The notes below the pieces were generated by a model. The model ran no database searches, had not been told where the DNA came from, and worked only from the letters and a program-made list of their open reading frames with translations. From contig CACDMT010000003.1 of assembly GCA_902553945.1 (NCBI GenBank), positions 9,332 to 73,331 on the forward strand: a DNA stretch of 64,000 nucleotides. The letters run 5' to 3'. Source of the DNA: an uncultured Alphaproteobacteria bacterium. Lineage in GTDB: Bacteria; Pseudomonadota; Alphaproteobacteria; HIMB59; GCA-002718135. This document shows, piece after piece, positions 1 to 64,000 of this stretch (the first letter of the stretch is position 1; each line of letters begins with the position of its first letter). A program made the position numbers and the translations under genes.

Positions 1-2
1 TA

Positions 3-143
3 GAAGAAGGTCATAGTATAACTGACATAGATTTAATAGATAATAATAATATATTATTTACAATTAAAAATAATAATGAAATTTATGCTATAATATATGA
101 TATAAATAATGAAAAAGTTAACAAAATATTTAAAAAGAAATGA
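3..143 (+). CDS. 3' end of an upstream CDS entering the window (product unknown)
   Basis: Frame 3 is open from the window edge (EEGHSITDIDLIDNNN...KIFKKK) and stops at TGA 141-143, giving an ATGA overlap with the xseB start at 140. No recognisable domain in the 46 visible residues. Confidence 0.35.
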   Translation, partial: EEGHSITDIDLIDNNNILFTIKNNNEIYAIIYDINNEKVNKIFKKK

Positions 144-361
144 AGACAGATAAAAATAACTTTGAAACTAATTTAAGGAAGTTAGAACAAATTGTTGATA
201 AACTGGAAAATGGTGAAGTTGATTTAGAGGAATCAGTAAAACTTTATGAAGAAGGAATGAAGTTAAAAAAAAGCTGTGAAGAAAAATTAAAAAGTATTGA
301 GAGTCAGATAAATAAAATAAAATTAGATAATAAAAAAATTTCAAAAGAAGATTTTAAATAA
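140..361 (+). CDS. xseB: exodeoxyribonuclease VII small subunit
   Basis: 73-aa ORF. Its N-terminal FE..L..LE.IV..LE.GE..LEES...YE.G pattern and size are typical of XseB. Confidence 0.85.
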   Translation: MKTDKNNFETNLRKLEQIVDKLENGEVDLEESVKLYEEGMKLKKSCEEKLKSIESQINKIKLDNKKISKEDFK

Positions 362-372
362 TTTTACAAATT

Positions 373-1140
373 TTGAGTAAAAAAATAAAAATTAGATTAG
401 ATCAATTATTAGTAAAAAAAAAGTTAATTGACTCTAAAAGTAAAGCTCAATCTATAATTATGGCAGGTCAAGTATCAGTAAATGATAAAATTATTACAAA
501 AAGTGGTAATGCTTTTTCTGAAAACTCAAATATAATTATAAAAAAACTTCATCCAAACTGGGTTTCTAGAGGTGCCATAAAACTTTTAAAAGCTTTAGAA
601 TTTTTTAAAATAGATATAAAAAATAAAATATGTCTAGACATTGGTTCATCAACAGGAGGTTTCTCACAAGTTTTATTAAAACAAGAGGCTAAAAAAATAT
701 TTTCTGTTGATGTTGGGACAAATCAACTACATGAAAAATTAAGAAAAGAAAAAAAAATAATTAGTATTGAAAATTATAATGCGAAATATTTAAACAATTC
801 TATAATTACTGAAGAGATTAATCTAATTGTCTGTGATGTAAGCTTTATAAGTTTAAAAAAAGTTATTTATCCAAATTTAAAACTTTTATCAAATAATTCT
901 GAAATTATTGCCTTGATAAAACCACAGTTTGAAACTCAAAAACAAAATTTACGCAAAGGAGTAGTAAAAGATAATTCTATTCATAAAAAAGTTTGTGAAG
1001 ATATAGAAAATTGGTTTATACAAAAATGTCATGCTAAAGTTATAGGAATAACAAAAAGCCCAATTATTGGACCAAAAGGAAATATAGAATTTTTAATTTA
1101 TTGTAAATTTAAAGATACCTTAAACAATGATCAGCAATAG
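373..1140 (+). CDS. tlyA: TlyA-family 16S/23S rRNA (cytidine-2'-O)-methyltransferase
   Basis: TTG start. S4-like N-terminus ([25 protein letters not shown]) followed by FtsJ-type SAM motif [15 protein letters not shown]. 255 aa. Confidence 0.85.
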
Positions 1141-2179
1141 TAGTTGCTACCATTGCTTCACCTACAGGAACCGCTCTTATTCCCACACATGGATCATGAC
1201 GGCCCTTTGTAGAAATAGTTGTATCTTTCATTTTATCATTAATTGTTTTTTTGACAGATAGTATTGAGCTCGTTGGTTTTACAACAAATCTACATATTAA
1301 ATCTTGTCCAGTTGTTATACCTCCAAGAATGCCTCCATTATTATTTGATAAGAATGTTGGTTTGCCATTTTTTATTTTCATTTCATCAACATTTGTAATT
1401 CCACTTTCATATACACTATTAAAACCATTTCCAATTTCAACACCTTTTACAGCATTTATTGTCATTAAAGCTTTTGCAATATCAGAGTCAATCTTCTCAT
1501 AAATTGGCTCTCCTAATCCAGCTGGTAAACCTTTTACTCTTATTTCAATTATTGCACCAAGAGATGAACCATTTTTTCTGGCATTATTAATATCTTTTTC
1601 CCAAGTTTTAATTATTTTTTTATCAGGACTCCAAAAATCATTCTTTAAAATAAAATTATCATCCCAATTTTTATAATTTATTTTTTGTGTACCAATCTGA
1701 ATTAATGCACCTGTAATTTTTACCTTATTTTTTATTTTTTTTTCAATTATTTTTCTAGCTACTGCACCTGCTGCAACTCGCATTGCAGTTTCTCTAGCAC
1801 TAGATCTACCTCCACCTCTATAGTCTCTAATTCCATATTTAATCCAATAAGTATAATCAGCATGTCCAGGTCTAAATTTGTTTTTAATATTTGAATAATC
1901 TTTTGATCGATGATCTTGATTATAAATAATTAATGAAATAGGATGTCCAGTTGTCTTGCCTTCAAAAGTTCCAGACAATATTTCTACAATATCTTTTTCT
2001 TTTCTTTGAGTGGTATATTTAGATTGTCCAGGTTTTCTTTTTTCTAAATATGGTTGAATATCTTTTTCTGTTAATTTTATATTTGATGGGACACCATCTA
2101 AAACACAACCTATTGCTTTTCCATGACTTTCGCCCCAGGTAATATAATTAAAAATTTTTCCAATAGAATTTGATGTCAT
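1109..2179 (-). CDS. aroC: chorismate synthase
   Basis: 356 aa. GESHG near the N-terminus, [20 protein letters not shown] and GRHDPCVG motifs are all present. Confidence 0.95.
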
Positions 2180-3003
2180 TTTTTAGAATTTTTAAATTCC
2201 CCAAGTAATTCCGAAACACCTTCAGTTTCATCAACAGCAACCATTCCAACAGTATGATAGCCACAATCAACATGTTGAATTTCACCAGTAACAGCACTCC
2301 CTAGATCACTTAATAAATAAAGGGCTGAGTTTCCAACATCTTGTTGATTAACATTTCTTTTTAAAGGAGCATTTAGTTCATTCCATTTTAAAATAAATCT
2401 AAAATCCCCAATTCCAGATGCTGCTAATGTTTTAATAGGACCTGCACTTATTGCATTAACTCTTATATTTTTTTCACCTAGATCTACCGCTAAGTATCTA
2501 ACACTTGCTTCTAATGCTGCTTTTGCAACTCCCATAACATTATAATGTGGCATAACTTGTTCAGACCCGTAATAAGTCAAAGTTAAAATGGAACCTCCAT
2601 TGTTCATTAGACTTTCAGCAAGTCTGCAAGATTCTGTAAATGAATAGCAAGATATATGCATCGTCTGTTTAAAGTTTTCGGATGAAGTATTATAGTATTT
2701 ACCCCTCAATTCATCTTTGTTTGAATATCCTATTCCATGAACAAGAAAATCAAGTTCACCCCATTTATCTTTAAGAATTGAAAAAACATTTTTCATACTC
2801 GCTGAATCAGAAACATCACAAGGAATTATCGTATCTGATCCAATTTCATTGGCAAGTGGCTCAACTCTTTTTTTTAGAGCTTCACCCTGATAAGTTAGAG
2901 CAATTTCAGCTCCGTGTTCTGCTAATTTTTTTGCTATACCCCATGCAATTGATCTATCATTTGCTACTCCCATTATTAGACCTTTTTTATTTTGCATTAA
3001 CAT
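2176..3003 (-). CDS. fabI: enoyl-[acyl-carrier-protein] reductase (NADH), FabI
   Basis: The homologous region starts at [25 protein letters not shown] (ATG 3003). SDR fold with the FabI-type Y..M....K segment ([14 protein letters not shown]). The 28 upstream codons of the ORF track are low-complexity AT-rich read-through. Confidence 0.9.
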
Positions 3004-3072
3004 AGTGTAAATCAGTGTTTTTTTATAAATATAGATATATATACTTATATAATTAATAATCATATCTCTAAT

Positions 3073-3678
3073 ATGTCTGAAGAGCAAAATTTAATTAATT
3101 CTAATAAAAAACCATTAGACTTATTTAAAGAATGGTTTGAAGAAGCAAAAAAAAGTGAAATTAATGATCCCAACGCAATGAATCTTGCAACCATATCAAA
3201 TGAAGGAAAACCTAGCTCCAGAATTGTTTTACTAAAATCTTATGATGAAAATGGATTTGTATTTTATACTAATTCAAACAGCAAGAAGGGTAAAGCAATT
3301 TTCAGCAATACTAATGTTGCTCTAAACTTTCATTGGAAATCTCTAAATAAACAAATAAGAATTGAAGGCACAGTAACTATTATATCTGATACTGAAGCTA
3401 ATGATTATTATAATTCTAGGCCACATGGAAGTAAGATAGGTGCTTGGGCTTCATTACAATCAGAGGAATTAAATAATAGAAATATATTAATTAATAGAGT
3501 GGAAGATTATAAAAAAAAATTTCAGAATAAAAATGTGCCAAGACCATCTCACTGGAATGGATATTTAGTTAAACCTAATCTCATAGAGTTTTGGCAAGAT
3601 ATGCCTTTTAGACTTCACGATAGACTTGAGTTTATAAAAAATAAAGAAAATTGGGTATCAAGAAAACTCTATCCTTAA
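3073..3678 (+). CDS. pdxH: pyridoxamine 5'-phosphate oxidase
   Basis: 201 aa. SSRIVLLK, IRIEG and the C-terminal EFWQ....RLHDRLEF....W...KLYP signature of PdxH. Confidence 0.93.
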   Translation: MSEEQNLINSNKKPLDLFKEWFEEAKKSEINDPNAMNLATISNEGKPSSRIVLLKSYDENGFVFYTNSNSKKGKAIFSNTNVALNFHWKSLNKQIRIEGTVTIISDTEANDYYNSRPHGSKIGAWASLQSEELNNRNILINRVEDYKKKFQNKNVPRPSHWNGYLVKPNLIEFWQDMPFRLHDRLEFIKNKENWVSRKLYP

Positions 3679-4109
3679 TTTTTATCTACCCATTTTTTTA
3701 ATATCCAAGAACTAGAATTTGATTTATTTGACCCTCCTATTGCCCATAAAAGTTCAATATTATTCTTATTACAATAAACTGACTCTGGTGTAGATTCATT
3801 ATTTCTATCACCCCCATTAGCAAATTTAATTTTAGAATTATTGTATTTTTTAATAGCTTTATCTATTCCATCTATGCATGTTTCATCAACATTTCCACAA
3901 CTGATAACATCAATAACATTTTTTAATTCCATCATAATTATTTTTCTTTCTTTAAAGGAGAGAAATTCAATACCTTTTTTATTTTGTAGCCATTTATCAG
4001 AATTTAGTAAAACGACTACCATGCCATGATTACTTGCATCTTGAATTAACTTTATATGCCCACTATGCAAAGGATCAAAGCCTCCACTTACAAGAACTAT
4101 ATTATCCAT
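3675..4109 (-). CDS. small stand-alone cytidylyl/adenylyltransferase-family protein (HxGH nucleotidyltransferase), substrate unknown
   Basis: 144 aa. VLVSGGFDPLHSGHIKLI is the (T/H)xGH motif of the cytidylyltransferase superfamily. It also has NSD...K.G and ANGGDR...TPE segments, as in RfaE domain II/TagD-like enzymes. Confidence 0.7.
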   Translation of the reverse strand: MDNIVLVSGGFDPLHSGHIKLIQDASNHGMVVVLLNSDKWLQNKKGIEFLSFKERKIIMMELKNVIDVISCGNVDETCIDGIDKAIKKYNNSKIKFANGGDRNNESTPESVYCNKNNIELLWAIGGSNKSNSSSWILKKWVDKN

Positions 4110-4737
4110 ATTTCATTCTCCAACTATCTGGATCTGATAAAAATTCCTTTAAATTTAATATATCTGTTTCACTAAAAATATTTTCCATTTCTATATACCT
4201 AATAATATCTTTCCATGTACATAAAGAGTGTATTGAAACATCTAATTTAGATAGCTCAGATGATTTAAAATTAAAAATATCATAGTAAAATATTACAAAG
4301 ATATCTTTTACTTTTAATCCCGCTTCTCTTAAAGCGTTAACAAATATTATTTTGCTTCCTCCATCAGTTGCTAAATCCTCTATAAGAATGGTATTTTGAT
4401 TTTTTGTAAAATTACCCTCTATTTGTTTATTTATACCAAATCCTTTGGGTTTTTTTCTAATATATATCATAGGTTTCTCTAATTTATCAGACAAGTAAGA
4501 AGCATATGGTATACCAGCTGTTTCACCTCCTGCTAAAAGATCAAAATTTAATTTATTATTTTTAAAGTAATCTATAGCCTTACTAAATATAACCTCTCTT
4601 TCTTTTACATAAGAAATAATTCTTCTACAATCAACGTATACTGGACTTTTCAATCCAGATGTAAGAGTGAAAGGATTATTAAATGAGAAGTTAACAGATT
4701 TTATATCAATTAATATTTTAGCAATCTCTATCGACAT
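4102..4737 (-). CDS. pyrE: orotate phosphoribosyltransferase
   Basis: 211 aa. PRPP-binding loop ILIEDLATDGGSKI and the upstream GGETAGIPYA and IRKKPKGFG...IEG segments are typical of PyrE. Confidence 0.88.
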   Translation of the reverse strand: MSIEIAKILIDIKSVNFSFNNPFTLTSGLKSPVYVDCRRIISYVKEREVIFSKAIDYFKNNKLNFDLLAGGETAGIPYASYLSDKLEKPMIYIRKKPKGFGINKQIEGNFTKNQNTILIEDLATDGGSKIIFVNALREAGLKVKDIFVIFYYDIFNFKSSELSKLDVSIHSLCTWKDIIRYIEMENIFSETDILNLKEFLSDPDSWRMKYG

Positions 4738-4739
4738 TT

Positions 4740-5216
4740 TTAAGTGATTTGGGATATGTGCTCTTCAGAAAAGTTTCCCGGTACAATCATAATAGGTACC
4801 CTCAAATTTGTTATTTCATTACTTACTAAAGATGTAATAATAGGACCTGGATCTTTACTTTTTTCATCACTTTTGGCAGCAAGAACTAAAACATTAATAT
4901 TTTTTTCCTCGTCAATTAATTTTTTTAATTCTGAAATTGTTTCTCCTTCTCTTAGGGATAAAGCGGGAAGTTCACCTGTTTTATTTTTTACAAATGATGC
5001 TGCCTCTTTTAGTTTTTTTTCAGCTTCATCTCTTGCTTCATTTTTCATTATTTCTGACACCCCTTGAGTTGTTAAAACATCAATTGGTTCAACAAATGTT
5101 GCTATAATAATTTTTCTTCCAGTTTTTTTTGATCTAGCACAAGCATATTCTAGAGCAATATGCACTTCACTTGAATTATCTGCTACAACTAAAATATATC
5201 TATCATCTGACATCAT
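4740..5216 (-). CDS. universal stress protein (UspA family)
   Basis: 158 aa. ILVVADNSSE...AL.YA N-terminus and a C-terminal G......S.......VPIMIVPG ATP-binding-like segment. Confidence 0.8.
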   Translation of the reverse strand: MMSDDRYILVVADNSSEVHIALEYACARSKKTGRKIIIATFVEPIDVLTTQGVSEIMKNEARDEAEKKLKEAASFVKNKTGELPALSLREGETISELKKLIDEEKNINVLVLAAKSDEKSKDPGPIITSLVSNEITNLRVPIMIVPGNFSEEHISQIT

Positions 5217-5956
5217 AATCTCCTAAACAATGTAGCTGCAATAAGGCCCGAAAGTATTGCAAAAATTATCGTAAAGAAACCATATGCTGCAGAATTACTA
5301 TTTGCAAATTTATATATATCGTTACCTATACCTGATTTTTCAATTTTAATTTTTTTATCTTCTTTGCTAATAATTGTTTTATTTCTAACATGATAAACCG
5401 AAACTGTATAATCACCAGGTGTTGTTGTAGCTGGAAAATAAACACTTGTTTGAAATAATTTTTTTTTAAATTTCTTCATTTCAAATTCATTATAAAAAAG
5501 CTTTTCTTTTTTAATTCTAATAAAGTTTTCTATCCATATATCTTGATCATTTTCAAATGCAAAATTTTGATTATAGTTTTTATTTCTTAAAATTCCATCA
5601 AAACTAAGATTTTCCTGAATTAACTTTGATTCTGGTAAAATATTTTCAATTTTGTTAGTAGATGCTAAAAAAAATATATTAGGAACATTACTGTATGTTA
5701 TTCGTTTGCTATTAAACCAAACACCAAAGTATCTATCTTTTTTTTGTATTTTTAACTTTTTGTTTGGTCCTCTAATTGCTAAAATTGTATCATGATCATC
5801 TTCCAATAATCCAAAAATAATAATTTCTTTTCCATCGAAATTAGTTTCAATCTTGATTTTATCCTGTGATAAATCAAAATATGTTTCTTGTGAATATGCA
5901 TAAAAAGTAACAAAACTTGCTATAAAAAAAATTTTAATAAAAACTATTTTTTTCAT
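5213..5956 (-). CDS. alphaproteobacterial signal-peptide/C-terminal-TM protein of unknown function (Alph_Pro_TM-like)
   Basis: Start placed at MKKIVFIKIFFIASFVTFYAYS (signal-peptide-like), one nt after the stop of the upstream gene. It has a single C-terminal TM helix (AAYGFFTIIFAILSGLIAATLF). The family assignment is from memory of the ~250-270 aa alphaproteobacteria-restricted family. Confidence 0.6.
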   Translation of the reverse strand: MKKIVFIKIFFIASFVTFYAYSQETYFDLSQDKIKIETNFDGKEIIIFGLLEDDHDTILAIRGPNKKLKIQKKDRYFGVWFNSKRITYSNVPNIFFLASTNKIENILPESKLIQENLSFDGILRNKNYNQNFAFENDQDIWIENFIRIKKEKLFYNEFEMKKFKKKLFQTSVYFPATTTPGDYTVSVYHVRNKTIISKEDKKIKIEKSGIGNDIYKFANSNSAAYGFFTIIFAILSGLIAATLFRRL

Positions 5957-5957
5957 T

Positions 5958-6893
5958 TTAATTTTTGTTTCCATAATAAAGTCCGACAACATGTTTTGAT
6001 TGGATAAAAAATAAATATCTTTCAATAATCATACCTATCAAAGCTAAAACAAATACAATAATCATTGATATTTTTATAATAAATGGATCGGTCACTAAAG
6101 AAGAGTATTGGTTAATCATATAAATAGGTGTTATGAATGATAAAACACAAAAAACTATTCTAAGTAAATTGCTATTTTGTATGCGAATTGTATTTATCAT
6201 CTCTGTAGTTAAATAGTTTTTACCAGTATGTGGACCTTCAAAGAAAGTAATACCATTACTTTTAATACCAATGGCAGTTTCAATATTGGTATTAGATTTT
6301 TTTCGAACAGATATCCAATAAATAATCTTCGAAAGAAAATTTAATAAAATAATTATGTAAATAAATTTTTCAAATAAATTTAAATTATAGTTAAAGTAAA
6401 AATTTAATGAATATACAAATAACGACCCAAGTGTAATTCCATTTAATATATATATTGGTGTTACCAAGGGATTATTCCATGATGGAATCGTTTTTAATGA
6501 AGCATACATTTGACCTGTACAAAAAATAGTAATAATTGAAAAAAAACTTGTTAAAATTAATAATAAAATATATCCGCTTATATTTATTATCCAAAAGTAG
6601 TAAAATAAAATCATTGGAATGAAGGTAATTACCGCAGCTAAACCTTCTCTAGATAACCATGAAGTTTTCCATTGGCTAAATGCTCTCCATGCTCTTTCAG
6701 GATGACCTAAGTGAAGTGTAGAGCTTAATAACCCAGTTACTATCATAAGAAAACTTGCTAATGATAAGAATAACTTATATTCAAGATTGTATGAAATCTC
6801 TACAAATAATACATTAAATAATAGACCTATAAATATTCCATATCCTGTACCTGATATAACGGTAAAAAAAATAATTGATTTACTCGGATGCAC
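5958..6893 (-). CDS. soeC: DmsC/NrfD-like membrane anchor subunit of Mo-oxidoreductase (SoeC-like)
   Basis: 311 aa with about 8 hydrophobic helices. The N-terminus MHPSKSIIFFTVISGTGYG is typical of DmsC-type anchors. It overlaps the Fe-S subunit gene by 14 nt. Confidence 0.6.
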   Translation of the reverse strand: MHPSKSIIFFTVISGTGYGIFIGLLFNVLFVEISYNLEYKLFLSLASFLMIVTGLLSSTLHLGHPERAWRAFSQWKTSWLSREGLAAVITFIPMILFYYFWIINISGYILLLILTSFFSIITIFCTGQMYASLKTIPSWNNPLVTPIYILNGITLGSLFVYSLNFYFNYNLNLFEKFIYIIILLNFLSKIIYWISVRKKSNTNIETAIGIKSNGITFFEGPHTGKNYLTTEMINTIRIQNSNLLRIVFCVLSFITPIYMINQYSSLVTDPFIIKISMIIVFVLALIGMIIERYLFFIQSKHVVGLYYGNKN

Positions 6894-7620
6894 CTTGTAC
6901 CTGCTCTATCCAATCTTCAAAATCTTGGTCTTCATCTTTTGATATAGGTTTTAATTCTTTATTTTTAAAAATATCTTTATTTAACTTTGGAGGTAAATAT
7001 TTATTAACTGGTTTACAATCTTGCTCTGGCATTAAATTGTAACCCTCTCTTTCAGAAACTAACTTGACAATTTCAGAATTTTCATCACCTAAGTCTCCAA
7101 AACTTCTTGCCCCTGTTGGACAGCTAGAAACACATGCTGGAACCCTTTCATTCTCTGGTAGATTTTCATTATAAATTTTATCAACACAAAGAGTACATTT
7201 TTTCATTACACCTGCAGTTTCATCATATTCCCTTGCTCCATATGGACAAGCCCATGAACAAAGCTTACACCCAATGCATGTTTCTGCATTTACTAAAACA
7301 ATACCATCTTCATCTCTTTTGTAAGAAGCTCCGGTTGGACATACACTTACACATGGAGCATCTTCACAATGCAAACAACTTTTAGGAAAGTGAACTGTTT
7401 TTGATCCTTTTACTTCTGTTTCTACTTCAAAAGTGTGAATTCTATTAAACCAAACACCAGTAGGATCATCTCCATAAGGTTCAACATCGTGCAAAGGAGA
7501 AGAATGACCCGAAGTGTTCCATTCTTTACAATTTACAGCACATGCATGACACCCAACACATATATCCAAATCAATAACTAGCCCTAATTTTTTATTAGTT
7601 TTTTTTGGTAGTTCAGTCAT
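6880..7620 (-). CDS. soeB: 4Fe-4S ferredoxin-type subunit of Mo-oxidoreductase (DmsB/SoeB-like)
   Basis: 246 aa. Four Cys clusters (CVGCHACAVNC, CLHCEDAPCVSVCP, CIGCKLCSWACP, CTLC...C.SSCP). Confidence 0.65.
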   Translation of the reverse strand: MTELPKKTNKKLGLVIDLDICVGCHACAVNCKEWNTSGHSSPLHDVEPYGDDPTGVWFNRIHTFEVETEVKGSKTVHFPKSCLHCEDAPCVSVCPTGASYKRDEDGIVLVNAETCIGCKLCSWACPYGAREYDETAGVMKKCTLCVDKIYNENLPENERVPACVSSCPTGARSFGDLGDENSEIVKLVSEREGYNLMPEQDCKPVNKYLPPKLNKDIFKNKELKPISKDEDQDFEDWIEQVQGASE

Positions 7621-7623
7621 AAT

Positions 7624-10545
7624 TTAATAATTTTTTTTATTTCCAATATATTCAAAATGTTTAGTTGATTGATTTTTGGAGTAAATTTTTTTTATTTGTT
7701 TTCCATAAGTATTTATCTCAATATTTTTTCTAGATTTATTTCTAAAAGTTTTAAAAGATGGATAAACCCTACCATCTATTTCATTTTCTTTACATTTATA
7801 TATATCTACTTTTAAATCATACCATGCTGCTTGACCTGTTATTGGATCCGAATTAGAATAATTATAACCATCTTCTCTTTTAGGCAAGAGATCAGGAATA
7901 ATATGATTTAATAGAAAGCCTTTTTCAGTTTCTGGAGAGTTAGGATCAAGGTTCCATGCTCCCTTTCTTTTTCCAATAGCATTCCATGTCCAAACAGTCA
8001 ATTTGTTGACTCCTTTCATTATTCTACATTGTACTTTTATTTTATTATAATAACTTTCTATCCATATCCAATCATTGTCTTTTAATTTATTTTTTTCTGC
8101 TATGTACTCACTAATATACAAATAATTTCTACTAGTAATTTGTCTTAACCATGCATTATGTGAACCCCAAGAATGATACATATGAGGTGGACGTTGAGTT
8201 ATAGCGTTTAGATTATATTTTTCTGGCTGAAAGTTTTTATCCTCTATCGGCGGATACCATTTAGGAATAGGTCTAAAATATTTTTTTATTCTAGTAGACA
8301 TATAATCCGGGGGTTTCTTTGAACCGTGACCCTCTGCAGCCAACCTAAATTTTTGCATTTCTTCACTATAAATTTGAAGAACAATTTGCTCTTTTTTTGC
8401 TATCCATCCCAATTCATATGCAAGGTCGATATATGATTTATTAGAAAATTTGTAATAACTTTGATCACTTGAAAATTCATGATTATGAAAACATCCATTT
8501 TTAATATATTCGTCTATTTGATTTGGATTAACTTTACCTTTTCCAAATGAATTTCCATTTCCTCTCCATCCTGCCAGCGGACCTATTCCAGGTTGTCTTT
8601 CATGATTAATTATATAGTCAATATATCCATTAGGAAATTTTGGAGTAAAATCATTATTAATAAATCCCGGTAAACCTAATCTTGCACCTAAATCAATCAA
8701 AACATCTTGAAATGGCCTGACATCTCTTTTTATCTCTAAAATTGGCTGTCTTATTGCATCTGCAGCTCCATTAGCTGAACTAATAGGTCTATCTAATAAA
8801 GAAATACAATCCCATCTTTCCAAGTAAGTAGAGTCTGGTAAAACAAGGTCTGCATATGGAACAGTTTCTGAATAATATGCATCTGAATAAATTATTTTTG
8901 GAATTTTATAATTTCCTGTATTCTTATCTTTATCAATAAGTTTTGCAATTGTTTCTTTTGTGTTCATTGCAGAGTTCCATGCCATATTTGCCATATACAT
9001 AAAGAGAACATCTATTTCATAAGGATCACCTTTCCACGCATTATTTATTACCATATGCATAAGACCATGAGCTGAAAGTGGATTTTCCCAACTAAATGCT
9101 TTATCAATTCTTATAGGTTTTTCATTTTCATCAGTAAGTAAATCTTCAGGAGAAGAAGGAAACCCTAAGGGCATGCCTTCATAGGAAGTATTTGGAATTG
9201 ATTTATGACCTGATGGTTTTGGACCTGGCACAACATGTTTTGGGTAAGGCGCCTTGTAACGAAAACCACCTGGCACATCTATTGATCCAATCAGCATTTG
9301 TAGTAAATGAATAAGTCTACAGGTATCAAACCCATTTGAATGTGCAGAAATTCCACGCATTGCATGCATTGAAACAGGTCTACCAATCATAGTATCATGC
9401 TTTTTTCCATTCAGGTCAGTCCACTCAATTGGAAGTTCAATTTCTTTTTCAAAAGCAGTTTCAGCTATTTCACTCGCTATTCTTTTTATAACATTTTCTT
9501 TTATATCTGTTTTACTCGAAACAATAGAAGGCTTGAAATTATCTTTTAAAAGTTCTTTTGCAATTAATTCAAATGCTGGCACTACATTTATACCATTAAA
9601 TTTATAACTTCCAAAAAAACTTGGTTTTTTATTTGTTTCAGAACTTTTTAATATTTTTTTTTTATTTTTACAAAAAATTAAAGTTTGGTTGTTTTCATCT
9701 CTAACAAATAAACCATGATTATTATTTCCAGGATTATTATAAACCAACCAATTAGAATTTGTATATCTCTCCAAATATTTCCAATCAATTTTATTTGCTT
9801 TTAATAATTCATAAATAATTGAATGTACAAGTAAGCCATCTGTTCCCGGTCTAACACCAAGCCATTCATCAGCTATTGCTGAGTAACCAGTTTTAACCGG
9901 ATTGATCGATACAAATTTCGTATCTTTTCGAGTTTTTAAATTACCTAAACCCATTTTAATTGGATTAGAATCATGATCTTCGGCACATCCAAATAAAAGT
10001 AAGTATTTAGTGTGATCCCAATCTACTTCTCCAAATTCCCAAAATGATCCTCCGATAGTATACATACCAGCAGCAGCCATATTAACAGAACAAAAACCAC
10101 CATGTGCCGCAAAATTACAAGTCCCAAATTTACTAGCCCACCATCCTGTAAGAGATTGACTTTGATCTCTTCCGGTAAAAAAAGCTAACTTTTTTGGATC
10201 TTTATTCCTTACCTCTGACAACCAAGTTGTCGCTATTTTTAGTGCTTCATCCCATTCGATTTCTTTAAAATTTCCATCACCTCTCTCACCAACTCTTAAT
10301 AAAGGCTTTGTTAGTTTTGCTGGAGAATTTTGTTGCATAATTCCAGCAGAACCTTTGGCACATAAAACTCCTTTATTAATTGGATGATCTTTATTTCCAT
10401 CTATATATCTAATTTTTCCATCTTTTAAATGAACATTAATTCCACATCTGCAAGCACACATGTAACAAGTAGTTTTTTTTATTTCATCACTTACTATAGG
10501 AGAAGTGTTGACTTCTTCCTTTTTTGTTTCAAAAGGATTGATCAT
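7624..10545 (-). CDS. soeA: molybdopterin (bis-PGD) oxidoreductase catalytic subunit without Tat signal, SoeA-like sulfite dehydrogenase candidate
   Basis: 973 aa. N-terminal CxxCxxxC...C [4Fe-4S] motif (CYMCACRCG...LCAKG). No twin-arginine leader (MINPFETKKEEVN...). The size and subunit trio match the cytoplasm-facing SoeABC described in Allochromatium vinosum and Ruegeria pomeroyi. Confidence 0.6.
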   Translation of the reverse strand: MINPFETKKEEVNTSPIVSDEIKKTTCYMCACRCGINVHLKDGKIRYIDGNKDHPINKGVLCAKGSAGIMQQNSPAKLTKPLLRVGERGDGNFKEIEWDEALKIATTWLSEVRNKDPKKLAFFTGRDQSQSLTGWWASKFGTCNFAAHGGFCSVNMAAAGMYTIGGSFWEFGEVDWDHTKYLLLFGCAEDHDSNPIKMGLGNLKTRKDTKFVSINPVKTGYSAIADEWLGVRPGTDGLLVHSIIYELLKANKIDWKYLERYTNSNWLVYNNPGNNNHGLFVRDENNQTLIFCKNKKKILKSSETNKKPSFFGSYKFNGINVVPAFELIAKELLKDNFKPSIVSSKTDIKENVIKRIASEIAETAFEKEIELPIEWTDLNGKKHDTMIGRPVSMHAMRGISAHSNGFDTCRLIHLLQMLIGSIDVPGGFRYKAPYPKHVVPGPKPSGHKSIPNTSYEGMPLGFPSSPEDLLTDENEKPIRIDKAFSWENPLSAHGLMHMVINNAWKGDPYEIDVLFMYMANMAWNSAMNTKETIAKLIDKDKNTGNYKIPKIIYSDAYYSETVPYADLVLPDSTYLERWDCISLLDRPISSANGAADAIRQPILEIKRDVRPFQDVLIDLGARLGLPGFINNDFTPKFPNGYIDYIINHERQPGIGPLAGWRGNGNSFGKGKVNPNQIDEYIKNGCFHNHEFSSDQSYYKFSNKSYIDLAYELGWIAKKEQIVLQIYSEEMQKFRLAAEGHGSKKPPDYMSTRIKKYFRPIPKWYPPIEDKNFQPEKYNLNAITQRPPHMYHSWGSHNAWLRQITSRNYLYISEYIAEKNKLKDNDWIWIESYYNKIKVQCRIMKGVNKLTVWTWNAIGKRKGAWNLDPNSPETEKGFLLNHIIPDLLPKREDGYNYSNSDPITGQAAWYDLKVDIYKCKENEIDGRVYPSFKTFRNKSRKNIEINTYGKQIKKIYSKNQSTKHFEYIGNKKNY

Positions 10546-11456
10546 AGAACCTGAGTAGAAAATAAATCATTAGGCTGTAAAACAAGATCAGTAAATATTT
10601 TAGCACAAACTGCTAATACTAATATCGCTAACAAGCCTCTAAGATATTCTGCTTTTAATTTAGCCCCAATTCTAACACCTATTTGAGCGCCAATAACTCC
10701 ACCAAGTATCATAAGTGCAGCAAGAACTATATCGACAGTTTGATTAAGATAAGCTTGAAAAAAAGTTGAATTTGCAGTTACAAAAATAATTTGAAATAAT
10801 GAAGTACCTACAACAACACTAGTAGGCATACCTAGTATATAAACCATTGCGGGTATAATAATAAAACCACCTCCCACGCCCATCATTGCTGAAAGTATGC
10901 CAACAATAAAACCAATTATAATTGGAGGTATTGCACTAATGTAAAGTTTTGATCTTCTAAACCTAACTTTAAATGGTAGACCATGTATCCAAGAATGTTG
11001 ATGTAATTTTGTTCTTATTGATGAAGTCGTCTTATAACTTTTTATTGTTGTTCTTGCACTTTCAAAAGCCATACTAAAACCAATTATTCCTAAAAACAAA
11101 ACAAATAAAATTTGAATAACTAAGTCTATTTGACCATAAGATCTAAGAATTTTAAATATATTTACTCCTATTGTGGAGCCAACTAAACCTCCGGCGAGTA
11201 AAAAAAATCCCATTTTAAAATCAACAGATTTTTTTCTCCAGTGGGCTATTACTCCTGAAACAGATGAGGCTAAAACATGTGGAGCCTCAGTTCCAACAGC
11301 AACAACCGGAGGTATTCCAAGGAATATTAATAAAGGAGTCATTAAAAATCCACCACCAACTCCAAATAATCCTGATAAAGCACCAACTGCCATACCGATA
11401 AATACAATAAGAAAAATATTAATATTCATTTCAGCTATAGGAAGATAAATGCTCAT
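10542..11456 (-). CDS. tauE: TauE/SafE-family sulfite/anion exporter
   Basis: 304 aa polytopic membrane protein. It carries the duplicated GxGGGxxxxPxL motif (GVGGGFLMTPLL, GVGGGFIIIPAM). 4-nt overlap with the start of the catalytic subunit gene. Confidence 0.75.
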   Translation of the reverse strand: MSIYLPIAEMNINIFLIVFIGMAVGALSGLFGVGGGFLMTPLLIFLGIPPVVAVGTEAPHVLASSVSGVIAHWRKKSVDFKMGFFLLAGGLVGSTIGVNIFKILRSYGQIDLVIQILFVLFLGIIGFSMAFESARTTIKSYKTTSSIRTKLHQHSWIHGLPFKVRFRRSKLYISAIPPIIIGFIVGILSAMMGVGGGFIIIPAMVYILGMPTSVVVGTSLFQIIFVTANSTFFQAYLNQTVDIVLAALMILGGVIGAQIGVRIGAKLKAEYLRGLLAILVLAVCAKIFTDLVLQPNDLFSTQVL

Positions 11457-11505
11457 ATTTTTTTTATAATCTTTTTATAATTATTATCTATAAATAATTG
11501 AAATT

Positions 11506-12126
11506 TTAACCATTTAAGTGATCAAAACTCTCCGCTTTTTCCAAATCATTTGTTGTATTGATATTAAAAAAAGGATCTAAAATTTTGTAGTCAAAATCAA
11601 CATAATCAAAATTATGTTTTTCAACCCAATTCATTATTTTTCTATTTTTTTGACTTAATTCTTTTTCTAAACTATTTAATAAATTTACGTTCCACATTGA
11701 TATTACTGGATGAACCTTGTTATTTGATCTAGCAACTAGGATTTCAATATTTTGTTCAAGTTTATTACAAAATTTATCTAATAAATTCTCAGGCAAAAAG
11801 GGAGTGTCACTTGGTACTGTAAAAATCCATTCTTTATCTTTATATTTTTTTAAGCACCAGCTAATCGAACTATGTATACCTGCAAGAGGCCCTAAAAAAC
11901 CTTCTTTTTTATCTTTTATTATTGGCAATTTACTTTTTTGAAATTCCTCATGATTTTGATTGGCATTAATTAAAATTTCAATTTCATTTTTTTTTAATTT
12001 TTCTAATATTCTAATAAAAATACTTTTACCATTAATTTTTGAGAGAGTTTTAAAACCTCCCCCAAATCTTTTTGATTCTCCTCCAGCTAAAATAACAAAT
12101 ATTATTTTTTTTTTATTTATATTCAA
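11506..12126 (-). CDS. mobA: molybdenum cofactor guanylyltransferase
   Basis: 206 aa. N-terminal ILAGGESKRFGG nucleotide-binding motif and LGPLAGI segment typical of MobA. Confidence 0.8.
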   Translation of the reverse strand: MNINKKKIIFVILAGGESKRFGGGFKTLSKINGKSIFIRILEKLKKNEIEILINANQNHEEFQKSKLPIIKDKKEGFLGPLAGIHSSISWCLKKYKDKEWIFTVPSDTPFLPENLLDKFCNKLEQNIEILVARSNNKVHPVISMWNVNLLNSLEKELSQKNRKIMNWVEKHNFDYVDFDYKILDPFFNINTTNDLEKAESFDHLNG

Positions 12127-12931
12127 TTCTTTTTTCTCCAGCTAACACTATATATTTTTTTCCTTTAGCTCTTCCAATTAAGGTTAAATTAGATTTTTTA
12201 GCAAGTTCTACCCCCCAAGCTGTAAAACCTGATCTTGATATCAGAATTGGAATTCCCATCTTTATTGTTTTAATTACCATTTCACTTGTAAGTCTACCTG
12301 TTGTATAGAAAATTTTATTTGAAGTTCTTATTTTTTTTAAAAACATGTAACCAGCTATTTTATCTACCGCATTATGTCTTCCAACGTCTTCCATATATAT
12401 TAATGGTTTATTGTTATGTGTAATTGCACATCCGTGGATAGCACCTGCTTCTAAATATAAGCTTGGAGTTAAAGTTATTTTTTTTGAAATTTCATAAATC
12501 CATTTATGTTTGATTTTTATCTTATTTTTTAATTTAGTATTTTTAATTTCTTCATATATATCTCCAAAAACTGTTCCAATTGCACATCCACTAGTAGTAA
12601 TTTTCTTTTTCAATTTATTTTCATAGTTTGTTTTTCTTTTTGTGCGAACTACAACAATTTGTAATTCTTTATCAATTTCTATTTTCGAAATTTTATCATT
12701 ATTTTTTAACATATTTTGATTTAATAAATATCCAATTGCTAGAAATTTTGGATGATCTCCAATGGTCATTAATGTCACAATTTCTTGATTATTGAGAAAT
12801 ATTGTTAATGATTTTTCATTTATTACTTTTGTTCTTACTAATTTTGAATTTTCATCTAAGCCATTAAGCTTAGTAATGAGCGATTTATCATTTATATTAG
12901 GAGAAATTAAATATTTTTCTTTTTTTTTCAT
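12113..12931 (-). CDS. fdhD: formate dehydrogenase accessory sulfurtransferase FdhD
   Basis: 272 aa. GRHNAVDK motif (E. coli GRHVALDK). The Cys loop is TSGCAIG and the C-terminal part is SGF/A...A....NLTLIG. Confidence 0.85.
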   Translation of the reverse strand: MKKKEKYLISPNINDKSLITKLNGLDENSKLVRTKVINEKSLTIFLNNQEIVTLMTIGDHPKFLAIGYLLNQNMLKNNDKISKIEIDKELQIVVVRTKRKTNYENKLKKKITTSGCAIGTVFGDIYEEIKNTKLKNKIKIKHKWIYEISKKITLTPSLYLEAGAIHGCAITHNNKPLIYMEDVGRHNAVDKIAGYMFLKKIRTSNKIFYTTGRLTSEMVIKTIKMGIPILISRSGFTAWGVELAKKSNLTLIGRAKGKKYIVLAGEKRIEYK

Positions 12932-12957
12932 TGTTTGTAAATAAACTAATTAGTTAA

Positions 12958-13650
12958 ATGAACATATTAGAAATTTTTATAAATTCTATACTATTAATTA
13001 TATCCTTTGATAGGGAATTATGGGATATTATAATTTTATCACTTTTCGTAAGTTTTACAGCACTTATAATTGCATCAATAATAGGTTTTCTATTGGGTTA
13101 TTTTTTAGCTTTATATAACTTTTATTTTAAAAAAATTATACTAGTTCTTTTAAATTCACTAATGGGCATCCCTCCAGTTGTGGTTGGTTTGATAGTTTAT
13201 TTTATTTTTGCTTCTGGAGGTCCTTTAGGTGTTTTGCAATTGCTATATACTCCAACTGCCATGATTATTGCACAAACTATAATTATTTTTCCAATTGTCA
13301 CATCTTTATCTCATGAAATATTTTTAAAAAACTGGTTAGAGTTTAGAGATCAAATACGATCACTTAACATTCCATTTTTAGGCTCTGTTAAACTACTTAT
13401 TAATCATAGTTATTTTCTTCTTATCACTACATTACTATCTGCATTTGGGCGTGCAATATCAGAAGTTGGAGCAGTTATGATAGTAGGAGGTAATATAGAT
13501 CATTATACTAGAGTAATGACCACTGCTATTTCGCTTGAAACGAGAATGGGAAATTTAGAATATGCAATGGCTTTGGGATTAGTATTAATTTCACTTACAA
13601 TAATTATATATTCTATAGTATATTTATTAAATAATAAAAAAATAAAATGA
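12958..13650 (+). CDS. ABC transporter permease, TupB-like (tungstate/oxyanion type), no partner ATPase or binding protein nearby
   Basis: 230 aa with 5-6 TM helices. FGRAISEVGAVMIVGGNIDHYTRVMTTAISLET matches my memory of the TupB permease signature. Assignment to tungstate is an inference. Confidence 0.6.
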   Translation: MNILEIFINSILLIISFDRELWDIIILSLFVSFTALIIASIIGFLLGYFLALYNFYFKKIILVLLNSLMGIPPVVVGLIVYFIFASGGPLGVLQLLYTPTAMIIAQTIIIFPIVTSLSHEIFLKNWLEFRDQIRSLNIPFLGSVKLLINHSYFLLITTLLSAFGRAISEVGAVMIVGGNIDHYTRVMTTAISLETRMGNLEYAMALGLVLISLTIIIYSIVYLLNNKKIK

Positions 13651-14129
13651 AAATAATTGGCATTGTTGGATGGAAGAATACTGGAAAAACATTTTTTGCA
13701 AGTGAAATTATAAAAAAACTTAGATCTCAAAATTATCGTGTTGCGTCAATTAAACATGCTCATCATGAATTTGATATCGACCATCCAAATACTGATAGTT
13801 ATATTCATAGAATATCAGGCTCATCCCAGGTAATAATAAGCTCTGCAAAAAGATGGGCTAAAATTAACGAAATAGAGAGTCAAAATGAAAAAAAATTAGA
13901 TGAATTAATTTCTGAATTATCAGAAACAGATATAGTTCTAGTTGAGGGGTATAAAAATGAAAATCATCCTAAAATTGAAGTAATAAATGAAAAAGAAAAA
14001 AATCATTTATATAAAAATATTAAAAATGTAATAGGAATAATATCTGATCATGATTTAGATACAGATTTAAAACAATTTAAAAAAAATGAAATTGATAAAA
14101 TTGTCAATTTTATATTGAATGAAATATAG
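13647..14129 (+). CDS. mobB: molybdopterin-guanine dinucleotide biosynthesis adaptor protein MobB
   Basis: 160 aa. P-loop GWKNTGKT, then IKHAHH.FDIDHPN.DSY and VLVEGYK, parallel to E. coli MobB. ATGA overlap with the permease gene. Confidence 0.88.
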   Translation: MKIIGIVGWKNTGKTFFASEIIKKLRSQNYRVASIKHAHHEFDIDHPNTDSYIHRISGSSQVIISSAKRWAKINEIESQNEKKLDELISELSETDIVLVEGYKNENHPKIEVINEKEKNHLYKNIKNVIGIISDHDLDTDLKQFKKNEIDKIVNFILNEI

Positions 14130-15343
14130 TGAATAAATTTCCTTTAACAAAAAAAGAAATAATTGCTTATTTTAATAAGCAAAAAAAACTTATTTCCTCT
14201 TCAGAAATTATAGACTTAAGTAATTCAAATGGAAGAATATTAGCTGAAGATTTAATAAGTCAAATTAATCTTCCTCCATTTAACAATTCTGCAGTTGATG
14301 GATATGCATTAATAAAGAAAGACTTAAATCTAAAGAAAATTTTTACTTGTACAAGAAGAGTTGCTGCAGGTGATAATAAAAAAATTATTATTAAGCCTGG
14401 TGAGGCTGTAAGAGTTTTTACTGGCGCTAGAATGCCTTCAAATTCTTCTACAGTTGTAATGCAAGAAAATGTAATAATAGAAGGAAAAAATATTAGACTT
14501 TTAAAAACACCTCTTTTCGGGGAAAACTATAGATTAAAAGGGGAGGACATTAAAAAAAATAAAAAAATTTTACTCAAAGGGACAAAAATTAATCAACAGA
14601 ATCTTAATTTAATTGCGGCTGCAGGAATTAGAAAAATAAAAGTTTACAAAAAAATAAAGATAGGTTTTTTTACAAGTGGAAATGAATTAAGAAGACCAAC
14701 CAAAAGATTAAAAAATTCAGAAATAAATAATTCTAACTATTATGCTCTAAATGGATTACTAGATAAAAATTATATAACAAAAAAATATTTAGGAAATTTA
14801 AGAGATAATTTAAAATTTGTTAAAAATAATCTCATCAGTGCATCTAAAAAGTTTAATATTATTATTACAGCTGGAGGAGCTTCAGTTGGTGATGAAGATC
14901 ATTTAATAAATGCATTATCTAGTTTGGGTAAGATATACTTTTGGAGAGCTGCTATAAAACCAGGTAGACCATTAGCTTTTGGAAAAATAAAAAAATGTTA
15001 CGTTATATGTTTGCCTGGAAACCCTGTTTCTGTGCAGCTTTTGTATGCTATGTTAATTACACCTTTAATATTAAAACTTTGCGGAGGTTTTTTAAAATTA
15101 CCTAATTCAAGCAAAATATATACAAACTTTAATATGAAGAAAAAGACAAAAAGAATGGAATGGTTAAGAGTTACTAAAACTATGAAAAATAAAAAAGATA
15201 TTGCAAATAAATATCCTAAACAAGGGTCAGGAATGATTAGTTCAATTTCATACTCAAGTGGTATAATTGAGATTGGTGAAGAAGTTTCTTCAATCAAAAA
15301 AGGAGATGTTTTTGAATTTTATGACTTTGAGAATTTATTTTAG
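14129..15343 (+). CDS. moeA: molybdopterin molybdotransferase MoeA
   Basis: GTG start, 404 aa. SAVDGYA, TGA.MP, GGASVGD.D and PGNPVS motifs of MoeA/gephyrin E domain. Confidence 0.9.
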   Translation: MNKFPLTKKEIIAYFNKQKKLISSSEIIDLSNSNGRILAEDLISQINLPPFNNSAVDGYALIKKDLNLKKIFTCTRRVAAGDNKKIIIKPGEAVRVFTGARMPSNSSTVVMQENVIIEGKNIRLLKTPLFGENYRLKGEDIKKNKKILLKGTKINQQNLNLIAAAGIRKIKVYKKIKIGFFTSGNELRRPTKRLKNSEINNSNYYALNGLLDKNYITKKYLGNLRDNLKFVKNNLISASKKFNIIITAGGASVGDEDHLINALSSLGKIYFWRAAIKPGRPLAFGKIKKCYVICLPGNPVSVQLLYAMLITPLILKLCGGFLKLPNSSKIYTNFNMKKKTKRMEWLRVTKTMKNKKDIANKYPKQGSGMISSISYSSGIIEIGEEVSSIKKGDVFEFYDFENLF

Positions 15344-15591
15344 TTCTGTATTTTAAACTTATATTTAATTAAAATTTTATCTTCATTCTTCTCACAGCTT
15401 AAATACTCGAATCCTGATTGATTGCAATAATGCTGAAAATCTACTTCCGCCAAAGGGTCTGTAGCGATAACTTTAATTGTGATGTCTTTCGTCAACTCAG
15501 ATGCAAGTTTTCTTGCTTTAAGCACAGGAATAGGACATTCTGTACCACTTGTATCAAGCACTATTTCATCTTTTTCAACTGAATCTTTCAT
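15340..15591 (-). CDS. TusA/SirA-family sulfur carrier protein
   Basis: 83 aa. LDTSGTECPIPVLKARK contains the CPxP active-site motif of TusA. Confidence 0.8.
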   Translation of the reverse strand: MKDSVEKDEIVLDTSGTECPIPVLKARKLASELTKDITIKVIATDPLAEVDFQHYCNQSGFEYLSCEKNEDKILIKYKFKIQN

Positions 15592-15631
15592 GACTTTCTG
15601 ATACTAAATATATATTATTATAGTAATTGGA

Positions 15632-17335
15632 ATGGATAAATTTGTTTCTCAAACAGAAACTTCTCTAAAAAAGAAGAAAAGACGGTGGTCTACTAAAGGA
15701 AGACAGCTAGAAGATAATTATTTAGAAGAAGTATCAAAGTTATTTGGTAAAACTGACTTTAAGCGTGATGAACTCATAGAATATTTGCATGTATTGCAGG
15801 ATAATTTTGGAGTGCTTTATGACAAGCACCTAGTTGCTCTATCTACATTAATTAATATACCATTTTCTGAAATATATGAAGTAGCGACATTTTATGCTCA
15901 TTTCAACATAGTTAAAGATAATAAAACTTTTAATCCTATTAAGGTTGTAAGAGTCTGCGAGAGTTTGACTTGTGAATTATTAGGAGCTCAAAGATTATTA
16001 AAAGATATAAAAAGTTTAGAGAATAAAAATATTAAAGTAGTTCCTGGTCCTTGTATGGGGAGATGTCAAGTTGCACCTACTGTATGTGTTGGAAAAAATT
16101 ATGTTGATAATGCAAATCTAGACAGTGTAAAAAAAATTATTGACGAAAAAGATTTTGAACCAGTAATTCCAAATTATATTGATCTCAAAAAATATAAAAA
16201 TGAAGGTGGATATATTATTGCAAAAAAAATTAAAGATGGTGAAATAACTAAAGAAGAAGTTTTAAAATCATTAAATGAGAGTGGATTAAAAGGCAAAGGA
16301 GGAGCTGGATTTCCTACTGGAAAAAAATGGGAAATTGTTTCAAGTTACAAAGGAAAAAAATTTGTTGCTGTTAATGGAGATGAAGGTGAGCCAGGTACTT
16401 TTAAAGATCGCACATATCTAGAGAGCGATCCTCATAGATTTTTAGAAGGCGCTTTAATAGCTTCTTATATTATAAATGCTAATAAGGTTTATATTTATAT
16501 GAGAGATGAATATCCTGCTGTTATTAAAATTCTAAATGACGAGATTAAAAAACTAGAAGAAGAAAAGCTTATCGAAAAAAATTATCTTATAATTAGAAGA
16601 GGGGCTGGAGCTTATATTTGTGGTGAAGAGTCTGCAATGATTGAGAGCATTGAGGGAAAACGAGGTTTACCACGGCACAGACCGCCATACGTTGCAGAAG
16701 TAGGGCTATTTGGATGTCCTACATTAACAAATAATTTAGAAACTCTTTTTTGGGTTAGGGATATTATTGAAAAAGGTTCTGAATGGTTTGCTGGTCAGGG
16801 CATTGATGGGAAAAAAGGATTTCATAGTTTTTCAGTTTCAGGAAGAGTAAAAGATCCTGGTGTTAAGGTTGCACCAGCTGGTATTACAATTCAAAAATTA
16901 ATTGATGATTTTTGTGGTGGTATGGCAGATGGCCACAAATTTAAAGGTTATCTTCCAGGTGGTGCATCAGGTGGTATACTACCCGCATCAATGAATAATA
17001 TTCCATTAGATTATGGATCAAAAGAACTCTCAGATGCAGGGTGTTTTTTAGGATCAGCTGCTATAGTGGTTTTATCGGATAAAGATAGTATGAAAGATGT
17101 AGCTCTTAATCTATTAAAATTCTTTGAAGAGGAAAGTTGTGGTCAATGCACCCCATGTAGATCTGGTACAGAAAAAACAGTAAAACTCATGAAAGAAAAA
17201 AAATGGAATAAAGAAAAATTAGCAGATTTATCTGAGGTAATGTCACAAGCTTCAATATGTGGTTTAGGACAAGCTGCTACTAATCCTTTAAATTCAGTAT
17301 TAAAATATTTTGAAAATGAAATTACTTATGAATGA
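15632..17335 (+). CDS. fdsB: NAD-dependent formate dehydrogenase beta subunit (fused NuoE-like and NuoF-like diaphorase)
   Basis: 567 aa. The N-terminal third has the NuoE-type 2Fe-2S pattern (VCESLTC...GPCMGRCQVAP). The remainder is NuoF-like (GLKGKGGAGFPTGKKW, NGDEGEPGTFKDR, ESCGQCTPCR). Confidence 0.85.
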   Translation: MDKFVSQTETSLKKKKRRWSTKGRQLEDNYLEEVSKLFGKTDFKRDELIEYLHVLQDNFGVLYDKHLVALSTLINIPFSEIYEVATFYAHFNIVKDNKTFNPIKVVRVCESLTCELLGAQRLLKDIKSLENKNIKVVPGPCMGRCQVAPTVCVGKNYVDNANLDSVKKIIDEKDFEPVIPNYIDLKKYKNEGGYIIAKKIKDGEITKEEVLKSLNESGLKGKGGAGFPTGKKWEIVSSYKGKKFVAVNGDEGEPGTFKDRTYLESDPHRFLEGALIASYIINANKVYIYMRDEYPAVIKILNDEIKKLEEEKLIEKNYLIIRRGAGAYICGEESAMIESIEGKRGLPRHRPPYVAEVGLFGCPTLTNNLETLFWVRDIIEKGSEWFAGQGIDGKKGFHSFSVSGRVKDPGVKVAPAGITIQKLIDDFCGGMADGHKFKGYLPGGASGGILPASMNNIPLDYGSKELSDAGCFLGSAAIVVLSDKDSMKDVALNLLKFFEEESCGQCTPCRSGTEKTVKLMKEKKWNKEKLADLSEVMSQASICGLGQAATNPLNSVLKYFENEITYE

Positions 17336-20081
17336 AAAAAAAATTAAATTTTATTTAAACGATAAAAAAGTTGAAGCCGATTATAATGAAACAATTTGGC
17401 AAGTATCAAATAGATTGGGTGTTGAAATTCCCCACCTCTGTTATTCTGATAAGCCTGGATATAGAGCTGACGGCAATTGTAGAGCTTGTATGGTTGAAAT
17501 TGAGGGAGAACGTATTTTAGCTGCATCATGCATTAGAAAACCATCAGAAAATATGAAGGTAAGTACTTCATCTGATAAAGCAAAAAAATCTAGAGAACTA
17601 GTTTTTGAATTACTTCTCTCTGATCAGCCCAAAAAAGACATTGCACATGATAGTAATTCTGCTTTTTGGAATTGGATAGATAAAGTTGAAGTAAAAGAAA
17701 GTAGATTTCCAAAAAAGGCTCCCTGCCAATCAGACATTTCTCATCCAAGTATGGCAGTAAACTTAGATGCATGCATACAATGTAATCTTTGTGTGAGAGC
17801 ATGCAGAGAGGTTCAAGTAAATGATGTTATTGGCATGGCTTATAGAGGAGAAAATTCTAAAATAGTTTTTGATTTTGATGACCCTATGGGCGATAGCACA
17901 TGTGTTGCTTGTGGAGAATGTGTTCAAGCATGTCCCACAGGCGCTCTTATGCCTTCATCAGTAGTTGATAAAAATGGTGTTGGGCATAGCAATGTAGATG
18001 ATAAAGTTAATAGTGTCTGCCCATATTGCGGTGTTGGATGTCAAATTGAATACAATGTTAAAGATAATAAAATAAAATATGTAAATGGTATTGATGGTCC
18101 TGCAAATAAAAATAGACTTTGCGTAAAAGGAAGGTTTGGATTTGACTATGTAAATAATCCAGAAAGACTAACTAAACCATTAATAAGAATTCAAGATAAA
18201 GAAAAAGATTTACATCCAAGTATTAATTTTTCAAACATACACGAATATTTTAGAGAGTCTACTTGGGATGAAGCTTTGCAATATGCAGCTAACGGCTTTC
18301 TTGAATTGAAAAAGAAAAGAAATGGAAAGAGTAACTTAGCAGGATTTGGTTCTGCAAAATGTTCAAACGAAGAGGCTTACTTATTTCAAAAACTAATTAG
18401 AACTGGCTTTAATACCAATAATGTTGATCATTGTACTAGACTATGTCATGCATCTTCAGTAGCTGCTTTACTAGAAACAATAGGATCGGGCGCTGTAACT
18501 GCTCCATTTTATGAAGTAGAGCACTCAGAAGTAATTATTGTTATAGGAGCTAACCCTTCAGAAAACCATCCAGTTGCTGCTACTTTTTTTAAAAATGCAT
18601 CAAAAAAAGGTGCTAAACTTATTGTAATGGATCCCAGAGGACATTCTCTAAAAAAACATGCAACACATATGTTACAGTTCAAACCAGGAAAAGATGTAGC
18701 TTTATTAAATTCAATAATGAATGTTATTATTGAGGAAAACTTATTTAACTCTGAATATATTAAGAAACAAACTGAAGGCTTTGATAAATTAAGAAAACAT
18801 CTTTTAAACTATTCTCCAGAAATTATGCAGGATGAAACAGGAATAGATGCAGATTTAATTAGAGAAGTTGCTCGTTTGTATGCAACTACAAACAAAGGTA
18901 TAATTTTTTGGGGAATGGGTATTTCACAACATGTTCATGGAACAGATAATGCTAGATGCTTAATATCATTAGCTTTAATGACTGGTAATGTGGGAAAAAG
19001 AGGCTCAGGATTACATCCATTAAGAGGTCAAAATAATGTTCAAGGAGCTTCTGATGCTGGTTTAATACCGATGATGTATCCTGATTATCAATTAGTTGAA
19101 AAAAATAATAACAAAGATTTTTTTGAAAAATTTTGGAATACATCGCTTGACGAAAAAAAGGGTTTAACAGTTGTTGAAATTATGGACGCTATCCATGAAG
19201 ATATTATTAAAGGAATGTATATTCTTGGAGAAAACCCAGCTATGTCAGACCCTGATTTAAATCATGCGAGAGAAGCTTTACAAAAGTTAGATCATTTGGT
19301 TGTACAAGATATATTTTTAACTGAAACAGCTACATACGCTGATGTTATTTTTCCTGCATCAGCATGGCCTGAAAAGAATGGAACAGTAACAAACACTAAT
19401 AGACAAGTACAAATGGGAAGAAAGGCAATTAATTCTCCCGGCAAAGCAAAAGAAGATTGGTGGATAACCAATGAACTTGCAAAAAGGATGGGTTTAAATT
19501 GGAACTATAATCATCCAAAAGATATATATGAAGAAATGTCTAGAACAATGCCATCACTTAACAATATTTCTTGGGATAGGTTAGATAAAGAAAATTCAGT
19601 TACTTATCCAAGTAAATCTCCAACAACACCTGGTGATGAAATAGTTTTTGGAGATAAATTTCCAAACGAAACTGGTAAAGGTAAATTTATTCCCGCAAGT
19701 GTGACTCCTCCAAATGAAATGCCTGATAAGGAATTTGGTATGATTTTAACTACTGGGAGACAATTAGAGCATTGGCATACTGGAGCAATGACAAGAAAAG
19801 CTTCAAATCTTGACGCTATAGAACCAGAGCCCTCTGTTTCTATATCACCAAATGATATATTAAAAAATAATATGAAGCCTGGGGATAAAATAAAAGTAAC
19901 AACTAGAAGAGGTTCTTTAAATATAAAAATTAGACAAGATAGGGCTATTCCAGAAGGAGTTATATTTATTCCTTTTTGTTATAATGAAGCTGCTGCTAAC
20001 CTCTTAACAAATCCAGCATTGGACCCAGTTGGAAAGATTCCTGAATTTAAATATTGTGCCGCAAAAATTGAGAAGCTATAA
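17328..20081 (+). CDS. fdsA: NAD-dependent formate dehydrogenase alpha subunit (Mo/W-bisPGD, Cys type)
   Basis: Start taken at ATG 17328 (MNEKKIKFYLND), an 8-nt overlap with fdsB; TTG 17310 and ATG 17316 are alternatives. NuoG-like 2Fe-2S/4Fe-4S N-terminus, CPYCGVGC cluster, and active-site DHCTRLCHASS with TGT Cys at 18444-18446 where selenoenzymes have Sec. Confidence 0.9.
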   Translation: MNEKKIKFYLNDKKVEADYNETIWQVSNRLGVEIPHLCYSDKPGYRADGNCRACMVEIEGERILAASCIRKPSENMKVSTSSDKAKKSRELVFELLLSDQPKKDIAHDSNSAFWNWIDKVEVKESRFPKKAPCQSDISHPSMAVNLDACIQCNLCVRACREVQVNDVIGMAYRGENSKIVFDFDDPMGDSTCVACGECVQACPTGALMPSSVVDKNGVGHSNVDDKVNSVCPYCGVGCQIEYNVKDNKIKYVNGIDGPANKNRLCVKGRFGFDYVNNPERLTKPLIRIQDKEKDLHPSINFSNIHEYFRESTWDEALQYAANGFLELKKKRNGKSNLAGFGSAKCSNEEAYLFQKLIRTGFNTNNVDHCTRLCHASSVAALLETIGSGAVTAPFYEVEHSEVIIVIGANPSENHPVAATFFKNASKKGAKLIVMDPRGHSLKKHATHMLQFKPGKDVALLNSIMNVIIEENLFNSEYIKKQTEGFDKLRKHLLNYSPEIMQDETGIDADLIREVARLYATTNKGIIFWGMGISQHVHGTDNARCLISLALMTGNVGKRGSGLHPLRGQNNVQGASDAGLIPMMYPDYQLVEKNNNKDFFEKFWNTSLDEKKGLTVVEIMDAIHEDIIKGMYILGENPAMSDPDLNHAREALQKLDHLVVQDIFLTETATYADVIFPASAWPEKNGTVTNTNRQVQMGRKAINSPGKAKEDWWITNELAKRMGLNWNYNHPKDIYEEMSRTMPSLNNISWDRLDKENSVTYPSKSPTTPGDEIVFGDKFPNETGKGKFIPASVTPPNEMPDKEFGMILTTGRQLEHWHTGAMTRKASNLDAIEPEPSVSISPNDILKNNMKPGDKIKVTTRRGSLNIKIRQDRAIPEGVIFIPFCYNEAAANLLTNPALDPVGKIPEFKYCAAKIEKL

Positions 20082-20088
20082 ATAATAT

Positions 20089-20211
20089 ATGTTTAAGAAA
20101 ATTATAATAATATTATTTCTTGTATTTAGTCCTATTACTGCATGCTCTACATTAAGTGAAATTAATGAGAGAGTTAAAGGTGATGGAGTACCATATATAC
20201 CTGGTATCTAA
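20089..20211 (+). CDS. putative 40-aa lipoprotein (below ORF-track cutoff)
   Basis: ATG 7 nt after the fdsA stop. The product is MFKKIIIILFLVFSPITACSTLSEINERVKGDGVPYIPGI, with a basic N-terminus, a hydrophobic core and an ITAC lipobox. Confidence 0.4.
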   Translation: MFKKIIIILFLVFSPITACSTLSEINERVKGDGVPYIPGI

Positions 20212-20262
20212 GTTAAAAATTCTTGTCGAATTTCTAATTTGATTGTAAATGCAATTTTTATT

Positions 20263-20338
<76 letters not shown>

Positions 20339-20372
20339 TTAATTAAAAATTAAAATATTCATAATTTGTTTT

Positions 20373-21134
20373 CTATATTTTATAAAACTCATAAAGAGCT
20401 ATAGCAGTAGCATTTGATACATTTAAACTTTCAATTTGGTATTTTAAGTTAACTTTCATTTCTAATTTTATGATTTCATCACATTCTTTTTTTATTAAAT
20501 CTCTCATTCCTTTTCCTTCCGAACCAAAAACTAATACTGACTTTTTAGCAAAACTTAATTTAGAATTACCATTATTTGAGCTATCAAAACCATAGACCCA
20601 ATAATTATTGTTTTTGAGATTTGAAATAGTTCTTTTTAAGTTCGTTACTCTAAAATAGTTTACAACTTCAGCTGCGCCTGATGCTGCTTTAAACAAAGAA
20701 GGAGTTAATTCAGGTGCATTATCTTTAGATATTATAATTCCTTTACAATTAAATAAGGCACATGATCTCATGATAGAGCCAATGTTTTGAGGATCTGTTA
20801 TTTGATCTAGAGCTAAAATTATAGATTTAGATTGATTATCTTCATTTTTCAAAAAATCACTTAGGCTTGGCCTTTCAAATTCCTTGGTTTTTAATATTAT
20901 TCCTTGATTTGATTGCTCACTTCCATAAAGTTTTTTAAATTCTTTTTTATTAAGAATAGTGATTTTAGTTGCCTTTAAATTAAATTCTCTAACAAAATTG
21001 CGATTATTTTCATGAAGGATTAGCTCAAAATGTACTCTTTTATCATTTAAAAGGGCTGCTCGGACTGAATGAAGGCCATAAATTGTTTGATTTTTATTGG
21101 AAACATTAGATTTTTTTGATTTAATTTTGGACAT
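20373..21134 (-). CDS. rlmB: SpoU/TrmH-family 23S rRNA (guanosine-2'-O)-methyltransferase, RlmB-like
   Basis: 253 aa. IYGLHSV.AAL N-terminal substrate-binding domain, then LD.I.DP.N.G.I.RS, FG.EG.G and L.V..A..I.L.E motifs of the SPOUT fold. Confidence 0.8.
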   Translation of the reverse strand: MSKIKSKKSNVSNKNQTIYGLHSVRAALLNDKRVHFELILHENNRNFVREFNLKATKITILNKKEFKKLYGSEQSNQGIILKTKEFERPSLSDFLKNEDNQSKSIILALDQITDPQNIGSIMRSCALFNCKGIIISKDNAPELTPSLFKAASGAAEVVNYFRVTNLKRTISNLKNNNYWVYGFDSSNNGNSKLSFAKKSVLVFGSEGKGMRDLIKKECDEIIKLEMKVNLKYQIESLNVSNATAIALYEFYKI

Positions 21135-21259
21135 TTGTTTCTATCACAGATTTATTGAATTAATTCAATCTAGATATATACAAATTCTCTTTTTTTGTCT
21201 AAAAGGCCGTTGCTTTTACGAGTATATGTATTTTGCAAAGGTGAGGTTGCTGTTTTTAA

Positions 21260-21289
21260 TTGACACATGTACTAATTTATTAGTATTTG
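21260..21289 (+). promoter_or_regulatory. candidate sigma70-type promoter for the tRNA-Tyr/tRNA-Gly/tuf transcription unit
   Basis: Perfect -35 TTGACA at 21260-21265, followed by TAGTAT (15-nt spacer) or TATTTG (18-nt spacer). It lies about 15-20 nt upstream of the tRNA-Tyr 5' end. An AT-rich background makes such matches common. Confidence 0.35.
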
Positions 21290-21304
21290 CCAGTTTCTTC
21301 ATAC

Positions 21305-21390
21305 GGAGGGGTGGTCGAGTGGTTAAAGGCAGCGGACTGTAAATCCGCCCGCGTGAGCGTACGTAGGTTCGAATCCTACCCCCTCCACCA
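21305..21390 (+). tRNA. tRNA-Tyr (anticodon GUA)
   Basis: 86 nt with CCA. Acceptor GGAGGGG/CCCCTCC, anticodon arm GCGGA-CTGTAAA-TCCGC, a long variable arm and a GTAGG-TTCGAAT-CCTAC T arm. Confidence 0.95.
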
Positions 21391-21450
21391 AAATGGAGGT
21401 ATAGGATGAAAGCAAAAAGTTGAGTGTGTGATTATGCAGTCAGTTTAGTT

Positions 21451-21524
21451 GCGGGTGTAGCTTAGTGGTAAAGCTCCAGCCTTCCAAGCTGGCTACGAGG
21501 GTTCGATTCCCTTCACCCGCTCCA
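21451..21524 (+). tRNA. tRNA-Gly (anticodon UCC)
   Basis: 74 nt with CCA. Acceptor GCGGGTG/CACCCGC, anticodon arm CCAGC-CTTCCAA-GCTGG and T loop TTCGATT. Confidence 0.95.
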
Positions 21525-21552
21525 TAACAAAATATTTATTGGGGTAAATAAA

Positions 21553-22743
21553 ATGGCAAAAGCAAAATTCGAGAGAAACAAACCGCATTGTAACATAGGT
21601 ACAGTAGGTCACGTTGACCACGGTAAAACTACATTAACAGCTGCTATAACTAAAATATTAGCAGAATCAGGTGGAGCAGAATTTACAGATTATGCTAACA
21701 TCGATAAAGCTCCTGAAGAGAGAGAACGTGGAATTACTATTTCAACTGCTCACGTTGAATATGAAACTGAGAGCAGACATTATGCTCACGTTGATTGCCC
21801 AGGTCACGCAGATTATGTAAAAAATATGATTACAGGCGCTGCACAAATGGATGGTGGGATATTAGTTGTTAATGCTGCTGATGGACCAATGCCTCAAACA
21901 AGAGAACACATATTATTAGCAAGACAGGTGGGTGTACCTGCACTAGTAGTTTATATGAACAAAGTTGATCAAGTTGATGATAAGGAACTTATCGATCTTG
22001 TTGAAATGGAAATTAGAGAGCTTTTAACTTCTTACGAATTCCCTGGTGATACTATCCCAATCATCAAGGGTTCAGCTTTAGCAGCTCTTGAAGGAAGAGA
22101 TGATGAGATTGGAAAAAATTCAATACTTGAATTAATGAAAGCAGTTGATGAGCACATACCACAGCCAAGCAGACCTATTGATCAACCTTTCTTGATGCCA
22201 GTTGAAGATGTTTTTTCAATATCTGGAAGAGGAACTGTTGTTACTGGCCGTATTGAGCAAGGCCAAGTTAAAGTTGGAGAAGAAATTGAGATTTTAGGTA
22301 TTAGAGATGCACAAAAAACAACATGTACTGGTGTTGAAATGTTTAGAAAGCTTTTAGACTCTGGTGAAGCTGGAGATAACGTTGGAGTTCTGCTTCGTGG
22401 AACTAAAAGAGAGGAAGTTGAAAGAGGGCAAGTATTAGCTAAACCTGGTTCAATTAAACCTCACACAAAATTTAAAGCAGAAGCATACGTTTTAAAAAAG
22501 GAAGAGGGTGGTAGACACACTCCTTTCTTCTCTAATTATAGACCACAATTCTATTTTAGAACAACTGATGTAACAGGTACAATTAAGTTACCAGAAGGAA
22601 CTGAAATGGTCATGCCTGGTGATAATATTGCTATGGAAGTTACATTACTTTCACCTATTGCAATGGACAAAGGTCTAAAATTTGCAATTAGGGAAGGTGG
22701 TAGAACAGTTGGTGCTGGAGTTGTAGCTGAGATTATTGAATAG
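21553..22743 (+). CDS. tuf: translation elongation factor Tu
   Basis: 396 aa. [18 protein letters not shown] and NKVD GTPase motifs, with near-universal EF-Tu sequence throughout. Confidence 0.99.
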
Positions 22744-22782
22744 TTTTAGAGACCGCTCTGCAAGTTCTATTACTCAAAATAT

Positions 22783-22858
22783 AGGAGTGTAGCTCAACTG
22801 GTAGAGCACCGGTCTCCAAAACCGGGGGCTGCGGGTTCAAGTCCTGCCACTCCTGCCA
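22783..22858 (+). tRNA. tRNA-Trp (anticodon CCA)
   Basis: 76 nt with CCA. Acceptor AGGAGTG/CACTCCT, anticodon arm CCGGT-CTCCAAA-ACCGG. It sits in the conserved position between tuf and secE. Confidence 0.95.
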
Positions 22859-22874
22859 AAAGACTAAGATAGTT

Positions 22875-23090
22875 ATGAACATTGAAAAGAAAAAAACATC
22901 CCCTGCACTATTTGTAAGGCAGGTTAGACAGGAACTTCAAAAGGTTACCTGGCCCCAAAGAAGAGATACATTTATATCTTCTGCAATTGTTATATTACTA
23001 ATAATTTTATTTTCATTATTCTTCTTGTTAACTGATCAGATATGGTCATTTTCAATTAAAAAAATAATTCAGATTGGATCAGGATTTTAA
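22875..23090 (+). CDS. secE: preprotein translocase subunit SecE
   Basis: 71 aa. F...V..EL.KV.WP motif followed by one TM helix, in the conserved position upstream of nusG. Confidence 0.9.
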   Translation: MNIEKKKTSPALFVRQVRQELQKVTWPQRRDTFISSAIVILLIILFSLFFLLTDQIWSFSIKKIIQIGSGF

Positions 23091-23091
23091 T

Positions 23092-23625
23092 ATGAGCGAA
23101 TGTCGTTGGTATGTATTGCATGCTTATTCAGGTTATGAAAAAAAAGTAGCAGATAGTATAGTTGATCAAGCTGAAAAACTTGGTATTTCTGATAATATTG
23201 AAGATATATCTGTTCCAACTCAAAATATTGTTGAGGTGAAAAGAGGAGTAAGGGTAAATACAGAAAGAAAAATTTTTCCAGGTTACATTTTAATAAAAAT
23301 GAAACTTAATGATGACACGTGGCATATAATTAAAACTACTCCAAAACTCAGCGGTTTTTTAGGTAATAAAGGTCAACCAGTGCCTATTAGCAATTCTGAA
23401 GCAAAAAGAATATCACAACAAGTAGTTGATGGAGTAGAAAAAACTCGTCCAGCTATAATGTATGATATAGGTGAGCAGGTTAAGGTAATTGATGGACCAT
23501 TTGCTTCTTTTAATGGAGAAATTGAACAAATTGATGAGGATAAAGCTAGACTTCGTGTGGCAGTATCAATATTTGGAAGATCAACACCTGTAGATTTAGA
23601 TTATTCACAAGTAGAGAAAGTATAA
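23092..23625 (+). CDS. nusG: transcription termination/antitermination factor NusG
   Basis: Start at ATG 23092 ([19 protein letters not shown], canonical NusG N-terminus), just after the secE stop. C-terminal KOW region ([19 protein letters not shown]). The ORF-track TTG at 23074 overlaps secE. Confidence 0.95.
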
Positions 23626-23633
23626 TAAAAATT

Positions 23634-24062
23634 ATGGCAAAAGAAATATTAGGATACATTAAATTACAAATACCTGCAGGTGGAGCAAATCCATCACCAC
23701 CAGTAGGACCTGCTCTAGGGCAAAGAGGTTTAAATATTATGGATTTTTGTAAAGCATTTAATGAAAAGACAAAAGATATTGAAAAGGGAGCTCCAATTCC
23801 TGTTGTTATTACTGCATATAAAGATAGAAGTTTTGATTTTGTTACTAAATTACCACCAGTAAGTTTCTATTTAAAAAAAGCTGCAAAAATTAAAAAAGGT
23901 AATTCAACACCAGGAAGGACTTTGGTTGGAAAAGTTTCATTAGCTGATATAGAAAAGATAGCTAAAGACAAAATGCAAGATCTTAATGCTATTGATTTAA
24001 ATGGAGCAGTTAATATGGTTAAAGGCTCTGCAGTATCAATGGGAATGGAAGTTATAAAATAA
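23634..24062 (+). CDS. rplK: 50S ribosomal protein L11
   Basis: 142 aa. [31 protein letters not shown] signature. Confidence 0.98.
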
Positions 24063-24751
24063 TGAAAAATACTAAAAATAGAAAAAAAATACTTGAAAAA
24101 ATTGACTTGAATAAAGTTTATGAACCTATTGATGCAATTAATATTTTAAAGCAAAATGCATTTGTAAAATTTGATGAAACATTAGATGTAGCAATAAAAT
24201 TGAATATTGATGCGAATAAAACAGATCAAAATATTAAAGGAATAACAAATTTACCAAATGGCACAGGAAAAAATATTAAAGTTGCTGCAGTAGTTGCGTC
24301 TGATAAACAACAAGAAGCTAAAGATAGTGGCGCAGATATTGTTGGTGAAAAAGAATTAATTGATGATATTTCAAATGGAAAATTAAACTTTGATTTATTG
24401 ATAGCATCCCCAGATCAAATGCCAGCTTTAGGTAAAGTTGCAAAAATTTTAGGCCCTAAGGGACTTATGCCTAATCCTAAATTAGGAACAGTTTCAAAGG
24501 ATGTTAATAGTGCTATAAAAAATGCAAAGTCTGGTCAGGTAAAATTTAAAAATGATAAAACAGGTATTGTACATGCTGGAATAGGCAAATTGACTTTTAG
24601 TGAAGAAAAACTTCAAGAAAATTTAAAAACTTTTTTTTCTTCAATTGTTAAAAGTAAACCAGAGAGTGTTAAAGGTTCTTTTATTAAAAAGGTTACCATA
24701 GCTTCAACTATGGGATGTGGACTTCAACTTAACGTAAGTAGTTTGCGTTAG
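24062..24751 (+). CDS. rplA: 50S ribosomal protein L1
   Basis: 229 aa. FDET.D....L..D....DQ..+G...LP.G.GK and LGP+GLMPNPK.GTV motifs. TAATG junction with rplK. Confidence 0.97.
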   Translation: MKNTKNRKKILEKIDLNKVYEPIDAINILKQNAFVKFDETLDVAIKLNIDANKTDQNIKGITNLPNGTGKNIKVAAVVASDKQQEAKDSGADIVGEKELIDDISNGKLNFDLLIASPDQMPALGKVAKILGPKGLMPNPKLGTVSKDVNSAIKNAKSGQVKFKNDKTGIVHAGIGKLTFSEEKLQENLKTFFSSIVKSKPESVKGSFIKKVTIASTMGCGLQLNVSSLR

Positions 24752-24931
24752 TTTAGTTCATAGATGATCTATGATCATCACCTGTCAAAGACTGCAGGAG
24801 CGAAAGCTTAATTCCCTGCATAGACTGAAGTAAGTCATTGATTTGCTTCTTGACAGGCTTAAGTTTAATCTGATGAGCAGATTATTCTTAGCTAACATTA
24901 GATTGAAAAATCTAATAAAACCGAGGTTAAT
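24752..24931 (+). promoter_or_regulatory. structured rplJ (L10) leader, autoregulatory leader candidate
   Basis: 180-nt non-coding gap, unusually long for this window and locally GC-richer. Nested helices are visible: GATGATC-TAT-GATCATC (24763-24779) and CCTGTCAA (24781-24788) pairing with TTGACAGG (24850-24857). That pair encloses TGCAGG/CCTGCA (24793-24798 with 24815-20). Hairpins also lie at 24867-24883 and 24898-24915. The position matches the known L10(L12)4-binding leader. Confidence 0.6.
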
Positions 24932-25456
24932 GTGAAACGTTCTGATAAAAAAAACTTCGTTGAAAACTTTAAAGAGGAATTGTCAAATTCATCTTCAATA
25001 ATTGTAGCTCATTATTCTGGATTAACAGTAGAAGAGTCTGAAAAACTCAGAAAAGAAATGAGAGCAAATGGAGCGAAGTTTAAAGTTACTAAGAACAGAC
25101 TCACAAAGCTTGCTATAGCTGAAACTCAATTCAAAGATATGTCAGATTTTTTTAATGGACCAACTGCCGTTGCATATTCAACAGATCCTGTTGCTCCAGC
25201 AAAAGTTTCTGTTGATTTTGAAAAAAAATTTGAAAATTTTAAAATAATTGGTGGTGGATATAATGGAGAAAAAATTGATAAAGAAAAAATCAATTTTCTT
25301 GCTACATTACCTTCTATTGATGAATTGAGAGGAAAGATTATTGGCTTGATTTCTGCACCTGCTCAAAAAATTGCGTCGATTGCAATAGAGCCTGGCGCAC
25401 AATTAGCGCGATTAATTAGTACACAAAGTAGTAGCAATTCTGGAGAGTCGAACTAG
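24932..25456 (+). CDS. rplJ: 50S ribosomal protein L10
   Basis: GTG start, 174 aa. Typical L10 N-terminal pattern (K...V......L..S.S.IVA.Y.GL.V.......+..R) and position upstream of rplL. Confidence 0.95.
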   Translation: MKRSDKKNFVENFKEELSNSSSIIVAHYSGLTVEESEKLRKEMRANGAKFKVTKNRLTKLAIAETQFKDMSDFFNGPTAVAYSTDPVAPAKVSVDFEKKFENFKIIGGGYNGEKIDKEKINFLATLPSIDELRGKIIGLISAPAQKIASIAIEPGAQLARLISTQSSSNSGESN

Positions 25457-25475
25457 GTTTAATAAGGAGTAATAT

Positions 25476-25853
25476 ATGGCTGATTTAAATAAAATAGTTG
25501 ATGATTTATCTTCTTTAACAGTATTAGAAGCCGCTGAATTGAGTAAGTTGCTTGAAGAAAAATGGGGAGTATCTGCAGCTGCACCAGTTGCCGTTGCAGC
25601 AGCACCTGCTGCAGGAGCAGGTGATGCACCAGCAGAAGAGAAATCTGAATTTGATGTTGTACTTGCTGAAGCAGGTTCAAATAAAATTGCTGTTATTAAA
25701 GAAGTGCGAACTATAACTGGTCTTGGCTTAAAAGAAGCAAAGGATCTAGTTGAGGGTGCGCCAAAACCTTTAAAGCAAGGTGTAAAAAAAGAAGAAGCTG
25801 AAGCAATGAAAAAAGCACTAGAAGGTGCTGGAGCTAAAGCAGAATTAAAATAA
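25476..25853 (+). CDS. rplL: 50S ribosomal protein L7/L12
   Basis: 125 aa. AAGGAG Shine-Dalgarno upstream, Ala/Pro hinge ([16 protein letters not shown]) and C-terminal [20 protein letters not shown] signature. Confidence 0.98.
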
Positions 25854-25858
25854 ACTTT

Positions 25859-25885
25859 AGGCTTTTGATTTTAAATCAAAAGCCT
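25859..25885 (+). terminator. hairpin between rplL and rpoB (partial terminator/attenuator candidate)
   Basis: AGGCTTTTGAT(TT...AA)ATCAAAAGCCT forms an 11-13 bp perfect stem starting 6 nt after the rplL stop. It is followed by AATTT rather than a long T tract, so at best a leaky terminator, as known for rplL-rpoB in E. coli. Confidence 0.5.
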
Positions 25886-25905
25886 AATTTAAATAAGGAT
25901 TGTTA

Positions 25906-28900
25906 ATGAGTCTTGACTTTATAAATACTAAAAAAATTAGAAGATCTTTTGGAAAAATACCTTTAGTTACGTCATTACCTAATCTAGTTGAAGTTCAAAA
26001 AAGATCATATGATGGCTTTCTTCAGTTAAAAACTGAACCAGAAAAAAGAGACAATTCAGGATTACATGCTGTTTTTAAATCAGTATTTCCAATTCATGAT
26101 TATACCGAAAGAGCTACTGTTGATTATGTAAGTTATGACTTAGGTATTCCAAAATATGATGTTGAGGAATGTTCTCAAAGAGGCATGACATATGGAGCTC
26201 CATTATTGGTTAATTTCAGACTTATTATTTGGGATATTGATGAAATTGCAGGAACTAAATCAGTTAGAGATATTAAAGAACAAGAAGTTTACATGGGTGA
26301 CATACCGCTAATGACAAAAAATGCAACATTTGTTGTAAATGGAACAGAAAGGGTAGTTGTAAGCCAAATGCATAGATCTCCAGGTGTTTTTTTTGATCAT
26401 GATTTTGGTAAAACTCATACAAGTGGTAAGTATTTGTTTAATGCAAGAATAATACCATATAGAGGATCTTGGTTGGATTTTGAGCATGATGCAAAAAATA
26501 ATATTCACGCTAGAATAGATAGAAAAAGAAAATTCCCAGTAACAACACTGCTTAAATGTCTTTTAAATGAGATGTCTGAAAAATATATCTCAGATTGTGA
26601 ATCAAAAAAGATTGAACCTGATCCAAAGAAAATATTAGGTATGACAAATGAAGAAATTCTTAGTATTTTTTATGATCATATTTCTTATAAAAAAAATGAA
26701 TATGGCTGGCAGTTCAAAGAAGATTTGGCGTTTTATAAAGCAAAAATATTAAATTTTGATCTTTTAGATTCAAAAAATGGAAAAATTTTAATTTCAAAAG
26801 GTACAAAGGTTAATCAAAAAATAATAAATGAGATAAAGAAAAAAAATATTCAAAATTTATGTATCGAGAATTACTCATTGATAGGTCATTATTTAGCATC
26901 TGACTTAATTGATGAAAAATCGGGTAAAATTTATTATGAAGCTGGTTATGAAATTGATGAACCTTTTCTCGAATTTATAATTGACAGTAAAATATCGAAA
27001 CTAGACATACTTAAATCAGATAATATTGAAATTGGGTCTTATATAAGAAGCACAATGCAACTTGATAAAGCCAGATCAAGAGAAGAGGCGCTTTTTGAGG
27101 TATTTAAAATTCTTAGACCTGGAGAACCACCAACAATAGAGACTGCTGAAACATTATTCAATAACTTATTTTTCAATAAAGATAGGTATGACCTTTCTGC
27201 AGTTGGTAGATTAAAAATAAATTCTAAATTTAAAAAAACAACTTCTATTGATCAGCGAGTTATTGATAAAAGTGATATCATAGATGTGGTTAAACATATG
27301 CACAACCTTATTGATGGTAAAGGTGAAATAGATGATATTGATCACTTAGCAAATAGAAGAGTTCGATCTGTGGGAGAGTTGCTTGAAAACCAATATAGAA
27401 TTGGTCTATTAAAAATGGATAGAGCAATAAAAGAGAGACTTAGCTCTCTTGAAGTTGATAATATAATGCCTCAGGATATAGTTAATGCTAAACCAGTTGT
27501 TGCATCTATCAAAGAATTTTTTGGGTTAAGTCAATTAAGTCAATTTATGGATCAAACAAATCCATTAAGTGAAATTACACATAAGAGAAGAGTTTCCGCA
27601 CTTGGACCTGGAGGATTAAATAGGGAAAGAGCAGGTTTTGAGGTCAGAGATGTTCATCAAACTCATTATGGAAGAATTTGTCCAATTGAAACACCTGAAG
27701 GAGCGAATATTGGCCTTATAAATAGTCTTGCTTCATATTCAAGAATTAACCAATATGGATTTATTGAAACTCCATACAGGATTGTTAACAACGGAAAAGT
27801 TACTGAGAACGTTGTATATCTTAGCGCAATTGACGAGGAAGATTTTGTAATTGCCCAAGCTAATGCAGATATAGATAATAAAGGTAAGTTTATTAATGAA
27901 ATTGTTAGTTGCAGAAAGAATGGAGAATTTATTAACGCTGAAACTGATGCTATTGATTTAATGGATGTATCACCTCAACAACTTGTTTCTGTTGCTTCAT
28001 CATTAATACCTTTTCTTGAGAATGATGATGCTAATAGGGCATTAATGGGATCAAACATGATGAGGCAAGCAGTTCCATTAATTAAACCAAAAGCTCCACT
28101 TGTTGGAACTGGCATGGAATATACAGTCGCCAAAGATAGTGGATCAACAGTTGTTGCAAAAAGAGAAGGAATAGTTGATCAATTAGATGCAAATAGAATA
28201 GTTATCAGAGTTACAGATAAGAATGATAATTCTCTCAACAAAATTGATATTTATAATTTACTTAAGTTTCAAAGATCAAATCAAAACACGTGTATAAGTC
28301 AAAGACCACTTGTTAATGTTGGTGATAAAATTCAAAAGAATCAAGTTATAGCTGATGGTCCTGCCACAGATTTGGGAGAACTAGCACTTGGTAGAAATGT
28401 TTTAGCTGCATTTATGCCTTGGAATGGATATAATTTTGAAGACTCAATCTTAATATCAGAGAAAGTTGTTCAAGACGATGTATTTACTTCAATTCATGTT
28501 GAAGAGTTTGAAGTTATGTCGAGAGATACTAAATTAGGACCTGAAGAAATCACAAGAGATATTCCAAATGCTAGTGAAGAAATGCTTATTAATCTTGATG
28601 AGACTGGAATAGTTTACATAGGAGCTGAAGTAACATCTGGAGATATTTTAGTTGGAAAAGTAACACCAAAGGGCGAGTCTCCAATGACGCCTGAAGAAAA
28701 ATTATTAAGAGCAATTTTTGGAGAAAAAGCAGCAGATGTAAAAGATACAAGTTTAAGAGTTCCTCCTGGTGTCAAAGGAACAGTTGTTGAAATTAGAGTG
28801 TTTTCTAGAAGAGGTATCGAAAAAGATGAAAGAGCAATAAGTATTGAGAATAATCAAATTGAAGTTATAGCAAAAGATAGAGATGATGAATTAAACATAT

Positions 28901-30114
28901 TAGAAAAAAGTTTTGGGAATCATCTAAGAGAAATTTTAGTAGGTAAAAAATATCTGTCTGGTATTCAGAATATTCAGAAAAATGAAAGTTTAACTTTTAA
29001 TCAACTTGAATCACTTAGTTTAAGTGAGTTATTAAAAGTTAATATTAATGAAGATAAAGCTACTCAACAAATTGAGTCTTTAGTTAAAAATTATGAAAAT
29101 CAACTAGGAAATATTAATCAAAAATTTGAAAATAAAATTGATAAAATTCAAAGTGGAGATGAGCTTTTACCAGGGGTATTAAAATTAATAAAAGTTTTTA
29201 TCGCTGTAAAAAGAAAACTACAACCAGGTGATAAAATGGCAGGTAGACATGGAAACAAAGGAGTAATTTCAAAAATATGTCCTGTAGAAGACATGCCTTA
29301 CCTTGAAGATGGAACCCCTGTAGATATTGTTTTAAACCCTTTAGGTGTTCCAAGCAGAATGAACATTGGGCAGATTTTGGAAACACATTTAGGTTGGGCA
29401 TCAGCATCACTTGGAAAGCAAGTAAATAAGATGATTTCAAAAATGAATATAGAAGGTCAAACAAAAGATTTAAAATCAAAACTTATAGAAATATATGATC
29501 TTCAAAATCATAAAAAATTGATTGAAAAAATGAATGATGATGAGATATACGAACTAGCTAACAATTTAAAAGAAGGTATACCTTTTGCAACTCCAGTTTT
29601 TGATGGAGCAAAAGAAAAAGATATTTCATTATTACTAGATAAAGCGGGAGTATCAAATTCAGGACAAGAAATACTATATGATGGAATCACAGGTCAAAAA
29701 TTTGAAAGACCGGTAACTGTTGGTTATATGTATATGTTAAAACTTCATCATTTAGTTGATGAAAAGATACATGCAAGATCAATAGGGCCTTATAGTTTAG
29801 TAACTCAACAACCATTAGGAGGAAAAGCTCAATTTGGTGGACAGAGATTTGGTGAAATGGAAGTTTGGGCTTTAGAGGCTTATGGTGCTGCTTATACTCT
29901 TCAGGAAATCTTAACAATTAAATCTGATGATGTTGCTGGAAGAACTAAAGTTTACGAATCCATTGTGAAAGGAGATAATAACTTTGAATCAGGTACCCCT
30001 GAGTCATTTAATGTAATGGTCAAGGAGTTAAGATCTTTAGGGTTAAATTTAGAATTTAAAGAAAATATTCAAGAAAAAAATCAAACAACAAACTTGCTAG
30101 GTAAAAATGAATAA
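25906..30114 (+). CDS. rpoB: DNA-directed RNA polymerase subunit beta
   Basis: 1402 aa from ATG 25906 (the ORF track opens 2 codons earlier at TTG). [18 protein letters not shown] and [25 protein letters not shown] motifs. Confidence 0.99.
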
Positions 30115-33100
30115 GGAATTAGTAAATATTTTTAATCAAAATTTAGGTGTACAAAACTTTAACAGTCTAAAAATAGCTATTGCCAGTCCCGAGAATATAA
30201 GATCTTGGTCATTTGGCGAAATAAAAAAACCAGAAACTATTAATTATAGAACTTTTAAACCTGAAAAAGATGGCTTATTTTGTTCAAGAATTTTTGGACC
30301 AGTAAAAGACTATGAATGCTTGTGTGGCAAGTATAAGCGCATGAAATTCAGAGGTATTATATGTGAAAAATGTGGAGTTGAAGTAACATTATCTAAAGTT
30401 AGACGGGATAGAATGGGTCATATTGAGTTAGCAGCCCCAGTTTCTCATATTTGGTTTATGAAATCATTACCTAGTAGAATTGCAACACTACTTGATATGA
30501 CAATTAAAAATCTTGAAAAAGTATTATATTTTGAACAATTTATAGTTGTTGAACCAGGTTTAACTGACTTAAAAAAAGGTGAAATTATTTCAGAAGAACA
30601 ATATATTAATTATCAAGACGAATATGGTGAGGATTCTTTTAGTGCATCAATTGGAGCAGAAGCAATTGAACAAATGCTTCTTAATATAGATCTAGAAAGT
30701 GAATTTGAACAAATTAAAATTGATTTATCTGAAACTAAATCAGAACTTAAAAAAACAAAGCTAACAAAAAGACTTAAACTAGTTGAATCATTTATTGTAT
30801 CTAAAAATAAACCTGAGTGGATGATATTAAGAGTACTTCCAGTAATTCCACCTGAGTTAAGACCTTTAGTTCCTTTAGATGGCGGAAGATTTGCAACTAG
30901 TGACTTAAATGATCTTTATAGAAGAGTTATAAATAGAAATAATAGATTAAAGAGACTAATAGATTTAAGAGCTCCTGATATCATCATTAGAAATGAAAAA
31001 AGAATGCTTCAAGAGTCTGTAGATGCTTTATTTGATAATGGTAGAAGAGGTAGAGTCATAACTTCTACTAATAAAAGACCCCTTAAGTCATTGTCTGATA
31101 TGTTAAAGGGTAAGCAAGGTAGATTTAGACAAAATCTTCTTGGTAAAAGAGTAGATTATTCAGGCAGATCAGTAATTGTTGTTGGGCCAAATTTAAAACT
31201 TCATCAGTGTGGTATCCCAAAAAAAATGGCTTTAGAGTTATTTAAACCATTTATTTTTCATAAACTTGATATCTACGGATGGGCCAATACAATTAAAGCA
31301 GCAAAAAAATTAGTTGAAAAAGAAGATCCTCGAGTGTGGGATATTTTAGAGGAAGTTATAAGAGAACACCCAATATTGTTAAATAGAGCCCCAACCCTTC
31401 ATAGACTTGGTATTCAGGCATTTGAACCAACTCTTATTGAAGGTAAGTCAATTCAGTTACATCCATTAGTATGTACAGCTTTTAATGCTGATTTTGATGG
31501 TGATCAAATGGCCGTTCATGTGCCACTTAGTTTGGAGTCTCAACTTGAAGCAAGAGTATTAATGATGTCAACAAATAATATATTATCACCATCGAGTGGT
31601 AAACCGATTATTGTACCTTCGCAGGATATAGTTTTGGGTATTTATTATTTATCTATTTTAAGAACTAATCAAAAAGGAGAAGGAAAATCTTTTATTGATA
31701 TCAATGAAATTTTAAAATCATTGGAAAATAATGACTTAACACTGCATTCAAAAATTACTTCAAGAGTTGAAAATTATGATGGCAGTTTTAGTAAAGTTGA
31801 AACTACTCCTGGTAGAATGTTATTAGCAGATACATTACCAAAAAATGAAAATATTAGCTTTGATTTAATTAATAAAGTTTTAACAAAAAAAGAAGTTAGT
31901 AATATAATTGACTCTGTCTATAGATTTTGTGGTCAAAAAGAGACAGTTTTATTTGCTGATCATATAATGCAATTAGGTTTCAAATACGCTGCAATAGCTG
32001 GAATATCATTTGGCAAAGATGATCTTATAATACCATCTGAAAAACAGATATTGTTAGATGAAACTCAAAAAAAAGTTATTGAATATGAAAATCAGTATCA
32101 GGATGGATTAATTACTCAAGGGGAAAAATATAATAAAGTTATAGATGCTTGGTCAGAATGTACAAATAAAGTAGCAGATAAAATGTTAGATGTTATTTCA
32201 AATCCTGAAGATGATAAGCCAATTAACTCCGTGTATATGATGGCGCACTCAGGTGCTAGAGGATCAGCTGCTCAATTAAAACAACTTTCTGGTATGAGAG
32301 GTTTGATGGCTAAACCATCTGGAGAAATTATTGAAAATCCAATTAAATCTAATTTTAAAGAGGGTTTATCTGTATTAGAATATTTTACATCAACTCATGG
32401 AGCTAGAAAAGGTCTTGCTGATACAGCATTAAAAACAGCCAGTAGTGGTTATTTAACAAGAAGATTAGTGGATGTTGCTCAAGATGCCGTTATTAGAGAA
32501 GAAGATTGTAAAACTAATAATGGAGTAATGGTTGAAGAAATTGTTGAATCTGGAAATATTACATCAACCTTGTCTGAAAGAGTATTAGGAAGAACACCAG
32601 TAGAAAATGTATTAGATGAAAATAAAAATATTATTGTAAGTGCTGGTGAAATAATTGAAGAAAAACATCTTGAAGATTTAGCAAAAAATTCGATAAGAAG
32701 CTTAAGAATTAGATCAGTTCTTACTTGTCAAACTGAAGATGGTATTTGCGCAAAGTGTTATGGTAGAGATTTAGCAAGAGGTACATCTGTAAATATAGGT
32801 GAAGCGGTAGGTATTATAGCAGCTCAATCAATCGGGGAACCTGGAACACAGCTAACTATGAGAACTTTCCATATTGGAGGTGCTGCTAGTGCATCTGTTG
32901 AACAATCTTCAGCTGTTTCTCCAATAAATGGAAAAATTAAATTTGAAAATGTAAAGTCTATTAAAGATAAATTTGATAATAATATTGTTTTGAGTAGAAA
33001 TGCAAAAATAAAAATATTTGCTAATGATGAGGAAAAATTTTCTACAAATATACCTTTTGGATCAAGATTGCTTTTTTCAGAAGATGCTGAAGTAAAAGCT

Positions 33101-34240
33101 AATCAAACTGTTGCAGAATGGGATCCATACACTCTACCTATAATTTCAGAAAAAAAGGGCTACGCCAAATATGTTGATCTGAAACAAGGAATATCTTTTA
33201 GAGAAGCGATAGATGATACTACTGGTATTGGAAGTAAAGTTGTAATTGATTGGAGTCAAAATCAAAAAAGTAAGAACTTTAAACCAGCAATTAATATATT
33301 AGATACTATTGATGCATCTACAGATGAAGAGTTAGATAATTTTGTTAATTATCCTATGTCAATAGATACAATACTTAGTATTGAAGATGGTCAGGAAGTT
33401 TCTGCAGGACAAGTTCTAGCTAGAATACCAAAAGAGTCTTCAAAAACTAAAGATATTACAGGAGGCCTTCCAAGAGTTGCTGAACTTTTTGAAGCTCGTA
33501 AACCTAAAGACCCTGCAATCATGTGTGAAATTGATGGAAAAATATCTTTTGGTAAAGATTTTAAAAATAAAAGAAGAGTCATAATTACAAGTGTTGATGA
33601 AAATGAAACTTTTGAGTTATTAATTCCTAGATCCAAATACCTTAATGTTCAAGAAGGTGATTATGTAAAAAAGGGAGATATACTTGTTGAGGGCACCCCT
33701 GTACCTCATGATATATTGAGAATTCTTGGTGTTGAAGAACTAGCTAGATATTTGGTTCGTGAAGTTCAATCAGTATATAAACTACAAGGTGTTTATATAA
33801 ATGATAAGCATATAGAAACTATAGCTAGACAAATGTTACAAAAAGTATTGATTAAAGACCCAGGTGACTCAAGTTTAATTTCAGGTGAGCAAATTCAAAA
33901 AAGAGATTTAATAAAATTAAATAAACAATTAGAAGAAAATGGCAAAAAACTTATTGAATTTGAACCAGTTTTACTTGGTATTACTAAAGCAAGCCTTCAA
34001 ACTGACTCATTTATATCTGCTGCATCATTTCAAGAAACTACAAAAGTATTAACAGACGCAGCAACTCTAGGAAAGACTGATACTCTAAATGGATTAAAGG
34101 AAAATGTGATAGTTGGAAGGTTAATTCCAGCAGGAACTGGTAGGATGACTACAGAATATGAAAAATTAGCATCTTTAAAGGATAAAGAGATCATGGATCA
34201 AAGAAAGTCTATGGAGGAAAATCAAGAAAATTCTGAATAA
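30107..34240 (+). CDS. rpoC: DNA-directed RNA polymerase subunit beta'
   Basis: 1377 aa. Zn-finger CLCGKYKR....G..CEKCG, catalytic [12 protein letters not shown] and the [15 protein letters not shown] switch region. 8-nt overlap with rpoB. Confidence 0.99.
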
Positions 34241-34254
34241 ATATATATAATTTC

Positions 34255-34283
34255 TTGACTTTTTTCATATCAATTAATAAAGA
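34255..34283 (+). promoter_or_regulatory. weak candidate promoter upstream of rpsL
   Basis: TTGACT at 34255-34260, followed by an A/T-rich TAATAA/TAAAGA region with imperfect spacing. It lies in the 101-nt gap between rpoC and rpsL. Confidence 0.25.
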
Positions 34284-34341
34284 CCCGCTACGATTGTTAA
34301 AGGTCGTGGACATTTGTTCAAACACTTAACAGAAGGGAATT

Positions 34342-34713
34342 ATGCCAACTATTAACCAGTTAGTTAGAAACGGTAGGAAGTCAGTAAACAAAAGAAACAA
34401 GGTTCCCGCCTTAACTGCTTGTCCTCAAAAAAGAGGAGTGTGTACCAGAGTTTATACAACTACCCCAAAAAAACCAAATTCAGCACTTAGAAAAGTAGCT
34501 AGAGTGAAGTTAACTAATGGCCAAGAAGTTTCTGCGTATATTCCAGGAGAAGGACATAATTTACAAGAACATTCTGTCGTCCTTATTAGAGGAGGAAGAG
34601 TTAAGGATTTGCCCGGAGTTAGATATCATATTTTGCGTGGCACACTTGATACCCAAGGAGTAAGTACTAGAAAACAAAGGCGCTCTCTTTATGGAGCCAA
34701 AAAACCAAAATAA
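34342..34713 (+). CDS. rpsL: 30S ribosomal protein S12
   Basis: 123 aa. [26 protein letters not shown] and [14 protein letters not shown] signatures. Confidence 0.99.
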
Positions 34714-34716
34714 TAT

Positions 34717-35187
34717 ATGTCTAGAAGAAGAGCAGCAGAAAAAAGAACAATACTTCCTGATCATAAGTATAAAGATTTAGTTTTGGCTAAATTCATGAAT
34801 AGAATAATGATTGATGGAAAAAAATCTGTCTCTGAAAAAATAGTTTACGGAGCATTCGATATTGTTTCAAAGAAAACAGATAAAAGCCCTATCGATTTTT
34901 TTCATGAAGCTTTAAATAATGTAAAGCCCTCCTTAGAAGTAAGATCAAGAAGAGTTGGAGGAGCTACTTATCAGGTGCCCATGGAAGTTAGACCAAAAAG
35001 AGCCCAGGCATTAGCAATGAAATGGATCGTCGAGTCAGCAAACAAAAGAAATGAAAAAACAATGAGGGAAAGAGTTGCTAATGAAATATTAGATGCATTT
35101 AGTAACAAAGGTAATTCAGTAAAAAAAAGAGAAGAAACTCATAAGATGGCTGAAGCAAATAGAGCATTCTCACATTTTAGATGGTAA
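34717..35187 (+). CDS. rpsG: 30S ribosomal protein S7
   Basis: 156 aa. MSRRR.A.KR, G.KS.AE.IVY.A and E...AANN.G.A.KK+E..H+MAEAN+AF.H.RW signatures. Confidence 0.98.
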
Positions 35188-35191
35188 TATA

Positions 35192-37270
35192 ATGTCCAGA
35201 TCACATCCCTTAGATAAATATAGAAACATTGGTATAATGGCTCATATTGATGCAGGTAAAACTACCACAACAGAAAGAATTTTATATTATACAGGCAAGT
35301 CACACAAAATTGGTGAAGTTCATGATGGTGCAGCAACAATGGATTGGATGGAGCAAGAACAAGAAAGAGGTATTACAATTACATCAGCTGCTACAACTTG
35401 TTTTTGGAATGATCATAGAATTAATATCATAGATACTCCTGGACATGTTGACTTTACAATTGAAGTTGAAAGATCTCTTAAAGTTTTAGATGGAGCAGTT
35501 GCTGTTTTTGATGGTGTAGCTGGAGTTGAGCCACAGTCTGAAACTGTTTGGAGACAAGCTGATAAATATAACGTGCCCAGAATGTGTTTTATTAATAAAT
35601 TAGATAGAACAGGAGCTAATTTTTTTATGTGCGTTGATATGATTTCAGAAAGATTAGGCTCTTATCCCCTGGTAACTCAACTTCCAATAGGTATTGAAAG
35701 CAATCTCAAAGGTGTTGTTGATTTAGTTTCAAATAATGCAATTATTTGGCAAGATGAAAGTTTAGGTGCTAAATTTGACATAGTAGATATTCCTGAAGAT
35801 TTAAAAGATAAAGCAAATGAATATAGAGAAAAATTAATTGAAAAAGCTGTCGAGGAAGATGACTCTATAATGGAAAGCTACCTTGATGGTAAAGAGCCTT
35901 CAGTAGAAGATATAAAAAAATGTATTAGAAAAGGTACAATAAGTGGATCTTTTGTACCAGTTCTTACTGGATCTGCTTTTAAAAATAAAGGAGTTCAACC
36001 TCTTCTTGATGCGGTTGTAGATTACATGCCATCACCAAAAGATGTTGCTAGTGTTAAAGGTGTAGATATTAAAGATGATTCTCTAGAACTTACAAGAAAT
36101 TGTGAAGATAATGAGCCTTTTAGCGCTCTAGCATTTAAAATTATGACGGACCCATTTGTAGGGAGTTTAACATTTGCCAGAATTTATTCTGGAACAATAA
36201 ATACGAAAGACTCAGTTTTGAATTCTAATTCTGGTAAAAAAGAAAATATTGGTAGAATGTTATTAATGCATGCAAATAATAGAGAAGAAATTAAAACTGC
36301 TAACGCAGGAGATATTGTAGCCCTTGTTGGTCTAAAAGATGTGACCACTGGTGAAACTTTATGTGATAATAGTAAACCAATAGTTCTTGAAAGAATGGAT
36401 TTTCCAGATCCTGTAATAGAAGTTGCCGTTGAACCTAAAACTAAAGCAGATCATGAAAAAATGGGTACTGCATTGGGCAGATTAGCACAAGAAGATCCAA
36501 GTTTCAGAGTTACAACTGATCAAGAGAGCGGTCAAACTATTATAAAAGGTATGGGAGAACTTCATCTTGAAATCCTTGTTGATAGAATGAAAAGAGAATT
36601 TAAAGTTGAGGCAAATGTTGGAGCTCCTCAGGTAGCATATAGAGAAACAATATCTAATACATTTGATGTTGATTATACTCATAAAAAACAATCAGGTGGA
36701 GCTGGTCAGTTTGCAAGAGTTAAAATCATTTTTGAACCAGGTGAAGCAGGTAGCGGATATGAGTTTATAAATAAAATAAAAGGTGGTAACATTCCAACAG
36801 AACATATTCCAGGAGTTGAAAAAGGTCTTATAGCCCAACAAAATACTGGGGTTGTTGCAGGTTTCCCATGTATAGATTTTAAGGCAACTTTATATGACGG
36901 TGCTTATCACGATGTCGACTCAAGTGTATTAGCATTTGAAATTGCTGCTAGAGCAGCATTTAGAGAAGGTATAGCTAAGGCTAGCCCAGTTTTATTGGAA
37001 CCAATGATGAAAGTTGAAGTAGTAACTCCTGAAGAATATATGGGAGATGTTATTGGAGATTTGAATAGTAGAAGAGGTCAAGTTCAGGAAATGTCAACAA
37101 GAGGTAATGCAAACGTTGTAAATGCTATGGTTCCTCTCGCAAACATGTTTGGATATGTAAATAATTTAAGATCTTTATCTCAAGGAAGAGCAAATTATAC
37201 AATGCAATTTGATCACTATGAACAAGTCCCATCAAATGTAGCAGAAGAAGTAAAGGCAAAGTTAGCATAA
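35192..37270 (+). CDS. fusA: translation elongation factor G
   Basis: 692 aa. [33 protein letters not shown] and the full EF-G domain order. Confidence 0.99.
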
Positions 37271-37578
37271 TGGAATCTCAAAATATTAGAATAAGATTAA
37301 GAGCTTTTGATAACTCTCTTTTAGATAATAGCACTCAAGACATAATTGAAACTGCTAAAAGAACTGGAGCAAAAGTTAAAGGCCCAATCCCTTTACCTAC
37401 TCGTTTTGAAAGATTTACTGTTAATAAATCTCCTCATATTGACAAAAAAAGTAGAGATCAATTTGAAATAAGAACACATAATAGACTTCTTGATATAATT
37501 GATCCCACACCTCAGACTGTTGATGCTCTCATGAAGTTAGATTTATCTGCAGGAGTTGAGGTAGACATAAAAATATAG
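37270..37578 (+). CDS. rpsJ: 30S ribosomal protein S10
   Basis: 102 aa. IRI+L.AFD...LD, GPIPLPT and SPH.DKKSR+QFE.RTH.RL.DI motifs. Its start shares one nt with the fusA stop. Confidence 0.98.
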
Positions 37579-37580
37579 AT

Positions 37581-38225
37581 ATGAAAAGATCAGGTTTAAT
37601 TGCAAAAAAAATTGGTAATTCTTCATATTTTGAAGATGAAGGAAAATTTTCTCATGTAACAATATTAAAAGTTGAAGATTGTATTGTTTCAAAAACAAAA
37701 ACAATTGAAAAAGATGGTTATAACGCAATTCAATTAGCAAGTATTGATACAAATAAAGATTTAAATAAAATTAAAAAACCGCAAAGAAAAAATTTTAGTT
37801 TAATAAAATTAAATCCAAAAAAAATTTTAAAAGAATTTAGAGTTGATTTAGATAATATGCTTGAAGTAGGAACAATTTTAAATGTTCAACATTTTAAAAA
37901 AGATCAATTTGTTGATGTAAGAGGATGTACAATTGGTAAAGGTTTCGCCGGTGTTATGAAAAGACATAATTTTTCTGGTCTTAGAGCATCTCACGGAGTA
38001 TCCATTTCCCATAGATCTCATGGATCCACTGGTCAAAATCAAGATCCCGGAAGAGTTTTTAAAGGAAAAAAAATGGCAGGCAGAATGGGAGCCACTAACA
38101 TTACAAAGCAAAATTTACAAATAGTCGAAATAGATGAAAAAAATCAAATAATAATAATTAAAGGTGCTGTTCCTGGTAAAAATAATTCAATTGTTTTTCT
38201 AAGTGACGCAGTTAAAAAAAATTAA
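37581..38225 (+). CDS. rplC: 50S ribosomal protein L3
   Basis: 214 aa. GKGF.GVMKRHNF.G..ASHG.S..HR..GS.G and GKKM.G.MG motifs. Confidence 0.97.
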   Translation: MKRSGLIAKKIGNSSYFEDEGKFSHVTILKVEDCIVSKTKTIEKDGYNAIQLASIDTNKDLNKIKKPQRKNFSLIKLNPKKILKEFRVDLDNMLEVGTILNVQHFKKDQFVDVRGCTIGKGFAGVMKRHNFSGLRASHGVSISHRSHGSTGQNQDPGRVFKGKKMAGRMGATNITKQNLQIVEIDEKNQIIIIKGAVPGKNNSIVFLSDAVKKN

Positions 38226-38226
38226 T

Positions 38227-38850
38227 ATGAAAAAGCCAATTTATAATCTTAATTCAGATACTGTAGGAGATATTACTCTTGATAAAAGTATATTTGGTTT
38301 AAAGCTTTATCCTGATATTATTCATCAATATATTAGATTTCAAAACGCAGGTTCTAGACAAGGATCACATAAAACAAAAACAAGGTCTGAAGTGAATGGC
38401 AGAAGTAAAAAGCCTTTTTCACAAAAAGGCACAGGTAATGCCAGACAAGGAAGTAGCAAGCCGCCTAACTTTAGAGGTGGAGCAGTATCTATGGGGCCTC
38501 AAAATAGAAACCACAGTTTTGTTTTAAACAAAAAAGAAAAAAAACTTGCAATAAAGTCTGCACTATCAGGTAAAGTTTCAGATGAACAAGTTATAATTAT
38601 TGATACTTTCAAAATTAAAAATTTCAAAACTAAAGAACTTCATAAAACTTTAAAAAAATTTGATTATAAATCAGCTCTATTTATTTACTCTGATGAGGGT
38701 ATTGATAATAATTTTAAATTAGCTTCTTCAAATTTACCTAATGTTTCAATTATTAAGCAGAACGGAATAAATGTAAAAGACATAGTAACATATGATAAAA
38801 TATTTATTGAAGAAAAAAGTGTTAACGAAATTACTAAGAGGCTATCATGA
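38227..38850 (+). CDS. rplD: 50S ribosomal protein L4
   Basis: Start at ATG 38227 (MKKPIYNLNSDTVGDITL), directly after the rplC stop. G..KKP..QKGTG.ARQGS...P..RGG motif. The ORF-track GTG 38203 overlaps rplC. Confidence 0.95.
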   Translation: MKKPIYNLNSDTVGDITLDKSIFGLKLYPDIIHQYIRFQNAGSRQGSHKTKTRSEVNGRSKKPFSQKGTGNARQGSSKPPNFRGGAVSMGPQNRNHSFVLNKKEKKLAIKSALSGKVSDEQVIIIDTFKIKNFKTKELHKTLKKFDYKSALFIYSDEGIDNNFKLASSNLPNVSIIKQNGINVKDIVTYDKIFIEEKSVNEITKRLS

Positions 38851-39161
38851 AGAGTAACAACAATATTTCAATTAGTAAAGCCTATAGTATTATTCATAAA
38901 CCATTAACTACTGAAAAATCAACTAATCTACAACAATATAATCAATATAGTTTTATTGTGTCAAAAAAATCAAATTCAAGTGAAATTAAACAAGCAATAG
39001 AAAAAATATTTAAGGTAAAAGTAACTAAAATAAATACTTCTATATTAAGAGGAAAGCCAAAGACTTTTAAGGGCACTTTTGGATATCGTAAAGATGTTAA
39101 GAAAGCAATAATAACTCTTCAAGAAGGCAATACAATAGATTCATCATTGGGTGTTAAATAA
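38847..39161 (+). CDS. rplW: 50S ribosomal protein L23
   Basis: 104 aa. P..TEKS, F.V....K.EIK.A.EK.F.VKV..+NT signature and conserved position. Confidence 0.95.
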
Positions 39162-39982
39162 TGTTGAATAAATTTAAACCTATAACTCCTGGTTTAAGAG
39201 GAACTGTATTAGTTTCAAAAAAACATCTCTCCAAAGATAAGCCTGTTAAATCATTATTAAAACCTTTGAAATCAACTGGTGGCAGAAATAATCAAGGTAG
39301 AATTACATCTAGAAGAATGGGTGGTGGAGTAAAACGCAAATATAGGGTAATTGATTTCAAAAGAAATAAATTTGATATTCAAGCTGAAGTTTTACGTAAT
39401 GAATATGATCCAAATAGATCATCTTTTATATCTCTTATTAAATACGAAGATGGTGAATTAAGATACATTTTGTCTCCTAAAAATATTAAGGAAGGAGAAA
39501 AAATAATCTCTGGTACTAATGTTGATATTAAAAATGGGAATTGTATGCCAATAAAAAATATTCCTGTAGGAACAAACATTCATAATATTGAAATAAAACC
39601 AGGTGCAGGAGGTCAATTAGTTAGATCAGCTGGTACAACAGCTCAGATAGTATCTAAAGATCAATCATTTGTTCAAATAAAATTAGTTTCTGGAGAGATT
39701 AGACATATTAATATGAATTCAATGGCTACAATTGGTGAAGTTTCAAATCCTGATCAGAAAAATATTAAATTAGGTAAAGCTGGAAGAAAGCGATATTTGG
39801 GTTTTAGACCAAAAGTTAGAGGAGTTGTAATGAATCCAGTTGACCACCCTCACGGCGGAGGTGAAGGTAGAACATCAGGTGGAAGAAATCCAGTTACACC
39901 TTGGGGAGTTTCTACTAAAGGAAAAAAAACAAGAAGAAATAAAAAAACTAATGTTTTCATCATTAAAAGAAGGAAGAAATAA
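39161..39982 (+). CDS. rplB: 50S ribosomal protein L2
   Basis: 273 aa. FKP.TPG.RG, GGR...GRIT.R..GGG.K+.YR.IDFKR and [17 protein letters not shown] signatures. Confidence 0.99.
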
Positions 39983-40264
39983 ATGACAAGATCTACATGG
40001 AAAGGACCTTTTGTTGATGTTAATTTAATTAAGAAAGCTGAAAAAGTTTCTGAGTCAGGAAGAAAAGAAGTTATTAAAACATGGTCAAGAAGATCAACTA
40101 TTATACCTCAGTTTGTAGGCTTGACATTTGGAGTTTATAATGGGCAAAAATTTGTACCTGTTAGTGTTAGTGAGCAAATGGTTGGTCATAAACTTGGGGA
40201 ATTTTCTCCAACAAGATCATTCAAAGGTCATACAGCTGCAGATAAAAAGGCAGAGCAGAAATGA
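39983..40264 (+). CDS. rpsS: 30S ribosomal protein S19
   Basis: 93 aa. R...[20 protein letters not shown]....V+NG+.F.PV.V...[12 protein letters not shown] motif. Confidence 0.98.
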
Positions 40265-40629
40265 GTGAAAATTTAATTGCAATCGCTAAAGATAATATGG
40301 TTAGAGTAAGTCCATTTAAACTTGCAAAGGTTGCAAATAGTCTTGTTAACAAGAATGTAAATAATGCAGTTAATCAACTTAAATTCTCTCAAAAGAGAAT
40401 ATCTAAAAATGTATTAAAAGTATTAAATGCTGCCATAGCTAATGCAGAAAATAATAAACAATTAGATATTGATAAGCTTTTTGTAAAAGAGGCATATGTT
40501 GGAAAAAGTCTTAGTATGAAGAGGTGGAGGCCTCGCGCTAAGGGTAGACCTGGTTCCATAATTAAACCTTTTAGTAAAATTACAATTATAGTTGAAGAAC
40601 GAAATGATCTAAAAAAGGAAAAAAAATAA
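40261..40629 (+). CDS. rplV: 50S ribosomal protein L22
   Basis: 122 aa. RVSP.K...VA..+....V..A...L.FS.K+ and NAE.N......L.V.EA.V.....+KR...RA+GR signature. Confidence 0.95.
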
Positions 40630-41306
40630 TGGGACAAAAAGTTAATCCACATGGTATCAGATTAGGAATTAATAAAACTTGGTCATCAAGATGGTTTTCC
40701 AATTCTGAATATTCAAAATTACTTCATCAAGACATAAAAATTAAAAAATATGTTGCTGAGAAATTAAAAAATGCAAGTATATCAAAAATAAATATTGAAA
40801 GAGCAGCAAAGAAAATTAGAATTTCTATTTTTAGCTCAAGACCAGGAATAATTATAGGTAAAAAAGGTGCTGATATCGAAACATTAAAAAATAATCTAGC
40901 AAAAATGTCTAGTCTAGAAGTTTTTTTAGATATTAAAGAAGTAAGAAAACCAGAGGTTGAAGCAAAGTTAGTTGCAGAAAATATTGCAAATCAATTAGAA
41001 AAAAGAATTTCGTTTAGAAGAGCAATGAAAAAGGCAGTTCAGTCAGCCATGAGATTAGGCGCAAAAGGAGTTAAGGTAGTTTGTAGTGGAAGGCTGGGAG
41101 GAGCTGAAATAGCAAGAACTGAAAAATATCATGAAGGAAGTGTCCCTTTGCACACTCTAAGAGGGGACATTGATTATGCAACTGCTGAAGCTGAAACTAC
41201 TTATGGAATATGCGGAATTAAGGTTTGGATCAATAAAGGTGAAATATTAGCAAAAGATCCTTATGCAAGTGAAAAAAAACAAGTTGAACAAGGAAGTATA
41301 AGATAA
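40629..41306 (+). CDS. rpsC: 30S ribosomal protein S3
   Basis: 225 aa. MGQKVNP.G.RLG....W.S+W, KH-domain IIGKKGA.IE.L and [11 protein letters not shown]...EG.VPLHTLR.DIDY motifs. Confidence 0.98.
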
Positions 41307-41311
41307 TGAAT

Positions 41312-41722
41312 ATGCTATCTCCAAAAAAGACAAAGTATAGAAAGCAATTCAAGGGGCGAATACATGGAAACGCTAAAGGTAATTTTTCTCTTAATTATGG
41401 AAGTTTTGGTTTGAAAGCACTTGAGCCTGAAAGAGTAACTTCAAGACAAATTGAGGCTGCTAGAAAAGCAATAACAAGATATCTTAAAAGAGCGGGTAGA
41501 ATGTGGATCAGAATATTTCCCGATGTCCCAGTTTCAAAAAAACCTGCTGAAGTTAGAATGGGCAAAGGAAAGGGTTCTGTAGAATACTGGGCTTGCAGAG
41601 TAAAACCAGGGAGAATAATGTTTGAGGTTGATGGAGTTAATATTGAAGAAGCAAAAAAGGCAATGACTTTAGCTGCTGCAAAGTTACCTATTAAATGTAA
41701 ATTTGTTGAAAGGAATACATGA
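41312..41722 (+). CDS. rplP: 50S ribosomal protein L16
   Basis: [16 protein letters not shown] is the canonical L16 N-terminus (ATG 41312). An in-frame ATG 2 codons upstream at 41306 overlaps the rpsC stop and is an alternative start. Confidence 0.95.
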
Positions 41723-41919
41723 TTAAGAAAACAAATAAAAATGTTGATTCAAATAAAATTTATGCTGAGATTGCCGATTTAAAGAAAAATCTTTTAAATT
41801 TTAAATTTCAAAAATCTACTGGACAACTTGAAAAGACTTCAGAAATCAAAAAGTCTAGAAAAAAAATTGCTCAATTAAAAACAAGCATTAATCAAACAAA
41901 TGGAAATAAAAATGCCTAA
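41719..41919 (+). CDS. rpmC: 50S ribosomal protein L29
   Basis: 66 aa. L.......L...+FQ...GQLE....I+..R+.IA.+ pattern. ATGA overlap with rplP and conserved position. Confidence 0.92.
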
Positions 41920-42154
41920 AAGAATTTTATCTGGAAAAGTCGTATCTTCTAATGCAAATAAAACAGTTGTTGTAAAAGTTACTAGAAGAGTAAAACATAA
42001 GTTATATAAAAAAATTATAAATTTATCAAAAAAATATCATGCACATGATGAAAAAAATGAATTTAAAGTTGGAGATCTTGTTTCGATCATTGAATCTAAG
42101 CCAATATCAAAGCTTAAAACATGGTCAGTACTTTCAAATAAAGGAAATAATTAA
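41912..42154 (+). CDS. rpsQ: 30S ribosomal protein S17
   Basis: [12 protein letters not shown].....KT.VV.V.R...H..Y.K.......Y.AHDE.N....GD.V.I.E.+P.SK.K.W. ATG 41912 fits homologues; ATG 41900 is the longer alternative. Confidence 0.93.
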
Positions 42155-42523
42155 ATGATACAAATGCAATCTAAATTATTTGTTGCTGATAATTCTGGAG
42201 CTAGAAAAATACAGTGTATTAAAGTTCTTGGTGGATCAAAAAGAAGATTTGCTTCAATTGGTGATATTATTGTATGTTCCATTAAAGACGCTATACCAAG
42301 AGCAAAAGTAAAAAAAGGAGAAGTTTTTAAAGCAGTTATTGTAAGAACATCAAAAGACTTTCAAAGATCAGATGGTACTTCAATTAGATTTGATAAAAAT
42401 GCTGCAGTTTTACTTGATAAACAAGAAGAACCAATTGCTACAAGAATTTTTGGCCCAGTAACAAGAGAGTTAAGAAATAAAAAATTTATGAAAATAATTA
42501 GTTTAGCCCCTGAGGTATTATAA
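42155..42523 (+). CDS. rplN: 50S ribosomal protein L14
   Basis: 122 aa. MIQ.QS.L.VADNSGA+...CIKVLGGS.+R.A..GD.I..S.K.A.P....KKG.V..AV.VRT signature. Confidence 0.99.
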
Positions 42524-42837
42524 TGAATAAATTTAAACTTAAAAAAGGAGATGAAGTAATTGTTATTGCTGGAAAAGACAAAGGTAAGAAAGGCAAAATA
42601 ATAAAAATTTTACCTGAAAAATTTAAAGCAATTGTATCAGATATTAACAAAGTTAAAAAAAATAACAAACCAGATAATAATCAAGCGGGTGGAATAACAG
42701 AAAAAGAGATGCCAATTCATATTTCAAATATAGCTTTTTTTGATGCTAGTGCAAATAAAGCAACAAGAATTGGATTTAAAATAGATAAGAAAGATAAAAA
42801 AGTGAGAATTCTTAAAACATCAGGTAAGGAAATCTAA
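42523..42837 (+). CDS. rplX: 50S ribosomal protein L24
   Basis: 104 aa. KW/KOW motif +KGD.V.VI.GKDKGK.G.I... and conserved position. Confidence 0.95.
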   Translation: MNKFKLKKGDEVIVIAGKDKGKKGKIIKILPEKFKAIVSDINKVKKNNKPDNNQAGGITEKEMPIHISNIAFFDASANKATRIGFKIDKKDKKVRILKTSGKEI

Positions 42838-43386
42838 ATGAGTAGACTTTTAGAGGAATATAATAACACAATTTCATCAAATTTAATGTCAAAATTAAAT
42901 TTGAAGAGTAAATATGAGGTTCCAAAAATAAAAAAAATAATTCTTAATATGGGAATAGGTGAGGGTAAAGATGACTCAAAGCTAATTGACAAAGCTCAAG
43001 AAGATTTGACTCTTATCACAGGTCAAAAGGCAGTAAAAACTAAATCTAAAAAAGCAATATCTGGTTTTAAAATTAGAGCGGGCATGCCTTTAGGTGCTAT
43101 GGTCACTCTAAGAAATAAAATTATGTATGAATTTTTAGATAGATTAATAAATATTGCAATCCCAAGAATAAGAGATTTTAGAGGATTAAACTCAAACAGT
43201 TTTGACGGTAATGGTAATTTTTCTTTTGGTATTAAAGAACAGATTATTTTCCCAGAGATAAATTTTGATAAAATAGATAAAGTAAGAGGTCTAAATATTA
43301 CTATTTGTACTTCTGCAAAAAGTAACAATGATGCACTTGAGCTATTAAAAAGTTTTAATATGCCTTTTGCAGAGAAAGACAATTAG
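42838..43386 (+). CDS. rplE: 50S ribosomal protein L5
   Basis: 182 aa. P+I.KI.+NMG.GE, ITGQKA..T.+KK.I..FK.R.GMP.G..VTLR, MYEFLDRL and RDFRG....SFDG.GN...G..EQ..FPEI motifs. Confidence 0.98.
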   Translation: MSRLLEEYNNTISSNLMSKLNLKSKYEVPKIKKIILNMGIGEGKDDSKLIDKAQEDLTLITGQKAVKTKSKKAISGFKIRAGMPLGAMVTLRNKIMYEFLDRLINIAIPRIRDFRGLNSNSFDGNGNFSFGIKEQIIFPEINFDKIDKVRGLNITICTSAKSNNDALELLKSFNMPFAEKDN

Positions 43387-43393
43387 GAGATTT

Positions 43394-43699
43394 ATGGCAA
43401 AAGCAAGTTCAGTACAGAAAAATATTCTAAGACAAAAACTAATTGAAAAATTTAAAGAAAAAAGAAATAATTTAAAAAATAAAATTAGAGATAAAAATAT
43501 ATCAATTGAAGATAGAATAAAATTTCAAAATAAACTTAATGATCTTCCTAGAAACAGTTCATCAATTAGATATAGAAATAGATGTAAACTTACTGGAAGA
43601 GCAAGAGGAAATTATAGAAAATTTGGGTTATCTAGAATTAAAGTTAGAGAGTTATCAATGACTGGTGATTTGCCAGGAATGATTAAATCAAGTTGGTAA
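43394..43699 (+). CDS. rpsN: 30S ribosomal protein S14 (long, non-zinc type)
   Basis: ATG 43394 is preceded by AGGAG. MAKASSVQKN..R..L...F, then C-terminal R.RC..TGR.RG.YRKFGLSRI..RE....G..PG..K.SW. The ORF-track start 43367 overlaps rplE. Confidence 0.95.
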   Translation: MAKASSVQKNILRQKLIEKFKEKRNNLKNKIRDKNISIEDRIKFQNKLNDLPRNSSSIRYRNRCKLTGRARGNYRKFGLSRIKVRELSMTGDLPGMIKSSW

Positions 43700-43711
43700 G
43701 GAGAATAAATA

Positions 43712-44110
43712 ATGGCTTTTAATGATGCGTTATCTGATATGTTGGCAAGAATTAAAAATGCTCACACAGCTCGTAAATCTGTTACATCTTGCTTTCAATC
43801 TAAATTAAATATGAATGTTCTTTCAGTATTAAAAGATGAGGGATACATTAGGGATTTTGAAAATATTGAAGAAAGAAAAGGAATTAATTCAATTAAAATT
43901 CAATTAAAATATTACAATGGAACACCTGTAATAAAAAAAATCAAAAGAATATCCAAGCCAGGTATAAGAGTATACTCAAAAATTTCAGATCTGAAGAAGC
44001 CTTATGGTGGTTTGGGAATATCAATATTATCTACTCCTAAAGGAGTAATGTCTGATCAAGAGGCTAGGAAAAATAATGTTGGTGGTGAGATATTATGTGA
44101 GGTTTTTTAG
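43712..44110 (+). CDS. rpsH: 30S ribosomal protein S8
   Basis: 132 aa. D...DML.RI+NA, L..EGYI..F and GG.G..I+ST..GV+.D..AR...+GGE.LC.VF motifs. Confidence 0.98.
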   Translation: MAFNDALSDMLARIKNAHTARKSVTSCFQSKLNMNVLSVLKDEGYIRDFENIEERKGINSIKIQLKYYNGTPVIKKIKRISKPGIRVYSKISDLKKPYGGLGISILSTPKGVMSDQEARKNNVGGEILCEVF

Positions 44111-44643
44111 TGTCTAGAGTAGCAAAAAATAAAATAAAAATATCGAATGATCTGAAATGTATTTTTGAAGATGGAATTTTTTCTGCAAAAGGTAAACTAG
44201 GTGAAATGAAAGTCAATATTAATTCAGATTATAAAGTAGAAATCAATAATGATGAAATTACTGTTATCCCTACAAATGAAAAAAATAAAAAAAATCCTAT
44301 TTGGGGAACGACTTGGTCACTTGTATCTAACGCTGTTAAGGGTGTAAGTGAAGGCTTTATGAAGACACTTGAATTAAATGGAACAGGTTATAGAGCTAGC
44401 ATTTCAGGTACTAAGCTAAAACTACAGTTAGGTTACAGTCATGATATTGATTATGAAATACCTAAGGAAGTAAAGGTTGAATGTCCAAAACAAAATATTA
44501 TAAAACTTTCTAGTCATGATAAAGAGAAATTAGGCGCTACAGCTTCAAAGATAAGATCATTTAGAAAACCGGAGCCATTTAAAGGTAAAGGCATTAAGTA
44601 TGATAATGAATTTATTTTTAGAAAAGAAGGAAAGAAAAAATAA
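44110..44643 (+). CDS. rplF: 50S ribosomal protein L6
   Basis: GTG start, 177 aa. MSR+.K..I, G.GYRA......L.L.LGYSH and KPEP+KGKGI+Y motifs. Confidence 0.96.
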   Translation: MSRVAKNKIKISNDLKCIFEDGIFSAKGKLGEMKVNINSDYKVEINNDEITVIPTNEKNKKNPIWGTTWSLVSNAVKGVSEGFMKTLELNGTGYRASISGTKLKLQLGYSHDIDYEIPKEVKVECPKQNIIKLSSHDKEKLGATASKIRSFRKPEPFKGKGIKYDNEFIFRKEGKKK

Positions 44644-44653
44644 GAGTTTTAAT

Positions 44654-44986
44654 ATGACAAAAAGGGAACAAAGAATTAGATTTAAGCTAAAAAAAGTGTC
44701 TAAAAGAAACAGATTAACAGTTTTTAGATCAAACAATCATCTGTATGCTCAGGTAATTGATGATACAAAAGGATCAACTCTTGCTAGCTCATCTTCATTA
44801 GAAGCAAATATAAAAAATAAAAAATTAAATAGAAAAGAATTAGCGGAGCTTATTGGTAAGGAAATTGCAAAAAAAAGTATTTCTAAAGGCATTAATCAAG
44901 TTGCTTTTGATAAAGGTAAATATAAATACCATGGCTTAATTAAAATTTTAGCAGATGCTGCTAGAACTGAAGGTCTAAATTTTTAG
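44654..44986 (+). CDS. rplR: 50S ribosomal protein L18
   Basis: ATG 44654 ([14 protein letters not shown]....RL.VFRS..H.YAQ+IDD..G.TLA..SS). C-terminal FD+G.Y.YHG.+K.LADAAR..GL.F. The ORF-track start 44600 overlaps rplF. Confidence 0.95.
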
Positions 44987-44994
44987 AGGTTATT

Positions 44995-45501
44995 ATGTTT
45001 GAAAATGATAAAAATGATTTGAGTGAGCACTTAGTTACAATAAATAGAGTAGCAAAAGTTGTTAAAGGTGGAAGAAGATTTGGTTTTGCGGCAATAATGA
45101 TTGTTGGTGATAATAAAGGAAGAGTAGGAGTTGGATCTGGAAAAGCAAAAGAAGTCCCTGAGGCAGTTAGAAAGGCAACTGAAAATGCTAAAAATAAAAT
45201 GGTTAGAGTTCATTTAAAAGAAAATAGGACAATACATCATGATGTAGTTGGTAGATTTGGAGCGGGTAAAGTGATATTACGTGCCGCAGCACCTGGTACA
45301 GGTATTATAGCGGGAGGACCAATGAGAGCTTTATTTGAATCTTTAGGAATAAAAGATATTGTAGCTAAATCCACAGGTACATCAAATCCTCATAATATGA
45401 TTAAAGCGACATTTAATGCATTTAAAATGTCTGAATCTCCTAAATCAGTAGCATCAAAGAGATCAAAAAAATTAAGTGAAATTAGTATAAAAAATAAGTA
45501 A
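44995..45501 (+). CDS. rpsE: 30S ribosomal protein S5
   Basis: 168 aa. [16 protein letters not shown]...VGD..G.VG.G.GKA.EVP.A.RKA and [15 protein letters not shown]+.AKS.G+.NP.N...AT motifs. Confidence 0.98.
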
Positions 45502-45506
45502 AAAAA

Positions 45507-45965
45507 ATGAAAATAAATCAATTTAAATCAACAAAAACATCAAATAAAAAAAGAAAAAGAGTCGGTAGAGGTTCTGGTTCAGGATTAGGAAAAACTGCTG
45601 GCAGAGGAGTAAAGGGTCAAAAATCTAGATCAGGGGTATCTATTAATGGATTTGAGGGAGGTCAAATGCCTCTATATAGAAGATTGCCAAAAAGAGGTTT
45701 TAAGAACCATTTTAAGAAAAAAATTCAAAATGTAAGTTTTGATAAATTAAATATTATAGTTACTAAATATAAAATAAAAGAAGACTCAATAAAAGAAGTT
45801 GATTTATTTAATATGAAAATTTTTAATAAATCTAAAGGTAAACTTAAACTTTTAAATGTTGGTAAAATAGAAAAACCTATCAGCCTAGAGATTTCATATG
45901 CTTCTAAGGAAGCAATAAAGTCTATAGAAAAAGCTGGTGGTAAAATTAATATATTGGAAAAATAA
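45507..45965 (+). CDS. rplO: 50S ribosomal protein L15
   Basis: 152 aa. K.RVGRG.GSG.GKT.GRG.KGQK.RSG....[18 protein letters not shown] signature. Confidence 0.97.
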
Positions 45966-47306
45966 ATGGCTACTCAAGCAGAAAGATTAGCAAACAATTT
46001 AAATTTTGGAGCTCTTGGTAAGGCTACGGAATTACGTCAAAGATTATTATTTACTCTAGGAGCTTTGATTGTTTTTAGGCTTGGTACTTTTCTTCCAATT
46101 CCAGGAATTAACCCAATAGCACTTCAACAATTTTTTGAACAACAATCATCAGGCATATTAGGCATATTCGATACTTTTTCAGGAGGAGCTTTAGGTAGAA
46201 TGGGGATTTTTGCTCTTGGAGTAATGCCCTATATATCATCATCTATTATAATGACATTAATGCAAACTGCTATTCCTCATTTAAAAGCTTTAAAAGAACA
46301 GGGTACAAGAGGCAGAAGAAAATTAATCCAGTACTCTAGATATCTTACTGTATTGATTGCAGCTTTACAAGGTTACGGAGTTTCAATTGGTTTAGAGTCA
46401 ATGCAAACTGCTTATGGAAATATAGTTTTTGAGCCAGGACTTTTTTTTAGAATGACAACTGTTATAACACTTGTAGGAGGAACTATTTTTTTAATGTGGC
46501 TTGGAGAGCAAATTTCTTCACGCGGTGTTGGAAATGGAATTTCTCTAATAATAACAGCAGGAATAATTGCAAATTTACCAAGTGCCTTTGTAAGCACATT
46601 ACAATTAGGAAGAACTGGTGAACTAAGTATTGCATATATATTAGCAATATTAATACTTATATTATTATTAATTCTTTTTATAGTTTTTATAGAAAAAGGA
46701 CAAAGAAGACTACCTGTTCAATATCCAAAAAGACAAGTAGGAAATAAAATTTATGGAGGACAAAGCTCACACTTACCTTTAAAAATAAATACTGCTGGAG
46801 TTATTCCAGTAATTTTTGCATCATCAATTTTATTATTACCCAATACTATGTCTGGTTTTGGAGCTGGATCTTCTAGTGATATTTTTATTTTTATTTCTAG
46901 TTATTTAGGTAGGGGTCAGCCGCTTTACTTATTCATGTATGCATCGATGATTATATTTTTTGGATTTTTTTACACAGGAATTGTTTTTAATCCTGATGAA
47001 CAAGCTGAAAATTTAAGAAAATATGGGGGATTTATTCCAGGTATAAGACCAGGTGAAAATACAGCAAACTATATTGAATTTGTTTTGACAAGATTGACTA
47101 CTGTTGGAACTATATATCTTTCATTTGTTGCTCTATTACCTGAATTTTTACTTTCAAGAACCTCAATTCCTTTTTATCTAGGCGGTACTGCGTTATTAAT
47201 TGTTGTAGTTGTAATGATAGATTTTATTACTCAAGTACAGTCTCATTTATTTCAACATCAATATGAAAATCTTTTGAGAAAGACAAAACTTAAAGGCAGA
47301 AGATAA
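45966..47306 (+). CDS. secY: preprotein translocase subunit SecY
   Basis: 446 aa with 10 TM segments. LR.R.LFTL.AL.+FR.G...P.PGI, GALGRM.IFALG+MPYIS.SII and WLGEQI...G+GNG.SLII motifs. Confidence 0.98.
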   Translation: MATQAERLANNLNFGALGKATELRQRLLFTLGALIVFRLGTFLPIPGINPIALQQFFEQQSSGILGIFDTFSGGALGRMGIFALGVMPYISSSIIMTLMQTAIPHLKALKEQGTRGRRKLIQYSRYLTVLIAALQGYGVSIGLESMQTAYGNIVFEPGLFFRMTTVITLVGGTIFLMWLGEQISSRGVGNGISLIITAGIIANLPSAFVSTLQLGRTGELSIAYILAILILILLLILFIVFIEKGQRRLPVQYPKRQVGNKIYGGQSSHLPLKINTAGVIPVIFASSILLLPNTMSGFGAGSSSDIFIFISSYLGRGQPLYLFMYASMIIFFGFFYTGIVFNPDEQAENLRKYGGFIPGIRPGENTANYIEFVLTRLTTVGTIYLSFVALLPEFLLSRTSIPFYLGGTALLIVVVVMIDFITQVQSHLFQHQYENLLRKTKLKGRR

Positions 47307-47307
47307 C

Positions 47308-47880
47308 TTGCTAAACATAATTTTTTTTGGCCCCCCAGGTGCGGGTAAAGGTACGCAAGCAAAACTACTTGGAGAAAAATTTCAAATACCTCATTTATCA
47401 ACAGGTGATATACTTAGATTAAAAATTGAGTCACAAGATCAGACTTCAATAGAAATTAAAAAAATAATCGCTAGTGGTAAGTTAGTACCTGATACTATTT
47501 TAAATCAGATAGTCTCTGAAAGATTGATAGATAATAAATTAAAAGGATTTATATTAGATGGTTATCCAAGAACAATCGATCAATCAGATTTTCTTGATAA
47601 TTTTTTAATAAAAAACAATTTGAAAATTGATTTTATATTTAGTATTGATGTAAATTTTGAGAAATTACAAAAAAGAATTGTTAATAGAGCAAAAGAAGAA
47701 AATAGAGAGGATGATAGTATTAATATTATTAAAGTAAGGTATAATGAATACTTAAAAACTACAAGACTAGTATCTAACAAGTACAAGGCAAATTTATCAA
47801 AAATATTCAATGAAATTGATGGCGATCAGGAAATTGATCAGATTCAATCTCAAATTACCAAAATATGTCAAAAATCATGA
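47308..47880 (+). CDS. adk: adenylate kinase (short-LID form)
   Basis: TTG start, with no ATG available near the conserved N-terminus. P-loop GPPGAGKGTQA, STGD.LR and ILDGYPRT motifs. Only 190 aa with a short LID (RIVNRAKEENREDD). Confidence 0.93.
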   Translation: MLNIIFFGPPGAGKGTQAKLLGEKFQIPHLSTGDILRLKIESQDQTSIEIKKIIASGKLVPDTILNQIVSERLIDNKLKGFILDGYPRTIDQSDFLDNFLIKNNLKIDFIFSIDVNFEKLQKRIVNRAKEENREDDSINIIKVRYNEYLKTTRLVSNKYKANLSKIFNEIDGDQEIDQIQSQITKICQKS

Positions 47881-47966
47881 TTTTCATTGAATTTTTTGCA
47901 TATCTTGACTTGACTATATTATAAAAAATCATGTATTCACCCTCATTCATTTTTTAGGACATCATA

Positions 47967-48347
47967 ATGGCAAGAATATCAGGAGTAAACATTCCTACAA
48001 ATAAGAGAGTTCATATTGCTCTTACCTATATTTTTGGAATTGGAAATAAGATAGCTACAGATATATGTAACTCTGCCTCAATAGATACTTCTAAACGTGT
48101 TAGTGAATTAAATGATGATGAATTAAATAAAATTAGAGAACTTATTGACAATACATATACTGTTGAAGGAGATCTTAGAAGAAAAGTATCATTAGATATT
48201 AAAAGGTTAAATGATTTAGGTTGTTATAGAGGTTTAAGGCATAGAAAAAAATTACCAGTAAGAGGGCAAAGAACTCACACAAATGCAAGAACAAGAAAAG
48301 GCAAAGCTGTTGCAATTGCAGGAAAGAAAAAAGTTACTAAAGGTTAG
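47967..48347 (+). CDS. rpsM: 30S ribosomal protein S13
   Basis: 126 aa. MARI.GVNIP..K+V.IALTYI.GIG and [22 protein letters not shown] motifs. Confidence 0.99.
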
Positions 48348-48349
48348 AT

Positions 48350-48730
48350 ATGGTTGAAAAAAAGAAAAGCAAAATTAAGAAAAAAGTTACATCTGGCATA
48401 GCTCATATAGTTTCTTCTTTTAATAATACCATTATTACAATTTCAGATGAAAAAGGTAATGCATTAGCTTGGTCTTCAGCTGGTCATAAAGGTTTTAAGG
48501 GATCAAGAAAATCTACACCATATGCAGCTCAAATTGCTGCCGAAGATGTAGGAAATAAAGCAAAAGAGTTTGGATTAAAAAATCTTAAAGTTGAAGTTTC
48601 AGGACCTGGATCAGGACGAGAGTCTGCTTTAAGATCACTACAATCTATAGGGTATATAATTACATCTATAAAAGATGTTACGCCAATTCCTCATAATGGT
48701 TGTAGGCCAAGAAAAAGAAGAAGAGTTTAA
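48350..48730 (+). CDS. rpsK: 30S ribosomal protein S11
   Basis: 126 aa. G.AHI..SFNNTI+TI.D..GN...[13 protein letters not shown]+AAQ.AAE and [13 protein letters not shown]+RRV motifs. Confidence 0.99.
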
Positions 48731-48745
48731 TTAAAGGAGAATTAA

Positions 48746-49768
48746 GTGTTACAAAAAAATTGGACTGAGCTAATTAAACCTAGCAAAATGGAAGTTAATG
48801 TCACTGAAAGTGACGGTAAAAAAGGTACTTTAATAGCAGAACCTTTAGAAAGAGGTTTTGGATTAACTTTAGGCAATGCAATAAGAAGAGTACTTTTATC
48901 TTCTCTTCAAGGAGCTGCAATTACATCTGTAAAATTAAAAGGTGTTGTTCACGAATTTTCTACAATTCCAGGAGTTAAGGAAGATTTAACAGATATTCTT
49001 TTAAATTTAAAAACTATTGCAGTTAAAGTACATTCACCCGGTTTGAAAAAAATGTACCTAAAATCAAATGGATCTGGTGAGCTTAGAGCAGGTAATTTTG
49101 AAACAGACTCGGAAACTGAAATCATGAATCCTGATCAACTTATTATGACATTAGATTCTAATGCAGATATTGAAATTGAAGCTAATGTTGAGACAGGAAA
49201 GGGTTATGTTTCTGCTGAAGTTGCTGAAGATGAAAATAAAATAATTGGTGAAATTAAACTAGATGCGATGTTCAGCCCTGTAATTAAGGCAACATACAAA
49301 ATTGAAAATAGTAGAGTTGGTCAAGTTACTGATTACGATAAATTAATTTTTGATGTTGAAACAAATGGAGTAATTTCTCCAGATGATGCTATTGCTCTTG
49401 CTTCAAGAATTTTACAAGATCAACTTCAACCTTTCATTAACTTTGATGAACCGGAAGTTGTGGCAGATCAATCACAGGTTGAGAAATTATCTTTTAATTC
49501 TAATTTATTAAAAAAAGTTGAAGAACTTGAGCTATCTGTAAGATCAGCAAACTGTCTAAAAAATGATAATATTATTTACATTGGTGATTTAGTTCAAAAA
49601 TCTGAGTCTGAAATGTTAAGAACGCCAAATTTTGGTAGAAAATCTTTGAATGAGATTAAAGAAGTGCTTACACAAATGGAGTTAAATTTAGGAATGTCGG
49701 TTCCTGACTGGCCTCCTGAAAATATTGATGATTTAGCAAAAAAATATGAGGATCCATTTAATAAATAA
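48746..49768 (+). CDS. rpoA: DNA-directed RNA polymerase subunit alpha
   Basis: GTG start preceded by [31 protein letters not shown]+RR.LLSSL.G and the C-terminal domain [19 protein letters not shown]...E.EML+.PNFG+KSL.EIKE.L. Confidence 0.98.
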
Positions 49769-49770
49769 AA

Positions 49771-50211
49771 ATGAAACATAATATTAAAAATAGAAAACTA
49801 AACCGAACTTCTTCACATAGAAAAGCTATGTTTATGAATTTATCTAATTCTTTGATTAAGCATGAACAGATTACTACTACTTTAATAAAGGCAAAAGAAT
49901 TGAGACCTTTTATTGAAAAAATTATAACTTTAGGAAAAAAAGGTGATTTAATGGCAAGAAGAAAGACTGTTTCTATTTTACAAGATCAAAAAATGACTAA
50001 AAAAATTTTTGATGTTATTGCCAAAAGATATTCTGAAAGAAATGGTGGATATACTCGAATTATTAAATTGGGCAATAGGTTTGGTGATAATTCGCCTATG
50101 GCGGTTATAGAATTAGTTGACAGAGATGAAGAAGCAAAAGGTAAAGATAGTGGTCCTGTTATTGAGAAAAAGACTAATGACGACTTGGAAGATCAACAAC
50201 CACAAGTTTAA
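49771..50211 (+). CDS. rplQ: 50S ribosomal protein L17
   Basis: 146 aa. +H....RKL.R.SSHR.AM..N+...LI.HE.I.TT..+AKELR...EK+ITL.K and GGYTRI.K.G.R.GD..PMA.IELV motifs. Confidence 0.97.
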
Positions 50212-50217
50212 TCTAGA

Positions 50218-50586
50218 TTGTTTAATTTAATCTTACTGGCTTCTGGAGGAGCTATTGGGGCCTCATCTCGGTATTTAATTTCTAACATTATTAAACATTA
50301 TACTAATTTTGGTTTTTTAAGTACTCTCTGTGTAAATATCATTGGTTCATTTTTAATTGGATATCTTATTTCCATTGGTGTTAATAAAAATTTATCAAAT
50401 GAATTTATAAAGTATTTTTTAATAATTGGTTTACTTGGCTCTTTTACTACTTTTTCTACTTTCTCATACGAAGTTGTAGAATTACTTTTGTCAAAAAAAA
50501 TATTTCTCTCAATAATATATATATTTCTTTCAGTCGTAATTTGTATATTATCAACTTACTTAGGAATGCAAATAAATAAAATATAA
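50218..50586 (+). CDS. crcB: fluoride ion channel CrcB/FluC
   Basis: TTG start, 122 aa, four TM helices. GGAIGA..RY N-terminus and GLLGSFTTFSTFS motif. Confidence 0.9.
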   Translation: MFNLILLASGGAIGASSRYLISNIIKHYTNFGFLSTLCVNIIGSFLIGYLISIGVNKNLSNEFIKYFLIIGLLGSFTTFSTFSYEVVELLLSKKIFLSIIYIFLSVVICILSTYLGMQINKI

Positions 50587-50587
50587 T

Positions 50588-51508
50588 TTGATTAAAATTT
50601 TAGACATTAAAAAAGATCTACAAATAAGATTAGATAAATATTTAAAAGATGTTTACACTTCATTAAATCAAAGTTTTATTGAAAAAAATATTAGAAAAAA
50701 AAATATTCTTGTAAATAATTTTAAAACCCAGGCAAAATATATTTTAAAAAAAAATGATTATATAAAAATACTTAATTATCATCCAGAAAAATACAAAAAC
50801 AAGATAGTTTATAGAAAAAAAGAAAAAACTATTCCAAATAAATTATTAAATAATTTTTTAGAATCTATTGTTTATAAAAATAATAATTTTATTATTTTAA
50901 ATAAATGGTCAGGAATAACTACTCAAGGTGGTAGTAATATAAATCTCTCAATAGATGATATAATAAAGAGTATTTCAAGTGAATATAAATTAGTTCATAG
51001 ACTAGATAAGGAAACTTCAGGATTATTAATTATTTCTAAAAACTTAGAATATGCAAAAATTTTTGGAAATTTATTTAAGTCTAAATCAATTGAAAAAATT
51101 TATATAGCAATTTGCGAAGGTAAACCAAAAAATAATGAGTCATATATTGATCTTAATATAAAAGATAATAAATCAAATAAGATTCTAAAAACCCAGACTT
51201 ATTTTAAGCTTTTAAATTATAAAAATGGTTTATCACAAATAATGTTTAAACCAGAGACAGGCAAAAAACATCAAATTAGAATTGTAAGTAAAAATCTTGG
51301 ATGCCCAATTATAGGAGATAATAAATATAATTTTCAATCAAAATATAAGAATAATATTTTAAAACTTAATGCTTATGGATTAAAATTTGAATATAAAGAA
51401 ACAAATTATGTCTTTTACGCAGATATACCAAAAGATTTTAATGAATTTTCAAATAAGTTAAAATTAAAAAATTTTATAAGTTTTAAAAAAAATTTACAAT
51501 TTACTTAA
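50588..51508 (+). CDS. RluA-family 23S rRNA pseudouridine synthase (RluC/RluD-like)
   Basis: TTG start, 306 aa. S4-like N-terminus (RLDKYLK......S...I.K.IRKKNILVN), catalytic HRLDKETSGLLII and a later GKKHQIR motif. Confidence 0.85.
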   Translation: MIKILDIKKDLQIRLDKYLKDVYTSLNQSFIEKNIRKKNILVNNFKTQAKYILKKNDYIKILNYHPEKYKNKIVYRKKEKTIPNKLLNNFLESIVYKNNNFIILNKWSGITTQGGSNINLSIDDIIKSISSEYKLVHRLDKETSGLLIISKNLEYAKIFGNLFKSKSIEKIYIAICEGKPKNNESYIDLNIKDNKSNKILKTQTYFKLLNYKNGLSQIMFKPETGKKHQIRIVSKNLGCPIIGDNKYNFQSKYKNNILKLNAYGLKFEYKETNYVFYADIPKDFNEFSNKLKLKNFISFKKNLQFT

Positions 51509-52141
51509 ATTATCAATAAAAATTTTTGTAAAGTTTTCATCAAATTCTCTCTCATGAATTTCTAAACCAATTTCATTCAATGATGTATTTTCATAATTCT
51601 CAAGTCCGCAGGAGTTTATAAAATTGTAATAATCTAATTCTGGATTAATATTAAAGCTTAAACCATGATAAGTGACCCACTTTTTAACTCGTAAACCTAT
51701 AGCACCAATTTTTTTTTCTTTATTAAATTTCTTATTATTTGATTTTGTCACCCATATACCAACTCTATTTTTATATGAAGTTGCTTCAATATTATAAATT
51801 TTTAAAAAATCTATTAAAGAATTTTCAATAGTGCTAATAAACTTACGTATATCCTTTTTTCTTTTATTTAAATTAATCATAAAATAAATAATTCTTTGTC
51901 CAGGTCCATGATATGTGATTTTACCACCTCTATTTGTTTTAATTATTTGTAAATTATTTTTTTTTATTATTTCATTATTATTAGAACTAGTTCCTTGTGT
52001 ATAAATGTGATCATGCTTTAAAAACCAAATTAATTCGTTTGATTTATTATTAATTATTTCAATTACTCTATTTTCCATGAACTTTATTGCTGATTTATAA
52101 TCAATAAGTTCGCTGTTATTTTTTATTTCAATTTCACTCAT
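51494..52141 (-). CDS. lipB: lipoyl(octanoyl) transferase LipB
   Basis: Start taken at ATG 52141 (the ORF track starts at TTG 52150). ++.H...YT.G, RGG..TYHGPGQ.+.Y and K+.AIG+R+....T.HG.+.N+ motifs. Confidence 0.9.
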   Translation of the reverse strand: MSEIEIKNNSELIDYKSAIKFMENRVIEIINNKSNELIWFLKHDHIYTQGTSSNNNEIIKKNNLQIIKTNRGGKITYHGPGQRIIYFMINLNKRKKDIRKFISTIENSLIDFLKIYNIEATSYKNRVGIWVTKSNNKKFNKEKKIGAIGLRVKKWVTYHGLSFNINPELDYYNFINSCGLENYENTSLNEIGLEIHEREFDENFTKIFIDNLSKL

Positions 52142-52205
52142 TTTTCTCAAATGTTATCATTGTTGATACTTATTATCCTATCTGATATTTAATTCTAGTA
52201 TATAA

Positions 52206-52292
52206 GCGGCTGTGGCGGAATTGGTATACGCGCAGCGTTGAGGTCGCTGTGGGATTTATCCTGTGGAAGTTCAAGTCTTCTCAGCCGCACCA
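52206..52292 (+). tRNA. tRNA-Leu (anticodon GAG)
   Basis: 87 nt with CCA. Acceptor GCGGCTG/CAGCCGC, anticodon arm CAGCG-TTGAGGT-CGCTG, long variable arm and T loop TTCAAGT. Confidence 0.93.
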
Positions 52293-52301
52293 ACAATAAA
52301 T

Positions 52302-53672
52302 ATGGAAAAAGATAATAATTATAATAAAGAAAATTTTTCACCTGAGCAGTCAGTTGAATTAATCAGTACTTATTTAGAGAATTATCAAAATAGTAAAATT
52401 TTTGCTTATCTTAAAGAAATGCACAATGCTGATATTGCTGAATTAATTCAAAATTTAGACCCAGTTTTAAGACTGAGTTTAATAAATATTATTAGTAATA
52501 AATTTGATCCAGAAATATTAACATATTTAAATGATAGTTTAAGAGATGAAATAGTAGAAACTCTTGATATCAAACAATTAGCTAATAATGCAAAAAAATT
52601 AGATATTGATGACGCTGTTGACCTTGTTGAAGATTTAGAAAAAGAAGACCAAAATACATTTCTAGAAAATTTAGAAAAAGAAGAAAGAACTTTAATTGAG
52701 GAGGGTTTAAATTACCCAGAAGACTCAGCTGGTCGACTAATGCAAAGGCAATTTGTTGCTTTAGATCTTCATTGGAATGTTGGTCAAGCTATCGATTATT
52801 TAAGAAGTAATAAAAAAGAACTTCCAGATGATTTTTATGATATATTTTTAATTAACAGTAATAAAAAAGTAATAGGAGTTGTTCCGCTTGGTAGATTAAT
52901 GGGATCAAAAAGAGATATAGACTTACAAAAAATAAAAAATAAGGAAACTAGATTAATAGATGTAAATACAGATCAAGAAGAAGTAGCGTATCTATTTAGT
53001 AAATATGGATTAGTTAGCGCAGCTGTAATTGATGAAAATGAAAAAATAATTGGCTCTATTACAGTTGATGATGTTGTTGAAGTAATAGAGGAAGAAAGGG
53101 AAGAGGATATATTAAAATTAGGAGGAGTAGGTCATACTGATATTTATAATGCAGTTATTGATACAACTAAATCTCGATTTTCATGGTTACTTGTAAATTT
53201 ATTGACAGCTGTGGTTGCTTCAATAGTTATTGGATTTTTTGAAGCATCAATTGAAAAAGTTGTAGCTCTTGCAATATTAATGCCCATTGTAGCATCAATG
53301 GGTGGTAATGCAGGAACTCAAACATTAACAGTAGCTGTTAGAGCGCTTGCAGTGAAAGAACTAACTACTTCTAACGCTTTAAAAATAATTATAAAGGAAA
53401 CTTTTATCGGAGGAATAAATGGTATTATATTTGCAATAATAATTTCTTTGGTTTCAATGTATTGGTTTCAAGATTTGATGTTAGGAGTTATTATTGGTTT
53501 AGCTATGGTTTTAAATTTAATTGTAGCTGGTTTTGCAGGTACTATTATACCATTAACTTTGGATAGATTAAAAATTGATCCAGCTCTTGCCTCTGGTGTG
53601 ATTTTAACAACAATCACAGATGTATTTGGTTTTTTATCTTTCTTAGGATTGGCAACCTTATTTTTAATTTAA
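52302..53672 (+). CDS. mgtE: magnesium transporter MgtE
   Basis: Start moved to ATG 52302 because the ORF-track start (52263) lies inside tRNA-Leu. N-domain, tandem CBS region (AGRLM...F.....+..V..A+..+R) and C-terminal TM domain (P+.AS.GGNAG.Q, +DPA.ASG...TT..D). Confidence 0.93.
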   Translation: MEKDNNYNKENFSPEQSVELISTYLENYQNSKIFAYLKEMHNADIAELIQNLDPVLRLSLINIISNKFDPEILTYLNDSLRDEIVETLDIKQLANNAKKLDIDDAVDLVEDLEKEDQNTFLENLEKEERTLIEEGLNYPEDSAGRLMQRQFVALDLHWNVGQAIDYLRSNKKELPDDFYDIFLINSNKKVIGVVPLGRLMGSKRDIDLQKIKNKETRLIDVNTDQEEVAYLFSKYGLVSAAVIDENEKIIGSITVDDVVEVIEEEREEDILKLGGVGHTDIYNAVIDTTKSRFSWLLVNLLTAVVASIVIGFFEASIEKVVALAILMPIVASMGGNAGTQTLTVAVRALAVKELTTSNALKIIIKETFIGGINGIIFAIIISLVSMYWFQDLMLGVIIGLAMVLNLIVAGFAGTIIPLTLDRLKIDPALASGVILTTITDVFGFLSFLGLATLFLI

Positions 53673-53695
53673 TTCGAACTATATAAAATTATTAA

Positions 53696-55036
53696 ATGTT
53701 AAAAAAGAATGATTTAATAGAATACTTTTATAAAGGTATTAAAGATAAGAATAATTTAAAGATTGGCGTTGAACATGAAAAGTTTGTTCTTAACAAAAAT
53801 GATTATCAGCAAGTTTCTTATGAAATGAAAAATGGCATTAAAGACATTTTACTTAGATTTTTAAATAATGGATGGAAACCAAAATATGATGATGAAGGGG
53901 TAACAATAATCGCTTTAGAAAGATTTGGAGAAAATATAACCTTAGAGCCTGGTGGTCAGATAGAGTTATCAGGAGCACAATTAAATAATATTCATCAAAC
54001 ATGCACTGAAACAACAAGACACCTAAAAGAATTAAAAGAAATAGGTGAAGAATTTGATTTTATTTTACTTGGATTAGGTGTTGAACCAAGTCTAAAACTT
54101 GAAGAGCTTCCTTGGATGCCTAAACAGAGATATAGTATAATGAAAAATTACATGCCAACTGTTGGAACTTTAGGACATCATATGATGAAGAGAACATGTA
54201 CTAATCAAGTTAATTTAGATTTTTTTTCTGAAGATGATATGAAAAATAAATTTCGTTTAATGTTAAATCTTGAGGGAATAGTAACGGCGATTTTTGCTAA
54301 TTCACCATTTGATAATAAAAAAATATCAGAATATAAAAGTTTAAGAGCTCATTTTTGGCATCATACTGACAATAATAGGACAGGTTTATTACCATTTGTG
54401 TATGATAAAAGTTTCAATTTTGAAATGTATGTTGAATATGCACTAAATATTCCAATGTATTTCATTATCAGAGATCATAAATACATAGATATGACAAAGT
54501 ATACTTTTAAAGAATTTTATGAAGAAAAACCGTTAAGTAAAAACAATATTCAGCCAAATATTGAAGACTGGATCAATCATTTGTCAACATTATTTCCACA
54601 AGTTCGATTAAAACAATTTTTAGAAATTAGATCAATGGATGCTTGTTCTTGGGATTTGATTTGCTCTCAACCTGCGTTTTGGATAGGATTACTTTATAGC
54701 GAAAATTCTTTTAATAAGGCTCAAGAAATTGTTGAGAGTTGGACACAGGATGACAGAGATTATATTAACAAAATTGTTCCAAAAGAAGGCCTGCAAGCAA
54801 AATTTAAAGATGGAACTATTCTTGATATAGCTCAAAATCTCTTTGAAATATCTAAACAAGGTTTAGATGAACGTAATATTTTAGCTAAAAATAAACTTTA
54901 TAATGAAACATACTATTTAAATGATCTTGAAAAAAATTTAGAAAGAGGACAATCACCTGCTGATGTATTAATTGATAAATTTAATAAACAATGGAATCAA
55001 AATATATATAATATTTATTCTGAAAATATATTTTAA
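53696..55036 (+). CDS. gshA: glutamate--cysteine ligase (plant/alphaproteobacterial GCS2 type)
   Basis: 446 aa. IG.EHEKF, ++LEPGGQ.ELSGA, PK.RY..M..YMP..G..G..MM.RTC..QVNLDF and FP.VRLK.+LE.R..D motifs. It immediately precedes gshB. Confidence 0.85.
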   Translation: MLKKNDLIEYFYKGIKDKNNLKIGVEHEKFVLNKNDYQQVSYEMKNGIKDILLRFLNNGWKPKYDDEGVTIIALERFGENITLEPGGQIELSGAQLNNIHQTCTETTRHLKELKEIGEEFDFILLGLGVEPSLKLEELPWMPKQRYSIMKNYMPTVGTLGHHMMKRTCTNQVNLDFFSEDDMKNKFRLMLNLEGIVTAIFANSPFDNKKISEYKSLRAHFWHHTDNNRTGLLPFVYDKSFNFEMYVEYALNIPMYFIIRDHKYIDMTKYTFKEFYEEKPLSKNNIQPNIEDWINHLSTLFPQVRLKQFLEIRSMDACSWDLICSQPAFWIGLLYSENSFNKAQEIVESWTQDDRDYINKIVPKEGLQAKFKDGTILDIAQNLFEISKQGLDERNILAKNKLYNETYYLNDLEKNLERGQSPADVLIDKFNKQWNQNIYNIYSENIF

Positions 55037-55974
55037 TGAAAAAAAAAATTGCAATTCAAATGGACAAAATTGAGAGTATTGATTACAAATTTGATACTTC
55101 TTTTTTAATAGGATACGAGGCACAGCAAAGAAACTACGATATATTTTATTATAACCCTAATGACTTAATTATTAAAAATAACAACGTACAAGCAACAGGC
55201 TTTTATGTGAAATTGAATCTAGATGAAAATGATTATTTCAAGTATGATTCGGAAAAAATTAAAGTAGATTTAAAAAATTATAATTTTATTTTTTTACGTC
55301 AAGACCCACCTTTTGATATGAATTATATTACTTCTACGTATATTTTAGATCTCTTACCAAAGACAACTAAAGTAATTAATAATCCAACAGCAGTAAGAAA
55401 TGCCACTGAAAAATTATTTACATTTAACTTTAAAGAATTTATGCCACCTACAATTGTAACAAGAAATATTAATGATATTAGTAAATTTTTAAATAATGTT
55501 GAAGAAATTATAACTAAACCACTTTATGGAAATGGTGGCGTAGGTATTCATCGATTTAATAAACGAAATTTCAATCCAGATATTTTAAAAAAATATCTAG
55601 ATTTGCCTATAATGATACAAAAATACATTAAAGAAATTGATCAAGGTGATAGAAGAATAATTCTTATTGATGGAGAATATTGTGGATCAGTTTCTCGGAT
55701 TCCAAAAGATGGGGATATAAAGGCTAATTTTCATGCTGGAGGCATACCCTATAAGACAGATTTAGTTTTTCGAGATAAGGAAATTATTGATATACTTGGA
55801 CCAAAATTAAGAAAATTTGATCTATTTTTTGTAGGAATTGATGTTATTGGCAACTACTTGACAGAAATTAATGTTACTTCTCCCACAGGAATTAAGCAAA
55901 TCAACACATTAAATAATGTAAGTCTAGAGAAAGTTTTTTGGGATAAGCTTGAAGCCAAATATAAATTAGTTTAA
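55036..55974 (+). CDS. gshB: glutathione synthetase (ATP-grasp)
   Basis: 312 aa, collinear with E. coli GshB: D.SF....EAQ.R, +R.DPPFD..YI.+TYIL, NEKLF, KPL.G.GG..I.R, GD.R+.+.DGE, R.N..AGG and +VG+D+IG..LTEINVTSPT. Confidence 0.93.
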   Translation: MKKKIAIQMDKIESIDYKFDTSFLIGYEAQQRNYDIFYYNPNDLIIKNNNVQATGFYVKLNLDENDYFKYDSEKIKVDLKNYNFIFLRQDPPFDMNYITSTYILDLLPKTTKVINNPTAVRNATEKLFTFNFKEFMPPTIVTRNINDISKFLNNVEEIITKPLYGNGGVGIHRFNKRNFNPDILKKYLDLPIMIQKYIKEIDQGDRRIILIDGEYCGSVSRIPKDGDIKANFHAGGIPYKTDLVFRDKEIIDILGPKLRKFDLFFVGIDVIGNYLTEINVTSPTGIKQINTLNNVSLEKVFWDKLEAKYKLV

Positions 55975-55999
55975 TTACAAAATATCAAAGGACACAGTT

Positions 56000-56566
56000 A
56001 TGAATAATGAAAGAATTTTAATAAATAAGTTGAAAAGTTTTGAAAATATAAATTCAAATCTTCTAAATATTGTATTAGCTCTTTTTGGCACCCTATTATT
56101 AGCTATATCCTCTAAAATTCAAGTTCCTTTTTGGCCTGTTCCTATGACAATGCAAACTTTTGTGATTTTTTTAATAGGAATGACATATGGTATTCGTTTG
56201 TCCTTTGCTACAGTTGCATTGTATCTTTTTGAAGGTGCAGCAGGTTTACCAGTCTTTGCATCTGGTGGAGGGATTGCTTATTTAACTGGTCCTACAGCAG
56301 GATACCTTTACGGCATGTTATTTGCTTCAATAGTAATTAGTTACTTCGCAAATTTAGGATTCAGTAAAACCTATTTCAAGGCAACTATTTCACTGCTTAT
56401 TGGATCTATAATAATTTTTTCAATTGGAATAATTTATCTAGGCTCAATTATTGGTTATCAAAAAGCAATAGCAGTTGGGTTACTCCCATTTATTCCTAGT
56501 GAATTATTTAAAATTGCACTAGCAGTTAGCTTAATCCCAACAATTCAAAAAATTATTAAAAAATAA
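56000..56566 (+). CDS. bioY: biotin transporter BioY
   Basis: 188 aa, about 6 TM helices. PVPMT.QTF...L.G, G.P.F+.G.GG....GPT.GYL.G and LP.F+P....K motifs. Confidence 0.88.
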   Translation: MNNERILINKLKSFENINSNLLNIVLALFGTLLLAISSKIQVPFWPVPMTMQTFVIFLIGMTYGIRLSFATVALYLFEGAAGLPVFASGGGIAYLTGPTAGYLYGMLFASIVISYFANLGFSKTYFKATISLLIGSIIIFSIGIIYLGSIIGYQKAIAVGLLPFIPSELFKIALAVSLIPTIQKIIKK

Positions 56567-56571
56567 TTTTA

Positions 56572-57462
56572 ATGAAAATTGGTATTGATTTGGGTGGCAC
56601 CAAAACTGAAGGGATTCTTATTGACTCCAATGGTAAAGAATTAAAGCGTGAAAGAATTAAAACTGAAAAAAACTATGATGGCACTATTAATGGAATATTA
56701 TCAATAGTAAAAAATTTTGAAAGTTCTTTTGGTAATGTTAATTCTATTGGCATAGGTATGCCTGGGGCAATTTCTGCTGACTCCGCATTAATAAAAAATG
56801 CAAACTCGATATGGCTAAATGGTAAACCACTTAAAAAAGATTTAGAAAAAATTTTAAATAGAAAAATCAATTTAGAAAATGATGCAAATTGTTTTGCATT
56901 GTCTGAAGCTGTAGATGGTGGCGGTAAAGGTTATAAAGTTGTTTTTGGTGTAATTATTGGAACAGGTGTAGGAGGCGGTATTGTGATAGATCACAAAGTT
57001 CTCCAAGGTAGAAATAACATAGCCGGTGAGTGGGGACATGTTACTCTTCCAAATAGGTCTGACGATGAAAAGAAATTTGTTAAAGATTGTTACTGTGGAA
57101 AAAATGGTTGTATGGAGACATATATTTCAGGACCTGGTTTTGCTTCAACCTTTAATTTACGTTTTAATAAAAATTATGATTCCCATCAAATACTAGAAGG
57201 TTTTAAAAATGAAAATTCAGACTGTAATTTTGCCCTTAAACAATACACAGATCATTTAGCAAGAGGCTTATCTTTAGTATGCAATATTCTTGATCCAGAT
57301 GTTATCGTGCTAGGAGGAGGAATGTCAAATATTGATTTTATTTATGAAAATATTGATGTAGCCTTAAAAAAATATGTTTTTACAGATACACTTCACACAA
57401 AAGTTGTAAAAAATATTCATGGTGATTCTAGTGGAGTTAGAGGAGCAGCTTGGCTTTCCTAA
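56572..57462 (+). CDS. ROK-family sugar kinase (NagK/Mak-like)
   Basis: 296 aa, collinear with E. coli NagK: G.D+GGTK, GIG.PG, L.NDANCFALSEA, G.I.GTGVGGG, GE.GH and the Zn motif C.CG..GC.E.Y+SG.G. Confidence 0.8.
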   Translation: MKIGIDLGGTKTEGILIDSNGKELKRERIKTEKNYDGTINGILSIVKNFESSFGNVNSIGIGMPGAISADSALIKNANSIWLNGKPLKKDLEKILNRKINLENDANCFALSEAVDGGGKGYKVVFGVIIGTGVGGGIVIDHKVLQGRNNIAGEWGHVTLPNRSDDEKKFVKDCYCGKNGCMETYISGPGFASTFNLRFNKNYDSHQILEGFKNENSDCNFALKQYTDHLARGLSLVCNILDPDVIVLGGGMSNIDFIYENIDVALKKYVFTDTLHTKVVKNIHGDSSGVRGAAWLS

Positions 57463-58910
57463 ATTCCACCCATTGATATATATTTTATAATTAAATAATC
57501 ATCTAAGCCATATCTTGATCCTTCTCTACCCATTCCTGACTCTTTTACTCCACCAAAAGGAACTTCAGGAATAGTTGGTAAACCATTGTTGATAGATACG
57601 ATACCGTATTCCAAAGCTTCTGCTACCCTCCAAACTCGACCAATGTCACGTGAATAGAAATAAGAGGCAAGTCCATACGGGGTGTTATTAGCCATTTTAA
57701 TTACTTCATCATCATTGGAAAATTTATAAACTGGTGCAACGGGACCAAACGTTTCTTCAAATGTTATTTTTGCTTTAGTTGATACATTAGAAAGAACTGT
57801 TGGTTGATAAAAATTTCCTCCAAGAGAATGAACAGCACCTCCGACTGCAATTTTAGCACCTATATTTACAGCATCTTGAACATGATCAATAACCTTTTCT
57901 AAAGATGATTTATCAATAAGTGGACCAGAAACTATACCTTTATCCAAACCATTTCCAACCTTAATATTTTTTACATCATTTGTAAATTTTTCTAAAAAGA
58001 TATCATATACACTTTCATGAACAAAAAGTCTGTTTGTGCAAATACATGTTTGACCACTATTCCTAAATTTACTTTGTAATGCACCAGAAACTGCTTCATC
58101 AATATCTGCATCTTCAAAAACAATAAATGGAGCATGCCCTCCTAATTCCATTGAAATTTTTTTAACTGTTGAAGCACTTTGTTCCATTAATATCTTTCCT
58201 ACTTCTGTTGATCCGGTAAAGGAAATTTTTTTAACATTTGGATTTTTTGTTAATTCCATTCCTATTTCTTTTGCTGAACCAGTAATGATATTAAATACTC
58301 CTTTTGGAAACCCAGCTTTTTTTGCAAGTTCAGCTACTGCTAAAGCTGAGAAAGGTGTTTGACTTGCAGGTTTAACTACAGTTGTACAGCCAACAGCTAG
58401 AGCAGCAGCACATTTTCGAGTTATCATTGAATTTGGAAAATTCCATGGTGTTATAGCTCCAACTACTCCTATCGGTTGCTTAATTATCACAATTCTTTTA
58501 CCTGGCCTAGGATCTGGAATAATATCGCCATAAACTCTTTTGGCCTCTTCGGCATAAAATTCAATATAAGAGGCACCCATTAATATTTCGCCTTTTGCTT
58601 CGGCAAGAGGTTTACCTTGTTCAATCGTCATTATTTTTGCAAGGTCATCAACATTTTCAATAATAAGATCACTCCATTTTTTTAAAATAATCGATCTTTC
58701 TTTTGCAGTTGTATTTTTCCAACTTTGGAAAGCATTATTAGCATGATCTATTACAGATTTTGTTTCCTCAGCTGAAAAGTTTGGAACTTTTCCTATAATT
58801 TCCAAAGTTGCGGGATTATTAACTTCAATGGTTTTACCATTTTGACTATCTGACCATTGGCCATTTACAAAACATTTTTCATTAAAAAGCGATTTATTGT
58901 TTAATTCCAT
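57459..58910 (-). CDS. gabD: NAD(P)+-dependent succinate-semialdehyde dehydrogenase (GabD/Ssd type)
   Basis: 483 aa, near-collinear with E. coli GabD: INGQW, EQGKPLAEAKGEI, ITPWNFP..MITRK, KPASQTPFSALA+AELA, ELGG.APFIVF+DAD+D, catalytic GQTC+C.NR and EETFGP.AP motifs. Confidence 0.9.
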   Translation of the reverse strand: MELNNKSLFNEKCFVNGQWSDSQNGKTIEVNNPATLEIIGKVPNFSAEETKSVIDHANNAFQSWKNTTAKERSIILKKWSDLIIENVDDLAKIMTIEQGKPLAEAKGEILMGASYIEFYAEEAKRVYGDIIPDPRPGKRIVIIKQPIGVVGAITPWNFPNSMITRKCAAALAVGCTTVVKPASQTPFSALAVAELAKKAGFPKGVFNIITGSAKEIGMELTKNPNVKKISFTGSTEVGKILMEQSASTVKKISMELGGHAPFIVFEDADIDEAVSGALQSKFRNSGQTCICTNRLFVHESVYDIFLEKFTNDVKNIKVGNGLDKGIVSGPLIDKSSLEKVIDHVQDAVNIGAKIAVGGAVHSLGGNFYQPTVLSNVSTKAKITFEETFGPVAPVYKFSNDDEVIKMANNTPYGLASYFYSRDIGRVWRVAEALEYGIVSINNGLPTIPEVPFGGVKESGMGREGSRYGLDDYLIIKYISMGGI

Positions 58911-58952
58911 AAGCGTTAATTATAAGAGGTAATCTAAATTAAGGAAATTGTA

Positions 58953-60059
58953 ATGACAATAGTAAATTCTTGGAATGAATGGGACCCACTTAAACATGTT
59001 ATTGTGGGCACAGTAGAAAATTCAAATGTGCCACCAATGGAACCTGCTTTAGAACCTAAAATAAGTAAAGATAGTGGAATGGTAGGATCTCATGGACCTA
59101 GAAGTAAAGAGTCTATAGATAAAGCAAATATTCAGTTAAATAATTTTATTAAAATTCTTGAGTCGTATAACATAAAAGTTGATCGACCAACTCCCATTGA
59201 TTTTACGAAAGTGATTGAAACTCCAGATTGGCAAAATGAAGGTCAATTTGGATGTATGCCTCCAAGGGATGTAATTTTAACAGTTGGAAATGAAATGTTA
59301 GAAGCACCAATGTCATATCGTTGTCGTTGGTTTGAGTACCTTGCTTACAGGCCTCTACTTGAAAAATATTATGATGAAGATCCTAATATGCGTTGGGAAG
59401 CTGCTCCTAAACCTCGCTTAACAAAAGCAACTTATAAATCAAATTATTTACCAGAAGGTATTACAAAAGAACAAAGGTATAAAAAAATTGAAGAAAGGGA
59501 TATGATTCTTACAGAACGGGAACCACTATTTGATGCTGCAGAAGTTTTGCGTTTTGGTAAAGATTTATTTTATCATAATAATTTTACCTCAAACTTAAAA
59601 GGTTTGAATTGGTTGCAAAGACATTTTCCAAACCATCGTGTTCATCAAATAAATTTACCTGGAGAACTAATTCCAACACATATTGATGCATGCTTTACTC
59701 CAGTTAAGCCAGGGATAATAATTATTAACCCAAACAGAAAAATTTCAAATGATCAACGAAAAATTTTTGATGATAATAAATGGGAAATACATGAAGCTGC
59801 ACCTTCTATTCATAATACTCCACCTCCTATGTGTTATTCATCTATATGGTTATCAATGAATGTTTTGATTATAAATCCTAAAACTATATGTGTTGAAGCA
59901 TCAGAGGAAAAAATGATTAAACAAATGGAGGCTTTTGGTATGGATGTAATTCCTGTCCCCTTTAGAGATGCTTATGCCTTTGGTGGAAGTCTTCATTGTG
60001 CAACTACAGATGTTTATAGAGAAGGAGAATGTGAAGATTACTTTCCTAATCAACTATGA
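58953..60059 (+). CDS. amidinotransferase of the L-arginine:glycine amidinotransferase (AGAT/StrB1/CyrA) family
   Basis: 368 aa, collinear with remembered vertebrate AGAT: NEWDPL..VIVG, MPPRD, VGNE.LEAPM..R.R.FEY.AYR, APKP, EP.FDAA, RVH.I, P.HIDA, SS.WLSMNVL and the C-terminal GGSLHCATTDV carrying the catalytic Cys. Confidence 0.85.
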   Translation: MTIVNSWNEWDPLKHVIVGTVENSNVPPMEPALEPKISKDSGMVGSHGPRSKESIDKANIQLNNFIKILESYNIKVDRPTPIDFTKVIETPDWQNEGQFGCMPPRDVILTVGNEMLEAPMSYRCRWFEYLAYRPLLEKYYDEDPNMRWEAAPKPRLTKATYKSNYLPEGITKEQRYKKIEERDMILTEREPLFDAAEVLRFGKDLFYHNNFTSNLKGLNWLQRHFPNHRVHQINLPGELIPTHIDACFTPVKPGIIIINPNRKISNDQRKIFDDNKWEIHEAAPSIHNTPPPMCYSSIWLSMNVLIINPKTICVEASEEKMIKQMEAFGMDVIPVPFRDAYAFGGSLHCATTDVYREGECEDYFPNQL

Positions 60060-60811
60060 AAAATTTTAATCAAAATAATTTTAAAGCAGATTTAAAAGAT
60101 ACTAACTACAATAAAGTAGGCGTTATAACTTTATCAACTGATTTCACAATTGAACAAGATTTCAGAAAAATATGTTATAATCTACCTGTAGATATTTTTT
60201 TTAATAGAATTCCATTTTTGAATCCTCTGACTCATGAAAATTATATCAAGATGGCAGATCATATTACTGAAACAACACATCAGATATTACCTAATGAGAA
60301 AGTTGATGTAGTAGCATATGGATGCACTTCTGGCACAATTGAAATAGGAGAAGAAAGAATAAAATCTGAAATACATAAATCTAAAGCAGACGCCTTAATA
60401 ACTACTCCAATTACTGCTGCAATTAAGGCTTTCAAATTATCGAGTTTCAAAAAAATTGCAGTTCTCACTCCTTACCCCAAAAATGTAAATATCAAAGTAT
60501 ATGACTATTTAATTAAACAAGGGTTTGATATTAAATCTTTTAGTTCATTTAATTTGAATTATGATTCTGAAATTGCAAAGGTTACACAAGATAGTTTAAT
60601 AAAATCAATTTCATCTATAGATTTAACAGAAGTTGATTGTCTATTTGTTTCTTGCACAGCTTTAAAAATTTTAGATTTAATTCAAGATTTGGAAGAAAGT
60701 TTAAAAACAAATATTATCTCAAGTAATCAAGCTATAATATGGGATTCTTTACGTTTATCAAAAACTAACAACAAAATTGATGGTTTTGGCAAACTTTTTA
60801 AATTACATTGA
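60056..60811 (+). CDS. Asp/Glu/hydantoin-racemase-superfamily protein (maleate isomerase/arylmalonate decarboxylase-like; EutA-like)
   Basis: 251 aa. Two pseudo-symmetric Cys motifs (VVAYGCTSG and LFVSCTAL) typical of this fold. ATGA overlap with the amidinotransferase gene. Confidence 0.7.
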   Translation: MKNFNQNNFKADLKDTNYNKVGVITLSTDFTIEQDFRKICYNLPVDIFFNRIPFLNPLTHENYIKMADHITETTHQILPNEKVDVVAYGCTSGTIEIGEERIKSEIHKSKADALITTPITAAIKAFKLSSFKKIAVLTPYPKNVNIKVYDYLIKQGFDIKSFSSFNLNYDSEIAKVTQDSLIKSISSIDLTEVDCLFVSCTALKILDLIQDLEESLKTNIISSNQAIIWDSLRLSKTNNKIDGFGKLFKLH

Positions 60812-60823
60812 TGTAGGTTTAAA

Positions 60824-61786
60824 TTGATTACACTTAAACAAATACAACATGCACATAAGAAAATTTTACCTTATGTTAACTATACTCCGCTAGTCCATTC
60901 TGAATATTTATCAAAAAGTTCTAAAGTAAAACTCAAATTAGAAAATTTTCAAATTACCGGATCATTCAAGTTAAGAGGTGCAGTTAATAAGTTGCTTTCT
61001 TTAAGTGAACAAGAAAAGCAAAAAGGTGTAATTGCAGTTTCTACTGGAAATCATGGAAAAGGAGTAGCTTATGCTTCAAAAGTATTAGGCATTCAATCAA
61101 CAATATATATGTCATCAATGGTTCCCAATTATAGAAAAGAAGCTATTGAAAAATTAGGTGCAAAAGTAGAGATAGTTGGAAAAAATAGTGATGAAGCAGA
61201 TCTGTTTGCTAAAGAATTTTCAAAAGAAAAAAATATTACGTTAATTCATCCCTTTGATGATGAAGATATAATTATTGGGCAAGGAACCGTAGGTCTTGAA
61301 ATGTTAAACGAGTTTCCTGAAGTTGATACTGTTATTATACCTACTTCGGGTGGAGGACTTATTTCTGGAATAGCACAAGCAATTAAACTTCAAAAACCAG
61401 ATACAAAGGTCATTGCTGTATCTATGGAAAGAGGTCCATCTATGTATGAAAGCTTAAAAAGGGGAGAGCCAGTAGATGTTGATGAAGTAGAAACTTTAGC
61501 AGACTGCTTAGGAGGAAGTATTGGCTTGGATAACAAATTTACATTTAACATCGTAAAAGAATATGTAGATGATTTCGTTTTAATAAGTGAAGAAAAAATT
61601 GCAGAGGGTATTAGAATGAATTTCATGGAACATAAAATTGTATCTGAAGGAGCAGCCGCAACAAGTGTTATGGTTGTTAAAGATAAATTAACACCACATC
61701 TTGGAAAAAATATAATTTGTTTAATTTGTGGGGGAAATATTGATTCTGAATTATTTAACAAAGTTTTAAGCCATGCTCATACTTAA
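60824..61786 (+). CDS. threonine/serine dehydratase-family PLP enzyme (EutB-like)
   Basis: TTG start, 320 aa. TPL, E..Q.TGSFKLRGA (PLP lysine), STGNHG.GVAYA and SGGGLISG phosphate loop. No ACT regulatory domain. Confidence 0.8.
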   Translation: MITLKQIQHAHKKILPYVNYTPLVHSEYLSKSSKVKLKLENFQITGSFKLRGAVNKLLSLSEQEKQKGVIAVSTGNHGKGVAYASKVLGIQSTIYMSSMVPNYRKEAIEKLGAKVEIVGKNSDEADLFAKEFSKEKNITLIHPFDDEDIIIGQGTVGLEMLNEFPEVDTVIIPTSGGGLISGIAQAIKLQKPDTKVIAVSMERGPSMYESLKRGEPVDVDEVETLADCLGGSIGLDNKFTFNIVKEYVDDFVLISEEKIAEGIRMNFMEHKIVSEGAAATSVMVVKDKLTPHLGKNIICLICGGNIDSELFNKVLSHAHT

Positions 61787-62747
61787 AAAAAAAGATATTA
61801 TTCAATATGTGACTCTTAATGAAGTCCTAATACCAATAATAGAAGAAGCTTTTATCAGTTTATCAAAAGGAAAAACTGTCATGCCCCCTATTATGAGAAT
61901 TGATATTGAAAAATATCATGGTGAATCAGATGTTAAGGCTGCTTATGTTGAAGGCTTGGATAGTTTTGCGATAAAAATAGCGTCTGGTTTTTTTGATAAT
62001 CCTAAATTAGGCTTACCATCTAGTAATGGATTAATGGTTCTGCTAGACTCTGAGACTGGAGTTATAAAATCTGTCTTATTAGATGAGGGATATTTAACAG
62101 ATACGAGAACTGCAATAGCAGGTGCAATAGCTTCAAAATACTTATCAAATCAAGACTCTAATACTGTTGGAATTATTGGAGCTGGAATTCAAGCAAGGTT
62201 ACAATTGAAAGCAATCTTATTAGTAAGAAAAATTAACAAAATAAATATATGGGCACGAGACCAAGTTAAAGCTACTCAATTTGTAGATAGTCTAAAAGAT
62301 TTAAAAATTGAAATAAACATATCTCAATCTTGTAAGGATTTAGCTAGTGTTTCAGATATCATTATTACAACAACTCCAAGTAAAAAACCTCTTTTAGAAT
62401 TTGATTGGATTAAAAAGGGCACTCATATAACAGCTATGGGATCTGATGCTGAACAAAAAAATGAATTACATCCAAATATAATAAAACTATGTGATACGTA
62501 TGTCCCAGATAGTCAACATCAAACAACTATCTTAGGAGAATTAAACCATGCCATTAAGGAAAATTTAATATCACCTAATGATAAATTCAATGATCTTGGA
62601 AGTATAATTATTGATCCAAGTTTGGGAAGAAAAAATAAAGAAGACATTACAATATGTGATTTGACAGGAACGGGTGTTCAAGATACTGCGATAGCAAGAT
62701 ATACATATAATATCTGTAAAAAAAATAATTTAGGCATTAAAATTTAA
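61773..62747 (+). CDS. ornithine cyclodeaminase/mu-crystallin-family NAD(P) enzyme (EutC-like)
   Basis: 324 aa. LTD.RTA.A.A.A.KYL, Rossmann GIIGAGIQAR, +ITT.T.S..P and H+.AMGSD....ELHP motifs. 14-nt overlap with the preceding gene. Confidence 0.8.
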   Translation: MLILKKKDIIQYVTLNEVLIPIIEEAFISLSKGKTVMPPIMRIDIEKYHGESDVKAAYVEGLDSFAIKIASGFFDNPKLGLPSSNGLMVLLDSETGVIKSVLLDEGYLTDTRTAIAGAIASKYLSNQDSNTVGIIGAGIQARLQLKAILLVRKINKINIWARDQVKATQFVDSLKDLKIEINISQSCKDLASVSDIIITTTPSKKPLLEFDWIKKGTHITAMGSDAEQKNELHPNIIKLCDTYVPDSQHQTTILGELNHAIKENLISPNDKFNDLGSIIIDPSLGRKNKEDITICDLTGTGVQDTAIARYTYNICKKNNLGIKI

Positions 62748-62750
62748 TCT

Positions 62751-64000
62751 ATGAGTCAAGCTGTAATTAACAAAACATCTGATTACTTTAAATCAAAAGG
62801 AGTTGTCCTACCAAGTATTAAGGAATTGCAAAATCCTAAAACTATTAATGAGGATATAAAAAATTCTCTTAAAAAAATTAATAATAATGAAGCTAATCCA
62901 TTAAATTTATTTAGAGTTCATTGGTTTAACAAAAAAGATCAGTCAGGTTTTGCAGACGAACCTGAGCACATTGTACTCCCATCAGAATTTACAGGAGTAA
63001 AAGCAAAAATCATTGTAAACATGGGTAGATATTTCCCTTTAATAACAGCCCATAAGGTTTTAGCTGCATATGGTTGCCTACTTCCAAGAATATTAAATGG
63101 TACTTTTGATTATGAAAAACATAAAGCTGTTTGGCCATCTACAGGCAATTACTGTAGAGGTGGAGTTGCTATTTCACGTATTATGGGACTTAGTAGTATC
63201 GCTATACTTCCAGAGGGAATGAGTAATGAAAGATTTGAGTGGCTTAATAATTGGGTTGAAGATAAAAAAAATATCATAAAGACAAAAGGAACTGAAAGTA
63301 ATGTTAAGGAAATTTACGATGCTTGTAATGAATTAAAAAAAGACAATAAGAATGATATAATTAATCAATTTGATGAATATTATAATTATGGAATTCATCG
63401 TTCAGTAACAGGCCCATCATTTGAAAAATCATTTTTAAAGGTTAAAGGTAATAGTAATTTAACACCAAGATTTTATGTCAGTGCATCAGGTTCGAGCGGC
63501 ACCTTAGCTGCTGGTGATTATCTTAAAGACAAATATCAAACAAAAATTGCAGTTGTAGAAGCTCTAGAATGTCCAACTTTACTTCATGGTGGTTATGGTG
63601 AACATAATATTCAAGGTATAGGAGATAAACACGTCCCGCTAATTCATAATGTAATGAATACTGATTTTGTAGTTGATGTTTCTGATCAAGCCACAAACAA
63701 TCTTAACATGATTTTTAATACTGTTATTGGAAGAAAATTTTTAATAGAGCGAAAAAATTTTGATCCTGTCTTTGTTTCTAGGCTGCCTGAATTTGGTTTT
63801 TCTGCAATAGCTAACATAATTGCTTCAATAAAACTTGCAAAATATATGGATTTAAATAGCAATGATGCAATTATAACGGTTGCTACAGATGGTGCTGATT
63901 TGTACATGTCAGAATTAAATAAAACAATAAACGAATTTAAAAATAATTATGATGAAATTTTATGTGCTGAATTATACGGAAAGCACTTATTAGGTTTATC
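62751..64000 (+). CDS. long CysK/CBS-fold (fold-type II) PLP-dependent enzyme, 5' partial view (runs off the window; absent from ORF track)
   Basis: My own translation from ATG 62751 gives 416 codons without a stop to the window end: MSQAVINKTSDYFKSKGVVLPSIKEL...NLFRVHWFN...ITAHKVLAAYG...PSTGNYCRGGVAISRIMGL...SASGSSGTLAAG...EHNIQGIGDKHVP... The STGN..G.A, glycine-rich loop and H.IQGIGD..+P segments parallel O-acetylserine sulfhydrylase. It has an extra N-terminal region of about 85 aa. Confidence 0.75.
   Translation, partial: MSQAVINKTSDYFKSKGVVLPSIKELQNPKTINEDIKNSLKKINNNEANPLNLFRVHWFNKKDQSGFADEPEHIVLPSEFTGVKAKIIVNMGRYFPLITAHKVLAAYGCLLPRILNGTFDYEKHKAVWPSTGNYCRGGVAISRIMGLSSIAILPEGMSNERFEWLNNWVEDKKNIIKTKGTESNVKEIYDACNELKKDNKNDIINQFDEYYNYGIHRSVTGPSFEKSFLKVKGNSNLTPRFYVSASGSSGTLAAGDYLKDKYQTKIAVVEALECPTLLHGGYGEHNIQGIGDKHVPLIHNVMNTDFVVDVSDQATNNLNMIFNTVIGRKFLIERKNFDPVFVSRLPEFGFSAIANIIASIKLAKYMDLNSNDAIITVATDGADLYMSELNKTINEFKNNYDEILCAELYGKHLLGL

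Follow-up and report, generated by a model that had tools for sequence, protein, structure and literature searches.

The soeABC genes of an uncultured alphaproteobacterium most probably encode a SoeABC-type sulfite:quinone oxidoreductase that faces the cytoplasm and forms an old accessory module within a pair of genes for a TSUP permease and a TIGR02186 protein. We put the probability of this reading at nearly 0.8. SoeA (Mo-bisMGD and one [4Fe-4S] cluster) and SoeB (four [4Fe-4S] clusters) would lie on the cytoplasmic face of the membrane, held there by an inverted SoeC. Cytoplasmic sulfite would be oxidised to sulfate and two electrons passed to the quinone pool, which would give both detoxification and energy conservation. 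The main source of sulfite would be taurine, processed by taurine:pyruvate aminotransferase and then by Xsc (sulfoacetaldehyde acetyltransferase). The three genes were inserted exactly between the TSUP and TIGR02186 genes, within an island for molybdenum cofactor synthesis and formate dehydrogenase. For the permease, the most likely task would be export of either sulfate, the anionic product, or excess sulfite. Which substrate the enzyme uses, which way its electrons flow and what the permease does are what we infer from the genes, whereas the anatomy, the family placement, the lack of signals, the history of insertion and deletion and the distribution of soe, apr, xsc and sox were observed directly.

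The analysed window was a stretch of 64,000 nt (GCA_902553945.1 CACDMT010000003.1:9332-73331) from the genome labelled G000. The ORF listing of the window gave four co-directional ORFs on the minus strand in the order permease, soeA, soeB and soeC (Table 1). These were the four genes described by the first-pass annotation, which was exact to the base. The junction between permease and soeA reads ...gttctATGAtcaatcc..., where ATGA joins the permease stop to the soeA start. Downstream, the TIGR02186 gene probably starts at an ATG located 1 nt past the end of soeC, and its longest ORF extends to 6025. The usp gene overlapped the TIGR02186 gene by 4 nt. Upstream, the co-directional string began with fdhD, which had the same position in soe+ and soe- relatives and whose product probably serves the adjoining formate dehydrogenase. 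The mobA gene overlapped fdhD by 14 nt and was separated from the downstream TSUP gene by 49 nt. SoeA and FdsA both need bis-MGD, the cofactor made by MobA. An Rfam search of the window gave only tRNAs, all elsewhere than the locus. In this AT-rich DNA, a scan for promoters and terminators gave the same counts as shuffled controls and was thus uninformative. From gene spacing alone, we infer that the genes of the operon are co-transcribed. In one marine metatranscriptome, short contigs were 100% identical to soeC and soeA, and none of them bridged a gene junction. These contigs came from an RNA library that possibly contained DNA, and they gave only a weak hint of expression.

Table 1. Genes at the soe locus, listed in the direction of transcription (positions in the window)
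Feature	Size	Coordinates	Strand	Evidence
FdhD-family sulfurtransferase		12113..12931	-	Pfam FdhD-NarQ 248 bits; TIGR00129 154 bits, above cut-off
MobA, molybdenum cofactor guanylyltransferase		11506..12126	-	TIGR02665 173 bits, above cut-off
TauE/SafE-family (TSUP) permease	304 aa	10542..11456	-	PF01925 181.9 bits
SoeA-type catalytic subunit	973 aa	7624..10545	-	Pfam Molybdop_Fe4S4, Molybdopterin, Molydop_binding
SoeB-type ferredoxin subunit	246 aa	6880..7620	-	Fer4_11 90 bits and other 4Fe-4S families (Pfam)
SoeC-type NrfD/DmsC anchor	311 aa	5958..6893	-	DmsC PF04976 70.8 bits
TIGR02186/Alph_Pro_TM protein		5213..5956	-	PF09608 186.6 bits
Universal stress protein (Usp)		4740..5216	-	PF00582 34 bits

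The orientation of the catalytic subunits was examined through their motifs and N-termini. SoeA begins with MINPFETKKEEVNTSPIVSDEIKKTT, followed by the FS0 motif C27-x2-C30-x3-C34 ... C62. Inspection of motifs and hydropathy revealed no RR among residues 1-60 and no hydrophobic stretch. Since in-frame stops were present 7-8 codons before the ATG, a longer N-terminus with a Tat leader is impossible. The earlier view of SoeA as a leaderless cytoplasmic protein therefore stood, since no alternative upstream start carries a Tat signal. The same was the norm in the family, where a Tat-like motif was found in 1 of 79 loci and the longest possible N-terminal extension before FS0 had a median of 31 residues (79 family loci). 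Cys152, within HGGFCSVN, aligned with a Cys of Thermus PsrA that we take to be the Mo ligand. SoeB contained 16 Cys in four [4Fe-4S] motifs, in agreement with the four-cluster ferredoxin subunit first described. It begins with MTELPKKTNKK, has no leader, and was 55-78% identical to the product of the gene after soeA in about 70 family loci. The lack of Tat and Sec signals in both SoeA and SoeB predicted that the catalytic side faces the cytoplasm.

The anchor pointed in the same direction. A hydropathy script gave seven distinct hydrophobic segments in SoeC, with TM5 merged into a long loop, and about eight TM helices were obtained when the same sequence was read by hand. In the 8-TM reading, a hand count gave 15 K+R on the predicted inside set (N-terminus, loops 2-3, 4-5 and 6-7, and C-terminus) versus 3 outside. 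By the positive-inside rule, which is a simple rule, SoeC was predicted to be N-in, with the HLGHPERAW loop in the cytoplasm. SoeC was thus predicted to be inverted relative to PsrC and DmsC. It was 32-41% identical to the SoeC proteins of the family. For SoeABC-type enzymes, an anchor turned round in comparison with PsrC and DmsC, so that both the FeS-docking loop and the bundle with the quinone site are on the N-side, has been described (Calisto and Pereira 2021, PMC8076601).

We then placed SoeA within its family. Proteins annotated by JGI as 'sulfite dehydrogenase (quinone) subunit SoeA' matched SoeA at 59-64% identity, with 94-100% of its length aligned. The family at this level of identity was very large and comprised hundreds of proteobacterial proteins, some with the JGI name SoeA and several adjoining xsc. 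In a plasmid search, 13 full-length matches were found at about 59% identity, and all others were at 28% or less. The family loci were the best 80 loci of a contig search, and A. vinosum, R. pomeroyi and A. aeolicus were not among them, nor among the matches of the protein and plasmid searches. In 8 of these best 80 loci, xsc was located within 8 kb of soeA. An annotated Azospirillum plasmid carried a gene for a bifunctional enoyl-CoA hydratase/phosphate acetyltransferase (pta-like), followed by three soe homologues and xsc. In R. pomeroyi, the arrangement is soeABC-pta-xsc, and SoeA was more abundant during growth on DHPS (PMC13335735). Third-party naming, the coherence of the family and gene context together suggested orthology to the studied SoeA. 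The assignment as SoeABC, which had first been made from architecture, was borne out by the JGI-named family, the distance from the PhsA, DmsA, TtrA and ArrA models, the predicted inversion of the anchor and the recurrent xsc neighbours.

SoeABC has been studied by genetics in Allochromatium vinosum (Dahl et al. 2013) and as a purified enzyme in Aquifex aeolicus (Boughanemi et al. 2020). The likeness to these systems was drawn from described features, not from direct sequence comparison. It included the A-B-C gene order, the sizes of about 970, 245 and 310 aa, the FS0 motif, a Cys at the Mo-ligand position and a four-cluster B subunit. In addition, the anchor was of the haem-less NrfD/DmsC type, there was no Tat or Sec signal, the predicted orientation was cytoplasmic, and a link to Xsc-type sulfonate degradation was seen both in the lineage and in the family. 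However, the present operon belongs to a streamlined oligotroph of marine waters, whose genome of about 1.4-1.6 Mb is low in GC (~30%). The operon also differed in lying between the TSUP and TIGR02186 genes, in being ATGA-coupled to the permease and in its patchy occurrence within one genus.

The lineage is probably the HIMB59/AEGEAN-169 group, which is abundant, streamlined and marine. Possible sources of sulfite were searched for in its genomes. Xsc scored above the curated cut-off in 85 of the 105 genus genomes and in 6 of the 6 that were at least 90% complete. The nearest soe+ relative (G032, with a SoeA 92% identical) carried an xsc cluster with Ald, a Tpa-like class-III aminotransferase and Pta. 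The 63%-complete assembly of G000 gave no Xsc match. The whole syntenic xsc neighbourhood, uvrC included, was missing from this genome too, so the absence of Xsc reflects an assembly gap. The proposal that sulfite is generated from organosulfonates was thus supported for the lineage, though not for the incomplete genome itself, by the frequency of Xsc and the G032 cluster. About 80% of the genus had Xsc but neither SoeABC nor AprBA, which indicated that sulfite oxidation is dispensable for taurine use. A CuyA-like lyase (TIGR01275) was not found in G000, G032, G058, G060 or G079, and sat (TIGR00339) was not found in G000, G032, G058, G060 or G104; all but two of the genomes searched were <90% complete.

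Inorganic sulfur was considered as another source. One contig of G000 (C18) carried genes for an azurin-like protein, thioredoxin, SoxY, SoxZ, SoxC, SoxD, SoxB and FccB. SoxB was present in 13 of the 105 genus genomes, and 10 of these 13 also had SoeA or AprA (Fisher's exact p = 1.4e-6, not corrected for relatedness). The sox and fccB genes and this association would fit a SoeABC that serves mainly lithoheterotrophic oxidation of inorganic sulfur, packaged with soxYZCDB and fccB, rather than oxidation of sulfite from organosulfonates. However, SoxB was not detected in six soe+ genomes, though these were incomplete. Moreover, Sox chemistry takes place in the periplasm, and its product is sulfate rather than free sulfite in the cytoplasm. 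We regard a mainly inorganic role as possible but doubtful. It is not mutually exclusive with the use of sulfite from organosulfonates, and both could hold.

The permease was examined together with its neighbours. Its PF01925 match covered residues 18-286, with a cut-off of 32.6 bits. It was 81-87% identical in the soe-less genomes of the genus and was as conserved there as in soe+ genomes. In other Alphaproteobacteria it was 44-61% identical and directly abutted the TIGR02186 gene, and the two genes were also direct neighbours in the sister family. The TSUP-TIGR02186 pair was present in 267 of 401 sampled Alphaproteobacteria (the sample included the unpublished genome G415). Since the pair is far commoner than SoeABC, it is not a dedicated SoeABC partner. 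Usp was located directly upstream of soeA in L029, L033 and L060, and it adjoined TIGR02186-TSUP in L059 and L132. The permease resembled the TauE/SafE proteins of Cupriavidus necator and related sulfonate clusters in PF01925 and in a sulfite-related gene context. However, the present subfamily always occurs with TIGR02186, often with Usp, in Alphaproteobacteria, and it is found in most of them irrespective of sulfonate or sulfite genes.

The TIGR02186 protein consisted of two beta-sandwich domains between a signal-like helix at the N-terminus and a TM helix at the C-terminus. Its AlphaFold model (mean pLDDT of 86) gave only generic beta-sandwich matches in a Foldseek search against the PDB, with TM-scores of 0.2-0.3, and the ESM Atlas returned only its own family. 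No mention of TIGR02186 or PF09608 was found in the literature searched. A fused TSUP-TIGR02186 protein was considered because open frames of 556-600 aa were seen, including an ORF of 579 aa in L059. It was rejected, as Pfam found only the TIGR02186 domain in the L059 ORF, at residues 356-578. The long frames are the result of stop-poor, high-GC DNA.

These data bear on the role of the permease. The first-pass annotation had read the TauE-like protein as a dedicated sulfite exporter, so that one transcript would encode two alternative fates of sulfite, oxidation by SoeABC or export. The good Pfam match to TauE and the ATGA coupling to soeA are consistent with this. In addition, a route for sulfite export would be needed in the genus, since most members have Xsc and the permease without a sulfite-oxidising enzyme. 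However, the name TauE derives from gene context in other bacteria, and the TSUP-TIGR02186 subfamily is unstudied. With or without SoeABC, two thirds of Alphaproteobacteria carry the pair, and the coupling of permease and soeA arose by insertion between its two genes. Internal oxidation of sulfite also needs export of sulfate, which fits the permease equally well. The widespread pair, its equal conservation without soe and the position of soeABC between the two genes thus spoke against a dedicated exporter, and two fates on one transcript were unsupported as stated. The substrate of the permease may be sulfite, sulfate or another compound, and the exporter reading keeps a minor share of the probability.

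We next compared the insertion site among relatives. In the genus, soeABC was located exactly between the TSUP and TIGR02186 genes, and the flanks were invariant in soe+ and soe- genomes. The soeA gene was present in only 11 of the 105 genomes. In at least 62 soe-less genomes, an ORF for the C-terminal half of SoeC (soeC') was ATGA-coupled to the permease. Five of these remnants were examined, and all showed the same two deletions. The product comprises only the second four-helix bundle (TMH5-8) and lacks the cytoplasmic loop 6-7. Most relatives have deleted soeABC and kept only half of the anchor gene. A decaying pseudogene was rejected as an explanation of soeC', because at least 62 genomes with a GC content of ~30% had an open frame of about 126-150 aa, and dN/dS between close pairs was 0.12-0.30, with few substitutions.

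Other genes were found at or near the same site. In G104, aprBA filled the slot between the TSUP gene and soeC'. G038, G079 and G090 carried a PF03601 gene that separated mobA from the TSUP gene; PF03601 is presumably the family of the proposed sulfate exporter TauZ. In unrelated alphaproteobacterial orders, 5 of 73 soeABC loci had TSUP-TIGR02186, or TIGR02186 alone (L010), at a distance of 8 kb or less, compared with about 0.2 expected by chance. The scarcity of soeABC between invariant flanks, together with the PF03601 gene nearby, could mean that the TSUP|TIGR02186 junction is a permissive insertion site, that soeABC is there by chance and that its position next to the permease is functionally meaningless. 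However, all the cargo seen (SoeABC, AprBA in G104 and the PF03601 protein) was linked to sulfite or sulfate, and the module recurred near soeABC in unrelated orders far above the chance expectation. We therefore consider a chance site unlikely.

AprBA (APS reductase) resembled SoeABC in its proposed job, in its presence in about 10% of the genus and in its use of the same slot in G104. However, the proteins and the chemistry are unrelated, since AprBA is AMP-dependent and acts via APS. AprA was present in 10 of the 105 genus genomes and co-occurred with SoeA only in G005. G104, in which sat (TIGR00339) was not found, was the sole aprA carrier among the five genomes searched for it. This route of sulfite oxidation also occurs in SAR11.

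A more speculative reading, which we hold to be quite improbable, is that soeC' is a working subunit. The C-terminal bundle of SoeC would dock on a TSUP-TIGR02186 transporter, and the slot would be a dedicated exchange site for SoeABC and AprBA. If so, sulfite oxidation and anion export would form one membrane assembly in soe+ cells. The transporter would then depend on the bundle, which would explain why this part was kept when soeA, soeB and the half of soeC that binds quinone were lost.

The preferred reading, a SoeABC-type enzyme, was finally weighed against other characterised members of the DMSO reductase family. The curated NCBIfam models for PhsA, DmsA/YnfE, TtrA, ArrA, NapA, FdnG and NarG all scored far below cut-off for SoeA. 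The best was PhsA (210 bits against a cut-off of 694), followed by DmsA/YnfE (120/778), TtrA (104/1750) and ArrA (74/1600). The closest solved structure was Thermus PsrA (E = 8e-32), matched mostly over the first 260 residues. PsrABC of Thermus thermophilus (PDB 2VPW-2VPZ) shared the three-subunit CISM layout and an NrfD-type anchor of two four-helix bundles. However, it is periplasm-facing and Tat-exported, and its similarity to SoeA was limited to the above E value. The phylogeny was run against PhsA, DmsA and two other Mo enzymes (24-27% identity), and SoeA fell outside them, inside the tight clade of its own family. A polysulfide, thiosulfate or tetrathionate reductase, or another characterised enzyme of this kind, is thus highly improbable and largely refuted: PhsA was the best curated model and PsrA the best structure, but the scores were far under the cut-offs, identity was only 24-27%, the outgroups PhsA, DmsA and a Citrobacter enzyme carry RR leaders that SoeA cannot have, and the anchor is predicted to be inverted.

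SoeABC itself is already known, and the novelty lies in its host and in its pattern across the population. The clade-specific AEGEAN-169/HIMB59 literature that we examined held no mention of sulfite, taurine, xsc or soe. The genus offers a natural experiment on the fate of sulfite in oligotrophs, which may either excrete it or gain energy by oxidising it. This choice bears on the marine flux from sulfonate to sulfate, and the locus gives a concrete handle on the TSUP-TIGR02186 module. Within the genus, Xsc was nearly universal, and SoeABC was present in about 10%, AprBA in about 10% and soxYZCDB in about 12% of genomes. SoeABC and AprBA were almost mutually exclusive, and they occupied the same chromosomal slot at least once.

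The four minus-strand ORFs of the first-pass annotation, a SoeABC-like enzyme coupled to a TauE exporter, were matched exactly in coordinates and size by the ORF listing. The junction sequence confirmed the 4-nt overlap, in which the permease stop and the soeA start shared ATGA. In the window, where G+C was about 30%, these genes belonged to a co-directional string of ten with overlaps or gaps of at most 49 nt: fdhD, mobA, the TauE-like (TSUP) permease gene, soeA, soeB, soeC, the TIGR02186/Alph_Pro_TM gene, usp, pyrE and a cytidylyltransferase-like gene. The enzyme and permease genes may thus be carried on one transcript. In one marine metatranscriptome, short contigs were 100% identical to soeC (6088-6235, 6328-6478) and soeA (7962-8193), none of them bridged a junction, and DNA carry-over was possible. 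Since fdhD and mobA were in the same position in relatives without soeABC, they were not soe-specific. Synteny of the Mo-cofactor genes, the TusA-like gene and fdsBA was kept genus-wide and in the sister family, which was consistent with a Mo-cofactor island beside the operon.

Features of the soe locus and of compared loci (window coordinates unless an L-number, an individual locus, is given; G, genome, G000 being that of the window; C, contig; soeC', half-gene for the C-terminal part of SoeC)
Feature	Location	Strand	Remarks
TauE-like (TSUP) permease gene	10542-11456	minus	304 aa; Pfam TauE
soeA	7624-10545	minus	973 aa; Pfam Molybdop_Fe4S4, Molybdopterin, Molydop_binding
soeB	6880-7620	minus	246 aa; four-cluster ferredoxin Pfam families (Fer4_11 and others)
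soeC	5958-6893	minus	311 aa; Pfam DmsC
Mo-cofactor genes incl. moeA, TusA-like gene, fdsB-fdsA (NAD-type formate dehydrogenase): plus-strand part	12958-20081	plus	adjoin the operon
Same gene group: minus-strand part	15340-15591	minus	adjoins the operon likewise
Sulfur-oxidation cluster of G000	L133 (G000:C18:12000-25748), genes 4597-11249		azurin-like, thioredoxin, SoxY, SoxZ, SoxC (429 aa), SoxD, SoxB (561 aa), FccB
aprB, aprA, APS-kinase-like gene, two genes without Pfam match	L118 (G104:C14) 5564-9690		slot between TSUP gene and soeC'
PF03601 (Cons_hypoth698) membrane protein	L109:10343-11437	minus	364 aa; between mobA and TSUP gene; same position in L110, L111
soeC'	L109:8961-9368	minus	
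soeC'	L111:9399-9806	minus	
soeC'	L110:10411-10818	plus	
soeC'	L108 about 9056-9505	minus	
soeC'	L119 about 6118-6495	plus	
soeC'	L120 about 6466-6948	minus	
soeC'	L118:9829-10242	plus	

The N-terminus of SoeA was MINPFETKKEEVNTSPIVSDEIKKTT, followed by C27-x2-C30-x3-C34 ... C62. Motif and hydropathy inspection revealed no hydrophobic segment and, within the N-terminal 60 residues, no RR, and a longer N-terminus was excluded because in-frame stops were located 7-8 codons 5' of the ATG. The claim that the catalytic subunit lacks a twin-arginine leader was therefore upheld. SoeB, with 16 Cys in four motifs, was also without a leader. The longest possible extension before the FS0 motif had a median of 31 residues in 79 family loci, and a Tat-like motif was present in only one of them, which indicated that the Tat-less state was the family norm.

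Over nearly its full length, SoeA was 59-64% identical to members of a very large family from Alpha- and Gammaproteobacteria, some of which carry the JGI name 'sulfite dehydrogenase (quinone) subunit SoeA'. A collection of plasmids gave 13 full-length matches at about 59% identity and a clean gap to all others (≤28%). The curated NCBIfam models for characterised DMSO-reductase-family enzymes were all far under their cut-offs on SoeA (PhsA, 210 bits vs 694; DmsA/YnfE, 120 vs 778; TtrA, 104 vs 1750; ArrA, 74 vs 1600). The nearest solved structure was Thermus PsrA at only E = 8e-32; Cys152 of SoeA (in HGGFCSVN) was aligned with a PsrA cysteine that we take to be the Mo ligand. A tree was built from 31 family members, PhsA, DmsA, two other annotated Mo enzymes and FdsA of G000. 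The window protein was placed within a tight family clade, with 24-27% identity to the outgroups, of which PhsA, DmsA and a Citrobacter enzyme had RR leaders at the N-terminus. At about 70 family loci, the next gene 3' of soeA was 55-78% identical to SoeB, and the second gene was 32-41% identical to SoeC. The SoeABC-like assignment was supported by these results. By family naming, through which it is related to the studied SoeA enzymes, the window enzyme is probably a further member of the known SoeABC kind.

The orientation of the SoeC anchor was predicted from its charges. A hydropathy script found seven distinct hydrophobic segments, with TM5 merged into a loop, and the eight-TM reading was made by hand. 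On this hand-counted reading, K+R was 15 vs 3, which fitted the positive-inside rule for N-in. The predicted N-in orientation would put the conserved HLGHPERAW loop and the docking face of the first four-helix bundle on the cytoplasmic side, the same orientation as that proposed for SoeC (PMC8076601).

Organosulfonates had been suggested as the sulfite source, and this was supported for the lineage. Xsc, the sulfoacetaldehyde acetyltransferase of the sulfite-releasing step, was above the curated cut-off in 85/105 genus genomes and in all six that were at least 90% complete. In G032, a 90% complete genome whose SoeA was 92% identical, the xsc cluster contained alanine dehydrogenase, class-III aminotransferase, phosphate acetyltransferase and EamA transporter genes, and two unrelated genes preceded xsc within it. 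Together these make up the classical set leading from taurine via sulfoacetaldehyde to acetyl phosphate and sulfite. In the G000 assembly (1.15 Mb, 58 contigs, 63% complete), Xsc was not found. Since the xsc-flanking genes of the closest relative, including uvrC, were equally absent, the whole region was unassembled. No match was obtained in the five genomes searched with a sat model (G000, G032, G058, G060, G104) or in the five searched with a CuyA-like model (G000, G032, G058, G060, G079). Among the best 80 family loci, xsc was within 8 kb of soeA in eight. An annotated Azospirillum brasilense plasmid had the order pta-like bifunctional enoyl-CoA hydratase/phosphate acetyltransferase, transporter, aldehyde dehydrogenase, CoA ligase, three soe homologues and xsc. 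This mirrored the soeABC-pta-xsc locus of R. pomeroyi, where SoeA was increased in growth on DHPS (PMC13335735).

The view of the TauE-like gene as a dedicated sulfite exporter partnered with SoeABC was not sustained. In the genus, soeABC was located between the permease gene and the TIGR02186 gene (PF09608). These two genes were immediate neighbours in four further lineages of Alphaproteobacteria (L017, L035, L059, L064), in the sister family (G116, G176) and in another three small genomes of the class, and usp was next after the pair in L059 and G194. PF09608 was present in 267/401 sampled Alphaproteobacteria, a count that includes one unpublished genome, G415, on which the conclusion does not depend. 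This recurrence indicated a general module. Genus genomes without soeA kept full synteny from fdsA past pyrE, with a permease 81-87% identical. A link of the module with sulfite metabolism nevertheless looks real from gene neighbourhoods. The module, or the TIGR02186 gene alone (L010), was within 8 kb of soeABC in 5/73 loci of different orders, with about 0.2 expected by chance; aprBA occupied the slot in G104; and G038, G079 and G090 had an extra gene just upstream of the permease gene from PF03601, which we take to be the family of TauZ, a proposed sulfate exporter. A usp gene was also observed after TIGR02186 in the window, L059 and L132, and directly upstream of soeA in the unrelated Rhodospirillaceae loci L029, L033 and L060 (~7364-7921).

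In soe-less genomes, an open membrane ORF, soeC', of 126-149 aa from its ATG was located between the permease and TIGR02186 genes. Its ATG overlapped the permease stop in ATGA at the two junctions checked (G038, G002). It was homologous to SoeC over the C-terminal half, TMH5-8, starting near residue 148 (blastp E = 3e-11, 1e-6). It matched almost solely SoeC of its own genus (tblastn E down to 1e-25); outside, there were just two marginal matches, to Robiginitomaculum SoeC (E = 7e-5 and 2e-3). Searched across the genus, the 11 soe+ genomes gave full-length SoeC, and at least 62 of the 94 soe-less ones gave an open-frame C-terminal piece; the sister family (G116, G176) had no such ORF. Two deletions were common to all five aligned remnants: one had removed the entire part preceding TMH5, the other cytoplasmic loop 6-7, which is conserved in full-length SoeC. 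In close pairs, dN/dS was 0.12-0.30, with few changes. In the simplest history, the genus ancestor would have gained soeABC between the module genes, an old deletion allele would have lost soeA and soeB together with the half of soeC that binds quinone, and the leftover half would have been retained as a gene. Genomes with soe and those with the deletion were interleaved in a tree built from eight flanking genes, which suggested either recombination between the two alleles or recurrent deletion. In G044 (L121, G044:C14, 7344-9029), soeC had five internal stops and TIGR02186 was frameshifted, its sequence being spread over three frames; soeA and soeB looked intact. This could be ongoing decay or a sequencing or assembly error in a single-cell genome.

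We propose that SoeA would oxidise sulfite, presumably derived from taurine, at the cytoplasmic face. Quinone at the first bundle of SoeC would receive the electrons by way of FS0 and the four clusters of SoeB. An anion exporter would release sulfate or any surplus of sulfite, and the TSUP-TIGR02186 module is the obvious candidate for this role. Genus members with neither SoeABC nor AprBA, roughly 80%, would presumably export their sulfite unoxidised.

SoeA was found in 11/105 genus genomes (G000 and 10 others) and in 0/82 of the rest of the order. AprA was found in 10/105, and the two sets overlapped only in G005, whose assembly consists of 170 contigs and has 3% contamination. Unlike in G104, aprA of the apr+ genomes G002, G033, G035, G036 and G057 shared a contig with xsc at a distance of 7-10 kb. 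SoxB was present in 13/105, and 10 of these 13 genomes also had SoeA or AprA (Fisher p = 1.4e-6, relatedness not corrected for). The sulfur-oxidising package was thus carried by a minority of the genus, and most members had Xsc alone. The clade-specific papers examined nowhere mentioned sulfite, taurine, xsc, soe or molybdenum. As far as checked, new details are the patchy and almost exclusive distributions of SoeABC and AprBA, the slot they share and the retention of the half-anchor. SoxB was 92-96% identical across all 13 carriers, whereas for core genes near the soe locus the identity among these genomes was just 50-90%, which suggests a recent spread of the sox island inside the genus.

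What the first reader, a model, noticed from the sequence alone, without database searches (positions are those of the whole stretch)
57459..64000. Non-canonical eutABC-like operon led by an arginine:glycine-amidinotransferase homologue and followed by a long CysK-fold enzyme
Five + strand genes (58953 to beyond 64000) are joined by -4, +12, -14 and +3 nt junctions, so they are almost certainly one transcript. They sit 42 bp divergent from a GabD/Ssd-type aldehyde dehydrogenase. The middle three are a two-Cys Asp/Glu-racemase-fold protein (251 aa), an SFKLRG threonine-dehydratase-like PLP enzyme (320 aa) and an ornithine-cyclodeaminase/mu-crystallin enzyme (324 aa). Their order and sizes match the EutA-EutB-EutC trio described for (hydroxy)ectoine utilisation in Sinorhizobium meliloti and Ruegeria pomeroyi, where an ssd gene also belongs to the cluster. 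The components that define that pathway are not visible here: EutD/DoeA ectoine hydrolase, EutE/DoeB deacetylase, DoeD/Atf aminotransferase, EnuR/AsnC regulators and Ehu/Ueh uptake genes. Instead the operon opens with a guanidino-group transferase and continues with a beta-replacement-type PLP enzyme. Racemise, dehydrate, then reduce the imine is generic chemistry for a hydroxylated cyclic or amidine/guanidine amino acid. The block may therefore process a different nitrogen-rich osmolyte (a cyclic amidine or guanidino compound) rather than ectoine. I do not know a characterised pathway with this gene combination.
Basis: partly seen in the sequence, partly recalled or inferred. Interest (0 to 1): 0.7.

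Follow-up and report, generated by a model that had tools for sequence, protein, structure and literature searches.

The report
Split-up ectoine-breakdown genes with extra neighbours
This is the front end of a long same-strand run of small nutrient-breakdown gene sets in a tiny-genome marine bacterium: three genes are close relatives of known hydroxyectoine-utilisation genes, while the amidinotransferase in front and the odd PLP enzyme behind them most likely do other jobs.

Summary
The five + strand genes and the divergent aldehyde dehydrogenase are real, with the stated junctions. Tight junctions are this genome's norm: 82% of same-strand gaps are 15 bp or less.

- **Central trio.** Its best matches are the EutA, EutB and EutC models, at 36-46% identity to a canonical roseobacter cluster. 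The ALDH is 45% identical to that cluster's Ssd.
Most lie past the window edge or in sister genomes. Relatives continue with a 480-aa PLP enzyme, an M20 hydrolase, a metal-free M24, a proline-racemase-family gene, SoxBDAG, then often a DoeA-like ectoine hydrolase. Some sister species carry bona fide EhuABCD plus an AsnC regulator directly after eutC.
- **Open point.** The hydrolase is missing at its usual site in the window's nearest relative, yet EutABC stays under purifying selection.
- **Amidinotransferase.** It is a genuine AGAT-family enzyme. Elsewhere its orthologues sit beside true creatinase, arginase-family or creatininase genes, not Eut genes.
- **PLP enzyme.** Plasmid homologues sit next to sulfite exporters.

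Verdict: a fragmented, interleaved variant of the known ectoine catabolic cluster, not clearly a new pathway. Three of its enzymes remain unassigned.

The parts
57459..58910 (-). Succinate-semialdehyde-dehydrogenase-type aldehyde dehydrogenase (Ssd/GabD-like), divergent from the array
   Evidence: Pfam Aldedh 579 bits. TIGR01780 SSADH 716 bits, above the 646 cut-off. 45% identical to the Ssd of the canonical Leisingera ectoine cluster. Present in every variant of the locus.
58911..58952 (.). 42-bp divergent intergenic spacer between the ALDH and the amidinotransferase gene
   Evidence: Read directly. No Rfam family matches here. Promoter-like matches are at chance level.
58953..60059 (+). Amidinotransferase (L-arginine:glycine amidinotransferase family), 368 aa
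   Evidence: Human AGAT 1JDW/1JDX 248 bits over the full length; SxtG, HsvA and StrB1 come next. Equivalents of D170, D254, H303, D305, R322, S354/S355 and C407 are conserved; N300 is Ile and M302 is Thr. No NCBIfam hit. dN/dS 0.07-0.09.
60056..60811 (+). EutA-like two-cysteine racemase/isomerase-fold protein, 251 aa
   Evidence: TIGR02990 ectoine_eutA 207 bits (cut-off 318); the next family scores only 87 bits. Pfam Amdase. 36% identical to Leisingera EutA. Follows the amidinotransferase in every variant, including L031.
60824..61786 (+). EutB-like PLP-dependent beta-hydroxy-amino-acid dehydratase, 320 aa
   Evidence: NF005680 EutB 384 bits (cut-off 413) and TIGR02991 354 bits, against 319 for IlvA and 214 for BhcB. 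Wherever the record annotates the gene, the best plasmid tblastn hits are called eutB, at about 46% identity.
61773..62747 (+). EutC-like ornithine-cyclodeaminase/mu-crystallin-family NAD(P)H imine reductase, 324 aa
   Evidence: NF006141 444 bits, above the 408 cut-off. TIGR02992 ectoine_eutC 412 bits (cut-off 472). BhcD 180, Pyr2C reductase 154, OCD 118. 46% identical to Leisingera EutC.
62751..64000 (+). First 416 codons of a 480-aa fold-type-II PLP enzyme of unknown function ('PLP480'), cut by the window end
   Evidence: Only weak CysK similarity: 72 bits against a 351 cut-off, and PDB CysK about 57 bits. The AF2 model (pLDDT 77.5) matches CysK/CBS at about 20% identity. Full length in relatives. 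Homologues of 48-50% identity on Bosea and Rhizobium plasmids sit beside TauE/SafE sulfite exporters and M20 hydrolases, with RidA also present in Bosea.

Best explanation
The five genes are the first third of a conserved, co-directional array of 12 to 14 genes in a streamlined marine alphaproteobacterium of the SAR11 / MarineAlpha5 type. The array bundles several small catabolic modules for nitrogen-rich osmolytes. It is not one linear pathway.

**Module 1: ectoine / hydroxyectoine type**
- EutA epimerises at C-alpha.
- EutB is a PLP dehydratase that removes the beta-hydroxyl.
- EutC is an NAD(P)H imine reductase.
- Together they remove the hydroxyl from hydroxyectoine or from its ring-opened products (hydroxy-N-acetyl-DABA, hydroxy-DABA).
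- The divergent Ssd-type ALDH oxidises the terminal semialdehyde.
- In the clade's pan-genome the module is completed by a DoeA/EutD-type ring hydrolase after SoxG, possibly by the M20 amidohydrolase as deacetylase, and in some species by the EhuABCD importer and an AsnC regulator inserted right after eutC.

**Module 2: guanidino group**
- It comprises the amidinotransferase, probably the metal-free M24 hydrolase further down, and SoxBDAG.
- It would handle creatine- or guanidinoacetate-type compounds by moving or hydrolysing the amidino group and passing sarcosine or glycine onward.

**Module 3**
- PLP480 plus the M20 hydrolase would deacylate and then beta-eliminate an as yet unknown amino acid, possibly a sulfonated one.

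**Module 4**
- The proline-racemase-family gene acts on trans-3-hydroxy-L-proline.

**Shown:** homologies, gene orders, presence/absence patterns, purifying selection.
**Inferred:** all substrates and the assignment of genes to modules.
For: **Eut affinity**
- Best-family scores with wide margins over alternatives.
- The plasmid hits that are annotated are all eutB.
- Identity to the canonical Leisingera cluster is even across components: EutA 36%, EutB 46%, EutC 46%, Ssd 45%, EutD-like 44-47%. EhuB is about 57% identical to S. meliloti EhuB, with ligand residues kept. This is what co-diverged orthologues would show.

**Array and variants**
-.
- EhuA, B, C and D are all above their NCBIfam cut-offs, with AsnC alongside, directly after eutC.
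- The EutD-like gene scores 474-486 bits on TIGR02993.

**Modularity**
- L006 lacks PLP480, M20 and M24. L021 lacks the proline-racemase gene.
- L008-L011 and L013 carry transporter inserts between genes.
- EutD and DmdA vary in presence.

**Amidinotransferase has a separate role**
- In about 35 Pelagibacteraceae species it follows an EamA transporter.
- In 7 of them a true creatinase sits between the two (1CHM 544 bits).
- Elsewhere it neighbours an arginase-family gene with a Pot-type ABC transporter, the same metal-free M24 subfamily, or a creatininase-family gene.

**M24**
- All five metal ligands are replaced (C, G, R, D, G) while the catalytic-type His is kept. DoeA, EutD and the Pelagibacter creatinase aligned alongside also lack the ligands.

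**PLP480**
- Plasmid contexts.

**Background packing and function**
- Tight junctions are the genomic norm.
- dN/dS is 0.04-0.12 for all six genes.
Against: - EutA and EutB score below their curated cut-offs.
- EutD is precisely absent at the syntenic site in L103, the window's nearest relative. EutABC is nevertheless conserved, which is odd if the trio depends on EutD.
- No DABA aminotransferase, EnuR or DoeB-type deacetylase was found in any locus read.
- The M20 hydrolase matches DoeB2 no better than a generic carboxypeptidase model (311 against 307 bits, cut-offs 550 and 500).
- ALDH | amidinotransferase - EutA is the one block present in every variant, even L031. This could mean a functional tie that this explanation denies.
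- Whole-region synteny is conserved in the clade, so co-conservation there cannot separate the models.
- No biochemical data exist for EutABC in any organism (PMC5924519).
Confidence: 0.55

Rival explanations
1. The amidinotransferase, EutA, EutB, EutC and the ALDH (with or without PLP480, M20 and M24) form one pathway for a different nitrogen-rich solute: a hydroxylated guanidino or cyclic-amidine amino acid. For example, the amidino group is removed or transferred. The resulting beta-hydroxy diamino acid is then epimerised, dehydrated and reduced, possibly converging on delta-1-pyrroline-2-carboxylate and proline together with the neighbouring hydroxyproline dehydratase.
For: - ALDH | amidinotransferase - EutA is present in every variant, including L031, where EutB to SoxG are gone.
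- The amidinotransferase and eutA overlap by 4 nt.
- EutABC is kept under purifying selection where EutD is missing at its site.
- The metal-free M24 is of the amidine/guanidine-hydrolase type.
- The Eut models are missed by EutA and EutB.
- No transaminase is nearby.
Against: - Outside this clade the amidinotransferase orthologues (59-66% identity) never sit next to EutB or EutC in the roughly 55 such loci read. They have their own recurrent partners.
- A bona fide ectoine importer is inserted right after eutC in sister species.
- Identities to canonical Eut proteins match those of EutD, Ssd and EhuB.
- Overlapping starts are the genomic norm.
Confidence: 0.2
2. The EutABC-like trio has been re-used in this clade for another beta-hydroxy amino acid unrelated to ectoine. 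EutC would serve as the imine or pyrroline-2-carboxylate reductase for the adjacent trans-3-hydroxyproline dehydratase. The nearby Ehu and EutD genes would be an independent ectoine module.
For: - EutD and Ehu are variable while EutABC is near-universal.
- Lineages without the Ldh_2-type reductase next to the proline-racemase gene (L012 type, like the window) have no other candidate reductase in the array.
- EutA and EutB score below their cut-offs.
Against: - EutC scores 412-444 bits on the Eut/cyclodeaminase models but only 154 on the Pyr2C/Pip2C reductase model and 180 on BhcD.
- EutB scores 214 on BhcB.
- Ehu is inserted exactly at the eutC 3' end, not elsewhere.
Confidence: 0.15
3. The block is biosynthetic. 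The amidinotransferase and the PLP and reductase enzymes would make a guanidino or diamino compound, such as an osmolyte or a SbnA/SbnB-like diaminopropionate product.
For: - Characterised bacterial amidinotransferases are mostly biosynthetic: StrB1, SxtG and HsvA are the next PDB hits.
- A CysK-like enzyme next to an OCD-family enzyme recalls SbnA/SbnB (weak hits).
Against: - SbnA and SbnB scores are far below their cut-offs (24 and 112 bits).
- The neighbours are hydrolases, oxidases, an ALDH and importers typical of catabolism.
- The genome is streamlined.
Confidence: 0.04

Closest known systems
Ectoine/hydroxyectoine catabolic clusters of Alphaproteobacteria: S. meliloti ehuABCD-eutABCDE and R. 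pomeroyi / Leisingera enuR-uehABC-usp-eutABC-doeA-doeB-asnC-ssd-atf
   Same: - eutA-eutB-eutC lie in the same order with overlapping junctions, at 36-46% identity.
- An Ssd-type ALDH is adjacent.
- In relatives, a DoeA/EutD-type hydrolase (44-47% identity), EhuABCD (above cut-offs, EhuB about 57% identical to 2Q88) and an AsnC-type regulator lie in the same array.
   Different: - The genes are dispersed over about 18 kb and interleaved with unrelated genes: amidinotransferase, PLP480, M20, metal-free M24, hydroxyproline dehydratase, SoxBDAG.
- There is no EnuR, no Atf/DoeD aminotransferase and no DoeB/EutE of the AstE/AspA type.
- EutD, Ehu and AsnC are presence/absence polymorphisms. None is in the window, and EutD is absent from its usual site in the nearest relative.
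L-arginine:glycine amidinotransferase (human AGAT, PDB 1JDW) and bacterial relatives SxtG, HsvA and StrB1
   Same: Full-length homology (248 bits). The Cys-His-Asp triad and the guanidino- and carboxylate-binding residues are conserved.
   Different: - Two residues of the 300-flap differ (N300 to Ile, M302 to Thr).
- The context is catabolic or transport-linked, not a secondary-metabolite cluster.
- Donor and acceptor are unknown.
Creatinase (P. putida 1CHM) and ectoine hydrolase DoeA (6TWK): the metal-free members of the M24 'pita-bread' fold
   Same: The M24 that follows in relatives has the Creatinase_N plus M24 architecture. It keeps the catalytic-type His and lacks all five metal ligands.
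   Different: - Only about 21% identical to DoeA and weakly similar to creatinase (64-111 bits).
- Its own signature at the ligand positions is C, G, R, D, G.
- It is not in the window itself.
Pelagibacteraceae EamA-(creatinase)-amidinotransferase-(threonine-aldolase-like) locus, as in 'Ca. Pelagibacter' HIMB123
   Same: It carries the orthologous amidinotransferase (about 62% identity), again paired with an amidine/guanidine hydrolase of the M24 fold.
   Different: There is no EutABC next to it. The hydrolase there is a true creatinase (about 65% identical to 1CHM). I found no description of this locus in the papers searched.

Membership tests
Ectoine/hydroxyectoine catabolic gene cluster (Eut/Doe) | EutA (TIGR02990 equivalog) | tested here: inconclusive
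   207 bits against a 318 cut-off. It is the best family by 120 bits. 36% identical to Leisingera EutA.
Ectoine/hydroxyectoine catabolic gene cluster (Eut/Doe) | EutB hydroxyectoine utilisation dehydratase (NF005680 / TIGR02991) | tested here: inconclusive
   384 bits (cut-off 413) and 354 bits (cut-off 413). The next family, IlvA, scores 319. The annotated top plasmid hits are all eutB, at about 46% identity.
Ectoine/hydroxyectoine catabolic gene cluster (Eut/Doe) | EutC (NF006141 cyclodeaminase / TIGR02992 ectoine_eutC) | tested here: met
   NF006141 444 bits, above the 408 cut-off. TIGR02992 412 bits, below 472. 46% identical to Leisingera EutC.
Ectoine/hydroxyectoine catabolic gene cluster (Eut/Doe) | Ectoine hydrolase EutD/DoeA | tested here: inconclusive
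   Not in the window. Present after SoxG in L091, L094, L097, L104 and L105 (TIGR02993 474-486 bits against a 613 cut-off; 44-47% identical to DoeA). Precisely absent at that site in L103, the nearest relative.
Ectoine/hydroxyectoine catabolic gene cluster (Eut/Doe) | N-acetyl-DABA deacetylase EutE/DoeB | tested here: not met
   blastp of Leisingera DoeB against the query proteins, and tblastn against L102, L103 and L104, gave no hit. No AstE/AspA-type gene appears in the Pfam-annotated relatives. The M20 hydrolase hits DoeB2 at 311 bits (cut-off 550), no better than CpsA at 307.
Ectoine/hydroxyectoine catabolic gene cluster (Eut/Doe) | Ssd-type semialdehyde dehydrogenase | tested here: met
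   TIGR01780 716 bits, above the 646 cut-off. 45% identical to Leisingera Ssd.
Ectoine/hydroxyectoine catabolic gene cluster (Eut/Doe) | DABA aminotransferase (Atf/DoeD) and EnuR regulator | tested here: not met
   Leisingera Atf and EnuR gave no hit against the query proteins or against L102, L103 and L104. No aminotransferase or GntR/MocR gene appears in the annotated arrays.
Ectoine/hydroxyectoine catabolic gene cluster (Eut/Doe) | Dedicated importer (EhuABCD or UehABC) and AsnC regulator | tested here: inconclusive
   None in the window's 64 kb. EhuA 398>345, EhuB 289>191, EhuC 232>197 and EhuD 276>205 bits, plus AsnC, lie directly after eutC in L009. tblastn finds the Ehu genes in L008-L011 as far as each locus extends, but AsnC only in L009. 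The same gene order with AsnC, by Pfam, is in L104. EhuB ligand residues are conserved.
Amidinotransferase family (AGAT / StrB1) | Full-length homology with a Cys-His-Asp catalytic triad | tested here: met
   1JDW 248 bits over residues 4-364. The motifs FDAA, HIDA and GGSLHC align with D254, H303 and C407.
Amidinotransferase family (AGAT / StrB1) | Arginine:glycine specificity | not testable with these tools
   D170, D305, R322 and S354/S355 are conserved, but N300 and M302 of the specificity flap are replaced. The residue roles are taken from memory of the AGAT structure papers.
Cysteine synthase (CysK/CysM), considered for the last gene | Score above the equivalog cut-off; about 300 aa; SVKDR lysine motif | tested here: not met
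   72 bits against a 351 cut-off. The protein is 480 aa with N- and C-terminal extensions and has an AHK lysine motif. Foldseek shows about 20% identity to CysK.
Beta-hydroxyaspartate cycle BhcB/BhcD; ornithine cyclodeaminase; catabolic threonine dehydratase | Equivalog scores for the dehydratase and reductase | tested here: not met
   BhcB 214 (cut-off 550), BhcD 180 (500), OCD 118 (350), TdcB 292 (453). All lie below the Eut model scores.

The most novel reading that the evidence does not exclude
The always-conserved core (Ssd-type ALDH | amidinotransferase - EutA - EutB - EutC) is a self-contained, undescribed route in a widespread group of streamlined marine bacterioplankton. It would act on a hydroxylated guanidino or cyclic-amidine amino acid. 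The amidinotransferase would salvage the amidino group (for example onto ornithine or glycine) instead of releasing urea. The Eut-like trio would then deoxygenate the remaining beta-hydroxy diamino acid. This would explain why the trio persists where the ectoine hydrolase is missing.
Probability: 0.15. Interest if true: 0.75.

Novelty: new variant of a known kind. Interest (0 to 1): 0.45.

Why it matters
Ectoine and hydroxyectoine are widely made compatible solutes and usable as nutrients, yet I found no paper describing their catabolism in SAR11-like or HIMB59-like streamlined bacterioplankton. EutABC has never been assayed in any organism.

This locus, together with its natural variants (with or without Ehu, EutD, EutBC, or PLP480/M20/M24), offers a set of ready-made 'knock-outs'. 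These could be used to assign the Eut steps.

Three protein families common in marine metagenomes have no assigned substrate:
- the amidinotransferase (2675 database hits);
- PLP480 (more than 8000 hits);
- the metal-free M24.

The amidinotransferase's pairing with true creatinase in Pelagibacter bears on marine creatine and guanidino-nitrogen cycling. It may also bear on the unexplained sarcosine-to-creatine flux reported from North Pacific isotope tracing (PMC9321204).

Tried and rejected
- **Exact look-up of the window's EutC protein:** not on record. The locus had to be extended through homologues.
- **Bhc, OCD, IlvA and TdcB assignments for the trio:** rejected on scores.
- **The in-array M24 as EutD or as creatinase:** rejected. 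It is 21% identical to DoeA, scores 53 bits on TIGR02993, and has different active-site residues from creatinase.
- **The Pelagibacteraceae Ehu-like binding protein as the known arginine binder SAR11_1210 (8HQR):** rejected, since 8HQR is not among its PDB hits.
- **L031 (amidinotransferase-EutA-EutD-DmdA) as independent evidence linking the amidinotransferase to EutD:** down-weighted. It looks like a deletion of EutB to SoxG from the common array.
- **PLP480 function by structure:** Foldseek gave only generic CysK/CBS matches.
- **Riboswitch or other RNA upstream:** none found.
- **Co-transcription from public RNA:** only short contigs, none spanning a junction.
- **Literature:** no paper links amidinotransferases to ectoine. 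The AEGEAN-169/HIMB59 paper does not mention these genes.
- **Photobacterium context of the amidinotransferase:** uninformative apart from the EamA, SSF and AraC neighbours.
- **Exact clade of the window:** not determined.

Full report
**1. Observation**

The ORFs are as described:
- an aldehyde dehydrogenase on the minus strand at 57459-58910;
- a 42-bp spacer;
- + strand genes at 58953-60059 (368 aa), 60056-60811 (251 aa), 60824-61786 (320 aa), 61773-62747 (324 aa) and 62751 to beyond 64000 (416 codons, open).

The junctions are -4, +12, -14 and +3 nt. The window has about 30% G+C and is 96% coding. Across its 60 same-strand junctions the median gap is 0, and 82% are 15 bp or less. Tight packing is therefore the background here and says little about shared function.

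No terminator-like site lies in 56500-64000, and no Rfam element lies upstream. Marine metatranscriptome contigs cover parts of four of the genes but span no junction.

**2. What the proteins are**

- **ALDH.** It passes the SSADH subfamily model, 716 bits against a 646 cut-off.
- **First + strand gene.** It is a genuine amidinotransferase. It aligns over its full length with human AGAT (248 bits). The Asp-His-Cys triad and the guanidino- and carboxylate-binding residues are conserved, and two residues of the specificity flap are changed. NCBIfam has no model for it. Some NCBI records call its relatives 'serine/threonine protein kinase'.
- **Central trio.** The best family for each is the Eut model:
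  - EutA 207 bits (cut-off 318; next family 87);
  - EutB 384 bits (cut-off 413; IlvA 319, BhcB 214);
  - EutC 444 bits on NF006141 (cut-off 408) and 412 bits on TIGR02992 (cut-off 472).
- **Plasmid comparison.** In a tblastn against 72,556 plasmids, the best hits of the EutB-like protein are called eutB wherever the record annotates the gene, at about 46% identity.
- **Canonical cluster comparison.** Against the Leisingera aquaemixtae cluster (enuR-uehABC-usp-eutABC-doeA-doeB-asnC-ssd-atf), identities are EutA 36%, EutB 46%, EutC 46%, and ALDH against Ssd 45%.
- **Last gene.** It is a 480-aa fold-type-II PLP enzyme with only weak CysK similarity (72 bits against a 351 cut-off). An AlphaFold model (pLDDT 77.5) matches CysK and CBS at about 20% identity and nothing more specific.

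**3. Beyond the window**

The exact proteins are not on record. Homologues at 63-94% identity lie in fully syntenic contigs, running rpoA ... mgtE, gshAB, bioY, ROK, ALDH.

*The full array.* In these contigs the array continues as PLP480, an M20 amidohydrolase, a Creatinase_N + M24 protein, a proline-racemase-family protein, and SoxB-D-A-G.
- The M20 passes TIGR01891. It scores 311 bits on DoeB2 (cut-off 550) and 307 on CpsA.
- The best hit of the proline-racemase-family protein is trans-3-hydroxy-L-proline dehydratase, 420 bits against a 550 cut-off.

*The ring hydrolase.* In five lineages (L091, L094, L097, L104, L105/L106) a DoeA/EutD-type hydrolase follows SoxG. It scores 474-486 bits on TIGR02993 and is 44-47% identical to Leisingera DoeA. 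A DmdA-like gene often follows it.

*The importer.* In L009 and L104 an insert sits exactly between eutC and PLP480. L008, L010 and L011 carry the same insert but without a detectable AsnC. The insert holds:
- a TorA/BisC-type molybdoenzyme;
- EhuA, EhuB, EhuC and EhuD, all four above their NCBIfam equivalog cut-offs;
- an AsnC/Lrp regulator on the opposite strand.

The EhuB there scores 273 bits (about 57% identity) against the S. meliloti ectoine-binding protein 2Q88. Its Glu, aromatic-box and Arg ligand positions are conserved or conservatively replaced.

The window's edge, and the fact that only one genome was read, hid them.

**4. The locus is a mosaic**

Natural variants show that blocks come and go independently:
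- L006 lacks PLP480, M20 and M24, and has an Ldh_2-type reductase beside the proline-racemase gene.
- L021 lacks the proline-racemase gene.
- L013 and L020 have a Pot-type ABC transporter after the M20 gene.
- MarineAlpha5 bins have DUF4396 and DsbA genes before Sox.
- L031 has only amidinotransferase-EutA-EutD-DmdA, which looks like a deletion of EutB to SoxG.

EutD itself is a presence/absence polymorphism at a fixed site. L105 and L103 align at about 83% on both sides of the gene, and L103 lacks exactly that gene. L103 is the window's nearest relative seen (PLP480 93% amino-acid identity). I therefore cannot say whether the window's genome has EutD.

All six window genes are under strong purifying selection against L103 and L002, with dN/dS of 0.04-0.12.

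**5. The amidinotransferase elsewhere**

Its orthologues are strikingly conserved, at 59-66% identity across Alphaproteobacteria, Desulfobacterales and Thermoleophilia. Outside the window's clade, none of the roughly 55 loci read has EutB or EutC next to it. Its recurrent neighbours are as follows.
- **Pelagibacteraceae (about 35 species).** It directly follows an EamA transporter. In 7 species a true creatinase lies between the two; the HIMB123 protein scores 544 bits, full length, against P. putida creatinase 1CHM. A threonine-aldolase-like gene follows in about 18.
- **Filomicrobium and another bin.** It is divergent from a Pot-type ABC transporter and an arginase-family hydrolase.
- **A Desulfosarcinaceae bin.** It sits between an OTCase-like gene and an M24 that is 41% identical to the array's M24.
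- **A Thermoleophilia bin.** It lies next to a creatininase-family gene.

The array's M24 has lost all five metal ligands of prolidase. They are replaced by C, G, R, D and G, invariant in six sequences, and the catalytic-type His is kept. Loss of the ligands is also seen in DoeA, in the EutD-like proteins and in the Pelagibacter creatinase aligned alongside, although the residues that replace them differ in each.

The simplest reading is that this amidinotransferase belongs to guanidino-compound metabolism of the creatine or guanidinoacetate type. In the window's clade its likely partners are the metal-free M24 and SoxBDAG, not EutABC.

**6. PLP480 elsewhere**

The only near-full-length plasmid homologues (48-50% identity) are in Bosea vaviloviae and Rhizobium sp. 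NXC24. In both they lie near TauE/SafE sulfite exporters and M20 hydrolases. Bosea also has RidA, a gamma-glutamyltransferase, a TRAP transporter and a TPP enzyme nearby; Rhizobium has an amino-acid ABC transporter.

This suggests beta-elimination on an acylated, possibly sulfonated, amino acid, with the M20 hydrolase as partner. It argues against PLP480 being a step of the Eut pathway. This is an inference from context only.

**7. Mechanism proposed**

- *Shown:* homologies, orders, variants, selection.
- *Inferred from the family chemistry and from the published proposals (PMC5924519; PMC13188858, citing the 2020 EutD/EutE work):* EutA epimerises, EutB eliminates the beta-hydroxyl through PLP, and EutC reduces the resulting imine. 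Hydroxyectoine, or its ring-opened forms, is thereby converted to the non-hydroxylated compound. A DoeA-type hydrolase and a deacetylase (candidate: the M20) give DABA. An unlinked transaminase and the Ssd-type ALDH then give aspartate.
- *Status in the literature:* according to those papers, the EutABC steps have not been biochemically tested in any organism.

**8. What does not fit**

- EutABC persists where EutD is missing at its site.
- ALDH | amidinotransferase - EutA is the one invariant block.
- No transaminase, EnuR or DoeB-type gene is seen anywhere in the loci read.

**9. Comparison and novelty**

This is a fragmented, interleaved variant of the known alphaproteobacterial ectoine catabolic cluster. 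It sits in a streamlined marine lineage where I found no published description.

It is not a full member by the curated criteria:
- EutA and EutB score below their cut-offs;
- DoeB, Atf and EnuR are absent;
- EutD and Ehu are variable.

It is best filed as a new variant of a known kind. The unassigned amidinotransferase, the metal-free M24 and PLP480 are the parts most worth an experiment.

Noticed in passing
L077 7856-12153; L063 7856-19737 (Pelagibacteraceae, e.g. 'Ca. Pelagibacter' sp. HIMB123): A conserved EamA - (true creatinase, about 65% identical to 1CHM) - amidinotransferase - threonine-aldolase-like locus. L063 also has a PhyH/chlorinase-like dioxygenase and an Ehu-like ABC transporter 5-9 kb downstream; its EhuB-like protein is below cut-off and the Glu ligand is lost. 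This may bear on marine creatine and guanidino-nitrogen cycling.
   Followed up: partly
L105 8531-9706 against L103 19914-19926: The DoeA/EutD-type ectoine hydrolase is a clean presence/absence polymorphism between SoxG and a DUF3726 gene among relatives about 83% identical in DNA. The DmdA-like gene next to it is also variable.
   Followed up: yes
L009 13835-16129; L104 2109-4403: A cytoplasmic-type TorA/BisC-family molybdopterin S/N-oxide reductase (910 bits on TIGR00509, cut-off 1018) travels with the EhuABCD/AsnC insert after eutC. Its link to ectoine use, if any, is unknown.
   Followed up: no
window 58953-60059 and relatives P0020, P0024, P0032, P0084: Several NCBI records name this amidinotransferase family 'serine/threonine protein kinase'. 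This looks like an annotation error. JGI calls it glycine amidinotransferase.
   Followed up: partly
L031 9983-14150 (MarineAlpha5_Bin12): A variant locus: ALDH | amidinotransferase - EutA - EutD-like - DmdA. It is apparently a roughly 13-kb deletion of EutB to SoxG. EutA stays intact without EutB and EutC.
   Followed up: partly
L100 9070-10404 (Bosea vaviloviae plasmid); L101 8920-10419 (Rhizobium sp. NXC24 plasmid): PLP480 homologues (48-50% identity) lie next to TauE/SafE sulfite exporters and M20 hydrolases. The Bosea locus also holds RidA, GGT and a TPP enzyme. This hints at organosulfonate or N-acyl amino acid metabolism.
   Followed up: partly
window 17310-20081 (+): A 923-aa ORF with weak similarity (23% over 490 aa) to the molybdopterin oxidoreductase of the Ehu insert. 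It is probably another molybdoenzyme and was not examined.
   Followed up: no
window 61390-61761 (-): A 123-aa antisense ORF lies wholly inside the EutB-like gene. It is almost certainly a chance ORF.
   Followed up: no
window 20263-22858 and 52206-52292: Five tRNA genes (Thr, Tyr, Gly, Trp, Leu). The region downstream of the first four, to about 50 kb, is a run of same-strand ORFs. Syntenic relatives show ribosomal protein S11, rpoA and L17 at its 3' end.
   Followed up: no
window 53696-55974: A GCS2-type glutamate-cysteine ligase and a glutathione synthetase, overlapping by 1 nt, lie just upstream of bioY and a ROK-family kinase. They illustrate how unrelated genes are packed as tightly as the genes of the finding.
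   Followed up: partly

Follow-up and report, generated by a model that had tools for sequence, protein, structure and literature searches.

What does a gene resembling vertebrate L-arginine:glycine amidinotransferase (AGAT) do in a small SAR11-like bacterium of the ocean, and which substrates would its product use? Bacteria of the SAR11 type dominate the surface ocean, and which nitrogen-rich compounds they feed on is still being established. The gene lies in a 64,000-nucleotide stretch of DNA (the window) from an uncultured alphaproteobacterium whose genome is 63% complete. A first-pass annotation had read its 368-residue product as a catalytically intact transamidinase, and had proposed that it supplies either a route from arginine to proline or one from 4-guanidinobutyrate to GABA.

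Family membership and active site

The open reading frame begins with ATG and is preceded by a Shine-Dalgarno-like AAGGA motif 8 nt upstream, and the opposite strand is stop-rich throughout (Table 1). Residues 4-364 of the product align with residues 66-422 of human AGAT (1jdw; phmmer against PDB sequences, E 2.8e-72), a similarity that, judged from the sequences, lies far beyond chance and that bears out the whole-length collinearity with the vertebrate enzyme proposed at first pass. Other solved amidinotransferases follow, namely SxtG (231 bits, E 3.7e-67), HsvA (199 bits, 1.9e-57) and StrB1 (189 bits, 1.5e-54), which share the family and fold of the window protein and are each more distant from it than AGAT; AGAT and SxtG both outscore HsvA. 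A Pfam search found nothing above cut-off, with PAD_porph alone at 16 bits. The AlphaFold (AF2) model has a pLDDT of 95.4, and its best seven Foldseek matches are amidinotransferases throughout (TM 0.85-0.93). Against the four solved amidinotransferases the model gives TM 0.86-0.93 (AGAT, 4jdw, 0.93; SxtG 0.89; HsvA 0.88; StrB1 0.86). Both alignment and predicted fold thus identify the protein as an AGAT-type amidinotransferase. The enzyme is also small and looks soluble.

The catalytic residues of AGAT are D254, H303 and C407, according to an excerpt of PMC3684758. The motifs EPLFDAAE, PTHIDA and GGSLHCATT, which start at residues 190, 241 and 344 of the window protein, place D194, H243 and C349 on these positions, so that the original assignment of the triad was correct. 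In the phmmer alignment D106, D245, R262 and S296/S297 likewise fall on AGAT D170, D305, R322 and S354/S355. We take Asp170 and Asp305 of AGAT to be its guanidino-binding positions, and Arg322 and Ser354/Ser355 to be those that bind carboxylate; both sets are shared with the window protein. In all 73 marine homologs compared, the same residue stands at each equivalent of D170, D254, H303, D305, R322, S354 and C407. In such a site Cys349 would attack the guanidino carbon of the donor to give an S-amidino enzyme, assisted by His243 and Asp194, and the amidino group would then pass to an amine acceptor.

Table 1. Positions in the window of the amidinotransferase gene, its active-site codons and its neighbours
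Feature	Position	Strand	Basis
Divergent aldehyde dehydrogenase (ALDH), succinate-semialdehyde dehydrogenase subfamily, candidate Ssd/DoeC type	57459..58910	-	TIGR01780 716 bits (cut-off 646)
AGAT-family amidinotransferase gene, 368 aa (P0001)	58953..60059	+	PDB AGAT match E 2.8e-72, AF2 model, Foldseek
Asp106 codon	59268..59270	+	aligned with AGAT Asp170
Asp194 codon (triad)	59532..59534	+	aligned with AGAT Asp254
'300-flap' lid, residues 238-242, E-L-I-P-T	59664..59678	+	family alignment; flap sequences from an excerpt of PMC4887976
His243-Ile244-Asp245 codons	59679..59687	+	aligned with AGAT His303, Asp305; H243 and D245 invariant in 73/73
Cys349 codon	59997..59999	+	aligned with AGAT nucleophile Cys407; invariant in 73/73 family sequences
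EutA-like gene (arylmalonate decarboxylase / Asp-Glu racemase superfamily)	60056..60811	+	PF17645; TIGR02990 207 bits (below cut-off 318)
EutB-like PLP dehydratase	60824..61786	+	NF005680 384 bits (cut-off 413); TIGR02991 354 (cut-off 413)
EutC-like member of the OCD/mu-crystallin family ('OCD' at first pass)	61773..62747	+	NCBIfam profiles, PDB comparison
PLP enzyme of fold type II with a distant likeness to CysK; 480 aa in total, extending past the window	62751..63998	+	profile searches

Overall identity to AGAT (1JDW/4JDW) is about 36-40%; the carboxylate-binding residues match and the lid residues differ. The excerpt of PMC4887976 that gives the flaps of human AGAT, CyrA and AmtA has D-P-N-P-M for the human enzyme and D-I-F-P-S for CyrA, and other marine homologs have D-P-Y-P-I; Asn300 and Met302 of the AGAT lid, which determine how broad a range of acceptors is taken, are replaced by Ile240 and Thr242 in the window protein, which is also one residue longer before the lid. 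With hydrophobic residues at 299/300 and Ser/Thr at 302, the lid is closer to that of CyrA than to that of AGAT, a likeness that touches specificity and not family membership. CyrA/AoaA is a cyanobacterial enzyme of cylindrospermopsin synthesis, with the triad kept, and is described as a strict Arg:Gly enzyme in PMC3684758 and PMC4887976; the latter gives guanidinoacetate as a natural donor for both human AGAT and CyrA. Lid similarity is nevertheless a weak predictor of specificity, because lid swaps left the specificity of AmtA unaltered (same excerpt). Context also separates these enzymes, since CyrA belongs to a toxin gene cluster, and vertebrate AGAT, which unlike the window protein carries a mitochondrial presequence, serves creatine synthesis rather than a catabolic operon. 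None of the annotated neighbours of the window gene was a guanidinoacetate methyltransferase.

Distribution and gene neighbourhoods

AGAT homologs occur in no fewer than 593 species genomes, and 92 of the 116 genomes in the host's family carry one (10 of the 11 of high quality). The gene is therefore near-core rather than rare, and it sits in a core-like region some 9 kb beyond the gene for ribosomal protein L17, which confirms the streamlined core-genome setting described earlier. The accompanying view that bacteria carry the family mainly in secondary-metabolite clusters understated its reach: the family is known already, and the very widespread marine clade is already labelled "glycine amidinotransferase" in JGI annotation. 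In the tree, the 28 rows of the window's clade stand apart from the StrB1 clade (SH-aLRT 99), the latter recognised via P0165, which scores 443 bits against the StrB1 structure 1bwd in a PDB search; P0128, P0134, P0127, P0150 and P0162 have AGAT as their best PDB match, at only 218-296 bits. The stem of the window clade measures 0.48, against about 0.05-0.2 for relatives, and the clade has 27 specific fixed differences, lid positions among them, so that it and the Pelagibacter homologs may not share one specificity.

The gene is predicted to head a conserved one-strand array for the breakdown of nitrogen-rich small solutes. Its stop overlaps the EutA-like start by 4 nt, and because EutA- and EutB-like genes separate it from the EutC-like gene, the neighbourhood is best described as an ectoine-type catabolic array, which had escaped the first-pass annotation. 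Downstream, on one strand, follow the diverged eutABC genes, the PLP enzyme (called "PALP family" alone in a protein atlas), a DoeB2-like M20 gene (314 on the DoeB2 profile, cut-off 550), M24, SoxBDAG and a DoeA-like hydrolase (476 against a cut-off of 613; contig C18 of the source genome); the sarcosine-oxidase-type SoxBDAG genes and two M24 hydrolases are carried by the array of the window clade. An EutA-like gene adjoins the AGAT homolog in 25 of 28 close loci, the divergent ALDH is kept in 27 of 28, and both recur at locus L044. A BioY-ROK-ALDH synteny shared with L044 indicates that the link between AGAT and eut genes arose once rather than repeatedly.

Compared with ectoine utilisation clusters, as described in part of PMC13188858, the array shares EutA-, EutB- and EutC-like genes, an Ssd-type ALDH and a DoeA-like hydrolase, and one relative (L008) has EhuABCD within it, all four subunits above NCBIfam cut-offs. 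It differs in that most scores of the window array fall below equivalog cut-offs, in that no EutE-type (AstE/AspA-type) deacetylase, aminotransferase or regulator was seen in it, and in the addition of AGAT, PLP, M20, M24, proline-racemase-like and SoxBDAG genes. No EhuABCD/UehABC transporter above cut-off was found in the 63%-complete source genome, where the best EhuB match reaches 43.5 bits. Rfam identified no regulatory RNA near the AGAT-family gene, the window holding five tRNAs only; RNA run X1 (0.05 of sampled words) yielded 12 short contigs, of which most are 90-95% alike and not one spans two genes.

Outside the window clade the setting changes. Pelagibacter homologs, 61-62% identical to the window protein and with the same invariant active-site positions, have the D-P-Y-P-I lid and sit in an array of EamA, creatinase, AGAT homolog and aldolase-like gene separated by gaps of 5, 3 and 2 nt, with neither eut genes nor the ALDH nearby; the creatinase is a true one, its matches to solved structures of that enzyme reaching E 3e-159. 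Of 52 non-clade loci, 10 have a true creatinase next to the homolog, 21 have EamA and 7 a binding protein of the Lys/Arg/Orn type. That link to creatinase cannot be carried over directly to the source genome, since no true creatinase was found in its family (0 of 116 genomes at E<=1e-60). Elsewhere the neighbours include an arginase-family fusion (L053) and a set comprising DAO/ETF, carbamate kinase and an OTC-like gene (L082). Neighbourhoods vary widely among lineages, and adjacency in packed genomes is weak evidence of function. Locus L027 looks like a case of AGAT without eut genes but is not informative, because EutC fragments occur elsewhere in the same single-cell genome, on separate contigs.

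Substrates, direction and alternatives

We assign a probability of about one half to the reading that the protein is a catalytically competent AGAT-family transamidinase that works on an arginine/ornithine pair and a glycine/guanidinoacetate-type pair, within primary nitrogen metabolism and in the salvage direction. Arginine and ornithine very probably make up one substrate pair; the second would most likely be glycine/guanidinoacetate, or something closely analogous such as sarcosine/creatine. Primary nitrogen metabolism is predicted, rather than a toxin or antibiotic pathway. In the favoured direction a dissolved guanidino compound and ornithine would yield arginine and a free amine. The avoidance of urea, entertained as a rationale, is weakened by the urease of the source genome: with urease there and an arginase-family gene in four of five relatives searched, a urea-avoiding route is not obviously needed (no arginase was found in the source genome, at 63% completeness).

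The link to the ectoine-type genes could instead mean that ectoine or hydroxyectoine breakdown has taken the enzyme over for a step of its own, with, for example, diaminobutyrate, hydroxy-diaminobutyrate or a cyclic analogue of ectoine (an amidine or a guanidine) as substrate. The overlap with the EutA-like gene, the retention of that pairing in close loci and L044, the EhuABCD genes of L008, and the long stem and changed lid of the window clade, which would fit a shift in specificity, all speak for such a step. Ectoine, however, is a methyl-amidine and not a guanidino compound, and both presumed guanidino-binding Asp residues are retained; 51 of the 52 non-clade loci hold the homolog without EutA, and a complete Pelagibacter genome has it without an EutC-like gene. 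The canonical clusters in the consulted part of PMC13188858 are without an amidinotransferase, and papers naming both ectoine and amidinotransferase concern, by their titles and abstract openings, other subjects. We therefore consider recruitment to an ectoine step unlikely.

Somewhat less probable still is the arginine-to-proline route of the first-pass annotation, by which ornithine released from arginine would be converted to proline and ammonia by an OCD-family enzyme three genes downstream. Transamidination of arginine does yield ornithine, and the downstream protein does belong to the OCD/mu-crystallin family. A precedent exists among the fold matches in AgrE, a member of the superfamily that processes arginine and whose crystals contained ornithine and NAD+; we take it to be fused to an OCD-like domain. 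The identification as ornithine cyclodeaminase itself fails, however, as the protein scores 118 bits against a cut-off of 350 on NF005762, and matches solved OCD (1u7h/1x7d) at 63 bits as against 177 for alanine dehydrogenase and 162 for pyrroline-2-carboxylate reductase. It passes the "cyclodeaminase" profile NF006141 (444, cut-off 408) and reaches 412 of 472 on the EutC profile TIGR02992. A trans-3-hydroxyproline-dehydratase-like gene in the arrays of relatives offers a pyrroline-2-carboxylate-type reductase another substrate, and Pelagibacter retains its AGAT homolog in the absence of an EutC-like gene. The coupling of ornithine to proline is accordingly not supported.

An HsvA-type enzyme acting on polyamines or agmatine delivered by a PotA-type ABC importer is improbable. 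A PotA-like ATPase, an SBP_bac_8 binding protein and permeases do adjoin homologs at L048 and L068, and in a close relative (L093) they follow the array downstream, and HsvA is a solved relative; yet the equivalents of R322 and S354/S355, with their presumed carboxylate-binding role, are invariant, and HsvA is outscored by AGAT and SxtG.

The remaining proposal of the first-pass annotation, that 4-guanidinobutyrate is stripped of its amidino group to give GABA for the divergent "GabD", is very improbable. The dehydrogenase is a conserved neighbour and its score places it in the succinate-semialdehyde dehydrogenase subfamily, but the array is without a GABA transaminase, the ALDH is missing beside Pelagibacter homologs, and the same type of enzyme is the "ssd" of ectoine clusters (PMC13188858, in part). 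An Ssd/DoeC role would fit its sequence as well as the GABA route does, and offers the simpler alternative. A hydrolase, whether deiminase or amidinohydrolase, in place of a transferase is scarcely credible, for although a 63%-identical Desulfobacterales homolog adjoins carbamate kinase and an OTC-like carbamoyltransferase, partners of a deiminase pathway, the window protein clusters with the four solved transferases by sequence as well as fold, and the superfamily hydrolases ADI, DDAH, ArgZ and NnhA are remote (Foldseek TM 0.54-0.62, identity 10-16%), so that no grouping with non-transferases was seen.

Implications for marine nitrogen metabolism

The near-core transamidinase has a creatinase for a neighbour in Pelagibacter, and in the window clade it shares an array with sarcosine-oxidase and ectoine-type genes, an arrangement that points to a possible route joining arginine with glycine or sarcosine through guanidino compounds. 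Within the SAR11 amidinotransferase literature, one paper treats K00613 as a taurine-to-taurocyamine enzyme; among the papers listed on amidinotransferase, creatinase and guanidinoacetate, none concerned the marine AGAT clade. An excerpt of PMC9321204 reports that isotope tracing in seawater follows sarcosine to creatine by an "unidentified enzyme". A broader proposal, which we regard as tentative and rather doubtful, is that the widespread marine clade performs near-core amidino salvage in oligotrophic bacterioplankton, with dissolved guanidinoacetate or creatine and ornithine giving arginine and glycine or sarcosine, the reverse reaction turning sarcosine into creatine, and the window clade being a lid-altered offshoot in an ectoine-type array. 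If the protein does no more than housekeeping as an Arg:Gly enzyme, it would be an ordinary member of a known family. If amidino salvage is true, it would add a nitrogen-scavenging reaction to models of marine metabolism and provide a candidate for the sarcosine-to-creatine flux.

An intact gene of the AGAT family

The open reading frame heading the table is a real, intact gene of the L-arginine:glycine amidinotransferase (AGAT) family, and the strand opposite it is closed by stops. Residues 4-364 of the product align with residues 66-422 of human AGAT (phmmer against PDB sequences, E 2.8e-72), the next PDB matches being SxtG (3.7e-67), HsvA (1.9e-57) and StrB1 (1.5e-54), and no Pfam or NCBIfam model matched it above cut-off. 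The three motifs named in the first-pass annotation begin at residues 190, 241 and 344, and the phmmer alignment sets D194, H243 and C349 against D254, H303 and C407 of human AGAT, given as its catalytic residues in a passage of PMC3684758. The family alignment has 74 sequences, of which 73 were counted and one (L039) was set aside; all 73 share the same residue at each of the seven positions for catalysis and binding. The phmmer alignment also pairs D106, D245, R262 and S296/S297 with human D170, D305, R322 and S354/S355, which, from the AGAT structure papers, we take to be substrate-binding positions.

An AlphaFold2 model of the protein (mean pLDDT 95.4, input alignment of 37 sequences) has amidinotransferases as its top seven PDB matches in Foldseek, at TM 0.85-0.93, whereas arginine deiminase, DDAH, ArgZ/AgrE and NnhA align at TM 0.54-0.62 with 10-16% identity. 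Alignment and Foldseek results thus rule out both a misassigned triad and a grouping with the superfamily hydrolases, and the earlier claim of an AGAT-type protein with an intact triad stands.

The window has a G+C content of about 29%, and its assembly comprises 1.15 Mb in 58 contigs (63% complete). The family has the gene in 92 of its 116 species genomes and in 10 of the 11 high-quality ones; at least 593 relatives were confirmed across species genomes, and among 1.8 billion cluster representatives searched, 229 clusters matched at E<=1e-30. One split copy in the same genus (G016, see table) is possibly a pseudogene or a sequencing error. Close homologs are labelled Pelagibacteraceae or 'uncultured Alphaproteobacteria'. 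The homolog name at JGI is 'glycine amidinotransferase'; in NCBI records five close homologs (P0021, P0025, P0033, P0085, P0097) are called 'serine/threonine protein kinase', apparently in error; none of the searches here supported that name. In a bloom metatranscriptome preprint, K00613 is already counted as taurine-to-taurocyamine.

Active-site lid and phylogenetic placement

The lid, or 300-flap (residues 238-242; 298-302 in human AGAT), reads D-P-N-P-M in human AGAT, D-M-H-P-M in AmtA and D-I-F-P-S in CyrA, as given in a passage of PMC4887976; in the family alignment it is D-P-Y-P-I in most marine homologs and D/E-L-I-P-T in the clade of the window protein. The window lid is thus most like that of CyrA, a strict Arg:Gly enzyme, a likeness that serves as a lead only, because lid swaps in AmtA left specificity unchanged (PMC4887976, in part). 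Between the window clade and the other homologs there are 27 fixed differences, and the clade stem is long (0.48). The tree (n=94) comprises the window protein, 74 of 150 listed representatives (330-480 aa, with 76 fragments or fusions left out) and 19 locus proteins; AGAT, CyrA, SxtG, AmtA and HsvA are not themselves among the placed members. The window protein falls in a 28-row clade (SH-aLRT 99) separate from the StrB1 clade.

Gene neighbourhoods across lineages

Features of the window and of homologous loci in other genomes (L numbers; G000 is the window's own genome)
Feature	Location	Strand	Remarks
AGAT-type amidinotransferase gene	58953-60059	+	ATG start behind AAGGA motif; 368 aa
Divergent ALDH	57459-58910	-	succinate-semialdehyde dehydrogenase subfamily, 716 bits (above 646 cut-off)
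GshA (GCS2 type), GshB, BioY, ROK-family sugar kinase	53696-57462		upstream of ALDH
EutA-like gene	downstream	+	TIGR02990 207 bits (cut-off 318)
EutB-like gene	downstream	+	354-384 bits (cut-off 413)
EutC-like gene	downstream	+	EutC model 412 bits (cut-off 472); NF006141 'cyclodeaminase' 444 (cut-off 408)
Fold-type II PLP enzyme	downstream	+	480 aa
M20 hydrolase	downstream	+	DoeB2 model 314 bits (cut-off 550)
M24 gene	contig end	+	
BisC-family oxidoreductase and EhuABCD	L008:13835-19758		inserted between EutC-like and PLP genes
Sulfur-oxidation genes	L090 (G000:C18) 4304-7931		few kb from DoeA-like gene
AGAT gene in two pieces	G016:C1:83199-84300		in-frame TAA
EamA, creatinase, homolog, threonine-aldolase/GntG-like PLP enzyme	L036:7857-12147		Pelagibacter; gaps 5, 3, 2 nt
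MobA-like nucleotidyltransferase + arginase-family domain fusion	L053:7468-8913	-	481 aa
Homolog, DAO-type oxidoreductase, ETF beta + alpha, PAS-LuxR regulator, carbamate kinase, unknown 449-aa protein, OTC-like carbamoyltransferase	L082:4399-14903		Desulfobacterales; homolog 63% identical
Three tandem amidinotransferase paralogs	L039:9992-13609		Anaerolineaceae; just after peptide/opine-type ABC transporter genes

The AGAT gene overlaps the next gene by 4 nt. Among the 28 close loci, the ALDH gene is present in its neighbourhood in 27, EutA- and EutB-like genes in 25 each and the M20 gene in 17, the absences being mostly contigs that stop early. In one contiguous relative (L013/L022 + L093) the array continues through a trans-3-hydroxyproline-dehydratase-like gene, SoxB-D-A-G and a DoeA-like hydrolase (470 bits, cut-off 613), followed farther along by an M19 dipeptidase, EamA, a PotA-type ABC transporter and a DadA-like gene; pieces of the same array lie on contigs C45 and C18 of the window's own genome. 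C18 also encodes a SoxC sulfite dehydrogenase and a SoxB thiosulfohydrolase, whose scores of 623 and 807 bits exceed their respective cut-offs. EhuA, EhuB, EhuC and EhuD of L008 each exceed their NCBIfam cut-offs; its BisC-family gene is a molybdopterin S/N-oxide reductase, and L007 and L010, compared by spacing alone, have the same spacing there.

Of the 52 loci beyond the close clade, a single one, L044, retains ALDH, AGAT and EutA, with a DoeA-like gene behind them. Because BioY and ROK, too, are shared upstream in this distant relative, where BioY-ROK-ALDH remain syntenic with the AGAT gene, the layout is inherited and does not constitute independent evidence. Pelagibacteraceae have three further contexts: MobA, MoeA, EamA, M24, homolog, aldolase-like gene and amine oxidase; EamA and homolog, plus an unknown convergent gene and an MFS transporter; and, divergent from the homolog, a Lys/Arg/Orn-type ABC transporter with an FAD monooxygenase. 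The M24 protein of the first context is a true creatinase, matching 7yto at E 3.2e-159 and 1chm at 3.9e-157; its gene sits directly between those for EamA and the homolog, 5 nt from the former and 3 nt from the latter. The L036 layout also occurs in L034, L035, L038, L064, L071, L073, L078, L081 and L031; in another group of genomes EamA directly abuts the homolog. Over the 52 loci, creatinase is a neighbour in 10, EamA in 21, an Arg-type binding protein in 7 and the aldolase-like gene in 9. No true creatinase was found in the 116 genomes of the window's family at E<=1e-60, the array M24 being distantly creatinase- or prolidase-like (62-72 bits).

Elsewhere, the L053 fusion is convergent to a homolog and an Asp/Glu racemase, PotA-type transporters lie beside homologs in L048 and L068, and the L082 layout recalls ATP-yielding deiminase pathways.

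A possible role in nitrogen-solute metabolism

The first-pass annotation had coupled the enzyme to conversion of ornithine to proline by the EutC-like protein, read as an ornithine cyclodeaminase (OCD). That protein scores 118 bits on the OCD equivalog (cut-off 350) and, among solved structures, matches alanine dehydrogenase at 177 bits, pyrroline-2-carboxylate reductase at 162, iminosuccinate reductase at 124 and OCD at 63, so the coupling is conceivable but not supported; the pathway proposals of that annotation are mostly unsupported. Among the Foldseek matches of the AGAT-protein model is AgrE, from a crystal structure with ornithine and NAD+; AgrE presumably bears an OCD-like domain.

Urease is present in the window's genome; arginase-family genes were not found in it at 63% completeness, and occur in 4 of 5 relatives searched. 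In seawater, creatine was labelled from sarcosine, for which Boysen et al. invoke, in a passage of PMC9321204, either a reversible creatinase or an enzyme yet to be identified; excerpts of PMC3686209 and PMC11366302 report SAR11 creatinase genes and creatine-degrading potential in AEGEAN-169, and a passage of PMC4887976 names guanidinoacetate as a donor that hAGAT and CyrA use naturally. Taken together, these observations lead to the best reading of the window enzyme, as a candidate reversible arginine/ornithine transamidinase that would act, in the catabolism or salvage of nitrogen solutes, on compounds of the glycine/guanidinoacetate type.
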